In this document: positions 1-64,000 of the stretch, one piece after another
Position numbering within the stretch: position 1 is the first letter of the stretch
How the letters are laid out: each line of letters begins with the position of its first letter
Source of the DNA: Penicillus capitatus
Taxonomy: Eukaryota > Plantae > Chlorophyta
DNA length: 64,000 nucleotides
Assembly: GCA_965649825.1 (NCBI GenBank)
Contig: OZ287704.1
Coordinates: forward strand, 790,301-854,300
Reading direction: 5' to 3'
Program-made: the position numbers and the translations under genes
Notes under the pieces: model-generated
The model's database searches: none
The model's input: only the letters and a program-made list of their open reading frames with translations
What the model was told of the DNA's origin: nothing

Positions 1-1077
1 ATTCAGAATGCGACACAGTTTTATATTCTGCGTGTTTTATTGGGTGTTGCTGAGGGAGGAACGTTTCCTGCAATCTTTCACTTTTTATCACTTTTTTATC
101 CAGCTGAGCACGTTTCTGGGGCTTATTCCGTTGTGCTTTCAGCCGTTGCGTTCTCCATGCCCCTCTCTTCACCAATTTCGGCCGCCTTGCTGACTTTGGG
201 CGATCACATCGGCATCGCAGGATGGAGACTGTTGTTCATCGGGGAGGGGATGCTGCCAATTGCATACGCTGCACTACTGTACGCGTTCTTGGCAGAATCA
301 CCAGAATCATCAACTTTCTTAGAACCAGAGGAAAAGGCGTGGATTGCATCAGAGATGGAAACTTATTACCGCACTTCATCCGACCCACCACTCTTGGCGC
401 AGCTACGGACAGTCTTCAAAAGTGTGCGGTGGTGGTTATGCTCGACCGTTTGTTCTTTGATTTTTGCCATTTCAAGTCTTCTCATGTCCTGGGCCACACT
501 CATTGTCCACGACATGCTATATGGCGAAGATGAGGAAGACGAGGAGGAGGACAAGACCTGTGGATCAAAAGAAGGAAACTCGGCAGTATCTGTCCTCCTT
601 ACTGCCATCCCTTACCTATTCTCTGGATTGTTGTGTCTAGCTGTGCGATTCCACGGTTTAACCAACCAATCGAGATTTGTATGTGCCGTGACAGGTGCTG
701 GCGGAATCATGCTTATCGTCTGGTCGGTTGCTCGTGAGATCTCGCTCATGCTTGGCTTCATTTTGCTCACGGTATCCATTGCATCTGGATTTATTACTGT
801 CGGGCCTATCACTGCACTCGCTCTGGACACTTTTGACACTTCAACACATTCTACGGCAAGTTCTGTATACAACATGTTGACTTCCGTTGGCGCACTGGTT
901 TTTCCACCCATCGTTGGTCGACTGATCGACGATTTTGGATATGGAGTGGCCGTGGCGGCGTCTGGCGGCGTCTGTGTCTTTGCTGGCCTTCTTATGCTGT
1001 TTGTGCCGGAAACTGCGGTCAAACAAGTAACAGAAAAGAACCCCCGACATGCCAATGGCTCACACCCCAACCCCTAA
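1..1077 (+). CDS. MFS transporter, anion:cation symporter (ACS/TtuB-like) family, 5'-truncated by window start
   Basis: Open frame from base 1 (IQNATQFYILRVLLGVAEGGTFP...GWRLLFIGEGMLP) to TAA at 1075-1077. Multiple hydrophobic helices; paralogous to three genes at 38-47 kb. Confidence 0.85.
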   Translation: MQNATQFYILRVLLGVAEGGTFPAIFHFLSLFYPAEHVSGAYSVVLSAVAFSMPLSSPISAALLTLGDHIGIAGWRLLFIGEGMLPIAYAALLYAFLAESPESSTFLEPEEKAWIASEMETYYRTSSDPPLLAQLRTVFKSVRWWLCSTVCSLIFAISSLLMSWATLIVHDMLYGEDEEDEEEDKTCGSKEGNSAVSVLLTAIPYLFSGLLCLAVRFHGLTNQSRFVCAVTGAGGIMLIVWSVAREISLMLGFILLTVSIASGFITVGPITALALDTFDTSTHSTASSVYNMLTSVGALVFPPIVGRLIDDFGYGVAVAASGGVCVFAGLLMLFVPETAVKQVTEKNPRHANGSHPNP

Positions 1078-3157
1078 ATAACTTTCAATCACTTTTACCA
1101 GGATTTTTGGTCTGCTTAGCTGTTGCTGTTACTAACTCATCTGTCTGCTATTTACGTTGCAAGATGAAAATCTCATTCTCATAACGAACGGACAACGTTC
1201 ACATACACAATGCATGCAGGTTGCACATCTAAGCATGCACGGGACGCTTCGGGTCTAATACACTTGTTCGTTCGTTCATTCCTGACGCTGCCAGGCTTTG
1301 ACATTCTGCGCAGTTGAGAGGAGTGATCCACATCTGACTGCCGTTTTTGGCAGAAGAAGGCATCATGGAGGAAGTCTACGGATGTAGTGATCACGTAGAC
1401 GCATCTTTTTGCGCATCTGCTGTTTACATGACACTGCATTAGTACTATGGCAATTTTTAGAGAGTCGAGGACGAAGGAGAGCGATCGCATTAACAAATGT
1501 CCAATGCAAGTCGGCGTTTCTTAAAGTGTTTACTTTGCTATGCCATTGAGGATACGCGGAGAATCTGTCCAACTTTGAAGAGTTTTGTTTTGCGGGATTT
1601 GGGAAATCGTCGTGGGCTCGATGACAATACGGAAACGGACATAATTATTAGAGGACCGGTCGGCGATGACTTATCACGCGTGTGATTGGGTTTTATGCTC
1701 GTCGCGCATTCAAAAGCGGACCTGCTATGGAAATTCTCTTCGTTACCCAAAATCGCTTTCAGCGATTCCGCGTTCGGCAAGAAAATAATTGAGGAGCTCG
1801 ATCGACGCGTTTTGTCTCGTCGCGCTAAACTTGTTCTCCTTGCTTGCCTCGATCGTGGCAACGTTAGCTGCATAGCACGAAGTCGATGCAATGCACTAAA
1901 CTTGACGCGCAAAGAGTATGGGCACAGTGCGTGCTGTTCACTGGTAGCCCCGTTTCTGAAACCGTGGCAGCCAGCGTCTACTCAGCCGATTCGGTACACC
2001 CGGCCTTGGTTATTTTCTCTTGTGTTTGCTTGGGGACCGTTGTCAGTTGGATGAAGTCAGCTCAAAATAGGTACAGCTACGCCTGCTGCGTTTTTTTGTG
2101 AATGCAGGTGAGGAAGAAATCTATACGGCGGCGGTGTATCTTTTGCTTATGTTTTTTCAGCATCATACCTCACCGGCGCCTAGAGTGTAACAAGTAGTGC
2201 TCCCTATTTTCCGTGTTCATCTCATCACCGTTTTCAGCAGTCATGCTTTCCAAGAGTTCCCTTTTGTTATAGGACCTACAATACAGCGTCTAGATGTCGA
2301 CGTGAAACCCGACGGAGGCAGCTGTCCTGATGATGTGACAGACGAAAGCCGATAGGTGTCCCTCAACATAACCCAACTCCACATTGCAGCAGTATCCAAA
2401 TAACAACCGCATGAAATTCTGAACAGTCCAATGTTTTTAAAACAATTACCATAGATTATTTACTGTTTTGAAGGAGCCAATTTGATCGATGCGTTCTTCA
2501 AATCCAAAGTTTTGCGTTGCATTGCGAACTGCTCTTTGCATTTTCGAACTTGACTTGAAAGCCACAACGTCATGTGGCGGTCTGATTATTTTAACGGCTG
2601 TGATTTTGTGTGCACCATTCGTAAGAGACCGTTAACATAAGTCTTTCCCGTATCTTGCTAAATGTATTCAAGAAGAGACTTTTGAGCGATGTGCTACCGT
2701 TTGTGTCGATCCACTATCAAGTTGAGTGCCTAATTACTAAAATACACCGCGCAATAGCATGCGCGTTCTTCTTGATGCTTGTATCATCTCCTCTCTTTGA
2801 ACAGATGTATTATCTTGGCCTCACATTTTTATGGACATATGTAGACGATTCTTCATTGTCCGATCATGTGTTTAATTCTTTGTCCAAAACTCATTGAACA
2901 GTTTATTATTCGACTACCGAAGAAAACACACAGATGCTGAAGAATTAGAATTCTCGCACCGTCAAGATCTCGTTCACATCTCATTCGATCGACGACAATC
3001 GCCGGATCATGGCACACAGATTCTCGTACATTCCTATCATCTCTGGCTTGCCCACGACACAGCGCGGTGAGTGGGTGTTCACATCTGCACCGATTGCCTG
3101 CGTGCGTGCGTGCTATCTTTTGTCGGACACGATCTGATTTACGATCATTGTCGTGTA

Positions 3158-4192
3158 ATGGCGTTTGTATCTTTCCATCGATGGGGTTTTCTTCAACATC
3201 GACGTTCTCTCCCCATCTCCCCCATCCAACCGTCCAGGACAGGAAGCAATCGTGTCTGCGCCGCCGCCGATAAGCTCTACGAAGTTGCGGCTGTCAAGGG
3301 CATACGCGTTATCCCTGGCCCCGACTACGAGAATCCCGATCTCGAGTACCTCGTCGAGTGGAAAGATACAAAGGAGAGGACCTGGGAGCCAAAAGTCAAT
3401 CTCTCCCCGGATCTCGTGCGCGATTTCGATGATGGCTGGTGGACAGCGTGTCTCGAAGCGAAGAAAGATGCCTTGGCAGAACTGATTCACTACGGCGGCG
3501 ATGTCCTGGCCCACGTCTTCGACGAAAACGGCCGAACAGCTTTGCATTTCTGCGCCGCTCGTGGACATGCCGATCTCTGTCGATTGTTACTGGATCACGG
3601 CGCCGATCCCAATTTTCCCGACAAAGATGGATACAGTCCTCTTCATATGGCAGCTGGCTATCTGCATACCCATATTGTCACTCTCTTTCTGGAATACGGA
3701 GCCGATGCTCAACTTCCAGATGATCAAGGTCGGACACCTCTGTCACTCATGACCGGTCTAAGAGACAACCTTCCCGCCGACAATCCCAACGCTCTTGCCC
3801 GTCGCATGGCGCTGGAACAGGTCATCTCGACCCTGACACAAGATATGTATGAAGTGCTGACCCCCGCGGCTATCTTGGACGTTCGAGAGATCAACGGACT
3901 GAAAGAGTATCTGATTGAGTGGCCAGATGACTGCGAAGACTCCTGGGTATCGGAGAAAGACATGGCAGAGGATGTCCGAGACGATTTCGAAAAAGGATTG
4001 GAGTACGGCGAAGTGGCCGAAATTCTGGATCGCAAGATCCGAAAAAACGAACGGTTCTACCTCGTTCGATGGAAAGACAACTACAAGGACAGCTGGGAGA
4101 ATGAAGATCACATCGCCTCGGATCTGATCAGCGCGTGGGAAGCACAGAACAACGTCGAAGCATCGCCGAGGCGTCCCGCACTGGCAAAGTAG
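3158..4192 (+). CDS. cpSRP43: Chloroplast signal recognition particle 43 kDa subunit
   Basis: Transit-peptide-like N-terminus, chromodomain (EYLVEWKD...TWEP), ankyrin repeats (GRTALHF, GYSPLHMAAGY, GRTPL), then two more chromodomains (EYLIEW, FYLVRWKD). Intronless. Confidence 0.9.
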   Translation: MAFVSFHRWGFLQHRRSLPISPIQPSRTGSNRVCAAADKLYEVAAVKGIRVIPGPDYENPDLEYLVEWKDTKERTWEPKVNLSPDLVRDFDDGWWTACLEAKKDALAELIHYGGDVLAHVFDENGRTALHFCAARGHADLCRLLLDHGADPNFPDKDGYSPLHMAAGYLHTHIVTLFLEYGADAQLPDDQGRTPLSLMTGLRDNLPADNPNALARRMALEQVISTLTQDMYEVLTPAAILDVREINGLKEYLIEWPDDCEDSWVSEKDMAEDVRDDFEKGLEYGEVAEILDRKIRKNERFYLVRWKDNYKDSWENEDHIASDLISAWEAQNNVEASPRRPALAK

Positions 4193-4496
4193 AGCCGGAT
4201 ACTGTCTCTTTATCCTTAAGCAAGAACGGTTTGCGAGACTCTCCGTTTATTTGACATGGACGTTTCATAGACAAATAGAATAAAGAGACACACCAGAGTT
4301 GTCTCTTGCCTTGCTCTTCAGTTTGCTACTCGGTTCATGTTTCATAGCTGAAGTGCTTAAGGATGCCACATCCATGGCCGTATGATGCATGCATGATGCA
4401 CTGCAGCTTGCTAATAACATTTCGCCAGTGAAACAATGAAATCGAGATTAATTCAGAAGAAAACCACATTCCACGGAAAAAATCCTCCTGCAGTTT

Positions 4497-5759
4497 CTAG
4501 CCTTGAGTTTCATCCTCCTCCTCTTCTTCGAATGCTCTCTCAATCAGATCGTCAGTGACGGCGCGAGGCGGTGCCACTTCAGAAGGATGTTTCATTGCCA
4601 TCTCTACGATACGCATGGCATCCTCCACAGGCTGAACAGAATTATCATTTGAGCTTCTGATATAGATGTCGTTCATATTGAGAGCACTGGCCGGAAGGCC
4701 TTCCATATACCAAGGGTGATGCATCACCTCGCTAATGGACGCTCTTTTCTGTGGACTGTCCGTCAAGAGACGCTTCAGCAAATCACATCCAGCTTGAGAG
4801 ACATGATCTGGCACTTCAAAATTCAGAGATAACACACGTGCCAGTACCTAAACCCATCTCGCACTTCGACGACATCCGTGGCACAGCACTCGAATGAAAT
4901 TACTTCGCCCACTCGATGTTCTTCCTGCAGTTTGGCGTCGGATGTTCGGCTAAAGGGATACTGACCTGCCAGCATGACGTACAGGACGACGCCACATGAC
5001 CACAGATCGGACATCTTGGCATCATATGAATTGCCATTCGTCGAGACCACTTCCGGCGCCATATAGTCTGGAGTCCCAACACGTGATCTGTCACCGAACA
5101 GTCACATCAACGATGCTCTGATGGAGTGGGTGGCTGTTCCCTCACCTCGGCGCTGAGTCCCAGTCCTCATGCTTCGAATAGCCAAAGTCACAGAGCTTCA
5201 CCAACGGCAGTCGATTCCCCGAATGCAGCAGGACGTTTTCGAGTTTGATGTCTCTGTTCGCCACTCCTTTTCGATGACAATAATCCAGTCCAAAAATTAA
5301 CTGCTGGAAAAACCAACGCGCCACATCCTCTTGCAGCTTCTTTCGCTCCTGCCGAGCAACGCAGCATTTGATGACATGACCTGTGCACAGCTCATACCTG
5401 TACGAATGTAAAAAGGTCGCCTTGATCTGCATACTCCATAACAATCGCCAAATAGTCCGTCGTGACAAACACTTCGTAAAACTGGACGACATGAGGATGT
5501 CGCAGCGAACGGTGGTTCAAGATTTCGCGCAGCACATAACGCCGAATCGTTCGACCCCTTGGCAAGAACTTGATAGCGCAGATGCGGTTCTCCTCGCTAC
5601 AGCATAGGACTCTATAGAGTGAGCAGTCAGCGGCGTGTCGTTGGTGTACTTGTCTCTCGCTTTCAACACGAATCCAAAACTTCCGCTGCTCAGGTCTTTG
5701 AGTTTCACGTAGCGTGGGTGACCCTCAAGCGGATTCGGACGTTCGTTGACGGTAGGCAT
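4497..5759 (-). CDS. SnRK2-like Ser/Thr kinase, copy 1 (spliced)
   Basis: GSFG loop, [49 protein letters not shown] and an acidic C-tail, joined across ~50-nt GT-AG introns. Confidence 0.85.
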
Positions 5760-6440
5760 GACCTGTAGGGAGAGCGATAGGAAATGGGACAGAAGGGGCG
5801 ATGGACGGACGATGTGTGACGACGGAAGACGGCGTAAGAAAGTGAGGTTTGAAATCTAACAGACGATGGCATGTAAGCTGCAAGCGTTTTGTATTTTTGC
5901 GCTGTCACATCACTAACTGTTAAGTCAGTTCGCTATTCAGCAGCAACCAAATTCTGCTACAGATGATCGACGAAACGTTCGCGGAAGGTTCCGCGATGAC
6001 AAAAATAATAAAACAAGGATTTAATGCTCAAGCCCTTCGGCACAACTCTGCCACAAGCTGTTTTGGTTTAATTCCAGATACAATGATTACTGCAGAATCA
6101 TCGTGTATCTCATTCCAACCAACCAGATGGCAACCACCAGAAAAAATGACCACTTAACATTGTTGCATTACACAGCACGTCAACAGGAAGGGAACAGGCA
6201 AAACGGGGGATTGAATGAAGAAGAGTGGGCGGAATGAGATAATGGAATATAACATGAAGACAAAAACCGATGCTCCCGTCATGCAATTACCTCAATCTTT
6301 TCCTTCATCACCTCTGTCTTGTCCATCATTTTGGTCAAGGATTATTGCGAGGGGCTAGTTTAATAAGTCTGTCAGCCGGTCAGTATGTCGCGAAAGTATT
6401 AAAGAGGCTCAAGAGCTCTTGTTCTTGAAGAATGGTAAGT

Positions 6441-7888
<1,448 letters not shown>

Positions 7889-8457
7889 GATTCGGCGACT
7901 TTGCGGCAAGGCGACCGACGCGTGTGAAGGGGGAAGGGAAGGTAAGAACACTTAGACAGAACGGTTGACGCCGCGCTCCGTCAAATGGAGTATGTCACAA
8001 CAGACAGCGGACGAACGAACACGCTAGAGCGCCGACCGTTTAAAAAGCGATCCTGGCTCTGTCTGAAAGACGAAGTACGACTCTTGTGTGACGTGACCAT
8101 CGTTAGATAAGGGCAATGCAATACGCCATACGTCGACGCGGAGTCGTCATTCGCCGAACAAACATACTCTCCTTGTCGAATCGCGGCTCATGCCGATGTT
8201 TTGATCTACGCGAGCGGCTGAGCTGTGACGGAAACGACGCGGGCGTCGTCGAGGCACAGAACATGGACATCCAGCAGCGGTTAGGCATTGATCATTTGGA
8301 GCACAATTGGACATTCGTCTCCTGTCATTATTCGTGCCTTGGCGTTGAACGTGGGTCGACTCGTTTCTGCTCAGTTTTGACAAAACGTAAATCTTTTCGC
8401 AACACACGAAGCGCATCCCTGTTCTTCGCTTGAGCGAAACGAAGAGTGCAGGGACTG

Positions 8458-9201
8458 ATGGCCGGCCACGAGGAGGAAACGTTTGACACCGCTGACGCCG
8501 GTGCGTCTCTTACGTTTCCCATGGCAGCCGGTAGTGTTCGCAAAAACGGCTTCATCGTTATCAAGGGACGCCCTTGCAAAGTACCCCTTCTCGTTTATCA
8601 CACAGGAACGGCGCGGCCCACTGGCGGCGCTGTGAACGGTGCGGTAGGTTGTGGATGTGTCCACTTCAAAAACGGGAAAGCACGGACATGCGAAGTGCCA
8701 CTTCGTTGCGGTGGATATTTTTACGGGAAAGAAATATGAAGACCTTACACCTTCTTCCCATAACTGCGAAGTGAGAGAGAAACCCATCCCATTCACTCAA
8801 GGTCTAAGATCCGTCCGTACTCTGTGACCAACCAGGTCCCAAATATCAGTCGTACAGAATTTACGGTGCTGGACATCAATGATGAAGGATTTGTAAGTGT
8901 CCCTCTTCGATCAAGACGGTGTGATGTCACATCATCACATGTCCATGATTCTGCAGGTGACATTGATGGATGAGGCAGGCAACACTCGTGAGGATCTGTC
9001 ATTGCCCAAAGGCACGGAAGAGTTGGACAAAGTGGCAGACCAGATCAAGGAGTATCATGCAGAAGGGAGAGAGATGGTCGTGACTGTCCTCAAGGTCCAA
9101 TCAAGAGCACATGGCAAGAGGACCCGAACGAACATACCTCTTGTGTTTTGCAGTCCATGAATGAGGAGTGCATCAATGCGGTCAAAATCACGAACGAGTA
9201 A
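8458..9201 (+). CDS. eIF5A: Eukaryotic translation initiation factor 5A (spliced)
   Basis: [17 protein letters not shown]...GRPCK|[19 protein letters not shown] hypusine motif. Short GT-AG introns; TAA at 9199-9201. Confidence 0.95.
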
Positions 9202-9411
9202 AGATCTTGAAAAGGCAGGCGCTTCTTGACTCATTTGCGTTGTCCTCAATGATGGGCCTTCTAGTCATCTATATGGCCACAGCTTGAATCCGAAAGAAGG
9301 TTTAGCAAAGGTTGTCGAATTAACTAACGGTGCGCGCACCGACGATCATGTGTCAACTTCGGAACCTACCAACAACAACAGATACGTTTCGTTCAGCTCG
9401 AGAAGTGCACG

Positions 9412-12400
9412 ATGTTGCGCAGGGTCGGCTTATCTGTGTCGACGCGACCGGCAATACGTCGCCCGGCAACTCGCCTTCGTCCAGAGCCGTTCAGCTATAA
9501 CCCCGTTTCGCGTCGTTTCGTTCGACTGTACAGCTCCGGGTTTCAGAAAGGTCGGACGCGAAAAAGCTCTTCGATTCGTACGAGTCTCGCCGAGGCGGAC
9601 AACGCTCCACCGAACGATGCGTCGTTTTCGGATTCGGACATCTCGGAACCGCTCATCGAGATTTCGGTCCCTTTCACCAAAGTGCTCTGTGCCAACCGTG
9701 GCGAGATTGCCATCCGTGTGTTTCGTGCTGCGGATGAATTGGGATTGCGTTCTGTCGCGATCTACAGCAAAGAAGATCGCCTTATGCCACACCGCTTCAA
9801 TGCCGATGAATCGTACCTCGTTGGCAAACCCGATTCTTCTCCCGTGGCGTGTTATCTCGACATCGAGGAAATCATCAAAGTAGCGAAGAGTGTGGGCGCC
9901 GATGCCATTCATCCTGGTTACGGATTTCTCTCAGAGAATCCCCAACTGTCCCGTCGATGTCAGGAAGAAGGGATCGCCTTCATCGGTCCTCCACCCAAAG
10001 TACTGGAGCAATTGGGTGATAAACTCTCGGCGAGAAAAGCCGCAGAGGAGTGCGGCGTGAAAGTCATTCCTGGCACAGATGATCCAATCACAGATGTGGA
10101 GGATGCACGTGCCTTTGCTAAGAAAGTCGGCTATCCCATTATGCTCAAAGCGGCATTGGGTGGAGGTGGCCGTGGCCTGAGAGTCGTCTATACACCTTAT
10201 GAGCTACGGGAGGCCTTCTCCAGAGCAACGAGTGAAGCAAAGGCGTCGTTTGGGGATGGTCGTATGTTTGTGGAAAAGTACATCGAGAATCCACGTCACA
10301 TCGAAGTGCAGATTCTGGCAGACAATTATGGCAATGTGGTGCATCTCTACGAGAGAGACTGTTCTGTCCAGCGTCGTCATCAGAAAGTCGTAGAAATGGC
10401 GCCCTCGATAGGACTGTCGGTCGCCACAAGACGTGCCATCTTCAGAGACGCCACCAAACTGACAAAGCATGTCGGATATCGCAATGCGGGAACTGTGGAA
10501 TTCATCGTCGATCAGAAAGGGCACCATTATTTCCTGGAGGTCAATCCACGCATCCAAGTGGAGCACACCGTGACAGAAGAGATCACTGGGATCGACATTG
10601 TACAGAAGCAGATCTACATTGCAGGAGGAGCTCGATTGGAAGACATTGGACTGCAGAACCAACGCTACATCCGAGCCAGCGGTTTTGCCATTCAGTGCCG
10701 TGTCACATCAGAAGATCCACAGCAAGAGTTCAAACCGGACAGCGGAAGGCTGGAAGCTTTCAGAGTGCCTGGAGGGCCAGGAATTCGATTAGATGGAAGT
10801 GTGGGCGCTGGAAACGTTATTGGCCGCTACTACGACTCTCTGCTCTGCAAAGTGATCACGTGGGCGCCGACATTTGAGAAGGCCGTGCAGAAGATGAGGA
10901 GATCACTGAATGAGTTTCAAGTGAGAGGCGTCAAAACGAACATCAAGTTTTTGTCACGGGTACTGCATCATCCTGATTTTCTGTCTGGGAACGTGGGAAC
11001 AGGCTTCATAGCAGATCATTTAGCCGATCTGCTTTATCCCAAAGTTGCTCCCTTTTCGGGCAGGAGCATTCAAACGACGAATATTCTGCAGTACTTGGCC
11101 GATCTCCGTGTGAATGGTCCGGATCATCCGGGAGCTGTCGGTTCGCCTCCCTCCAAAAATGTCCCTCCACCGTTGGCCATTCCCGAAAAACTGCTCGACG
11201 AGCCTCTGACAGGATGGAGAGATATTCTGGAGAGCGAAGGACCAGAGGGTTGGGCAAAAGCCGTGCGAAAACACCAGGGCGTTTTGCTGACAGATACGAC
11301 CTGGCGTGATGCCCATCAGTCGTTGTTGGCAACCCGAGTGCGAACACACGACATGCTCAAATGCGCAGACGCCACAGCACGGATCCTGTGCCGAGCTGGA
11401 TCGTTAGAAATGTGGGGCGGTGCCACTTTCGATGTCGCCATGCGTTTTCTGCATGAATGTCCTTGGAGAAGACTGGAACAGCTCAGAGAAGCTGTACCCA
11501 ATATTCCATTCCAAATGCTCCTGCGTGGTGCAAATGCAGTGGGCTACACTTCCTATCCAGACAATGTTGTCCAAGCATTCGTCCGAGAGGCCAAGAAGAC
11601 AGGAATCGATATCTTTCGCATCTTTGACTCGTTGAATTATTTGGACAACTTGAAGTTTGGCATCGATGATGTGCGAAACGTCGATGGTGTGGCCGAAGGG
11701 ACAATCTGCTATACGGGTGATTTGACGTCCAAGAATGAGACGGTCTATACACTGGACTATTATCTGTCCTTGGCGCATGACCTTGTCAACCATGGCGTGC
11801 ATTCTCTGGCTGTGAAAGACATGGCAGGATTGCTCAAGCCTCGTGCGGCGACGGAGCTGGTGTCTGCGCTGAGACGAGAGTTCCCTGACATGGTGATCCA
11901 TGTTCACACGCATGACTCTGCCGGAACGGGCGTCGCCACACAAATTGCGAGTGCCAATGCTGGAGCAGATATCGTCGACTGCTGCATCGACTCCATGTCT
12001 GGCATGACTTCTCAACCGTCCATGGGCGCTATTGTGGGTGCATTGAGAGAAACGGATATGGATACGGGATTGGATCTGGATATGCTGATGAATCTAGATG
12101 TGTTCTGGGAACAGACAAGGGGACTCTACGCCCCTTTCGAATCCAATCTCAAATCGACCTGTGCCGATGTCTACAGCCATGAGATGCCAGGAGGCCAGTA
12201 TACCAATCTCAAATTCCAGGCCATGAGTTTAGGACTCGGTAGCGAATGGAGTCGCATCAAAAAAGCTTATGCCGAGGCGAATCAGGTCCTGGGGAATATC
12301 GTGAAGGTCACACCGAGCAGCAAAGTGGTTGGCGATTTGGCACAGTTTATGGTGCAGAACAATCTCGATGTCCATTCCGTCGTCGAGCAGGCAGAAGAGC

Positions 12401-13263
12401 TGTCATTCCCCAAGAGTGTCGTGGAATTTCTTCAAGGATACCTCGGCCAGCCACCAAACGGATTTCCGGAGCCGTTGCGGACGCGAGTACTGAAGGGACA
12501 GCCCGTTATCGAAGGTCGTCCAGGCAAGAACATGCCAGATACCGATCTGAAAGCGCTCGAAGCCAATCTGGTTGCCAAATGGGGAGCTGATAATATCACT
12601 CCCCGGGATGCCATCTCATCCGCCCTCTATTCCAAGGTCTTTGATGACTACAAGGCATGGCAGCAGAAATTTGGAAGCATGATCGAGAAACTGCCTACGC
12701 GAGAGTTTTTGGTCCCTCTTGAAGAGGATGAGGAACTGACGGTCAGTCTTGCCAAGGGCGTCGACATTACGTTCGAATACAAAGCCGTCGGCGAGTTGCA
12801 GCCAGATGGCACACGAGAAGTCTTCTTTGAATCCAATGGCGTGCCCCGTATCGTTGAAGTCTTCGATCGAAAGAACGTGACAGAGAAGACAGCCATCCGA
12901 GAAAAGGCCGTTGCGAGTGATGTGGGATCTGTTGGAGCTCCAATGAGTGGAGATGTCATCGAAATCGTTGTCACTCCTGGTGCGAAAGTGAATGCAGGTG
13001 ATGATGACATTTCGTTGGGGAACCACTGCGATTGTGATGAATGGGATGCAGGTGATCAATTGGTCATCCTGAGTGCGATGAAGATGGAGACGGCTGTGTG
13101 TGCTCCGTGTACGGGACTGGTGCAACATGTGGCCGTGATGAAGGGAGACATTGTGGATGCGGGTGATCTTTTGGTGATGATCAATTCGAAGAATGGAAAG
13201 GAAGAAGTCAAGGACAGTGTCGCGTCTGAAAAGGAAGAAGCGCAGACAGCATCGGCACCGTGA
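9412..13263 (+). CDS. PYC: Pyruvate carboxylase with organelle targeting peptide; one predicted in-frame 54-nt intron (12998-13051)
   Basis: Biotin carboxylase (VLCANRGEIAIR, HPGYGFLSEN), carboxyltransferase (TDTTWRDAHQSL, EMWGGATFD) and biotinyl domain (AMKM). Confidence 0.95.
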   Translation: MLRRVGLSVSTRPAIRRPATRLRPEPFSYNPVSRRFVRLYSSGFQKGRTRKSSSIRTSLAEADNAPPNDASFSDSDISEPLIEISVPFTKVLCANRGEIAIRVFRAADELGLRSVAIYSKEDRLMPHRFNADESYLVGKPDSSPVACYLDIEEIIKVAKSVGADAIHPGYGFLSENPQLSRRCQEEGIAFIGPPPKVLEQLGDKLSARKAAEECGVKVIPGTDDPITDVEDARAFAKKVGYPIMLKAALGGGGRGLRVVYTPYELREAFSRATSEAKASFGDGRMFVEKYIENPRHIEVQILADNYGNVVHLYERDCSVQRRHQKVVEMAPSIGLSVATRRAIFRDATKLTKHVGYRNAGTVEFIVDQKGHHYFLEVNPRIQVEHTVTEEITGIDIVQKQIYIAGGARLEDIGLQNQRYIRASGFAIQCRVTSEDPQQEFKPDSGRLEAFRVPGGPGIRLDGSVGAGNVIGRYYDSLLCKVITWAPTFEKAVQKMRRSLNEFQVRGVKTNIKFLSRVLHHPDFLSGNVGTGFIADHLADLLYPKVAPFSGRSIQTTNILQYLADLRVNGPDHPGAVGSPPSKNVPPPLAIPEKLLDEPLTGWRDILESEGPEGWAKAVRKHQGVLLTDTTWRDAHQSLLATRVRTHDMLKCADATARILCRAGSLEMWGGATFDVAMRFLHECPWRRLEQLREAVPNIPFQMLLRGANAVGYTSYPDNVVQAFVREAKKTGIDIFRIFDSLNYLDNLKFGIDDVRNVDGVAEGTICYTGDLTSKNETVYTLDYYLSLAHDLVNHGVHSLAVKDMAGLLKPRAATELVSALRREFPDMVIHVHTHDSAGTGVATQIASANAGADIVDCCIDSMSGMTSQPSMGAIVGALRETDMDTGLDLDMLMNLDVFWEQTRGLYAPFESNLKSTCADVYSHEMPGGQYTNLKFQAMSLGLGSEWSRIKKAYAEANQVLGNIVKVTPSSKVVGDLAQFMVQNNLDVHSVVEQAEELSFPKSVVEFLQGYLGQPPNGFPEPLRTRVLKGQPVIEGRPGKNMPDTDLKALEANLVAKWGADNITPRDAISSALYSKVFDDYKAWQQKFGSMIEKLPTREFLVPLEEDEELTVSLAKGVDITFEYKAVGELQPDGTREVFFESNGVPRIVEVFDRKNVTEKTAIREKAVASDVGSVGAPMSGDVIEIVVTPGAKVNAGDDDISLGNHCDCDEWDAGDQLVILSAMKMETAVCAPCTGLVQHVAVMKGDIVDAGDLLVMINSKNGKEEVKDSVASEKEEAQTASAP

Positions 13264-14199
13264 CGAAATGCATGTCAGATGAAAGGCGAATCGCAGCTGT
13301 GCGGTTTTCAGTATTGGTTTTGAATGCTTTAGTGGATGTCTTTGGTATTTGTTCATCGTTGGTCCCCGAATGAAACGATGCAAGAGGAAACCACAAAGAT
13401 GTGACTGAGTCGCACTCATCGAAAAACAGTTTAATCTGAGAATTCTTCATGTTCGCCGAAAGACTTCCATGATCCATCTGGTGGCGATCAAAGCAAGGCA
13501 AGGCCTACGTAAAAATTACCTTATGTATGGCTGTGACTGTCCACTGCAAATGCTTTTGGCGATTGGACGTCTATAGAGAAAAGGTCAAAGGCTGTGGGCC
13601 GTACAGTTGCAGTAGGATCGTCGACAAGAACTTCGCAGTAGGAATAAGGGTCGAAAGATTCAAGAACAAACGGGATTTCTGATGACAGCATAGGTCACGT
13701 CGATCGACCCACAAGGATGGAGGTGATAGATATGACCAGTATCATCAATCATATAAATGGAGGCGTCCATCTGATATGCGACCTTTCTTACTCCTGTTAT
13801 GACCCTATGCGGCCTTATGCCTCACGGCATCATGGCTCTAGAGAGTAAAGTACATAGGAAACATCCTTCTCTCTGGTGACTCCTAGTAGAGTAACAGCCA
13901 CAAATGCAGAAGCATTTGTAAAGCTCGTTGAGTTCGGGGAACAAACAGAGCACAGAGACGCGTATGACTTAACAATATCTAGCCATAAGCGCAGGCCAGC
14001 AGTTCCGATGAAGCTCGAGCGTCTCATCCGTTGTTCAACTAAATTTCGGCATTAGGTAACACTTACGAGTGGAGGATATCTGTCGGTTCGATCATGATGC
14101 GCTATACCGTCCACAAGAGTCCAATGCAGTCGGTGGCCTCGTCAGCATCATCAGTATCGCTAACCACTCACTCTTCATCACTATTCACCCTTGTCGAGG

Positions 14200-16065
14200 A
14201 TGACCGACCGAGTTCGAACTGCGTCCGTACTGTCCTCTGTACTGTACGCTCTGTCACTCTTTCCTTTTTTCTTTGGCGTGTCACATGGCAAGAACACCGA
14301 ACTGCTGAAACTCTTCGGAGAGAAATCCAACGGGAAACTTGAAGATGTCTATGTGCGAAAAGAGGCTCCGGAGGGAGCTTTCCCCTTCTACGTCTCCCTC
14401 AGAAGGGCCAACCTCAATCTGCACTACTGCGCAGGGACCCTCATATCACCGAGATACGTTCTCACTTCGGCGTCCTGTATGGATAGCGACACGTTTGGAT
14501 ACGGTATCGACAATGCCACCGCCCTCATCGGGGCTTACCACCTCGATTTCGAAGACGACGACGATGCATCGGGAAAAACAGAAGATAAGAAGTCAAAGAG
14601 CGATGCACCATGCGGTCCACTGATGGCGAATATTAGCAAGGTGTATATGCATGAAAAGTACAGCAATGGAACAGATACCAAACATCCATACAATGCACAG
14701 TATGACATTGCAATCCTTAAACTGGAGAGACGTTCGTCTGCCAACTGGTCTTTCCTTCCGCTTGAAATGTTAGACGATTGCTGCAGCGATGGTGAGGGTT
14801 TTGTAAGTGCTGGACTGGGACGAGCCAAAGAAGCGGGTGCCTATTCGACATCTCTCGAAATGGCAGCCTTTCCCTTTATGCCATACAATGAATGCTCCGA
14901 AGTTTTTGAAGAGTACGTCGAACACAAACGTCATGTCGTGTGCTTAAGTCTGTGCCTGCTGCAGATCCGATGACGAGTTTTTGGGCAAGAATACACGCAA
15001 CATGTCGAGAGCATCTTCGATCTGCGTTCGGGGCGACCGAAAGTACTGTCAACCCGATTGGGGAAGCGGACTGTTTCGCTGGGGAGATGATGACAAACAT
15101 CCAGTGCTTGTTGGTGTTGCCAGCAGGGCAACGGGTGAATGCAGTTATGGCGATCCCTATGTCTACACCAATATCGCTTTCCACATCGAATGGATCACGA
15201 GCATCGATGGAGTGCTGGAAGATATCTCTGGATCTGTCAGAAAAACGAGCCCCTGCGAAAAGCGTACACCGATTCCCAAAATCTTCGCAGCTGTGCCGGC
15301 TCTGCCAGGCCAATACCCCTATGCCGTTTCTGTTCGACCAGATGGAACACTGCATCAGTGCAATGGCGTATTGATTGGCCCTCGACATGTGTTGACGTCC
15401 GGATCTTGTGTCGACCCCCGTCATCAATCGATACCCAATAGTATGACCGTATACATTGGAGGCGTCGATGTCAATCCGAATGACGACACTTCCGACGCAG
15501 AAGTGATCCCTGTGAAGGGGTCTCCCATTTTTCACACAGCATACGTGCGTGCTCCTCCACGTGATGTCAACTTGGCCCTCCTTGTTCTCGAACGCGACAG
15601 CAACAAGTCACCCATTCAACTGCCGTTCTTGAGTAAGAGATGCATTTTGCAGAGACAGCTGATATCAACCGTGTTTCTCTCTCTGCAGATCGCTATTGCT
15701 GCAGGGATGACTTGCCGTTACGTGTGGTTGGCTGGGGCTCTCGATCGATCGGCGATGCACATTCTCCAGTACTGCAGACAGGAACGGTGAAATTTATCAC
15801 CAAAAAGGATTGCCGGGAACGCTATGATGTTCGCAACTTGAATCGAGTTTCCATCTGTGCTGGAGGCAGCGAAACGGGAGAGGGTGCTGCCCTTTGCCGA
15901 GGAGACGACGGCACTCCCTTGATCTTGACAGGTGGAGCTCAGGACATCCTCATCGGCATTGGATTTGCCAACACTTCTGGAGGATGTACTGGCACGCAAC
16001 CTGCTGAATTCCTCAAAGTCGCATTCTTCCTCAGATGGATAAAGAAGCAGACCAGGATCTCCTGA
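14200..16065 (+). CDS. Secreted or anchored protein with two trypsin-like (S1) domains, both apparently catalytically dead
   Basis: Hydrophobic N-terminus. CAGTLISPRYVLTSASC and CNGVLIGPRHVLTSGSC replace the TAAHC motif; QPDWGSG and RGDDGTP replace GDSGGP. Two ~52-56-nt introns restore the frame. Confidence 0.8.
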
Positions 16066-16435
16066 AATGTTCTGGGCATCTTCTGGCCAGTGTGCCATCT
16101 CATACATTTCATTGTTGCATACACACAGTTGTTCGCAGTCTTTGAGGTATTTGAGGTATCCAGCGTGACATCTCAGTGACGCTAGGTTCATTTGGACGGA
16201 CTTAACGCCGTGTAAAAGAACTGCTGAAAACGCGTTCTGATGCTAGTGATGCGCGCTTTCCTTCTCATTGTTAAAGCATAACCGTCATGCCTTACAACAG
16301 GACTCTACCGTTCCACTTGACAAGCAGCTAACGGTACATTTTGGCCGTTACCCAGAACGGCTCTCCGTGAACGGTAAAGGACCACAATGAAGGTGTGCGT
16401 TGCTTGTTATTGCTCACAACAGCATCTCATGACGT

Positions 16436-18289
16436 TCAGATGTCTTCGGGATGCGCCCAGAGACGCACTCTCTTGTCTCCGCTTGAAGATGCCAACACTC
16501 TTAACGATCCTTTCTTACACATGAGCTTCTTCGGCGCCCAACAGATGGATGTGATCTGTTTATCATGTGCTTCGTCGATTCTGTCAATCACGCCACCTGC
16601 ATCCACACAGTCCAACCAATCATACACTCCATCTCTCTTTGAACACACCGTTGTTGATGTCGATAAAATGGATGCTGTCGTTCACAGCTGCAGCCAGGGC
16701 GTTGTCTGGACCGAAGGCCAATCGACGGTAGTACTCTCCCTCTTTTAGCGATAGCTGAACCTGGAAGTCAGAAGTCATTCTTAGAGATGCACTGTGCTCG
16801 AGGGGGTACAGAACTGAAACGATGCACTTGGGATCTTCGCGCATGTTATATTGGACATCGACATTCCAAATCTTCATGATGCCGTCTTCCGAGACGCTGA
16901 CAGCTTTGGTGGCGTCCATGGAAAAGGCAACCGTCATCACTTTAGATTTATGCCCTCTGAGATCCATCACTTTCGAAGAACTACGGAAAGTGCCGTCTCT
17001 TGAAAACTTGAGATCCCACACTTTGGCATCTGCCGTAAAAGTGGCAATGGAAGCCAATTGAGCGTTGTAAGACACAGCCAAGTCATGATTCACAAAGGAA
17101 TTCGGAGAGAAAGATGACAAAAGCACTCCCTGCAGAAAACAAAGGGATGGATGGATTCGATGTTGCTGAACATCATGCATGGCTCACGTGTCTGTCATAG
17201 ATTTTGGCCTCCTTTTTCGCACTGCAGGCAATGATGAGCAGTTTAGAGATTTCGGGATTGATAACGGTCTCCAGTCTCAGAGGATTGTCCGTCCCGAATG
17301 CCTTTTCGATCTACAGACCACCACCACCACAAGCGTCATCGCCTTTTTGAGCATGCATGACGCCCATACCGTTTTGGTGCACACCCATTGGGAGCCTCCC
17401 AGTTCCGACGGCTGATTCGTATAGAACAGCAACGATGCCGTATCCAAGAATCCTGTAAACAGACCGGCCATTGCCTAGTCTCATGCGATCGATCGACGGA
17501 AGACCTTTGGACAATACGACGATATTATCGGTGTCGTGGAGAAATCCTACATCCACCGGAATGCAGGGGATGTTGATCTGTCTCGTCAAAATCCCTGCAA
17601 ACGATCGTCAAAGACTCACAGATGATCATCTGCTGCAAGGAGGGACCGTGCCTTTGTCGATGGACTCTGAAAAGGTGAACAAACGAACACAACGATCTTC
17701 ACAGGCAGATGCCACAGCCGATCCATCAAACGCCCAACCGAAGCCATTTACGCCTTCTCTATGGTCCTGCACCATCCTGTCATCTCACACAAGCAACGGA
17801 TGGGTGTGAACCTTGAGGGAGAAGATGTAGAGTGGATGGTCCAAAATTTTCCCCTCCGTCCTGCAGAAGAGCGTCTAATACGCTGAGCGGGAGATATGTT
17901 CGAACAGTTTCTTGTTTTTGGCTGGTTTGGCTTTTTGCACCAGCTGTTTATGAGACAGGGTACTGTGTCGCTGAGGCTGTACATTGGGTTCGTGGGCAGG
18001 TACCGTTGTGGCACTTTCCGACACTCTAGTACATAAGAAGCCTTTTACAGGCAGTCCTATCCATCTCGGGCATTACTTGGCTTTGTGTCCCTGGCGACCT
18101 CGTTTCCCTTTATACAAAGCGCCTTTCACAGCTCGAAGGAACGCATAGACGACAGTGATAATGATGCCGGCCAGTGAACCAACTGTATAGCCGATAGGAA
18201 GGATCTCTGCAGTGTTTCTAAACACGAGACGCACCGATGGAAAACAGAACGACGCGTGCAAGGATGGACAGGTCTTCGAAATGCGTCAT
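16436..18289 (-). CDS. TBL2: WD40 protein with N-terminal transmembrane anchor, transducin beta-like 2 (TBL2)-like
   Basis: Spliced MTHFEDL|NTAEILPIGYTVGSLAGIIITVVYAFL (TM), HPLYIFSLK|DHREGVNG..., DLRGHKSKVMTVAFS..., AHDKQITSICW...DKRVRLW. Confidence 0.7.
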
Positions 18290-18676
18290 CGCAAACAAAC
18301 CAAGGGACACGTCATTCGTCACATTAGATCACCTCATTCCCAGCCACTTCTCATCTCGTCCATCTTCCTTCCTCACAGTCACAGGAGATGCAAGCGTGAC
18401 ATCCGATGCGATGGAATCTATCTGCCGTCTCGAGTGTTTTGTATTCGAGGTATTCGGATCGAGAGATCGACAGAGACAGTTTGTTTACTTCATCTGATTT
18501 CTAATGGGCTACATGGCATTCTTGACAAAGAATGACCTCAGAATTCCTCTTTATGTTGTCTTTTGTCATTCGTTAGGAACACGTACAATCGGTATTGGAC
18601 CCAGCCCATGTATTATCCTGAGCTAGGATAGAGGTCTTGAGAACGAAGAAACGGCGCCCCTTGCAATGACAGAGAT

Positions 18677-21069
18677 TCACTGAAGCACCACCGTTGCATC
18701 GGTGTAAAAGGGATGGTGATCTTTATATCTATGAAAGAGATCTGCAAGGGATTGATAATACTGCTGGTGCACTTTGTTCAGCTCCAGCTCATAGTTTGGA
18801 TCATCTGAAAGAACACACATCTCATCGCAGAGCACACAAAGTGCAGCCATCGACCTGTGGAGATTCTCGGCGGCTGAATAGGTTCTCCCACGACATACAG
18901 GAGAGGCACCTTCTTTGGTAGCGGAGATACGAGCCATCGTCCAACCAGGAGATAAGGAATAGGAAATCCGATCACCTTGTATGTCCATTTCTGTAGAGAA
19001 GGCGCATTGAATGCATTGTGCATTGTGAAGATTTCCCCGAGTGAGAGAATGGGCACCAATGCTGCTCCGTGTTCCAGAGCCATACGGCAGAAGCCTTTGT
19101 GTCGCTGGCATAACACAATCTCTTTGGGTGTCCGCATCGCCCTGCAGCAATCGCTTTGGAGGTCACCACGGTATTCGGTTTGTTCTCTCACTTGTAGGTC
19201 TCTACGAGTTCCTCTTGTCCACCAGGACAAATCAGAACGGATCTCTCTTCGTCCAGTGCCTTGACAAACGTCTTGCGGCTGACATCTCGGACGCCATACC
19301 AATAGAGCATATCCCGTAGGAAGGGGGGAATGAATAGGGCTGTGGCGCAGAGGGAAGTCGGAACGTGCTCACACACATTCTTACGAAATTGTGGCATGGC
19401 TTGAAGAAATCCTGCACCTACTGGATACAGGCCATGAGGATGATATCCGTAGATATATTTCCCTCTTGGATCCAGCTTCTTTCCAGAGGCATTGATCACT
19501 TCTGCTCGCCCAAACCAACGATTGAGCGATTTCTCAACATAAGGTCCGATAAAGGACTGAAACTCAGGCCATTTCCGACACCCGGTGTGTTGTGGATTGC
19601 CTTTATTTGATCTGAAGTAGTAAAGAGTGATGGCCACAGACCAGAAAATGAAGACCGGCAGCGCAGGGAAGAAGGTTAGACACAGGATCCAGATCGTACA
19701 GACCAGATGAATTGGCGTGTACATCAGCAGGACAGGGAGATTCTCGAGAAACAGTTCTCTGAGATAAGGGATCCATCTTTCTGTGCTCCCTGGTCTAAAG
19801 GTCAAGACAGAGAGTCCCAAGACCAGCTGCGTCACCACAGCGGTGCCACCAGAAGCGAGGGCCCAGATTCGAATAGCGATCGCCACTCCTTTGACGACTT
19901 CTCGCACCACTGCAATGAAAAACACAAGGGAGAGTGAGAAGAGAGACCAGCCTAGTGCTTGAGTGGCGATAAAGACGCGTCCACCCACGAAGGGCTGAAA
20001 AAATCTCCACGTGTGTTTTGCTCCGGTATTCTGGCCATGGCGCAGAAAACCGCCGAGTCCATGTGTTGTACTTGCAGCTGTCAATGAGCAGATCACAGAA
20101 ATACAGCAGTACAGCAGCCTGCAGCATGTCATAGGTTATAATGGGGATGAAGGTGGATAACACTTGGATGGAATGTCTGGCAGTGTATCTGTCACGGCAA
20201 CGAATCCCGCCGACATCATCGACAAGATCAAACCGAGAACCAACACCGTCACAAATCCCACATTCGGCGATACCCACCGCTGCAATAAACGCACCCCCTG
20301 TATCGGAGTAAAGACTCACGATAGACGAGCGTGCTTTCAAGATTCGCGATCTCTTGCTACGTCTGGAACGGCGCTTGGTAAGTGGGGATTTGAAGAGAAA
20401 GAGCGCTTTGATGTTGAAAAAGAGGCTCATGACGGATAGAGCCACAGCAGCTCCATGTAGCACGTGTACATGTGTTGGTTGAACAGTCACGATGGAGGGC
20501 TGAACGACCGGTGTCGCAAAAGCAAGGGAGACAACCCATAGAAACTGAACAGGGGGGTCAGGCAATGCAACAGAACAGCTGATGTGTACCCAGGACACCA
20601 GAGTGAAGGCGAGGTGTCGAGCGCCTCCGAACAGAAAGACTCTCAGAAATTTGCTTCCATGATTCAATGCAGGCTGCTCCCGCAAGTAGATGCCAAAGAC
20701 TTGGACAATAGGCACGCTTAGGAGGCAGGTGACGAGAGTGAGAAAATCATAGAACATCAGAACACAAAGGGCGGACCAAAGCTCGGGTTTCGAAATGCGA
20801 CGGACAGATGTGACGTGAAAAGATAAACCAATCGTCACTTCTAACGGGTCAGAAAGCTGACACCAAATATGACGACGCAACGACAAGTGATCCGTTACGT
20901 ATTTGTGCGCGAGATGCTCTGGTCTCACTCTTTGAAAAGAGTGAATTTGACTAGACAGATGCGGACGGAACTGTTGACAGACGATAATTCGTGGTTCAGC
21001 GAGCGATCCCTCAAATGTCTCAAGGGATAAGGATGTTTGTTTGTTCGTTTCTTGTGAAAAACGAAACAT
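18677..21069 (-). CDS. DGAT2: Type-2 diacylglycerol acyltransferase (DGAT2/DGTT) with long multi-pass N-terminal extension; start uncertain
   Basis: YIYGYHPHGLYP, LICPGGQEE, RHKGFCRMALEHGAALVP, LGE and VVGEPI motifs. Several hydrophobic helices upstream. Confidence 0.8.
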
Positions 21070-21841
21070 GAGCAAGAAAACAAAACCCTTGTTGCTTGCT
21101 GTTAATCGCTCTTATTTCTGAACAATAGTTGATTACCCAAGACAGAACTCGGCGTATACTCTCTCCAGTCCGTGGTGCTGTCTTATCTTTCCTAACGATC
21201 ATAGCCATCTTCTTCGATAGCTCTTGTCTTCAATGCATCATTATTGGCGAACAATACAAAGGCAAGTCGATTGGCACCATTACTGGTCACCTTTGTCGCC
21301 GATCATGTAACTGCGAAGCAAACAAAAGACATTCTGATCAAATCTTCGCGTCTACGCACTCAGTGAGTTTCTTCTCCAGGTGTCTTGTCGGCGAACGAAA
21401 CACCCATGATTGAGATCCAGGGAACTTACTAAACAAAAACGCGTGCGAATCTGGTATCCAATAGTTTTATTACCTGGTTGAGACATACATGCACGACGAA
21501 CGAACACGAATTGCTACTCCAAATGGACGGACAACTTCAAGTCGCTGGCGGTATTCGTCCACGCCATTCACACCGATAGTGTTTGGTGACTCTGACAACA
21601 GTTCCTTGTCCGAATAATAAAAGGTCTGCTGAGATCTTTAAATCCGTCTGAGTGCACAATGTCGGTCGTTCAAATTTCGATTCATTAACGAACCAAGATA
21701 TTCAAGGCGGTCCATCTGAAAGTAATTCAAAGAATGTAGACATTTTGTTTCTCTCCTTTCTTTGCTCCTCGACTTGTTCAATATCTTGCACACGAGGAAT
21801 TTTTCACATCGATATCGATGCGAGAAGAAAGGAGAGGGTGC

Positions 21842-23800
21842 TCAGAACAACAGGTGAACCAGCGGTAACGAAACCGCGGAAGCCATGAGTACTGTAAACA
21901 AGATTGCAGAGAAATCAAAGAGACCTGATAGCTTACCCAGAATGATCGCAGCGTCTCGCTTCATTCGCCACATGACCTTCTCAGGAACAGATTCTCCGTC
22001 TTCGCTCACTCGATTGACAGGCAGCGACATCCATTTCGGAAAGAATCGCCTGAGGACTCCCAACACAGTGAAATTCACCCAACCGACAAAACATCTCCAG
22101 TTCTCCGGAAAAGGTAGGTAGTAATCTTCGTACCCAACGATCTGTGTACCAAAGCAGTTCGTACGAGATCGATCAAGGGAAAACATACGAGTTGCCAGTC
22201 TTGAAATGAACGCACTCGATTAAAACGACGGTCATTGAAGATCTTAGCCGCAGCATCTATGTCTCCTTCAGCGTCGTCTAGCGCTTCATAGAGAACCTTC
22301 GAATCCAAGATTGCCAAATTTGCCCTGCACGCATACGCCGTAGAAGGAAGGGAAGGCCAAGCGAAACGGACCCCAACCCTCCACGAGCTCCTGCACTGTG
22401 ACCAGCGTCGCCAACCAGTATTGTCGCTGGACCAATCAACCTGGAGACTTGACAAGTATCGGAACTCCGCGTTATGGGCGCATTCGCCACTTTCAGACTG
22501 AATTCCTTTATCCATTGCTGCAAACAACCGCCCTGTCCTCTCAAAAAGGCATCTGGATGAGTAAAAACCTCCGAAAAGTGGTCGGCGGCCCATTCCTTTG
22601 TCCATTCGTACTCCCTGCCATTTATCTTCTGTTCAAAGGTTTCTGGCATCCCCCCTATGTGGGCGCTCAGAGGCTTGTTTTTTTTTCAGTCGGTTGAAAA
22701 AACACCGAGTTCTGATTGCCAGATTTAGATGCAGGCGTTCCAACATCTGGTTGCCTCACTGAAATGAGCCATCCAGAACTGAGGTATTTCACTAACTCGT
22801 CTAGTAAGCACATCGTCTTAGGAAGGACGGACCACATCAAAAGTAACGATACCTCGTTCATCGACGAGAGGGGCATCCAAAACTGTCTTCATCGACCACA
22901 AGTTAATGAACTTCTTAACTCTGAATGCTGGATCGTGTTCTTGCAGTTTTTCTCTGACGACTGAGAAACCCCGTCTGCTCCGATCAGCAGATCATAGCCC
23001 TCTGTGACGGCTTCTCCTTTGCTGTCTTCGAATGTCGCGCGTCTGTCATCAAAGGCGATATCCTAGACGACATATGACGGTACGATCAATATCGCACTGA
23101 CTGGAACAGCCAGACTGTGCATCTGTGGTTGTAGTGGAACGTGACCTTCTCTGCGTATACCCTTCGCACATCTTCCGTCAGAATCTCGGAGATCTTGTTT
23201 CTCTTTCCAAAGTACGTTCCGTCAAATGCAGGATTCGATTGGTTCGTAGCTGGAGATCGTGTATCGTACAAAGACACAGATCCTACAACACTAAGCTCGC
23301 ATCGAAAACTTTGCTTCTGCGTAACGACCTTTAAACTTCCAAACTTCGTTTCTGTGGCCGTCGCTGGGAAGTTCTACACCAATCTCTTTCATCACACTGA
23401 CGGTTTTTTTCATCAAACGGATGCTATTCACGCGCTTCAGTGAGTATTGTTCTTTCAAAGGATCTTCGCGTCTCTCGTACACCTAGCTGCGACATCAACG
23501 ACCGGTTTTAATACAGAAAGCGGTAACCTTGACAGTAAATCCTTGTCTGGCGAGAAATGCTGCCGCCGCGGCACCAGCTGGACCAGCTCCGACCACGAGC
23601 GCCCTCTTTCCTAGGTACTTCTTGGAAGACTCAGAAGTGATGCTGACCGCGACACAAACGACGAAGTGAAACAGACTGCTTCGGCGAGTCTGACTTCACT
23701 CTACCTTACATCCTGATCGAGTTTGTCCGGGATCGCTTCAGATGTCTCTGTCAAAGCGCCGGCTGCGTACGTCTGGTTCCTGAGAGATGCGGCGAAGCAT
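21842..23800 (-). CDS. FAD-dependent monooxygenase (FAD_binding_3; kynurenine 3-monooxygenase-like) with C-terminal TM helix; 5' end uncertain
   Basis: ALVVGAGPAGAAAA (GxGxxG), YDLLIGADGVSS (DG motif), ILVGDAGHS...ANLAILD (GD motif). Multi-exon. Confidence 0.75.
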
Positions 23801-26448
23801 TTGGATGCTGCTCGGCGGCTGTCCGTTTCTTACGAGGATTCGGCAACGCCTTGCTGACGAATGGAGGCAGTTCGCGAAAAGGATGTGCTCCTGTCGCATT
23901 TGTTCCGCCTCTGAAAACCTGACGAACCGTCCGCAGAGGTAGATTGCGACTGCCACGCCGAAAAGAGCGCTCTTGACCGGAGAACCAAGGACATGAGTAC
24001 CGGGTGAAGGATGGACTGCTAATGAAAACAAAACGTCTTCTCCATTTGCTATTATTGGTACGCCTCCAGCCACAAGTCACAGAAGTGATACTCAGGGATC
24101 CGGGAATCGCTTACAGATGTTTCGCGAGCCTCGCTATCGGCTCGAGACACGTGTGTCTTTTGATACGATTCGATTTCGAAATCACTTTCGGCACCAAGGC
24201 GAGGGAGTATCTACGGATCCCGACTGGTGCCACAGCTTGCCAGGGGATGGAGTGAATGGGCTGAAAGCGCCGAGAACTCGGACGGCGCTAACAACGATGA
24301 CGTGATTGTTGTCTTTGTACTCTTTGACATGTGCTCTCTGTTAGAGACAGACACAATGAACGAAGAGGCTGTGAATGGAGTATGCTCGCGGCAGGCGCTG
24401 AAACTCTCGTCGGAGATGAAGAACGGATGTCTCGTCTCGCTCTCTTCTTCTTCGTTGAACTCAGCATGCAGATTTCGCCGAACACATCATCAACAACGAG
24501 CGGCTCAGCCGTCCATCTAGGGATGCTCTTTGCAGTACAGCGCATACAAACTAGATGCTCGTTCCATAGACGTGGAGAGGCTTGTCTTCGGTCATTCGTA
24601 GAGTTCAGCGGCATATCCGTTTCGAGAGAAGATTCCGTAAAGATCTGGGGAACTTCGAGGAACGAGTGAAGGACGACTGATTCCATAGCCTTAGGATAGG
24701 ACCGAGTGCGAGACTTGACTCACTGCACATCTGTTCTACAACTCCCTGCGGCAGAACGACTCTCTGCTTCGAACTCCAGGGCCACAGGCTCATCGAACCT
24801 TGAAACAAGATGAAGAGACGACCCTCGCGTCTCAAACCCTTACGTGAGCAGACTGGCCGCTTACAAGGGAAACACTCTATGAGAGAGAAATGCGTATGTC
24901 ACCCTAAACGTTCCTTGGCAGACGTCCGAGACCAATGGCCGATTCGTCAGGGGATGTCGACTGCGTCATATGCAATCACGCCTTCGGCTGGCTTAGAACG
25001 CGAGCAGCATAGGTAGGATGGACGCTGCGACAGTGAGAGCCTTAGATTGTGAGCAGTATGGCGCGTACTGTCAAACGAAGTCCAGCGGCGGCATCGCGCA
25101 GAGTGAAAGTGGACTGCCTTCTGCTGCGTTTTGTCCGTACGGGCACTGAGGCATACCCTTCCGACTGACGATCTCTGTCGACACAAATCCCTCACAAAGA
25201 TCGCTTCAAACGTCGATGCTCGCACGGCACCGGCGAAATCGGATTGGCGTCGAAGAACGGAGATCGACTCCGTCCTCGCAAAACGCTTCTTAAATGTAGA
25301 TCGAAAGCAAAGCAGTTGAGGATTCGTCTGGCTCTGAAAGCCACGCCGCCTGGAATCAGAAACGAGTTGCCTGTTCTTAGCCCTTGGACAGGATGTTCTG
25401 CAACGTTTCGACTAAACCGCTTTGTCGCCGAGAGGAAAACGCAAGAGACTTTCGCGCGACGAAGCAGAAACGCTTTCTCTGTTTGCTTGCATAATGACTG
25501 AACACTCTCCTTACAGGAATCGCTATCCACATGCCGTTCTACAGGCAGCCACTGTCGGACGGGCGGGATTCAAATGTTCTCTTTGCCGAGTGGATTCGAA
25601 ACTGAAAGTGTCGGAGGTGGCACTGGACAACGCGATCGCAAGACAACAACCATTTGACGGGTTAGAAAGCTCTTGAGCTATAGTGATCGCAGAAGGCATG
25701 GCTTGTTGATTTCGTTCATCGGTGTCACGGATCGAACACAAAGCATGTAAGAGCTGGCAGAGCTCGAGACACCTGAGAGAGTTTGCCACAATGGACCGAA
25801 GGCCGGACGCAAAAAAACTCTGTCATTTGTCAATTGTAGAGCAAAGAAGATTCAGCATTGTCCACGAGGTAGAAATCAGTGCAAGTACTAACTAGTACAA
25901 TGAACATAGCAGACAGGAGTTCGCAGTTTCTTTAAGTGACATCTGCCTCTTGCCACATTCACCATTCCACTGGATTGAACAATCCACTGCGACTGCCCTG
26001 TCAGCAGCACAGTGGAAGTCATTCATTCTTATCAGCTCAATGTACAGGGCGTCGGGTCCATCATCATCGCCAAGTGGAAACAACATGTAAACGACCAAAC
26101 TTATGCAAATCAGAAGTCTTAAATGGCCCGTGGGAGTCAAAGCTTATCAAAGAGAGCTTCAGATGAAAGATCACACCGGTCTCTTTCCAAGGTAAACAGA
26201 AATAGCCAAAACAGCGCACAGGATCTATCAACTTTTGAAGAAACTCGAAAAGTAAAACAAGGGTCGCAGAATCGCCGATGTGCAGAACTCCAGACCGTCG
26301 TTGTCCACCACGAGCATTGTCACTGGTGCCTTGAACAATCTCTCCTATGGCACAAGGTCAGCATCGACCGACTGGTGGAAATATGAGCTTACTTGTTGGA
26401 AACGGATCAGCTCACTGCAGCCGAGGCCTGTGCCAGTCGCACGCTTAT

Positions 26449-26972
26449 CTGGAATACGCACAAGGAGTGTGGGAGAGTTTTGAGGGAGAGCGGGCCAGAT
26501 CGTCTCCAGCATGGCTTTCGGACCCGGCGCGCTACGCAGACATGCAGTTAGATGGTCCAAGAAGGGACCAGTAGCAAAAAACAGAAGACTCGACAGATGC
26601 GATGCAAAGAAAGAGGAGACAGGCAGAACACAGAGGAAATCTTCTGAAACAGTGAAGATGAAACCATTCGCTCGAAAACACAAAAGAAAAAGCACAATAG
26701 CGAGAACACACATTCAGGCAGGGGCAACGGAGCGAGGGGCAAAGACAAGCAGAAGGCATGAAAAGACACAGGACAATCAGATGGGCGTTTTGGGGAAAAA
26801 CAGATTAAGGAAACTCAAGAAAGATCCACAGAACAAAAAGGATTTAGAAGTAGAGAAGACAGGTAAACAGCAAACAAAGTCAAGGCTCCGTTGCCCGGGA
26901 CGAGGAAAACGGGCATCCAGGGGAAGAGAGAAAAACAGAAGACGGCCTGGATGCCGATCCGAAAGCCATTAC
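26449..26972 (-). other. Predicted 524-nt U-rich structured intron-like element, unit 1
   Basis: CG|GTAATG donor at 26972 and TATTCCAG acceptor at 26449. Helices 26511-26524/26956-26969, 26912-26921/26946-26955, 26722-26733/26885-26896 and 26553-26558/26565-26570. Confidence 0.55.
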
Positions 26973-27312
26973 CGAAGAGCATACCCAGCCACACTCCGAG
27001 TCTTTGCCACTCCTTTGCGAATGTCCAGCCGATTGTCTTCTATCCAGCTCTTGCGTGCCCGACCATCCCCCTGATCACATCGCTGCAGCCGAATGCAAAC
27101 AAGGATCTCTGATTGGATTACCTCTTTGGCAAATGTTGCAGAAGATCGTTGTCTGTAGGCCTCTCGTCTGTACAAAACATTGGACCCCCATCTGCAATAT
27201 CAATGTAAGGTGTAGTTGTGACATTTGAGCGCTGTGAGAGCATACCTTTGGGTAGCGGCGCCGCTCGATGCAACCTGGCAGACGTACCGATGACCTCTCC
27301 CGAAAAGCAGCC

Positions 27313-27798
27313 CTGGGAAGGATGAGAATTCCCAGTGTGATCGGCGAATCGTGCGGAATTGTCCTGTGGATCCGGCGCGCTGCGCGGACATGCAAGTAGG
27401 AGGAGGTCCAAAAAGGGACCAAGCACACAAATGAATGAAAACATCAGAAAAGCAAAGAAACTAAACAGAAACAGGAAGAACAGGACAGAAGGAACACTGC
27501 AATGGCACTTGGAAAACACAGTTAAAACACAACAAGGAAAGGAAAGAGTAAAGACATGCAATAAGGGATAACGGAATCGGCGACAGGGCACAAGAATGGT
27601 AAACACAATCACAGAGCAGACAAAAGGAAAGCAATGACAAACTGACAGGCATACAAAAAGACAAAACACATTCACACACAAGGAGAAAATGCAAACGCCG
27701 ATTCCGTTATCCGGATAGAAGAAGACGGGCATCCAGGGGAGAAAGAGAGAAAAGGGACAGAAGAGACGGCCCCGGATGCCGATCCAAAGGACGCTTAC
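27313..27798 (-). other. Predicted 486-nt U-rich structured intron-like element, unit 2
   Basis: CAG|GTAAGC donor at 27798 and CTTCCCAG acceptor at 27313. Helices 27361-27372/27781-27792, 27728-27738/27770-27780, 27566-27582/27696-27712 and 27405-27409/27416-27420. Confidence 0.55.
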
Positions 27799-28623
27799 CT
27801 GAGTGCATCGACCGAATCACGTGGCTGCCCAATGTCACGGTCTCTGCTCTCCCTGTCGCCCAGCCATCCTCCCTGATGCGGCTGCCGCTGCCGGGGGTGG
27901 GTGGAGTGGATCGATGCAAGGAAGGCGTGATCCAAGAGTGCTTGTGGTCTTCTCCAATGTGAGCACGGTCTGCTTCGCCAGAAGCCTCTCTTTCTGCCTT
28001 TAGCAGCTGGTGGATCCATTTTCTGTTGGAGTCCAGTCACCGCATTTACTTTGTCCTTCTCTTGAATGTCTGCCAGTGTGTCCATTCACGATTCGGTCTG
28101 AAAGGTGAAGAGGCAGTTCTTCTTTCGCTGGGCACCTCCTGTGAATCCATCTCTTTCCTTCTGGCACTTCTTCCTCATCACAGCCTAATGACACTGTATC
28201 CTCGAGCACAAGAGCAGATGTGGCATTCTCTACCCGATGAGAAACGTGAGTGCAATGATCAATTTGTCAAGTGGTGCCTCTCTCTGCCATGGTCAAAGAA
28301 TACATCGCCAACTCGTTCTCTTCTGCCTTGTGTAAGGGTGCCTGTCACTCTTCTGATCCTCCCGTAGTCTTGTTCTGTGCTCTAAGGATGCGTCGGCAAC
28401 GTCTGCCGAGTCTTCGGATTGACTAGCCGCATTTTGGCTAATTCAGGCATCCGGCTTGTCCCCATTCCAGGACACACTCCTCTGACGAATCCATCGTGCT
28501 CTGGGGAATCTGATGCAGCACAGCCACACACATGCTTCTCCACAACTGTGATAGCTATCATCCAGGCTTGGTCTGCAACAGGTGGACTTTAACTGAGCAA
28601 ACTGGCTGCAGGAATTACCTCAA

Positions 28624-28646
28624 TCGTTCGTTCGTTCGTTCGTTCG
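28624..28646. repeat. (TCGT)n microsatellite, ~5.75 units
   Basis: TCGTTCGTTCGTTCGTTCGTTCG read directly. Confidence 0.9.
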
Positions 28647-28908
28647 AACCACACCTTCCGTGACTTCTGTACCAGCACGTCTTTCTCTGCCAGATCATAT
28701 GCATTTCATTCCTTGTCGAGTTCTTCATTTTTTAAGGGAGAAACTGCCTCTTTTTGAGGAAGCAATCACTAAAGGGACGGCAGCAATTCGTTTGAGATCT
28801 TGATTGACCTCATCGAGTGTCCATGCCCTTCGTCCCTCCTCTTAAATTCCGCGTCGATTCTGTGAGATGCAGGCTCATCAAATGCATAGGCGACAGAGAG
28901 AGACATAC

Positions 28909-31900
28909 CTGGAATGCACACAAGGAATCTTCGAGGAGGTCGGGGGCTGATCTTTCGATTTCGTGCAGCTTTCAGGCCACTGTCAGACTGACTAATTCGG
29001 AAAACAGTCGACTTGGCCATCAAACAAGGCTCCTTCATTCTGATGATCTTGCATCCAGGCTTGTTTGTGTATTTCTGCGAAACTCTTGAGTTTAGAGTTC
29101 CTATGCCTCGTAATCTGATCCAGATCGTCTGGTGAAGTGTTGGCAAAGAACGCATGCCAGTTTTCTCCCCGATGCATCCAGTCTCTTGGGATGATCAACG
29201 GTTTTTGCTTGTATCATCATCGTTGTCCGAGTGCATGAATCCAGGCGATACAGGATTGATCTCTCTTCAATCCAGGGTGGCTCTGGCAGTCGTTGTCTGT
29301 GATCTGAGTCTTCTTCTTTACGCCAGTCCAGACACCAGAGAAGACTCAATTCCATAGCATCGCGAGATCCAGGATTTTCGCTATCATCCAGCAATCATGT
29401 CTGCCGTCGTCGTGATCGATGCCTCTGTTGCTGAGTTCATCACTTCGTATGAGACGATAGATCAAAGCCTTGTAGAAAAGACTCGATCCAAAGTAGCTTC
29501 TCTCAATCGAGTAGTCTCCGTCGTGCATCCAGGCCACTGCTGTCACTTCCTTCGACACTGCCTCTTCAAATGCCTGTCAAATCAACTGTACAGGAAGGAT
29601 CATGAGGCATCTGCAGATTACCTTGATAAATGTGTTGATGAGTGCAGGATGCTATGGGCTGACATACGCATCGAAGGGTCCTTGGTCAGACGAACTCGAA
29701 TTGCAGAAACTGATACTCCAATTCTCATTTAGACTTTCCAGCTGATTCCCAGCTCATGTAAGCTTCGCAGTAGATTCAACTGAGCTCACGCAGGATGGAA
29801 ACTGTGGTGTGTTCTGCATGCTCTTCTCGACATGTCATCATTTCTCGGACAATGAAGTTTTCTACAGAACAGAACACCACTCAGCACGAAATGTTAAAAT
29901 GAGATGACCTCTTTGGGAACCTTAGATTCCATGACGAACGGGGAACATCGTGTAAGATAGATGTCCACAAGCTTTGCAGAATGGAATATGAAAGCGGATC
30001 TGTCGTGGCGAAACCAAACTGTGTTCTTCGATGGAGATCTCTTCAGTCTTGTCTCATTTCTGGAATGGTCACTGTACTTATGTCCCAGGCTGTGCCTCAT
30101 GAATCCTCTTCACGATGTCAGATGACGACAATGGATTGCCGATGACTTCTCTCTGGCAATCATCTCTTCGGTATGTATGAACATGGTTCAAAATCCCCTC
30201 ATATCTGATTTCAAATTTGAGCATAAGATGATCATAACGGGGACACTGTACCTTGATGTTCAACATGACGGCTGTCTGGTCGATTCTCATCATGTTCATC
30301 TGATGCTGCAAACTCTCCCTCCTTTTCGGAATGCCTTGGTAAGCGAATCAGGTTTGTCATGTCGGCATTCCAGAAAAACCAGTTCATTGATGCATCCACA
30401 ACAACCCTGCAAAGGCACCTTGTTAGCTTCTGATTTAGATATGGATTCCAGCATGTCATTTACCGTGCCATACAGCTGAATACTGCAATGCTCCCCAGTC
30501 ACTGTTGTAAAAACAGATCGATCACTCGTCCCAGGTCCTTCCAGCAAACTGAGCACTACCTCATACTTTGCATCAGAGAGACAGTCCAGGACATGATCCA
30601 CGACATAACACAGTTCCAGACACCTCGAGATCCACTACTGCAGAAACCAGTCCAGCTCAGGCAACAACAACAGACAATCTGTCTCCTCTTCCCAGACAAC
30701 GGAAAAAACACAGTCCAGCGCGACACCCGCCCCACCAGCACCAAACATCTTGAACTCCACTGCTCCAGAAAACCGTCTCCAAATCATCCAATCCACTTCC
30801 CAGTGGACATGAGCACAACCTCTCCGTTTACTTCTCCAGAAACCAGTCCATCCGAGAAGCCGCCTTCTCGCCAGAACCGAATACAGAACAATCCTTCACC
30901 GCAGAAAAACAGAAATGGCCACTCAAATGTACACCGCCGCACACAGTAAAGGCATATACCGTTGCCAAATAAACTTCCACGCCCAAAAAACATGTCCGAC
31001 CGCCATTATCACTAACATGTACAAAAATCAAAGTCGATCTCTCAGCCATGAGTGCCGCCAGCACAAGAGAACAGCCATGCAGCAGCTTAAAACAGCAAAA
31101 CCAAAACAGAACATATGCATCTGAGTCCGGCCCCTCGAACAATCCAGATAAGGGTAAACGTGCACACATGAAGAATGAGCAATGCAGTCCCATGCACGTT
31201 GGCAAAAACGAATGTTGAGGGACGCTCCAAAAGTCAAAAAACAGAAAACAGCAAAACAGCAGCCAAAAATCTTGACTCTGCAAAAAAAACTTTTTCTTCT
31301 TTTTTTTTTTTGTTTTTTTTTCATCCCCACGACGAAGAAAAAAAACCTAATAAAACATTGGGGAAGTGGACAGACCCTGGGGAGGCCAATCCCATCCTAC
31401 TAACTGCAAACACACGGAGTAAGTACAGAGAGAATAGAAATGCCAAGAAGCTTACGCATCGCAGCGTCTGGCAATACATCAGGGCATCGGTCTGGTTAGA
31501 GACCGATGCCCAGTCCATGCCGTCATCGCATTCAGGTCCATGGGACCCAAACGCGGATGACTGCGCTGCTGGAGAGGGCTCGGATGGCCACACTGGGTAG
31601 GGCGCCGGCGATGAGAACACGGAAGGCCGCGGTGGAAACAGCGGCGGCGCCTGATGCGCGGATGACTGCGGCTGCGAGACGGGCGGCGGCGGCTGTGCAA
31701 ATGGCGGTGTGGGAGTGGCCTAGGAAAGAATACTCGTCACTGTTAGAGCTCGCCAATAGACGGAAATCTCACCTCAGCGCCCCCGTTGTGGCATTGGGAC
31801 TGGCGTGATGCCAGTCCGGCATCTCTCCTCTGCCCGGAGAAGCGATGGGGGCGACTGCCGGATTGCTGCCCGGTTTGGCTGGCATGGTCGCCATGCCGGG

Positions 31901-32814
31901 AGCGGGATTCTTCCTCCCTCACCGCCATTTGGGCGGGTGTCTTGGCCCTGAGGGCCCTCTGCAGCGCCTCCCTCTGCGAAGGAGACATGTTTCTAAAGCC
32001 ATAGAACGTGTCTATGGCTTCCTGCATCCTGTCGTTAGGAAAACAGCACAGAAAGGTTAGCAGTCTCCACAGATGTGGCCGCAGCCTTGAGCAGCGACGC
32101 AGAAAAGACAGGAAAAGAGAAGCCGCGCCTCGAACGACATGTAACCCTAGTTCGGTTTCATGTGCATGCCGCCGTCAAGGCGGCCGACGACTGGCACAGA
32201 GCTCGCAGCAACGCGGAAACGCGACGCGCGGCTGAGAACGTCGTAGCGCGTTGCGTCGGCGACAGCAACGAAGAGTTTGGCTTACTTCTGCCAAGGATTG
32301 TTGTTGCCGCTGCCGTTGTCATTGCCATCGCCGGAGATGCTTGCGTGTTGAGCCATCGTCGTGAAGTTCGTCGTCTGAAGGAAACGAGCGCCTGGAAACG
32401 AAAATGCGAACAAACTCAACCGCAGATCGGCTAGAAGCCGCGTCGGTTGCAGGCAAACGGTCAGGCGGTGGTGGCGTGGGGTTTCGGCCGTTGCATGGCG
32501 GATGCCCAGGCCAACAGGCCAGGGGAGCTGTGTGCAGAAGCGCCGTGATACGAAGCAGCCCTGCTGATCTTTTACACCTATGCAGACAAATGTCTATGGA
32601 CAATCTGTCGAGGTCCGCAGTCGAGCTGCGGGCATCTATCTCTCCGGTAAGTCCGTCTCTAGGAGTGGCCGTCGGAGCATGTGCCACAGCTCCGAAGAGA
32701 GACCGTCTACGAATCCGAACTGCGGTCGGCCCTGCCGTCGGACTTTCGGCGAAGACTGGGCAGCTGGCAGTCGTTTCTCTCTGCGATCGCGCCGCGTCCA
32801 CGCGTCGCTGACAT
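28909..32814 (-). mobile_element. Degenerate, intron-rich Mutator-like (MULE/FAR1-type) transposase pseudogene; boundaries approximate
   Basis: Removing five 47-59-nt GT-AG introns between ~30560 and ~29520 keeps one frame with ~10 stops. MULE-like spacing: SVESTAKLT (~29777, D1-like), NTFIKAFEEA...AWMHDGD (~29522, D2-like), DWMHRGENW...NSKLKSF (~29087, E-like), possible SWIM remnant SCT...IPCVH (~28967-28914), and FACNRRG (~32455). Family assignment is by motif resemblance only. Confidence 0.45.
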
Positions 32815-33012
32815 GTCCGGAAGACCCAACGTCGGCGACACAGTCTAAAGCCGCGCGTTCCGTGGTCGACTGCCGCAGAGAAAGATTTCAGGGCCTACGG
32901 ATGACGCGACGTCACGCGCACAAAGCGTGGGCTTGCTCCGCTGCTCAACCCAAACGGCGACAGCGAACGGAGAGAACGGACATCATTGCGTTCGCCCGCG
33001 CCTTAACGTTCG

Positions 33013-35144
33013 TCAATGTCTCTTGAAGGCGACGAAGAGTGCCGTCAGCCAGAAAGGGAGGTAAGCGACGGCCCAGAAGACGAGGCCGCTCGTCGTCGAT
33101 CCGCCTGCGAGATCCCACAAATCGATCCGGTTATCTGCCAGCACCAGCGGGAAGAAGGCCAGACTAGGGGGAGAGAGGACCACAAGCAGACAGCAGACGA
33201 CGAGGAACTTCGAACCCGACGGCCTCGAGAGGAAGAGAGAGACAGTGAGAGAAAGCAGTCCGACCGCCTCGGCGCCGATGAAGGCCACACACCTGCGTCC
33301 AAACGCCGTCTGCGAAACCCGTCCCGAGAGGCGCCCACCAGTTGGTGCAGGTGACGGCGACGAGGGCGGCGACGGCAGAGCACATCGAGGCCGTCCAGAG
33401 CCACGGCACGAGAGAGGAAGCAGCCGGTCCCGCTCGACGCAGCCCGCGATACAGGTCGAAGGCCGCGGAAGCCGACAGACAGAGACTGAGGAACCGCGAG
33501 ACGACGACGGGGCTCGGACGACAGCCTTCGTGACTCGACGCGCCGCGTCCGGCGAGGCACTTCGCGACGGTCCGCGCCATGGACGCCGCGCTGATCCAGG
33601 CCACCAGGAGGAGGAAACCGACAGCGCACGCCGACATGCCAGCCCGTCCGTTCAGGTCGAGCGAGGCTCTCCTTCCGAAATCCACCGCCTGTCGCGGACG
33701 CTGGGTACACGGCGTCAGAGGAGTGGCATCTGCTGTCACCTTGACGAGGACGGAGAGGAGCAGCAGGACGGAGGGGAGAATGTAGACTTCGACCGGGACG
33801 AAACGATCCGTGCTGACCATCAGGTAGTAGTAGTAGGAGCGGTTGAGCCGCTCGACCAGATTGCTGCACGAGCGCACCGCCGACTCCGCCACCCGAGAGA
33901 GCGCGACGGCCGTCAGCTGCGGGTCTCCCCGCGCTCGCGCGAGGCGCGACGGAGCCCTGACGGCGACGGCGTCGATCGACCACTCGCGAAAGGGAGCGTG
34001 CGGACCCGCGCGGACGCCCGTCGCCTGCAGCAGCACGGAGCAGAGCATCGTCCGCCACGCCCCCGTCCCCTGGCGAAAGCTGTAAGGGATCTCCGCCAAT
34101 GACGCGACGGCGCCGCACCTCGTGGCTCGACGCCGTTCCGCGGCAGAGGGATGAGAAGGCGCCGGCGTCGAGGCGGCTCTTTGCGCCGAGGAGGTCCTCC
34201 GCGGCAGACTTGACGAGCCAGTACAGCTCCATCTTGGACAGCCGTCCCCCCGAGTTCACGAGCGAGTACTCCAGTTCGTCGGACTCGGCGTCCTCGGTCT
34301 CCATGACCACGGCCTGGCCGAGGAGACCCGCTCGGCGGAACGCACCGCGCCCCTCGGCGTCCTTCGGACAACCACATTCGCGGCAGGCCGGGAGGAGCCG
34401 ACCGCTTGCCTGGGAGTGGTATCGCGTCAGCCAGCGACGCATCGACTCTTCCTCGCCGCAGCGCGAGTCGGTGACCAGCCAGACGAAGTCCTTGGACAGC
34501 CACTTCGCCTGCGACAGGTGGCGCGTCAAGGCCACCCCGGCACTCAGCGCCACGCACAGAGCTTCGGGGCCGTCGCCGGGTCCTCCATGACCATACGTAG
34601 CCGTCAGACGGGCAGAGGTCACGCGTCTGCCTCACCTCGCGGCCTCCTCAGCGGAGTGACGAACACGATGCCTTCCTTGCCGTCCCCCCGGGCGGTGCGG
34701 ACGACCGCGTGCGCGTTCCGGCACTTGAGTTCCTCTCCACGGACGGACGCCGTGAAGCGCTGGATGGAAGCCGACGTCCCGAGCGCGCGAACCAGCAGGT
34801 CCTGCACTTCCAGTAATCCGGCGTCTCCGCCCGCCGTTCTCTGGACCGTCCCCGTGCACCTGTCGAGGAAGTCGTCCGCCGCCTGCCTGCAGGACGAGCA
34901 GTCCCTGCGCCGGGAGAGACTGTCATCCAAAGGCGGGCGATGCCGTCGCTCACTGTATCCGCGTGGCGGCGCTGCCGGCGAGGAGGGCTTTCTCGTCGAA
35001 GAAGACGGGCTTCGAGAAGAGCGGGAGCCCGAGGAAGAGGGCGTTCGCCCACAGGAACAGCGCCCAGGAGAGCCAGTGCGCGTGGGCGACCGTCAGACGC
35101 ACCAGACGGGACGCGAGTCTCTCGCGGCGGGACGGCGGAGCCAT
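33013..35144 (-). CDS. GPAA1: GPI transamidase component GAA1, copy A (spliced)
   Basis: MAPPSRR...TM...FFDEKALLAG, VRTARGDGKEGIVFVTP, LSQAKWLSKDFVWLV, SCSNLVERLNRSYYYYLM...DRFV, followed by C-terminal TM helices. Confidence 0.85.
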
Positions 35145-35303
35145 GCGTGCAGAAAACAAGGGGTCGGTGTCTACCCGTGGCAGTGGAGTCCAACGGCGAA
35201 GCGGAATGGGTCGAACGCGGCTCGATGAGGGTCATCGACGTCCTTCCGCTCCATTCACCGGCTCCGCGTGCTGACCTTCGGCCACCGGCGACAGGCTCGG
35301 CGC
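35145..35303. promoter_or_regulatory. Putative bidirectional promoter GPAA1/SEN34 (copy A), 159 bp
   Basis: Divergent ATGs at 35144 and 35304; inferred from geometry only. Confidence 0.5.
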
Positions 35304-36193
35304 ATGTCTGTCAACGTCAGCCTGCTGGACGGGAAGGGGTACGTCTACGAAGAGGAGGACGCTCGGCGGCTTCGCCTCGAGCGCAGGATCGTCGGCGCTC
35401 TGGTCGGCAGCCTGAAGAGTGAGCGATCGGAGCCTGTCCTCCTTCGTCTCCGAGTCCTATCGCAGACGTCAGGGGGGAGTCGACCGAGGCCGCATGCCTT
35501 CCGATGGTGCTGGGGCCCGAAGAGATCGCGCTGTGCCTGAAGAGGGGTGACGTCTCTTCACCCAGCCCGACGCTGCATTGGACGGCGTGTGCTGCACTCA
35601 GGGTGGATCGTCCTGACGAGGCCCCTCTGCATCGAAGATCGTGGAGACCGTCCGGCTTCTGAGGCCGCCTCGGACGCGATCGGTGGGAGGCCGCCCGAAT
35701 CCGTCGTGCTGCCGTCGAGACGCCGAGCGGAGCAGATCTCCGCCTGGCCGCAGCAGCCCCCGTTCCTCCATCTTCTGAGATGCGCCGTCTTCGAGGATCT
35801 CCACTCGAGGGGGTGAGTGCGCAAGGGCGGTGCATGCTCGTTCAGTGGACCGTGCACAGGTTCTTCCTGACCGGCGGGGCCAAGTTCGGAGGGGATTGGC
35901 TGGCTTACCCGGGCGACCCGCTGCTGTATCACGCGCAGTTCGTCGTCAGAGTGGTCCGGTCGACAGAGATCGCGCCGCCCCTCTTCTTCGTCTCCGCGTC
36001 GCGGGGAGCCCACGCCGCGCGCAAGCACCTGCTGGTGGCCTTCGGCGACCAAGTCCGGCTCGCGAGACGGCCTTCGTTCGCATCGAACCGCGGTCTGTTG
36101 CAGGAGAGGCCGGGAGGACAGATCGATATCCGCTACATCACCGTGGCGCCACACGACGGATTCGGACAGTCGGGTGGATCGAGCAACGGCTGA
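35304..36193 (+). CDS. SEN34: tRNA-splicing endonuclease catalytic subunit Sen34, copy A (spliced)
   Basis: LRLERRIVGALVGS, CLPMVLGPEE, CAVFEDLHSRG|FFLTGGAKFGGDWLAYPGDPLLYHAQF, ARKHLL. Confidence 0.9.
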
Positions 36194-36194
36194 T

Positions 36195-37031
36195 CTAGAA
36201 GCGGGGCGCGCCTCCCAGCGTCGCCTCGGGCAGCCTCTCGATGGTGTAGCGGCGCGCTATGATGTACATGATGGGCACTCCCGGAATCTGGAAGGGCACA
36301 CAGGGTTTGTCGCACGGGCGTCGGCGCGGGAGCGCTTGCCTTTCGTATGCGTCTCCGCAGATCCCGATCGCACGTGGCCACGATGTAGCACTTGTGTTGG
36401 GTGACTCTGTCGCAGATGCAGTCGTCCGCGTAGATCCCTCGGTGCGTGCAAGGCAGTCGACGGATGTCCGGATGCTGCAGCCACAGAAAGCCGGTCGAAC
36501 ACCGTCGCCCCGCGCACGCCGTGCAGGTCACCTTCGCGATCTTCAGCCCCACTCTGTACTTGGTTCCCAGCGTCTCCAGCTCGCCCATCACGCAGTCCGT
36601 TATGTACAGCTTGCACTCGGCGTACAGGCAGTCCCTGGCGCCTCGGAAGAGGTCGATCTGCCCTCGTCACTCGCAGGGATGTCCCGAGCGCATCCGACGG
36701 AGACCGACCTTGTTCTTGACGGAGAAGTGGATGAAGTTGGTGTCGACGATGACGTGGTAGGGAGGTCCCAGTTGCGTGTTGTACCGAAAGTACATCGCCG
36801 CCGACGGCTTGGCCCTGAACAGGCGGCCAGGGTGCGTGCAGCGACACGTCGACGGGGGAGCGGACTTACACTTGTCGCACGTTCTCGTCGCGCTCCTTCC
36901 GCTCTCCGCTGGACGTCTCCCTGCACGGCCCGGTCGGAGGCGTCGGTCGGGTGGCGGCCTCACTCGTCGCGGCGGGGCATCGCGATGCGCTTCGTCTCGG
37001 CGTACTTGAGTCTGAGCCTCTTCCTTCCCAT
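36195..37031 (-). CDS. FCF1: rRNA-processing PIN-domain nuclease FCF1/UTP24, copy A (spliced)
   Basis: [84 protein letters not shown]. Confidence 0.95.
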
Positions 37032-37359
37032 CTTCCTCGCGAACGACGGATCTTACAGTACAATGTCCAAATCTAAAAACCGGCGAGGAGTGCCCATCCA
37101 CCATCATCTGTACGTTTGGCCAACGGCCGCCCATGTATTGAGGACCCCCGGTATCCCGATTTATGACAGACAGCCAGCGAACAACTAAGAAACTGCATCG
37201 ATACTGCCTCGTCAGACACAGCCGAGTGTGTTGGCTCCTCGAGCCGTTCCACCTATTTTACAGTGCTAATATACAGTCAATCTGTCGATGCGATGATGCA
37301 GCAGAGCGACTAGACTACAAGTGATTGCGAGCGTGCGACTTCGACGTCTTCGATGGAGA

Positions 37360-38160
37360 TCACTGAAGACCAGCAGCCTTGGCGAACTCGACCCACTGCA
37401 CGCTGCCGCAGTAGCAGTTGGAGAATCGCAGAAGGAAAGTGGCGAGGGTGTTGAGCGCGGCAGACGGCAGGAAGGCATCCAGAAGGCGCTCCTCGAGTCC
37501 GTTGACCACCTGGTAGCGGAGATTGCTGGAGAGCGCCATGAACGCCCCGAAGCCCAAGCTGTTGTCCAGGACGGGCGCCAAGTGAACGTCGTCCTTCGGT
37601 CCGGGCTGACGCTCCACCTAGGCAGAGCGCGACAAGTCGGTGCGTGTCCCGCGGATGGGTCCTCGATTCCTACCGCCCACTTCGTGATGCTGTGGCCCAT
37701 GGCGCTCGTGACGAGGCCAACCACGAAGAACTGGCAACTGCGGTAGAGAACGGACGTCAGCCTCTGCGAAACGGAATACGCTCCGCCCTGCGCGGCACAT
37801 CGTCCACACATCTGCAGCGTCTGAGGGGGCCGACCTGCAAAGAATGCCCAGGAAGCTGTGCGATGCCTCTGGCGATGCGGTTGGATGGCAGCGGCCTGAA
37901 TGATCGTCTCGGAGAGAGAAGCCAGACAAGAGCACAGTCGGCGATCGCCTCTAGGGCCAAATCGGAGAGGAAAAACGGCAGTTCCTCCTGCAGAACAGAA
38001 CAGAGGTTTCTCATCCTTCGTCAGAGCGACAGGGATGCTGACCTTGAAGCACTTGTCTCCTCTGGCTTTCATTTCTGCAGCTGTCTTCGCAGACAATCCA
38101 AGTGCTAGTTCCACGAGGAGTTGCATCACGAATCTGGGATTTCCCATGACACGATCGCGC
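37360..38160 (-). pseudogene. 5'-truncated copy of the RETICULATA-related (DUF3411) gene
   Basis: Matches 58721-59521 in reverse. Homology stops at 38160 (just before RDRVMGNPRF), so the promoter, transit peptide and Gly-rich region are missing. Confidence 0.8.
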
Positions 38161-38234
38161 GGAGTAGCATGTTTCTCGAGCTCTTAGACAATCTGTAACT
38201 TTAGATTACGTTAAACGCGTCAATCATGTCTGCG

Positions 38235-39752
38235 CTATGGAGTATCCTCGTCGTGAAACGAATCATGCTTTTGTGTGATCAGTGGATCTGTGACATTAAG
38301 AAGAGCCATGCCACCGATCAACGCAGCAATGGACAAGCAGGTAACCGCTATACCATAACCCTGATGATCTACGACAATACCAATGATGATAGGGCCCATC
38401 GTCCAGCCAACTCCATTTAAGGTATTGAACAATGCAAGGGCAGTTGCTTTTGTTTCCTTGTCATAATAGCTGCCCACCAATCCAACAATCAAAGCATCAA
38501 GGGAGACAAAAAAACTGATACCAAGACTGAAAGACAACAGCGCACACACAAACGAAATGTGCTTAAAGATCACCCATCCGTAAAGGAACAGACCTGAAGA
38601 AGCCATGATCCATCCTGCCAAACGTGGACGGTTCTTCACATTTGCCGTCACATGACCAAACCAGAGGCTGAAGGCAGCACAGATAGTAAACGGAATAGCA
38701 GTCAGCGCCACAGAAGTAATGCTGGTGGATTTTGAGGAAGCACAAGTGTCGTCATCGTCATCGTCGTCATCCCCATTCAGCATTTCGTCAATGATCAAGG
38801 TCGTCCAGTAGAATGTAGCAGTGATAAGAACACTTCGAATGATACCGTTGAATGAAATGATCCAGAAGTTCTTGTTGTTCACAACTTTGCACACCTCCTG
38901 GTATAATGTCTTGGATTCGCCGTCGCCAACCGGAAGCTTTTCTTTTAGACACTCTTTTTCCTCTGCCGAAAGAAACGATGCCCGATCAATCGTTGGCGGT
39001 AATATCCAGAAAAGAATGCCGCCGTAGAGAATGGGCAAGATGCCTTCGACGAAGAAAAGCAGTCTCCATCCAGAAAACCCAATGACCCCATCTAAACTTA
39101 ACAGACCGGCAGCAATGCAGGCTGCCAGTGGAGAGGCAATGGCAATTGCTGATTCGATCGTAGCATAAGGAAAAGTCAGGCGATCTGGTGGGAAAAAGAT
39201 AGTCAAGAAATACCATACACCAGGAAATGTTCCTCCTTCTGCTACGCCGAGAAAAAAGCGCAGAAAGTAAAAAGCCAAGCGGTTCTGCACGAAGCTGAAT
39301 GATGCGGCGACAGCTCCCCACGACACAAGAAGAAATGCAAACCACAGAGTCGGACCAAATTTTCGACAGAAATGATTGCTGTGAACTTGAAAGATCATAT
39401 AACCGACACCAAAGAGAGACACTCCTAACCCATATCGTGTGTGATTCATGTCGAGTTCTGTGCAGACGTCGGCTGCCACAAAACCTAGATTCCCTCGATC
39501 TAAATAGGAAAGCATGACGATCAGTGCCGTGAATGGCAGGATTTTCCAATGCAATTTTCTGAACGTAGCAGCCGAAAGGGTTTCTTGATTCGTGGATGCG
39601 TCACGCAACAAGCCGTCCGTTTCGGAGGTGGATGCGTCGACCACAGGCTTGTGGACGAGAACCTCTTTGACGTCGTCGGCATCGACTGATGGCTGCATAG
39701 ACCCCATGCGGATATAGGAGCCAAACTGAAGTAGAAGCGGTATTATTGGCAT
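38235..39752 (-). CDS. MFS transporter, ACS/TtuB-like family, intronless
   Basis: 505-aa ORF; YLDRGNLGFV, GVAEGGTFPG, GWRLLFFVEGILP; about 12 TM helices. Confidence 0.9.
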   Translation of the reverse strand: MPIIPLLLQFGSYIRMGSMQPSVDADDVKEVLVHKPVVDASTSETDGLLRDASTNQETLSAATFRKLHWKILPFTALIVMLSYLDRGNLGFVAADVCTELDMNHTRYGLGVSLFGVGYMIFQVHSNHFCRKFGPTLWFAFLLVSWGAVAASFSFVQNRLAFYFLRFFLGVAEGGTFPGVWYFLTIFFPPDRLTFPYATIESAIAIASPLAACIAAGLLSLDGVIGFSGWRLLFFVEGILPILYGGILFWILPPTIDRASFLSAEEKECLKEKLPVGDGESKTLYQEVCKVVNNKNFWIISFNGIIRSVLITATFYWTTLIIDEMLNGDDDDDDDDTCASSKSTSITSVALTAIPFTICAAFSLWFGHVTANVKNRPRLAGWIMASSGLFLYGWVIFKHISFVCALLSFSLGISFFVSLDALIVGLVGSYYDKETKATALALFNTLNGVGWTMGPIIIGIVVDHQGYGIAVTCLSIAALIGGMALLNVTDPLITQKHDSFHDEDTP

Positions 39753-42700
39753 ATCCTGTCACATCATGACCTCATACATCCTACCGCCTTTATGTGCGTT
39801 TATCTCTGGTCTTTCGATAGGCACGAATGCAACCTTTGCGTTGTATCTGTAAGTCTCTTTTGCTTCAACAGCTCATCGGAAGATAATCAGGCAGAATTCG
39901 TCTTTCATGTGCGAAGAATAAGATAGTTTGTTGATGGTTTCTCTGTTAAAACTGATTTCAAAGTAGCACTAAGAACTTTTGAGTAGAGGAGCTAAACGAT
40001 AACTCCTAATTACGCAAAATCTACGAACGACGGTCGTTACGGAGCACTACAATTCCTGATACTTTTTCTGGTTGCACAACTGTTTCTGGAATTGACCACG
40101 AACGTCTCGGATGTCATCGAGGCAATCGAATCTAGCCTCTTTCGAATGATCGTTCGTTCTTCCTGAGAGTGAACAAAGCCTAAACACCAGAAATCAAACA
40201 CTCTTCGATAAACTGCCTACCGGAAAGATGTAAACTGACCTTCAGATTTGGTCATTCCAACTGAATTTCTTCCTTCTATTCGACTGAATCGTCGTTTATT
40301 GGGATCCAAATTCTAAAGTTTTCCCGCCACTTCCCTTCTCTCAAACGCTTGAACGGTTTTACATCCGTATGACACAATCACTCAAGCTACTGTGAAACTG
40401 GTGAGATTCGGGAGACCACTTACTTTTCTCCTGTCCGACTAACTCAAAGAAAAAGCATGTGCACAAGAATCGGAATAGCCCTTAGCCCTTAATTAACTGT
40501 CTTTAAAAAGCTCTATTGAACGTACAAGCCTTGGGAAGCGTTGTCGACTAAGAACTAATCCAATGGTCACTCATATGAGGTGCCTGCTCCAACTCTAAAC
40601 CAGCTTACTGTAGGCTTACGGAAAAGATACTCTTAAATCCCCGCATTTTCTCTCCCCAAGAACGAACAGTCGTGTTTCTCTGCGTCCTCTTTTAAATGAT
40701 ACCATATTTTTTTCTTTTAAGTTTCAATTCAGTCAAAAAAGTCAGTTTCGTGAAGTTATGTATCGAAATACATCTAGTAACGACATTCAATCGCCATTTG
40801 TAATGTATCTGTCGAGATGTGGTGCAAATAACGAATGTAAACTGCAAACCAGGAGAGCTCACGACAGAGGCGCGTTTAAGAATCTCGATACTGATGTGTC
40901 CCGGAAGGGACAGCTGTCCTAATGGCATCAGCACAGGCAACAACTGTCCCTGTACAATAACTGTCATTCATTTAATGTGTTTTCTAGATAGTTAAGAACA
41001 GATCTAGAGTTCCCACGACCAACTGATCATTTGGGTTTTCATGGAGATAGATCTTCTGCAAACTGCGTGAGAGATCTGGCCTTCATAAATCTAGAAATGA
41101 TAGTCGTTTCCCTAAATCTGTCCGACAAGACGGATCGAACGAATGACAGCGCGGTTATTCTTCTTGTGCACACGTCCGTGCCTTGGTGTCACGATGCAGG
41201 CCCGTCTCTAGGCTTCCGCGGCTTCGTTCTCCGCCGCGCGGCCTCGTGATGTCTTCCGAGACTTCTCCGTTTACCTTCTTTTAGCGACAATAGTTAACAT
41301 CATTTCGCACTGTCTGCTAATTCTCCGTATTCTATTCAATCGAAAGGACGTTCTGCAAACTTTAGATGATCCCATTAAAAGTTTGGATAAAAAAACCTCC
41401 GTATTGCAAAAGTCGAAAGGAGACCGCAGATGAATGAACTACACCAAAAAGACATTATCTCCTTTGGTGCTTTAAAATTAACTAAATATCAGAAACGTAC
41501 TTCTGAAAGAAACTTTTAAGACTCCCGACGCTACGACATGTTTTCGATTAAACTCGATGGATGTTGCAATATATTCATCGTTCGCAGCTTGACTTCGAGT
41601 TGATGAAGAGAAATTCACTTTCACCGGCTTGATTCTGTTTATCTCTAAGAACTTGTGTAGTTCACCAAATCTCGTCGTATGTTATTCTACATATGCTTTA
41701 CGGGCATCGTAGTAGAAAAGCTCAATGTCGACGATAAAGTGTTTGTTATCGACAACGCCATCCCTTGGAGGACATGGAGAATGTTATAAGATCAGGCTGT
41801 TCTGAATCTTTAGGGGACGTGTATTGTAAAGTATTTGTAGGGCCGCTATCAGAAAGGAGTACCATAGAAGCTGTATACAGGCCATCTGATTCTTTTTCTG
41901 ATTATGTTGCATCCTTCTCGTTTGGCGGCGAGGTCCGAATAACAGGTCTCAGAGAAGCGCCCTCTTGTCTCAAGCCCCTCTATCCTCAAAGCTCCGTTCT
42001 TCTGGAATGAAGTAGCCATGCCGACAAATCAATTACGCGCGAAAGCGAAGAACATCGGTTGCTCGTTCCATACGGGCAATCTCTGAGAACTTACACTCTC
42101 AGTGATTGAATCTCGACGATGCCCATATTAATGTATGTGCTCAACGACTGAAACTCATGATAGTCGTTTTGATTTCAGCTCAACGATTCGGAACTTAGTA
42201 TCACTCGATTGAACTGGGTAACATATGCGGTAAGTTTACCAAAGGTGCAGATACCTACAATTGGCATCCATCCACTGTTGTCTGCGGTTCTTTATTGAAT
42301 GCACGACGGATGGGTCAGTATACGATGCGGACTACTTTCAGGTATCCTTTATTCCACGGAAGCCAAACAATTATCGACGCCATTGAGGGATATAAGAGAA
42401 GGCAGTTAAAACGATCACAAAAGAGAGATATGTTCTCCATTTACGGTTTATCCCTGAATGGCCCCTTATCTTTGAAGTATTACCGAAAACGTGGCCCGGT
42501 CTATTTCGCAAGAGGGAACGACCACGTTGTCTTCTGCAAGAGCACCAAGCATGCCTTATAGAACAAGCAGGATTCGAGTCTTTATCAATATACTGGAAAA
42601 TCTTGACGAGCTTGCAGTACTTACAACCAGCATATCTTGATCTCTGATGGCGCCCGCCTGACCTCCTAAACGCAGAACACCGTTTGCACAAGGAAGCATT

Positions 42701-43227
42701 GGCGAAGCTGATTCCTTCTGTCGAGGATATCGACCAACGAGAGCATTGTGTTTCGAAGAAATTGTCACCACCGCTGCTGTTTTGGTAGCAGGCTTGTTCA
42801 CTCCATCATTTTCGCCTCCGTTTTCTGTCTGGCTATCGAGTTTCCCAGTAAGAATAGCAGCGTCCTGACATTAGTCTGGTCGCGTCCTTGAACAGCGAAG
42901 ATAGTGGGCGCGGAAGGCGGAGGTGAGTTTAGGAAAGGCGTCGACGAAAGGGACTCGACCCATCGACAAACGCACCACTCACCGAATATACTTTCTTTAC
43001 AGGTAACAGCTTCGACCGTCACTCAATAGCGGCTACAACACAAGCGAGAAACAACAACTTGGGTTCCGACTGTCCATGGGATCAACAACTTGTCGTCAAT
43101 GATCTGTGCTTAACCAACAAAAATCGACACACTTTATCGATGAAGTGTGCCTCTGCCCACTCAAATTTCTGAATTCGAATACTGGCGTTACTACGCACGC
43201 CATCAATCGCGTCAAAAAATCATACTG

Positions 43228-44706
43228 CTAGGGAGCTTGCTGACAATCAGTCAGGTCAAGTTTCTGTGTCGTCAGTGGATCTGTGGCGGTCAGCAGAGTC
43301 AAACCACCTATCAAAGCGGAAATAGCCAGACAGGTGATTGCTCCGCTATACCCCTGATAATCCACCATGAATCCAATAAAAATGGGACCTACTATCATAC
43401 CAACACCATTCAGGGTATTGAACAATGCAAGGGCAGTTGCTTTTGTTTCTTTGTCATAGTAACTGCCCACGAGACCAACAATTAATGCATTAAGTGAAAT
43501 AAAGAAGCTGATCCCAAAACTGAAAGAGATCAATGCACATACAAGTGAGATATGTCGAAAAATCACCCAGCCGTAAAGGAAGAAGCCCGATGTAGCCATA
43601 ATACATCCTGCCAAACCTGAACGATTTTTCACACTGGTTGTCACGTGGCCAAACCAAAGACTGAAGATAGCGGCGATGGTGAAGGGCACTGCTGTTAGTG
43701 ATACAGAAGCAATGGTTGTCGATTTTGAGGATGCACAAGTGTCGTCATCCTCTTCGTCTTCATCATCTCCATTCAACATTTCGTCGATGATCAAGGTTGT
43801 CCAATAGAAAGCTGCAGTCAGAAGCATTCCTCGGATGGCGGCGTTGAATACGATGATCCAGAAGTTTTTGTTGTTTGAGACCTTTGAGATTTCCTGCCAT
43901 AGAGTTCTTGTTTCATTACAGTCTTCTTCTGGATGCTTTTCTTTCAGATATTCCTTTTCCTCTGCCGAAAGAAAAGATGCAGATTCGATCGATGGTGGCA
44001 ACAGCCAGAAAAGAATGCCGCCGTAGAGAATGGGCAGAATGCCTTCGACGAGGAAAAGCAATCTCCATCCAGAAACCCCAAAGAGGCCATCCAGGCTGAG
44101 AAGACCTGCTGCGATGGGTGCTGCCAGAGGAGATGCGATAGAAATGGATGCTTCAATCGTAGAATAGGGAAAAGTTAGACGATCTGGCGGAAAAAAGATA
44201 GTCAAGAAATACCATACGCCAGGAAACGTTCCTCCTTCTGCTACGCCGAGAAAAAAGCGTAAAACATAGAAACCCGTGAGATTCTGCACTAAGCTGAATG
44301 ACGCGGCGACTGTACCCCAAGACACAAGGAGAAAGGCAAACCACAAAATCGGACCAAATTTTCGCAAAAGATAGTTGCTGGGTATTTGAGAAGTTATGTA
44401 GCCGACGCCAAACAGTGCCACGCCGATTCCGTAGCGTGTGTGATTCATACCGAGTTCTCCGCAGACATCGGCGGCGACAAACCCAAGGTTGCCGCGATCT
44501 AGGTAAGACAGCATGACGATAAAGGCTGTGAATGGAAGTACGCGCGCGTGCAGTTTTCTGAAGACGGAAGTCGCAAAAGTCTCTTCGTCGAGTCGGTCGC
44601 CAAGTAGCGCGACAGCCGACTCTGAGCCAGATGCGCCGCTTACATTCTTCGAGTCATACGACACGTCGAGGCGCTTAGCGTCGCTAAAAACCTTAAAGAT
44701 CTGCAT
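43228..44706 (-). CDS. MFS transporter, ACS/TtuB-like family, intronless
   Basis: Same motifs as its neighbours; first in-frame ATG at 44706. Confidence 0.9.
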   Translation of the reverse strand: MQIFKVFSDAKRLDVSYDSKNVSGASGSESAVALLGDRLDEETFATSVFRKLHARVLPFTAFIVMLSYLDRGNLGFVAADVCGELGMNHTRYGIGVALFGVGYITSQIPSNYLLRKFGPILWFAFLLVSWGTVAASFSLVQNLTGFYVLRFFLGVAEGGTFPGVWYFLTIFFPPDRLTFPYSTIEASISIASPLAAPIAAGLLSLDGLFGVSGWRLLFLVEGILPILYGGILFWLLPPSIESASFLSAEEKEYLKEKHPEEDCNETRTLWQEISKVSNNKNFWIIVFNAAIRGMLLTAAFYWTTLIIDEMLNGDDEDEEDDDTCASSKSTTIASVSLTAVPFTIAAIFSLWFGHVTTSVKNRSGLAGCIMATSGFFLYGWVIFRHISLVCALISFSFGISFFISLNALIVGLVGSYYDKETKATALALFNTLNGVGMIVGPIFIGFMVDYQGYSGAITCLAISALIGGLTLLTATDPLTTQKLDLTDCQQAP

Positions 44707-45583
44707 CTGAACGCACTGCGTAGAGAAACTGCTCAAGTGATACTAAAATCCGCGACGCCTAAATGCGTCTACACGGTGTTGCTTTCGTCGGAAAAGGAAC
44801 GAGATTACAAACTGTTTGCGTAGACAGCACTGAAAATGCAGATGTACGTCTTGTTTCTAGGCGATCTGCCTTGGAATTGCGTCTATTCTGTACTGTCAAT
44901 GGATGTCTAGCATAAATGCACAACATATCAGATACACGTGTCCAAAATGAACACTGTAGCTCTCCTTTGCGTATTCGGAAGCGTACCATTTCATCCTGTG
45001 GTCAAATGATAGATTCACGAACACCCGCATCTCAAAAACAGATACAGTATAGCCACACATCGAATGCATTAATGGCATTTCCAGAATCTCGTCCAAACTG
45101 TGAGAGCCCCCAAACTACTCTAAAATTACTGTTTTCATGTGGGAAACAAAGGCGTTCTTCAGATGCAACCATTTCTTCTGGATAGTCTACGGAGAGAAAA
45201 CCGAGAACCACACTCCCAATAGGACATGTTATCTCGCTGCTTTGCCGGAATTGCACAATCAGGTAACATTCTTAATTTACATAGATAAGTATTGCTCAAT
45301 TCCACCTCTGTCTAAACAACCGAACAGATCAACCATTTGAGCTGCACGACGACTTCTATCGATCACCTTCGAACGGCCATTAACTAGTGATTCAAGCCAT
45401 GGTGCTCTTATCTGCTTGAACCTTCTTGGCATAGCGATCATGACTGTGTGCAATCCGCAACTGTACGCGCGATGGGGAGAATGGCAATGTAGACCTGCTG
45501 TGACGATTTACATCCATTCCCTGAAAGAACACCATCCGAGTACAGAACGAACACACTCCCCGATCAAAAGCATTTCGTTATCC

Positions 45584-47182
45584 TTAGTCTTCGTCACCTC
45601 CCTCCCTTGTAGTTGCTCTGCTGCATTCAGCTTTATTGTCTAGGTTCAGACCTTGTCCAGTAAGTGGATCGGTGACAGTAAGTAGAGCCAGACCACCGAT
45701 CAAAGCCGAGATCGATAAGCAAGTCACCGCCACACCATATCCATTGTGTTCAACGATATATCCAACGAAAATGGGACCTATGATCATCCCAGCCCCCGTA
45801 AAAGTATTAAGAAATGCGAGAGCAGTCGCTTTTGTATCCTTGTCATAGTAACTGCCTACGAGGCCCACGATTAAGGCGTTGAGGGATACAAAACAGCTGA
45901 TCCCCAAACTGAACGAGAGCAGAGCGCATACGAACGAGGCATGTCTTAGAATCACCCATCCGTAAAGGAACAGACCTGAAGAAGCCATGATCCTTCCTGC
46001 CAAACGCGAACGATTTCGCACATTGGTTGTTAGACGACCAAAGCAAAGGCTAAAAACAGCGGCGATGGTGAAAGGCACGGCTGTCAACGCCACAGAAGCA
46101 ACACTGGTGGATTCTGAAGAAGAACAAGAGTCACTATCGCCGGCATCGCCGTTCAGCATTTCATCGATGATCAAGGTTGTCCAGTAGACCACGGTTGCGA
46201 GGAGAGCACCTCGAATGGTGCTATTGAGAATGATGATCCAGAAATTGCGGTTCTCGGTGACTGTCCATATCTCCTGCAACAACGTCTTCGTCTCTTTGTT
46301 GTCATCCTTGTGCGTTGCCTTGAGGTATTCCTTCTCTTCTGCCGAAAGAAAAGATGCGTGTTCAATTGTGGGTGGCAACAGCCAGAAAAGAAGACATCCG
46401 TAGATAATGGGCAAGATGCCTTCGACGAAGAAAAGCAGTCTCCATCCAGAAACCCCGAAAAGCCCATCCAAGCTGAGAAGACCTGCAGCAATTGGTGCTG
46501 CCACAGGATGTGCGATAACCATTGCTGCTTCAATCGTAGAGTAAGGAAAAGTCAAGTGATCTGGTGGGAAGAAAAGGGTTAGGAAGTACCAAACGCCAGG
46601 AAATGTTCCGCCCTCTGCTACGCCGAGAAAAAATCGGAGTAGGTAAAAGGCAACCCGAGTCTGAACAAAACTGAACGATGCAGCAACCACTCCCCAAGCA
46701 ATCATGAGCACAGCGAACCAGGTGATCGCCCCGCATTTTCGCAGGAGATAGTTGCTGGGCACTTGAGAAGTGGTGTAGCCAATACCAAAACAGGCCACAC
46801 CGATTCCATATCGCACGTGATTCATGTCAAGTTCCGCACAGACATCGGCAGCCACAAATCCTAGATTTCCACGATCCAGGTAGGAGAGGACGACGATCAA
46901 TGCTGCGAACGGAAGTATGCGCCAGTGCAGTTTCCTGAAGACAGTGGTTGCCAAGGCTTCATCATCCAGAGGCACATGTCGCACCAATCCGATTCTCTCA
47001 TCTGTACATGCAGCGTCCATGATGACAGAATTGGACGAATCATTGACATTCTTGGTCTCTTGCGAAAGCTCAAGGGATCCCATTTGAATATATGATGGTG
47101 CGATCTCGCCAAAACGATTAAGGTGTCCATCTCGCGGCAGGACGACGGTATGTGTCACATCGTCTTTGGAGAGGCCGGACAT
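45584..47182 (-). CDS. MFS transporter, ACS/TtuB-like family, intronless
   Basis: 532-aa ORF with the same motifs. Confidence 0.9.
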   Translation of the reverse strand: MSGLSKDDVTHTVVLPRDGHLNRFGEIAPSYIQMGSLELSQETKNVNDSSNSVIMDAACTDERIGLVRHVPLDDEALATTVFRKLHWRILPFAALIVVLSYLDRGNLGFVAADVCAELDMNHVRYGIGVACFGIGYTTSQVPSNYLLRKCGAITWFAVLMIAWGVVAASFSFVQTRVAFYLLRFFLGVAEGGTFPGVWYFLTLFFPPDHLTFPYSTIEAAMVIAHPVAAPIAAGLLSLDGLFGVSGWRLLFFVEGILPIIYGCLLFWLLPPTIEHASFLSAEEKEYLKATHKDDNKETKTLLQEIWTVTENRNFWIIILNSTIRGALLATVVYWTTLIIDEMLNGDAGDSDSCSSSESTSVASVALTAVPFTIAAVFSLCFGRLTTNVRNRSRLAGRIMASSGLFLYGWVILRHASFVCALLSFSLGISCFVSLNALIVGLVGSYYDKDTKATALAFLNTFTGAGMIIGPIFVGYIVEHNGYGVAVTCLSISALIGGLALLTVTDPLTGQGLNLDNKAECSRATTREGGDED

Positions 47183-47779
47183 GTTTATCTATCCCTTGTT
47201 CAGTTTGACCTTCAGCGAATGACAGTTTTTTCTGTGTTCCTATCGTTCTAGGCGGAAAGTGTGAGTACCAGAATGCCTTGGAGAGCGCTGTCCGAGATGT
47301 GATTGACAAATATGCCTTGCGTAAGTACGACGCCGTTCTTTATTTCGTGCGTCTTTCTTTCAAATATGCGTTGCTTTTTGCACGATATGCCGTGTTTGCA
47401 ACGTCTTTTGGCAGCAGTCTTATCCACGACGTCAATAAAACAGGACACCTCCGTTGCCGACCCTTGTGAACGAGAAAAGCCTGTTTGGTTCAGATGTTGA
47501 ACCGAGCAGTTTCCATTCGTGTCCTTTTAGGTTGTGATGTGACATCCATTGCTCGTCAACTAATCGACATAAGTTTAATATCACAAACGGAGTCAAAACC
47601 AAAAACGAGGCCGCGCTAATCATACCACGATCCACAGATGCTAACTCAAATGAACCATCAAATACGCCATATCTGAAGAAACGGGAAACGCTCGGTGTTT
47701 TGAATCATGAATGAAAATGAGACGAGTGACAGCGATGCAGCAAAACAGAAATGGTATTCTTGAACAGTGGAAAGGATCT

Positions 47780-49971
47780 TCACTTCTCAGTTGTGTAAGA
47801 TATGTGGAACAAACCACCACGAGCCTTGAGAATCTCCGAATCATCTGCCCCCAATGCGCGTGCAATGTCAATCCACACCTGTGATTCAGCAATATGCATC
47901 CAGGTCGATTTGTGAGATCCTGGCATACCTCGGCAGAGCTTTCTGCATAGGCCGACTGTACACAAGCCAGACTCTCTATCATTCGTAGAAAATCTGTTTC
48001 CCTCTGGCTTTCATATCTTTCGATGTCTGTATAGTTTGCTGTTTTGACACGGTCATACTCTCTTTCAGCTGCAGTCACCGTCTCGTTTAGAATCGTAATC
48101 TGATCGTCCACATACTTCATCTGAAGGCAACAATGGATCGATCAAACAACTGTGGAGTCGTTGAGGTGCTTACGCGTCGCTCCTTGCTGGCATATCCGCC
48201 AAGCTTCTTGTCATTGACCTTTGTCAACTCGTCCAGCCTTTTTTGTCGATTCTGTCGCTGGTTCTTCACAACTTGCAGAGTGAGCAGTGCTTGATCTCTG
48301 GCAGCTAAAGCACGCTGAATAGACTAGAAGCATAAAGTCCACAATGACATATCCAAATGCGTCAACTGACAGCGTCTTACTGGCATGACAAAGAGATACT
48401 CGTGGATTTCGCTCAGATCTTGTGCCATCTTTGCTGTGACCTTCCTTGCCAAACGTGCCAGACGAATGAGGGCAATGCCACTTTGTTTAGTGTTTGTGGT
48501 CAGCTGCAAATGCACAAAATGTAAAAATGACTGAGAGCAATGCATCGCTCAACGCACTGCTTGAACAGATTCCGTCACATGTGTGAAACGAGCCAATTCC
48601 ATTCCACCTTCTTCGTCGTACTTCGACAGGCGAATTAAAGACAGGCCCATATCTCCCAGAACACCACTCATGCGATCAAACTTCTTGACATAGATCTCCG
48701 CCTGTAGAACCCGAGAAGTGTGACCGTGTGATAAAGTCATCATCAGTCATACAGCACGAGAGACTTCAGACAATTGATCCCATTGCGCATCGATGTACTG
48801 CGCTTTTCTGCGCAGAATCTTCTCATCGGGGCCAACGGGCGGATTGCCCTTCATTTCATTCTTCATGTTCTGCACACCTTCCCGCATCATGCGGATGAAG
48901 TTGCCTGAACTTCCTCCCCTTATTTAAACAGTGAATACATAAATCGGCAGTCTGACCAGTTTGTTTTCCCGTGTTCGTCACTTCATTAGGTCTAATGAAG
49001 GCGCTTTCTCTCCCAAAAAGCTGCCGAGAGAAGCGTGCCGTCGTCTCGAAAAATGAAGAACGATTTGGTTGCAATGCTCTCCATCTTAAACTCAACCCCA
49101 AACCTCCTTCCATTTCCAAAAACACACGAAGTTCCTGCCGTCATGATCTTAGTGAACAATGCCTTTGCCGGACAAAAGATGGAATCGACCTCGCAGTTCT
49201 TTATCTCTGGATGAACGGCAAGTTTGTTGAGGTACTTCTCTAGAGCCAATCTGCGTTCCTGAATGAACGATCCCGTCATGCGTTGAGCCTCGACAGCATT
49301 CTTTTCGGGGCGAGGCGGAACAATGTATCCACGGAATTTCTCAACGAGTATGGCATCTAATGCGACGAACTCGCGAAAACGACGCCACACGACCACTTCG
49401 GCATTCCTTCGTGTGGTGATGACTTTATACTGAGTGTAAGCACCTAGACCCATACCGTCACTCTCTTTACACTCTCTGACCCATCCTCAACGCACTATTC
49501 AATCCGAAGAATCCTGGTTGATCAGCCCGACGAGGATCCGTTACGCAAATGTGAAACTCAGGGGTGGATTCCTTCTTCGCATTCTTCCCATCTGGTGCCT
49601 GTCCACAGCATAACTGCATTTGAAGGAAGAGTGGACATGGATGGGTCACGCAACGGATGTCACTGTTTCATAGATGGCATTTTCGTCGTACGTCGGTGGC
49701 CCCACGAGATGGCCGATAGCAGAAAAGTTGTCCGTTTCAGAATCGGACTCCTCCTCATGTCCCAGACTTCCACCCAGAGAAGACTGCGCCGAGGGACGCG
49801 CTCCAAAGAACGACAGTACGCCCCCGCTGGGCCTCTTCTCCACAACGTGCGCCGTCGTCTCTACCTATATCGTTGCAGCAACACCCTTTCCGTCTACCAC
49901 GCCTTGCGTGCTCGTACTTCGACGACGACAGGAGCGGACAGAGGGTCCTGTACAGTTTCGTTTTGTTGCAT
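47780..49971 (-). CDS. SNX2: Sorting nexin, PX + Vps5/BAR domain (SNX2-like), spliced
   Basis: PPTY motif; PX domain YTQYKVITT...VWRRFREFVALD...IVPPRPEKN...FIQERRLALEKYL; coiled-coil BAR C-terminus ending YTTEK. Start inferred via a 53-nt intron. Confidence 0.8.
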
Positions 49972-50187
49972 TGGTAATGCAGAACCGACAGCGAATAGTG
50001 ATAGTCCACCGCGACGGACGTGAATGGAACTGAGATAAAGGAGAGTTTGTACGCGACGTGATGGAGTGTGTACACAGCGCTGACGGACACGAAAACCGGC
50101 AGCGAAAGTCGTGATCGGTACGCGCACCGGCATTCTTGTCTTTGCTAAAAAACAAAACTATCATCACGTCGACGGCGGTGCAGCACC
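49972..50187. promoter_or_regulatory. Putative bidirectional promoter SNX2-like/COPB1, ~216 bp
   Basis: Divergent predicted starts at 49971 and 50188. Confidence 0.4.
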
Positions 50188-53184
50188 ATGAATGCGACAG
50201 TGGAGAAGAGCTGTCCAATGCTTGTGCATTTTGACAAGCCGATGTCTGCGACGGAAATCAAGGATGCCTTGGAGGGAAACGATACGTCGGCAAAGATCCA
50301 AGCGATGAAGAATCTCATCATGATGCTGTTGAACCAAGAGCAACTGCCCCATAGCTTGTTCATTACGATCGTTCGTTATGTCTTGCCTTCTGAAGACCAT
50401 ACCGTCCAACGCTTGTTGTTACTCTATCTGGAAATCATTGAAAAGACGGATGCGGATGGGAAACTGTTGCCTGAGATGATTCTCATTTGTCAGAATCTCA
50501 GAAACAATTTGCAGCATCCGAATGAATACATCAGAGGTTGTTCATGCACGTATTAACAACAAGTGTGAGAGAAAAGTGTGACTAGGGTCGACGTTGCGTT
50601 TTCTATGCAGAATCAAAAACGAAGAGATTCTGGAGCCATTGGTTTCGTCCGTGTTAACAAATCTGGAACATCGTCACTCTTATGTCCGTCGCAACGCTGT
50701 TTTGGCAGTCGATGCTATGTACGATCTTCCCAAAGGCGATTTGCTGTTCCCAGATGCACCTGATCTCATCGATAGCTTTCTGAGAAATGAACAGGATCTT
50801 TCTTCCAGACGCAATGCATTTGCGATGCTGGTCACTCATGCAGAAGACCGTGCTGTCCGCTATTTACTTGAAAACATTGAACAGGTTCAGAGTTTTGGGG
50901 ATTTGCTGCAGATGACCGTCCTCGACCTGATTGTGAAAGTCAGAAAGATGAATCGTGAGACGGGGAGAATGTTTGTTTGTGCAGGTTTGCCGTAACAAGC
51001 CCGAAGAGAAGGGAAAGTATCTCAAAATCATTCTCTCCCTCCTGCAATCGCGTCACTCATCTGTGGTCTATGAATGCTCTGTGGCCTTGGTTTCTCTTTC
51101 TCAAGCACCTACAGCTATCCGTGCTGCAGCCAACTGTTTTACAGATCTCTTAGTTAGCCACAGTGACAACAATGTCAAAATGATCGTCTTGGATCGAGTT
51201 GCCGAGCTCAAGGAGCGTCACCGAGAAGTGATGCAGGAGATGTTGATGGATGTCTTGCGTGCCTTATCGAGTCCCAATCTGGATTTGAGGCAAAAGACAT
51301 TGGATATTGCCTTAGACATGCTCACGTCCAAAAATGTCGCCGAAGTGGTTACCCTTTTTAAGAAAGAATTGCTCAGGACTCAAGACAAGGAGCTTGAATC
51401 GGGCACAGATTACAGGTCCTCTGTCCGTTACAAAGTGTGCGCCACAATGTGGCAAGATGCTGTGTTTATATAGGGCTTTGCTCGTGAAAGCGATCCACAG
51501 CTGTGCCATGAGATTTCCTGTGGTGGCCGAAAGCGTGGTGCACGTGCTGATGGACTTCCTGGGAGACAACAACACAACAGCAGCCTTGGATGTCGTTTTC
51601 TTTGTCCGTGAGATCCTCGAAACCAATACGCATCTGAGAAAAGCGATTCTACAACAGCTTCTGGATACCTTCACACAAATTCGCTCTTCTCGTGTGTGTT
51701 CTTGTGCTCTGTGGATTCTGGGAGAGTTCAGCGAGACGTCAGCAGAAGTGGAAGAAGCACTGAATTGCATTAAAGAGTCCCTAGGAGAACTCCCTCTCGT
51801 TTCTGAGAAAGAAAACACCGACGCTGCAGATGATGACACAGAGAAGGCATCACAAAAGACAGCAACTGTCGCCAAAACCATGGCAACGTCTTCTCGGCCA
51901 GCTGTTTTGGCAGATGGCACATATGCCACACAAACATCTGTCGTGGAGACGACAGCGATTGAAGATGATCATGAAACATCGCTGTCAAATCTGCGTGGAC
52001 TGTTGCTGGGAGGTGACTTCTTTGTTGGCAGTGTCTGTTCTGCCTCTCTCGCCAAGATGGGACTCAGACTTAAGTCGATGGCAGATGTCGGCGATCAACA
52101 GTTGAATCGTTTCTTTGGAGAGGCGCTCCTCATCATTGCCAATATTCTGAGACTAGGGACATCGGGAACAGCGCAACATCCCATTGATGCAGATAACCAT
52201 GAGAGAATGTCTCTCTGCATTCGAGTCATGGTCCATCCAGAATCAGAAATGGCGCGTGTATGGCTGCAACAATGCCGTTCGTCGTTTGTTTCCATGCTGA
52301 CAGCAAAACACGAAGCGGAAGATGTCGAGGCAAAGACAAAAGAAGCCCTCCATGCCAGTCAGCCAGACGAAGCCATTCACTTCAGTCATCTCAAGACAAA
52401 GAAAGGATTTACAGAGCCTGTTGGTGGTGCTTCTGATTTGGCATTGGCGGCGCTGGGCGATGGCCGAAAAGATGACCGCAATCCCAATCGCATTCTACAG
52501 CTTACAGGACTGTCCGATCCGCTCTACGCCGAAGCTTATGTCACTGTGCATCAGTACGACATCGTACTGGATATCACTGTCATGAACAGGACAGACAAGA
52601 CAATGCAGAATCTGAATGTGGAGCTTTCCACCATGGGAGATCTGAAACTCGTCGAGAGACCTCAGAATTACACGCTTGCGCCTGGAGACCAAAAAATGAT
52701 CCGTGCCAACATCAAAGTCTCGTCGACCGAAACTGGTATCATCTTTGGCAATGTTGTCTATGAGTCTGGAGGCTACTCCGACAGCTGCATCGTCATTCTC
52801 AGCGACATTCACATCGATATCATGGACTACATTCGCCCAGCCTCCTGCCAAGACACGACGTTTCGCTCCATGTGGGCTGAATTTGAATGGGAGAATAAGG
52901 TGGGGATCAACACAGACTTGGCCAGCCCCACGGAATACCTGGAACACATTGCGACCTCGACCAACATGAAAATCCTCACCTCGAGTCATGCCATGGAGGG
53001 TTCATGTGGCTATCTGGCTGCCAATCTCTACGCCAAGAGCGTATTCGGCGAAGATGCACTTGTGAATGTCAGTATCGAAAAGGCGAAGGATGACAAGTTG
53101 GGTGGCTGCATTCGCATCCGTTCCAAGACGCAGGGGATTGCTCTGTCGCTCGGAGACAAGATTTCTATGCGCCAGAAGTGTTGA
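50188..53184 (+). CDS. COPB1: Coatomer subunit beta (spliced)
   Basis: EMILICQNLRNNLQHPNEYIRG|STLRFL, HRHSYVRRNAV, QLTGLSDPLYAEAYVTVHQYDIVLD, FRSMWAEFEWENKV, IRIRSKTQGIALSLGDKI. Confidence 0.95.
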
Positions 53185-53598
53185 AGAAGAGATACGTGAG
53201 AAGAGTAAACGGGCATGTGACGTGAAGCGTCTGTCATGCATCGATTGGTATTCTGGGTTCTGCGCGGCTTCTTGATGTGACGCGGACGCCGTGTCATGTT
53301 TTCGCCGAACGTTTTGTTTCCAAAAAACTTCTTCTGCGAAAGTGTCTTAGCGTTTTTGTCTCATCGCCGTTTCCTTCAAATTTAAGGCAGCAGCGTTGCG
53401 GCACATACATCAGAAATCACATAGCGGGCAGCTGGCGCCCAATAAGGCGCTCGTCATCTGATTCAGACGTACCCCTCTTCTAACTCTCTCCTCTTGCCAA
53501 AGAAAGGAGTATGTTAGGCACTCACTGTTGGACGTGTCAGACTTATTACGACTCAACCGTTGCCTCCGGGCGAAGTCAAAACGAAGCTTAGCGCAGCC

Positions 53599-56163
53599 AT
53601 GGACATGCAACCCGTCCGTGTGCCCAAAGAACTTCAAGTTGTACGCGCCACGATACTAGAAGAATATGTACGTGCGCGCCTCAACCAGTTTTCTCTGGGC
53701 CTTGAAAGAAAGCTCACTGGAAGTAATGGCCCGCGAACGAACATACATCCGCGAGCGATGATGGGCGCGGTTCTTAGGTATCCTGCCCGATGTTTTCGAA
53801 AGAATCGTGGGAGAAACGTACACGCAGCTTCCGGCACCAGAATATTCCAACCTCCCCATCGAGGCGCGTGAATTGCAACTTGTCTTCCGCCATGACTGCA
53901 TGGCACTCGGCTGCAACGACCAAAACTGCGCTCTCTGTCAGCACAGCGCCATTCGACGATGTCGCGTTAATTTTGACCGCAAGTATCTCGTTGGTGATGG
54001 TCTTCACGCAAAATGCTCGGCTCCGATCCGTATCGAACTCATCGACTCATCCACGGGACACATTTTCGATGAAGACATTCCTGGACTCGAAGTGGCCATG
54101 TGCATCCTGGATGGAGGCAAATACGATATCCAAGTCGCGGATAACAACAACAATGCCATTCATGCAAGTCACTGTACACGGCAAAGAGGTGTTCATTCGG
54201 TCCGTCCTTTTTAGGAGTTGGAAGCGCTCCAAAGCTGTTGCTTACTGACAAACAAACGCTCACAGCCACTCCTGGTATCCACTGCTGGAGGCGGAAATCT
54301 TCCTGATGGGCGGGTTGTTACACGGCTTGAGAAAGGTGTGTTCATGACGGCGACAGAGGGATAGATCTTATGTGATGATGTGACGACAGGATCTGTAGTT
54401 CTTCCCGAACTGCATGTCACTGACAGTTCCGAGGCATTACTATCGGGCAGAAAACCCCCGTTCAGATTGTTGGCGTGGGTCGTCGACAAAGAGAACCGTA
54501 ATCTGTCCATTCGTCATGCCGTTTCGGAAGGTGCAGAGACGATTCAATCATAGATGCATCCTGTTGATCGTACGAGGCGTTTAGGATTTGTCGTGGCGAC
54601 GAGGAGAACGCGAACGGCAGGAAAGGCCGATATTCCCAAAGTAGATGATCATGTATCACGATTAGAGCATATGGGAAAAGAGACAGTAAAGAAGCTTTTC
54701 GATCTCAAAGTGGCAGCTGAGTGTGTATCCGTTGCGCTGGATTTGCCACCTGGCATTCCGAACTGCATTCAACGTGCCGGCGAGTTTAAACAATTGGTTC
54801 AGTGTGCAGAACAAGACGGTGTGCTCTGTCTCTCTAAGACGTCGCGAAAGAAGGCTCTGATATGCAGGTACATTAAGACAGAAGCTCCAGACGGTGCTCA
54901 AACTCAGCAAGGAGAAGTGGGACGAAGCAAGAGAACACGCAATGCGATGTGTCGTGCCAGACAATCGAATGCGAGCCTGGTACTCAGATCGTCACAACCA
55001 TGAAGTTGGATTGCTGTTTACGTGTCGTATGGGTATCATTGATATGGAACGACCTGTTGCCTTGCTCCGATGGTGGGAACACGCGCATGCCTTGGCGATG
55101 ATCTCACTCCTGTATTGGGTAGGTTTGGCAACAATGAACATCAGAACATCGAAGCGACGTTGATGGCTCAGCTAACGCCATCACAGAGGGAAGAAGTTCG
55201 CATGTTCCAAAGTCAGGCACATCAATGCTGGTATAAAACGGCACATCCCGGGTGGTCTCTGTGCTCCTACGATTCCGAACAGTTCCTGGATACGGGGAAT
55301 TTTGCACAAGTTGGCAATCTTCCAGGCATTCCTGTGGCGCCGCCAACATCGCCGCCGAGTCCTGTTCGCCCGAGCCCTCTTCCGTCAGGTTTTCTCTCTT
55401 TTCTATCGCCACGATGTCCAACGGGGCTCTGGTGCAGCACTAGATTCTCATCCGTTAGGCGTGGTCAATATTTATCCAACTAATGTTGACGCAGAATCGG
55501 CGCTCTATCCACGGAGCTCCGTGCCTCCGAACCCATCGCCTTACATGGTGACAGATACTGTGCTCAACGGTATGGTTCCATCGTTCAGATGGCATATGAG
55601 CAGTTCATGGTGTAGGTGTCACTTGCGCTGAGTTAACACCCGATCTGAGGTCATCAGAATCTCCTATGTCACATGGGAACAGCGTTTATTCCAAAAGCCT
55701 CAGCAGTCAGAACTGTTTCCAATCGAGTCCACGAAGTCTCCAAGAACAGAAATCTCCCAGCCAGACTCTCGTCGAAGGAGGATGTCCAGTTCCGAGAGGT
55801 CAAGCAACGGGAGGATATAGTGTCGGATTTGCTTTTCCTGAACTGGAGGCCTTCATGAGGACGAACTCCTTTGAGCAGGGAGGCATTTTTGCCACAATGG
55901 AGCCGATCTCATCTGTCTACGTTTCGACGAATGTTCAGCCGACCAAAGTGGAAAGCCTTGAACTCCCCGATCAGCCAGATATTCTACTGAGAGACCTTTC
56001 CGGAGGATTCGAATCTCTGAGAGGAGTGAAATTGGGGAGAGATGAAAGCATAGGACTGGAAAGCATGCAGAGCATTGAACAGTCCTTGGAAGAAGTGGAG
56101 AAAGGACTCGTAGAAGCAGATTTTTCCGCAGAGGACAGAAAAAAGGGCATTCACCGCCTGTGA
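53599..56163 (+). CDS. CBP60: Calmodulin-binding protein 60 / SARD1-like transcription factor (spliced)
   Basis: ELQLVF, APIRIELID, ILDGGKY, HVTDSSEALLSGRKPPFRLLAW, AVSE|GFVVATRRTR...DIPKVDDHVSRLEHMGK, KLSKEKWDEAREHAMRC, then a low-complexity tail. Confidence 0.75.
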
Positions 56164-56886
56164 ATTCTACACCAGATGTGCTCACTTTTCATTCAAAGTA
56201 TTCCAATACAATCGTCGAGACGAGGAATGATGCGTATTTTCCATCCATAAATCTCATAGAGCGTTTGCCCATGAGTCTTGCACACGACTTACTCCATTGT
56301 TTGGACGCTCGACCGTTATTTGCATAGGCTTCAGGGATGCATCACCGTTAAGGAATAATCGAGCGCTGTATACAAATGCTTCATTTCGCAGTCAGGCTTG
56401 TCGCTGTATTGTTCTTTGTGCTGTCAATCACCATGAGACGTCAGTCGTCGCGGCGCAGGTGTTGGGAGATGACGAAGGCGGTCAAACAGAACTCCCTTGC
56501 GCGTTAAAACATTACCGGGCCATGTTCTCATTTTTGCCCACAACTCAGAAACCCAACATAAAAATACTACATTGATGCATTAAACCAGATGTGCTGTTGA
56601 CGAACAGACAAAAGGGGAGTGAAATTTACTGAATCTCTCCGACAAAGGACAGACCAAGGAAGCCAGCCTCTCACGACCGACAATAGGAGCATGCATGAAC
56701 ACCGGCCACTAAGATGTTGTGATTCCTGGTGAAATGCTCAGACACCGTGTTAGAGTCAGACCACCTTGTATGTTTCGATTGCGGGTATTCGGGACAAAGC
56801 CTCTCTTGAGAATGGGTGGATTCGACGTTGGCTACGTGTATGCGACCAGGGGCAGCGTTTCACCAGGAAGAGCCAGCCGTCAGTTC

Positions 56887-57332
56887 TTAGCAAAAGATTC
56901 GAATGTCTCCTGGCGGCTGCTTCCATGAGGTCTCAGAATAGAAGGCGAGCCCATACTCGTGGTGCTTGTTATGGTCTCCGTTAATTTGAACGCGACTTTG
57001 AGCAACGGAGGATTTCTCTGCACAGACGGCGAGGGCAGTCGCCATTTGTCACTCGATGGATCTCTTCGCGCCGAGCAAGAAACGAGGTAGCCGAGAGAGG
57101 CCAATCCACAGCGTCTAGTGGGAAAGTGGTCAGCTGCTGAGATATGGACGCTTCGTATATAATACCGCCAGCAACAGCAGTCTTCGCCACGGAACCCACG
57201 CAGGCAACATAGCCCAGCATGGGTTCTCCAAATCCTCTGCTTGCACCCTTTAGATGAACGGCGGGTATGAATGCGCCTACTTGTTCTCTTGCCGCGCGTA
57301 CGAGCTGTCCGTCGCTCGACCGTTTTCACCAT
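56887..57332 (-). CDS. Hypothetical small spliced protein
   Basis: ATG at 57332; removing 44- and 52-nt GT-AG introns gives one frame (MVKTVERR...KDLENPMLGYVAC...HEYGLAFYSETSWKQPPGDIRIFC). No recognisable family. Confidence 0.3.
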
Positions 57333-58235
57333 GTGTTCCGACGGTCAGAGATAATGAACGCTGACTGTTTATATCGTCGTGCCGTCGGTTGATGCGCTCG
57401 TTTCTTTCAACAGAAAGCACGCAAAGAAGGCCACACTCCATGATTCAAATGGTCACTGCAAAACACGACGATTGCAATCGTCAGCGATGGAATACTAACT
57501 ACTGGTGCAAGCCAACAGTGCATCTGAAGACGCTGGCGTCCACGGAAAGGTATTGAATCGCGTTAGTCGGCGCCTGTGGATATTTCGTGTCTGTTTTCCC
57601 GTGTTTTTAGAGATCCCGGTGTATCTTTCGTTCTTCCTGGCGATTGAGTTCATCTCCTTGCTTCAAACTTACTTGCGTCCGTCTAAAAGCTTTCTTAATC
57701 GACGCACACCTTTCGTCTGACGTACAGGTCTTGTTGTTTCCTGGTCAGTCGCGTCGATGCTGTAAGCAAGGGTCGCGTTCTGAGCGCAAGAATTTGTGGC
57801 ATCAGAGCACAAGTGAGCATCATAGAGTCTGTGCGATACCCTTTCGGCAAACGCGCGTTTAGGATAAGCAGAGGAGACATGAACGCGTACAAATATCTTG
57901 AAAAGAAGGCAGTCTTTTTTAACGATGACGTTGTTTTGCTTGCTCTTAACAATCCACTGACTGACCCAGTACATAATGCTTTCGGTTTATTCAATTTTAA
58001 CGAAATCCTGAGACTGTTATAACTTCTTTGAGAAATTCTAGACGCCGTTCAAAATAAAGTCGTGCAAAAATAGCAGCCATACATTTCTTTGGAACTTCTC
58101 TGTCCGTGTTCGTCTATCCTCGATGTCATTACAGTTAATGAACATCGATGATGATGTCATAAGCATCACGAGTGGTCCAAATTGCGGCTTTGTTTCGTTG
58201 TTTGCATTCTATTAGCGACGGAGTGTTCATCGAAG

Positions 58236-59521
58236 ATGTTGCCGATGCAGAAAGTCTCTTCGATGAGTGTTCCTCTTATCAATTCCGCGAATTCTTTTCG
58301 TCAACGTGCATCACCAAACCTGCCTCCGCTTTCCACATCCCGCGGCTCTGTGCCTCAGAAGCGCAGCCAAAACGAACGTTGTAGTGCTGCTGTACTGACT
58401 GGGAAACTCGCTGACGTGGGAGGAAGTGGAGGCGGAAACAATCGAGTGAATAAAAAGCCTACTGCCGAAGACAGCAGTGGCGACAATTTCTTCGAGCAAA
58501 ATGCGCTGGTCGATGTCCTCGTCAAAGTAAAACAGCTTCGCGAAAGCGTTTGCCGCCAGATAGCTTTTTGCGTTTAGGGCGGCGTGGCGCTTTCGGAGCT
58601 CCCGAGAGATTTGCAGGACGCGCTCTCTAGGGGTCTTCTTTCCATGAAGGACGTGCATCTATGGATCAATATTTCATCCATGCCTTTGCTGGGAAACATC
58701 TGCCGCGCGGCACCAGCTGTGCGCGATCGTGTCATGGGCAATCCCAGATTCGTGATGCAACTCCTCGTGGAACTAGCACTTGGATTGTCTGCGAAGACAG
58801 CTGCAGAAATGAAAGCCAGAGGAGACAAGTGCTTCAAGGTCAGCATCCCTGTCGCTCTGACGAAGGATGAGAAACCTCTGTTCTGCTCTGCAGGAGGAAC
58901 TGCCGTTTTTCCTCTCCGATTTGGCCCTGGAGGCGATCGCCGACTGTGCTCTTGTCTGGCTTCTTTCTCCGAGACGATCATTCAGGCCGCTGCCATCCAA
59001 CCGCATCGCCAGAGGCATCGCACAGCTTCCTGGGCATTCTTTGCAGGTCGGCCCCCTCAGACGCTGCAGATGTGTCGACGATGTGCCGCGCAGGGCGGAG
59101 CGTATTCCGTTTCGCAGAGGCTGACGTCCGTTCTCTACCGCAGTTGCCAGTTCTTCGTGGTTGGCCTCGTCACGAGCGCCATGGGCCACAGCATCACGAA
59201 GTGGGCGGTAGGAATCGAGGACCCATCCGCAGGACACGCACCGACTTGTCGCGCTCTGCCTAGGTGGAGCGTCAGCCCGGACCGAAGGACGACGTTCACT
59301 TGGCGCCCGTCCTGGACAACAGCTTGGGCTTCGGGGCGTTCATGGCGCTCTCCAGCAATCTCCGCTACCAGGTGGTCAACGGACTCGAGGAGCGCCTTCT
59401 GGATGCCTTCCTGCCGTCTGCCGCGCTGAACACCCTCGCCACTTTCCTTCTGCGATTCTCCAACTGCTACTGCGGCAGCGTGCAGTGGGTCGAGTTCGCC
59501 AAGGCTGCTGGTCTTCAGTGA
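58236..59521 (+). CDS. RER: RETICULATA-related plastid envelope protein (DUF3411), complete copy (spliced)
   Basis: Transit peptide, Gly-rich GGSGGGNN, RDRVMGNPRF, AEMKARG, VWLLSP, FMALSSNLRYQVVNGLE, RFSNCYCGSVQW. Confidence 0.85.
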
Positions 59522-59849
59522 TCTCCATCAAAGACGTCGAAGTCGCACGCTCGCAATCACTTGTAGTCTAGTCGCTCTGCTGCATCATCGCATCGACAGA
59601 TTGACTGTATATTAGCACTGTAAAATAGGTGGAACGGCTCGAGGAGCCAACACACTCGGCTGTGTCTGACGAGGCAGTATCGATGCAGTTTCTTAGTTGT
59701 TCGCTGGCTGTCTGTCATAAATCGGGATACCGGGGGTCCTCAATGCATGGGCGGCCGTTGGCCAAACGTACAGATGATGGTGGATGGGCACTCCTCGCCG
59801 GTTTTTAGATTTGGACATTGTACTGTAAGATCCGTCGTTCGCGAGGAAG

Positions 59850-60686
59850 ATGGGAAGGAAGAGGCTCAGACTCAAGTACGCCGAGACGAAGCGCATCGCG
59901 ATGCCCCGCCGCGACGAGTGAGGCCGCCACCCGACCGACGCCTCCGACCGGGCCGCGCAGGGAGACGTCCAGCGGAGAGCGGAAGGAGCGCGACGAGAAC
60001 GTGCGACAAGTGTAAGTCCGCTCCCCCGTCGACGTGTCGCTGCACGGACCCTGACCGCCTGTTCAGGGCCAAGCCGTCGGCGGCGATGTACTTTCGGTAC
60101 AACACGCAGCTGGGACCTCCCTACCACGTCATCGTCGACACCAACTTCATCCACTTCTCCATCAAGAACAAGGTCGGTCTCCGTCGGATGCGCTCGGGAC
60201 ATCCCTGCGAGTGACGAGGGCAGATCGATCTCTTCCGAGGCGCCAGGGACTGCCTGTACGCCGACTGCAAGCTGTACATAACGGACTGCGTGATGGGCGA
60301 GCTGGAGACGCTGGGAACCAAGTACAGAGTGGGGCTGAAGATCGCGAAGGTGACCTGCACGGCGTGCGCGGGGCGACGGTGTTCGACCGGCTTTCTGTGG
60401 CTGCAGCATCCGGACATCCGTCGACTGCCTTGCACGCACCGAGGGATCTACGCGGACGACTGCATCTGCGACAGAGTCACCCAACACAAGTGCTACATCG
60501 TGGCCACGTGCGATCGGGATCTGCGGAGACGCATACGAAAGGCAAGCGCTCCCGCGCCGACGCCCGTGCGACAAACCCTGTGTGCCCTTCCAGATTCCGG
60601 GAGTGCCCATCATGTACATCATGGCGCGCCGCTACACCATCGAGAGGCTGCCCGAGGCGACGCTGGGAGGCGCGCCCCGATTCTAG
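59850..60686 (+). CDS. FCF1: FCF1/UTP24 PIN nuclease, copy B (spliced)
   Basis: As copy A; frame appears intact. Confidence 0.95.
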
Positions 60687-60687
60687 A

Positions 60688-61577
60688 TCAGCCGTTGCTC
60701 GATCCACCAGACTGTCCGAATCCGTCGTGTGGCGCCACGGTGATGTAGCGGATATCGATCTGTCCTCCCGGCCTCTCCTGCAACAGACCGCGGTTCGATG
60801 CGAACGAAGGCCGTCTCGCGAGCCGGACTTGGTCGCCGAAGGCCACCAGCAGGTGCTTGCGCGCGGCGTGGGCTCCCCGCGACGCGGAGACGAAGAAGAG
60901 GGGCGGCGCGATCTCGGTCGACCGGACCACTCTGACGACGAACTGCGCGTGATACAGCAGCGGGTCGCCCGGGTAAGCCAGCCAATCCCCTCCGAACTTG
61001 GCCCCGCCGGTCAGGAAGAACCTGTGCGCGGTCCACTGAACGAGCATCGACCGCCCTTGCGCACTCACCCCCTCGAGTGGAGATCCTCGAAGACGGCGCA
61101 TCTCAGAGTATGGAGGAACGGGGGCTGCTGCGGCCAGGCGGAGATCTGCTCCGCTCGGCGTCTCGACGGCAGCACGACGGATTCGGGCGGCCTCCCACCG
61201 ATCGCGTCCGAGGCGGCCTCAGAAGCCGGACGGTCTCCACGATCTTCGATGCGGAGGGGCCTCGTCAGGACGATCCATCCTGCGTGCAGCACACGCCGTC
61301 CAATGCAGCGTCGGGCTGGGTGAAGAGACGTCACCCCTCTTCAGGCACAGCGCGATCTCTTCGGGCCCCAGCACCATCGGAAGGCATCCGGCCTCGGTCG
61401 ACTCCCCCCTGACGTCTGCGATAGGACTCGGAGGCGAAGGAGGACAGGCTCCGATCGCTCACTCTTCAGGCTGCCGACCAGAACGCCGACGATCCTGCGG
61501 TCGAGGCGAAGCCGCCGAGCGTCCTCCTCTTCGTAGACGTACCCCTTCCCGTACAGCAGGCTGACGTTGACAGACAT
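60688..61577 (-). CDS. SEN34: tRNA-splicing endonuclease Sen34, copy B (spliced)
   Basis: As copy A, with a few amino-acid changes (e.g. LLYGKG vs LLDGKG). Confidence 0.9.
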
Positions 61578-61736
61578 GCGCCGAGCCTGTCGCCGGTGGC
61601 CGAAGGTCAGCACGCGGAGCCGGTGAATGGAGCGGAAGGACGTCGATGACCCTCATCGAGCCGCGTTCGACCCATTCCGCTTCGCCGTTGGACTCCACTG
61701 CCACGGGTAGACACCGACCCCTTGTTTTCTGCACGC
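61578..61736. promoter_or_regulatory. Putative bidirectional promoter SEN34/GPAA1 (copy B)
   Basis: Divergent ATGs at 61577 and 61737. Confidence 0.5.
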
Positions 61737-63871
61737 ATGGCTCCGCCGTCCCGCCGCGAGAGACTCGCGTCCCGTCTGGTGCGTCTGACGGTCGCCCACG
61801 CGCACTGGCTCTCCTGGGCGCTGTTCCTGTCGGCGAACGCCCTCTTCCTCGCGCTCCCGCTCATCTCGAAGCCCGTCTTCTTCGACGAGAAAGCCCTCCT
61901 CGCCGGCAGCGCCGCCACGCGGATACAGTGAGCGACGGCATCGCCCGCCTTTGGATGACAGTCTCTCCCGGCGCAGGGACTGCTCGTCCTGCAGGCAGGC
62001 GGCGGACGACTTCCTCGACAGGTGCACGGGGACGGTCCAGAGAACGGCGGGCGGAGACGCCGGATTACTGGAAGTGCAGGACCTGCTGGTTCGCGCGCTC
62101 GGGACGTCGGCTTCCATCCAGGGCTTCACGGCGTCCGTCCGTGGAGAGGAACTCGAGTGCCGGAACGCGCACGCGGTCGTCCGCACCGCCCGGGGGGACG
62201 GCAAGGAAGGCATCGTGTTCGTCACTCCGCTGAGGAGGCCGCGAGGTGAGGCAGACGCGTGACCTCTGCCCGTCTGACGGCTATGTATGGTCATGGAGGA
62301 CCCGGCGACGGCCCCGAGGCTCTGTGCGTGGCGCTGAGCGCCGGGGTGGCCTTGACGCGCCACCTGTCGCAGGCGAAGTGGCTGTCCAAGGACTTCGTCT
62401 GGCTGGTCACCGACTCGCGCTGCGGCGAGGAAGAGTCGATGCGTCGCTGGCTGACGCGATACCACTCCCAGGCAAGCGGTCGGCTCCTCCCGGCCTGTCG
62501 CGGATGTGGTTGTCCGAAGGACGCCGAGGGGCGCGGTGCGTTCCGCCGAGCGGGTCTCCTCGTCCAGGCCGTGGTCATGGAGACCGAGGACGCCGAGTCC
62601 GACGAACTGGAGTACTCGCTCGTGAACTCGGGGGGACGGCTGTCCAAGATGGAGCTGTACTGGCTCGTCAAGTCTGCCGCGGAGGACCTCCTCGGCGCAA
62701 AGAGCCGCCTCGACGCCGGCGCCTTCTCATCCCTCTGCCGCGGAACGGCGTCGAGCCACGAGGTGCGGCGCCGTCGCGTCATTGGCGGAGATCCCTTACA
62801 GCTTTCGCCAGGGGACGGGGGCGTGGCGGACGATGCTCTGCTCCGTGCTGCTGCAGGCGACGGGCGTCCGCGCGGGTCCGCACGCTCCCTTTCGCGAGTG
62901 GTCGATCGACGCCGTCGCCGTCAGGGCTCCGTCGCGCCTCGCGCGAGCGCGGGGAGACCCGCAGCTGACGGCCGTCGCGCTCTCTCGGGTGGCGGAGTCG
63001 GCGGTGCGCTCGTGCAGCAATCTGGTCGAGCGGCTCAACCGCTCCTACTACTACTACCTGATGGTCAGCACGGATCGTTTCGTCCCGGTCGAAGTCTACA
63101 TTCTCCCCTCCGTCCTGCTGCTCCTCTCCGTCCTCGTCAAGGTGACAGCAGATGCCACTCCTCTGACGCCGTGTACCCAGCGTCCGCGACAGGCGGTGGA
63201 TTTCGGAAGGCGAGCCTCGCTCGACCTGAACGGACGGGCTGGCATGTCGGCGTGCGCTGTCGGCTTCCTCCTCCTGGTGGCCTGGATCAGCGCGGCGTCC
63301 ATGGCGCGGACCGTCGCGAAGTGCCTCGCCGGACGCGGCGCGTCGAGTCACGAAGGCTGTCGTCCGAGCCCCGTCGTCGTCGTCTCGCGGTTCCTCAGTT
63401 TCTGTCTGTCGGCTTCCGCGGCCTTCGACCTGTATCGCGGGCTGCGTCGAGCGGGACCGGCTGCTTCCTCTCTCGTGCCGTGGCTCTGGACGGCCTCGAT
63501 GTGCTCTGCCGTCGTCGCCGTCGTCGCCGTCACCTGCACCAACTGGTGGGCGCCTCTCGGGACGGGTTTCGCAGACGGCGTTTGGACGCAGGTGTGTGGC
63601 CTTCATCGGCGCCGAGGCGGTCGGACTGCTTTCTCTGTCTGTCTCTCTCTTCCTCTCGAGGCCGTCGGGTTCGAAGTTCCTCGTCGTCTGCTGTCTGCTT
63701 GTGGTCCTCTCTCCCCCCAGTCTGGCCTTCTTCCCGCTGGTGCTGGCAGATAACCGGATCGATTTGTGGGATCTCGCAGGCGGATCGACGACGAGCGGCG
63801 TCGTCTTCTGGGCCGTCGCTTACCTCCCTTTCTGGCTGACGGCACTCTTCGTCGCCTTCAAGAGACATTGA
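61737..63871 (+). CDS. GPAA1: GPI transamidase component GAA1, copy B (spliced)
   Basis: As copy A; TGA at 63869-63871. Confidence 0.85.
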
Positions 63872-64000
63872 CGAACGTTAAGGCGCGGGCGAACGCACTG
63901 GTGTCCGTTCTCTCCGTTCGCTGTCGCCGTTTGGGTTGAGCAGCGGAGCAAGCCCACACCTTGTGCGCGTGACGTCGCGTCACCCGAAGGCCCTGAAATC

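Follow-up and report, generated by a model that had tools for sequence, protein, structure and literature searches.

Tandem intron-like units sharing a conserved RNA domain between non-coding exons of Penicillus capitatus

The window analysed here is a stretch of 64,000 nucleotides from Penicillus capitatus. Two adjacent intron-like stretches of about 500 bases each lie on its minus strand, unit 2 at 27798-27313 and unit 1 at 26972-26449/26415. An initial annotation had described both from the letters of the sequence, and the sequences, coordinates and pairings that it gave were all found on the minus strand. The units and their surroundings are as follows, with a slash marking exon-intron boundaries.

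25894..32685, minus strand: collinear host block with both units, common to related lineages (blastn collinearity with L011, L010, L012, L009 and L007)
31743..32027, minus strand: conserved 94-aa reading frame on the 5' side of the block, with conservative substitutions in L010, L008 and L011 (tblastx/tblastn); a paralogue exists
27799..27872, minus strand: exon A, directly upstream of unit 2, 93-100% identical across lineages, without codon pattern, homologous to exon c
27313..27798, minus strand: unit 2, probable long intron, CAG/GUAAGC to CCCAG/G, donor and acceptor kept in 6-7 lineages
27246..27312, minus strand: exon a, non-coding and highly conserved (alignments, exon extraction)
27192..27245, minus strand: i1, a short intron of the ordinary kind (54 nt); its GUAUG, its branch site of CUNAC type and its YAG are conserved
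27071..27121, minus strand: ordinary short intron i2, 51 nt, acceptor YAG/GRGGRU kept in all lineages
26973..27070, minus strand: exon c, upstream of unit 1, paralogue of exon A
26415..26972, minus strand: unit 1, paralogue of unit 2, with two candidate acceptors, CCAG at 26450/26449 and UUGCAG at 26416/26415

Six further lineages, all from a single metagenome assembly and a single genome record, have homologous loci with both units in tandem, which gives seven lineages in all. Both copies were retained everywhere, even beside rearranged flanks. Since exon c is a paralogue of exon A, the tandem duplication copied exon and unit together. Only the ends of the two units are alike (79-81% identity) and their interiors have diverged, in agreement with the earlier remark that the loops vary freely. 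Unit 2 ranges from 454 to 634 nt among lineages. Between haplotypes, 0 of its 486 positions differ, while the DNA around it diverges by about 1.4%.

The initial annotation had implicitly assumed a coding context, and this did not hold: the flanking exons are non-coding, and no reading frame is kept across lineages. Joined as spliced, exons A, a, b and c measure 309, 313, 304 and 302 nt, with stops in all frames in L007 and L008. Exon indels are not multiples of three, and 1-nt indels at 27855 and 27005 distinguish the haplotypes. The phase of substitutions in the host showed no 3-periodicity. Counts of synonymous and non-synonymous changes and of stops per frame gave no signal either, in a weak test that barely registers even the 94-aa frame. 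That frame (32027-31743) was the sole protein-like segment of the host block by tblastx; it has no Pfam match and belongs to no known family, and the Pfam search of the ORFs called in 25894..32685 returned no match. The short introns beside the units have retained GU, CUNAC and YAG despite the drift of the exons.

The putative donor of unit 2, CAG/GUAAG, is near-consensus and single-stranded in all lineages, and its CCCAG acceptor is polypyrimidine and conserved, with a conserved branch-like CUCAY about 11 nt upstream. The donor of unit 1 is GC instead of GU in L008. As for the acceptor proposed for unit 1, CCAG at 26449, an AG does stand 62 nt after the P1 helix in four of five lineages, but it is missing in L008 and the acceptor is ambiguous; every lineage has UUGCAG at 26416/26415.

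The helices and motifs of the two units, with the methods that recovered them, are listed below.

27781..27792, minus strand: unit 2 P1, 5' strand, GUCCUUUGGAUC, beginning at intron position +7
27361..27372, minus strand: unit 2 P1, 3' strand, GAUCCACAGGAC, its end 48 nt upstream of the acceptor
27728..27780, minus strand: unit 2 P2 hairpin, GGCAUCCGGGG with CCCUGGAUGCC, CU-rich loop, stem invariant
27566..27712, minus strand: unit 2 P3, 17-nt arms 27712-27696 and 27582-27566, variable loop, double changes, including in L011
27405..27420, minus strand: unit 2 P4 hairpin, GGUCC-CUUUUU-GGACC (repeat search, pair table, RNAalifold)
27372..27394, minus strand: unit 2 conserved motif UGCAUGUCCGCGCAGCGCGCCGG, containing the weak P5
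27313..27335, minus strand: unit 2 tail hairpin, CUGGGAA with UUCCCAG (RNAalifold), acceptor AG in the stem and the branch-point-like CUCAY in the loop
26956..26976, minus strand: unit 1 P1, 5' strand and extension (RNAfold, pair table, RNAalifold), spanning the GU donor at 26972-26971
26505..26524, minus strand: unit 1 P1, 3' strand and extension (repeat search, pair table, RNAalifold)
26912..26955, minus strand: unit 1 P2 hairpin, GGCAUCCAGG with CCUGGAUGCC (repeat search, pair table, RNAalifold)
26722..26896, minus strand: unit 1 P3, 12-nt arms 26896-26885 and 26733-26722, absent in L008 and reduced in the L007/L015 lineage
26554..26569, minus strand: unit 1 P4 hairpin (repeat search, pair table, RNAalifold)
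26524..26546, minus strand: unit 1 conserved motif UGCAUGUCUGCGUAGCGCGCCGG (exact-motif count, RNAalifold)
26447..26500, minus strand: unit 1 helix P6, AUCUGG 26500-26495 with CCAGAU 26452-26447 (RNAalifold), double changes at 2-3 pairs

A search for perfect inverted repeats returned P1 of unit 1 (26511-26522/26958-26969), P3 of both units (26722-26733/26885-26896 and 27566-27582/27696-27712) and also P2. By RNAfold and RNAalifold, P1 measures 12-14 bp, and 20 bp in unit 1. There the helix described earlier is present, but its real length of about 20 bp, given by RNAalifold, buries the GU donor inside it. Similarly, of the five-helix fold that had been proposed, P1 to P4 exist in both units as described, whereas P5 is weak, with its outer pair broken in three of nine units. 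The three positions claimed as G-U pairs (unit 1 P1 pair 13, unit 2 P2 pair 8 and unit 1 P5) are G-U pairs indeed. The window holds exactly two occurrences of the 23-nt motif, with 0 expected. P2, P4, the 5' half of the P2 loop and UGCAUGUC are invariant in both paralogues across the seven lineages. In unit 1, the loop of P6 displays a conserved CCCUCAAAACUCUCCCACACU, and its 3' strand includes the CCAG first proposed as acceptor. Because the stem of the tail hairpin of unit 2 is invariant, covariation cannot test that hairpin.

The units carry a real, previously undescribed RNA structure under selection. RNAfold gave z = -4.2 and -4.3 for the two units, and 0 of 100 shuffles folded as well. 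For the comparison between paralogues we used hand-registered helix excerpts together with blind full-length alignments, as MAFFT on N-linker-joined units misaligned the P3 3' arms. Over 13 unit sequences, the share of cells that pair is 92.9%. Both sides have changed in ten pairs (five in P1, five in P3); shuffles gave 6.2±1.4 such pairs and slid controls 0-2. Several of these double changes occurred within a single paralogue at one locus, later than the separation of the lineages: pair 10 of P1 in L009, pair 16 of P3 in L008 and pair 11 of P3 in L011. Additionally, blind RNAalifold of full-length orthologues recovered P1-P4. The shared multi-helix fold with compensatory changes was thus borne out by homologues in six more lineages, above the controls. 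Two further candidates were rejected: a helix joining the end of exon A and the unit 2 donor with exon a (27814-27791/27285-27262), in which L009, L007 and L008 change without compensation, and a hairpin closing exon A, whose changes are likewise uncompensated.

The pairing belongs to RNA of the minus strand, as had been proposed. G-U cells number 32 and A-C cells 10, the P1 extension and P6 form on the minus strand only, and the sense fold has eight compensated pairs against four in the antisense fold. Folding energy of single units does not discriminate between strands (the sense strand is favoured for unit 2 in 6/6 cases, the antisense strand for unit 1 in 4/5), and the RNAalifold energies of the two strands are equal.

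P1 loops out a spacer of 400-570 nt that is A-poor, pyrimidine-rich and unconstrained and varies by 180 nt. The collapsed lengths calculated earlier are correct: 6 + 48 = 54 nt for unit 2 and 3 + 62 = 65 nt for unit 1. The distance from the end of P1 to the acceptor of unit 2 is 48-54 nt in six of six lineages, so its collapsed length is 54-60 nt; in unit 1, 62 nt separate P1 from the AG in four of five lineages. Ordinary introns here measure 48-67 nt (59-67 nt in eIF5A, 48-54 nt for i1 and i2). The part outside the P1-closed domain therefore has normal intron length, as had been noted, and for unit 2 it is constant across lineages. This constancy could be a mere by-product of conserved flanks.

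A helix of this kind has precedents. Zipper stems are known in long introns of Saccharomyces cerevisiae, e.g. RPS17B and RPL7B (PMC12350175, PMC2536676, PMC12311795), where, as here, a helix joins the segment after the donor to the segment before the branch site or acceptor and shortens the effective distance. Yeast zipper stems are described as stems of at least 6 bp that join sequence downstream of the 5' splice site to sequence upstream of the branch point (PMC12350175); P1 agrees with this in length and position and has five covarying pairs. Modelling of the yeast A complex places the stem at least 10 nt from the donor (PMC12350175), whereas P1 begins at +7 in unit 2 and at +4 in unit 1. 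The linkers of yeast range from 42 to 85 nt (PMC12350175), and that of unit 2 would come to 6 + ~37 = ~43 nt if CUCAY is the branch point. Unlike the yeast stems, the helix of unit 1 covers the donor itself, and the helix here is the closing element of a junction of five helices, which includes hairpins that do not vary and a conserved motif and lies between non-coding host exons. Conservation also differs: it is 20-30% for yeast zipper stems, while the stems here hardly vary and show covariation across deep divergence.

We tentatively favour the reading that the units are paralogous spliceosomal introns with a selected RNA domain, which would collapse unit 2 to normal size and likely also control the removal of both introns; minus-strand transcription, splicing at these sites and an effect of the fold on splicing are what we infer. 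One old tandem duplication of exon plus intron would have given rise to the two units, which would lie in a non-coding part of a transcript specific to the lineage. Each domain would consist of the closing helix P1, the invariant P2 stacked beside it, the long-range P3, the invariant P4 and a UGCAUGUC-containing linker before the P1 3' strand. By looping out the spacer, P1 may bring the unit 2 donor within a path of 54-60 nt from the acceptor, the size of an ordinary intron, and the domain would amount to a zipper stem of elaborate form and deep conservation. P1 of unit 1 would hold the donor locked inside it. Probable binding sites for a factor are the invariant junction, the CU-rich loop of P2 and UGCAUGUC, and for this reason the domain most likely also controls whether and when the introns are removed.

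Several observations sit badly with this preferred reading, among them the closeness of P1 to both donors and the near-invariance of its stems by comparison with yeast. If P1 helped U1 to bind, one would not expect the unit 1 donor to lie within a 20-bp helix or to be GC in L008. Conservation of P2, P4, the motif, exon A and exon a goes far past what compaction needs, and the reading leaves unexplained why non-coding exons should need accurate splicing. The initial annotation had suggested a "fold-to-size" mechanism; the collapsed length does match and is constant, but the idea is already known as the zipper stem, with the introner hairpins of Amoebophrya (PMC7789003) as a second precedent, and the invariant parts exceed what compaction asks for. 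The role of the domain could be compaction in cis, splicing control or an intron-borne RNA product.

Non-coding snoRNA host genes such as GAS5/UHG have drifting exons, kept splice signals and a conserved functional RNA in their introns. The locus resembles them in its non-coding exons, kept splice signals and conserved RNA within introns, and possibly, though we hold it rather doubtful, what the gene makes is the domain closed by P1: a stable structured ncRNA of some 430-570 nt, freed from the intron or cleaved at its terminal helix, with the host as a non-coding carrier and compaction as a side effect. The 20-bp terminal helix of unit 1 would suit this, as would the non-coding exons, the retention of both copies even with rearranged flanks, and the invariance of the junction helices, the 5' half of the P2 loop and UGCAUGUC in both paralogues of seven lineages. 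Against it, 300-450 nt of the interior are free in sequence and length, and unlike in snoRNA host genes conservation falls on the two ends of a ~500-nt domain; the exons flanking unit 2 (A and a) match the unit ends in their degree of conservation, which is not typical of host-gene exons. Box C/D (RUGAUGA...CUGA) or H/ACA elements beside P1 were absent in both units, and no snoRNA model scored above chance. An Rfam search of the whole window gave no family at gathering score, in line with the earlier impression that no known RNA family is present; with Rfam 15 at E≤10, region 26000-28300 gave chance-level matches only (13-19 bits against gathering scores of 40-81). It is unlikely that the units are left unspliced, as homologous structured domains of a long ncRNA or long 3' UTR whose terminal GU and AG are incidental or parts of helices. 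Predicted helices enclose the donor of unit 1, its CCAG acceptor and the acceptor of unit 2, L008 has its GC donor, and the unit 1 CCAG covaries as a helix strand rather than staying AG; yet this account has to contend with the near-consensus, single-stranded donor of unit 2 in all lineages, with its polypyrimidine acceptor and CUCAY, and with two adjoining, ordinary-looking introns of 48-54 nt whose signals are conserved.

Introners with terminal inverted repeats are known from Amoebophrya (PMC7789003, where those of Micromonas and Aureococcus are also cited), and their complementary intron ends, like those here, could form a hairpin that brings exon boundaries together. The nested inverted repeats near the intron ends would accordingly allow the units to be relics of an introner or MITE-like DNA transposon, with P1 and P3 as terminal and subterminal inverted repeats devoid of RNA function. 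We consider this very unlikely. Introners form multi-copy mobile families with direct repeats at their boundaries, whereas the units are a low-copy, syntenic tandem pair: there are two per locus and no further copies in 213 kb, which together with the lack of an Rfam match argues against a high-copy introner or MITE. An exact-pattern scan of a 6.9-Mb record found one true locus, and translated-ORF searches against 5.8 billion proteins gave syntenic homologues only. Scanning genome contigs for the P2 hairpin pattern returned one true homologue and two chance bacterial matches, and the three exact matches to the 3' motif in JGI metagenomes were all chance, inside a bacterial gene. The flanking exon was duplicated along with the unit, and no direct repeats or target-site duplications flank P1 or the intron ends. 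Moreover, the arms still compensate each other at the same locus after the lineage split, as those of a dead element would not. Most improbable of all is that the arms stay complementary through processes acting on DNA, such as quasi-palindrome correction or template switching, without selection on RNA. The antisense strand does fold with similar total energy, but the arms are 113-570 nt apart, and the usual range of template-switch correction lies far below such spacing. The excess of G-U over A-C mismatches, the minus-strand-only P1 extension and P6 and the larger number of compensated sense pairs also speak against it, and the unpaired motifs are invariant too.

That the junction, motif and flanking non-coding exons are conserved far beyond compaction needs suggests an RNA, regulatory or itself a product, that has so far gone unrecognised. 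On a bolder and somewhat doubtful view, the units may represent an undescribed family of large intron-carried RNA domains, with a five-way junction, invariant P2 and P4, a displayed CU-rich loop and UGCAUGUC. Such domains might act as a protein-binding switch or be a stable product, with a host transcript existing only to make them and the closing helix doubling as a "size adaptor" for a short-intron spliceosome.

Intron-bridging stems are known mainly from budding yeast, where they are poorly conserved and support from covariation is hard to obtain. The case described here combines a covarying, deeply conserved closing helix with a spacer that varies by 180 nt and a constant collapsed length, beside ordinary introns of about 50-65 nt. 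If the splicing is true, the locus would offer a clean comparative test of the length limit on intron recognition, and the domain could become a new RNA family model for searching protist genomes.

The initial annotation had placed here two long intron-like RNAs sharing a five-helix fold, and the unit sequences and pairings were found on the minus strand as described:

27872-27799, minus strand, exon A
27798-27313, minus strand, unit 2, intron-like
26972-26449 or 26972-26415, minus strand, unit 1, paralogue of unit 2

Perfect inverted repeats returned by the repeat search include the closing helix P1 of unit 1, the hairpin P2, and the long-range helix P3 in each of the two units. The 23-nt motif, which contains the weak helix P5, occurs twice in the window against none expected. 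The two units are alike only over some 86 nt at their 5' ends and some 54 nt at their 3' ends (79-81% identity); the interiors have diverged, as annotated, and share only T-richness. In folding energy, each unit beat 100 of 100 shuffles (z = -4.2 and -4.3). P2, P3 and the hairpin P4 were part of the single-sequence folds predicted for both units, and P1 of that for unit 1. The Rfam search of the units gave no match, in agreement with the annotation, which had recognized no known RNA family. Two UGCAUGU sites occur in unit 2, at 27555-27549 (after P3) and 27394-27388 (before P5), both kept in all unit 2 orthologues, and a single site occurs in unit 1 (26546-26540). In animals, Rbfox-type RRM proteins bind UGCAUG.

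For the homologue search, we translated the conserved unit ends in all frames and submitted them against a protein collection including spurious metagenome ORFs; further queries were the exons on either side of the units and a conserved frame lying upstream. These translated queries matched only ORFs of one assembly, the ENA metagenome assembly ERZ25074695, in which the window belongs to a 302-kb contig (ctg340196). Five related-lineage contigs (L007, L008, L009, L010 and L011) are collinear homologues of window 32685-25894, each with both units in tandem, L007 stopping within unit 1; L012 is collinear with the block and stops before the units. The seventh lineage was added by scanning the genome collection for exact patterns and lies in OZ245997.1 (6.93 Mb; locus L015). 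At about 2023-3400 of L015 lies a near-identical copy of the eukaryote-type locus with both units, although OZ245997.1 is titled a bacterial MAG (Putridiphycobacter sp., Bacteroidota); its label or binning looks wrong. Over 213 kb in all, profile searches gave two units at each locus, no more, and none elsewhere; therefore, this is a low-copy, syntenic family whose duplication predates all seven lineages. The contig L003 (ctg340197, 290 kb, ERZ25074695) matches the window region at 98.6% identity and probably represents the other haplotype, or else a very closely related strain. It differs from the window at four positions in unit 1 and none in unit 2, with 1-nt indels in exons at window 27855 and 27005.

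For the covariation check, the helices of 13 unit sequences were excerpted in hand register. In this alignment, 92.9% of the cells pair, and both sides have changed in ten pairs, five each in P1 and P3. The shuffle control gave 6.2±1.4 double-changed pairs, with 2 of 500 shuffles reaching ten, and moving the partner by 1-3 columns gave 0-2; the outcome was similar with L011 left out. P2 and P4 are conserved as sequence without variation, so covariation is uninformative on both. The paralogues are separated by double changes in P1 (pairs 4, 6 and 9) and in P3 (pairs 11 and 12). Others arose within a paralogue after the lineage split: P1 pair 10 (G-C to A-U, L009), P3 pair 16 (C-G to U-A, L008), P3 pair 11 (A-U to G-C, L011) and P3 pair 4 (U-A/C-G). 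Such changes would not be expected of a dead inverted repeat. The register-free approach, MAFFT with RNAalifold on full-length orthologues, recovered P1, P2, P3 and P4 in unit 2 and unit 1. Of the five helices proposed, P1-P4 are shared, with compensatory changes in P1 and P3 above both controls; P5 is weak, its outer pair being broken in three of nine units. P3 of unit 1 is absent in L008 and down to 5 bp in L007 and L015, L010 and L011 have a weakened P1 in unit 2, and P1 of unit 1 has an A-C mismatch in one haplotype. Overall, this is a real structure that is under selection and has no Rfam counterpart.

G-U cells numbered 32 versus 10 A-C cells, and the seven extra pairs lengthening P1 of unit 1, as well as the extra unit 1 helix P6, form on the minus strand only. 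The consensus folds had 8 compensated pairs (covariation term +0.65) in sense and 4 (+3.06) in antisense, with equal total energy, and the per-unit MFE did not discriminate between the two. This favours a minus-strand RNA only moderately because the strand is T-rich anyway. Maintenance of the complementarity at the DNA level is barely credible, as the helix arms lie 113-570 nt apart, which is hard to square with cruciforms or template-switch correction.

The predicted unit 2 donor is CAG/GUAAG(C/A/U) in all lineages and is left single-stranded, since P1 begins only at +7; at the 3' end, a stretch of pyrimidines leads to CCCAG, and CUCAY lies some 11 nt before it. Between the units, two ordinary-looking introns of 48-54 nt keep GU, a CUNAC-type branch site and YAG, and the exon separating them drifts. 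The unit 1 donor (GUAAUG/GUGAUG, GC in L008) lies inside a 20-bp helix. The acceptor of unit 1 is ambiguous. For the annotated CCAG at 26449, four of five lineages have an AG at 62 nt beyond P1, but it doubles as the 3' strand of the covarying P6, and an alternative, UUGCAG at 26416/26415, occurs in every lineage at 96-104 nt from P1.

Unit 2 measures 486, 590, 494, 634, 614 and 454 nt in six lineages, and in each of them 48-54 nt separate the end of P1 from the acceptor; with the 4-6 nt before P1, the collapsed length is 54-60 nt. The ordinary introns measured are those between the units and four GT-AG introns of 59-67 nt each in the eIF5A gene (8460-9200). The arithmetic of the annotation is therefore right; in unit 2 it holds in the other lineages as well, and so it does in unit 1 provided that CCAG is the acceptor. 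The constancy is suggestive, not decisive, support for the size reading, as flanks conserved for another reason would give the same.

The source organism is a eukaryote. Pfam fragments of eIF5A were detected in the window; the protein genes also include coatomer-beta, pyruvate carboxylase, a cpSRP43-like ankyrin-chromo protein and a RETICULATA-related ORF, and USP7 was found on a related contig. The plastid-type proteins among these may point to an alga of the green lineage. In the host block around the units, the ORFs called had no Pfam match, substitutions showed no codon phase, and indel lengths were not multiples of three. The exons A+a+b+c (the last three between the units), spliced at conserved sites, total 309, 313, 304 and 302 nt in different lineages, with stop codons in every frame in L007 and L008. 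Judged from these sequences, the host at the units is not a normal coding gene. Exon A keeps 93-100% identity between lineages, with exon a almost equally conserved; exon A is a paralogue of exon c, and therefore the duplicated piece was exon plus unit. The sole protein-like segment of the block is a 94-aa frame at 32027-31743 on the minus strand (MQEAIDTFYGFRNMSPSQREALQRALR...), without a Pfam match.

An intron-like CTAAC...ACAG precedes this frame, which has paralogues in L010 (18220-18450) and L009 (3071-3274). One arm of an 18-nt inverted repeat (31698-31715 / 31914-31931, 94% complementary, arms 198 nt apart) lies within the frame and encodes QMAVRE, the other 28 nt beyond its stop. The block also holds a 12-bp hairpin (31482-31511), and window 31552-31670 (about 119 nt, single-copy) is a tandem array of about eight copies in L009 (3453-4287, period 105 nt). 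In the window, a FAD_binding_3-like flavoprotein gene (23111-23620) follows the block and shares its orientation; in L010 and L011 it is upstream and inverted. By this gene order, the block has changed position among its neighbours yet stayed intact. Elsewhere, an inverted repeat of about 5.3 kb (32884-38160 / 58721-64000, 62-68% GC, 98.8% identical) runs past the window end and carries a Gaa1-like ORF and the RETICULATA-related ORF. It brackets about 20 kb with coatomer beta and three tandem, intronless MFS transporter paralogues (73-77% DNA identity):

38235-39752, minus strand, MFS transporter
43228-44736, minus strand, MFS transporter
45584-47182, minus strand, MFS transporter

The readings considered for the units overlap. 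The main rival to two long introns, possible if doubtful, is that the P1-closed domain is itself the product. An RNA domain that is not spliced would suit unit 1, with its donor buried in a helix, GC in L008, and its ambiguous acceptor; the conserved donor, CCCAG acceptor and CUCAY of unit 2 argue against it, and we consider it improbable. A transposon relic is highly unlikely, with two copies per locus over the 213 kb searched and no target-site duplications. The same two features set the units apart from Amoebophrya introners, multi-copy mobile elements in which the intron ends pair and join the exon boundaries (PMC7789003). Yeast zipper stems, an established system, shorten the donor-to-branch distance; by definition they start 10 nt or more past the donor, with a total linker of 42-85 nt, and they are poorly conserved in sequence (PMC12350175). 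From their predicted fold, the units would work the same way, but their closing helix starts closer to the donor, and they are extremely conserved, form a five-helix junction, and lie between non-coding exons. They resemble non-coding host genes with intron-borne RNAs, but without snoRNA features. We tentatively favour two long introns, each closed by an elaborate and conserved domain, which would bring the splice sites to a distance normal for introns and would probably also control the removal of both introns.
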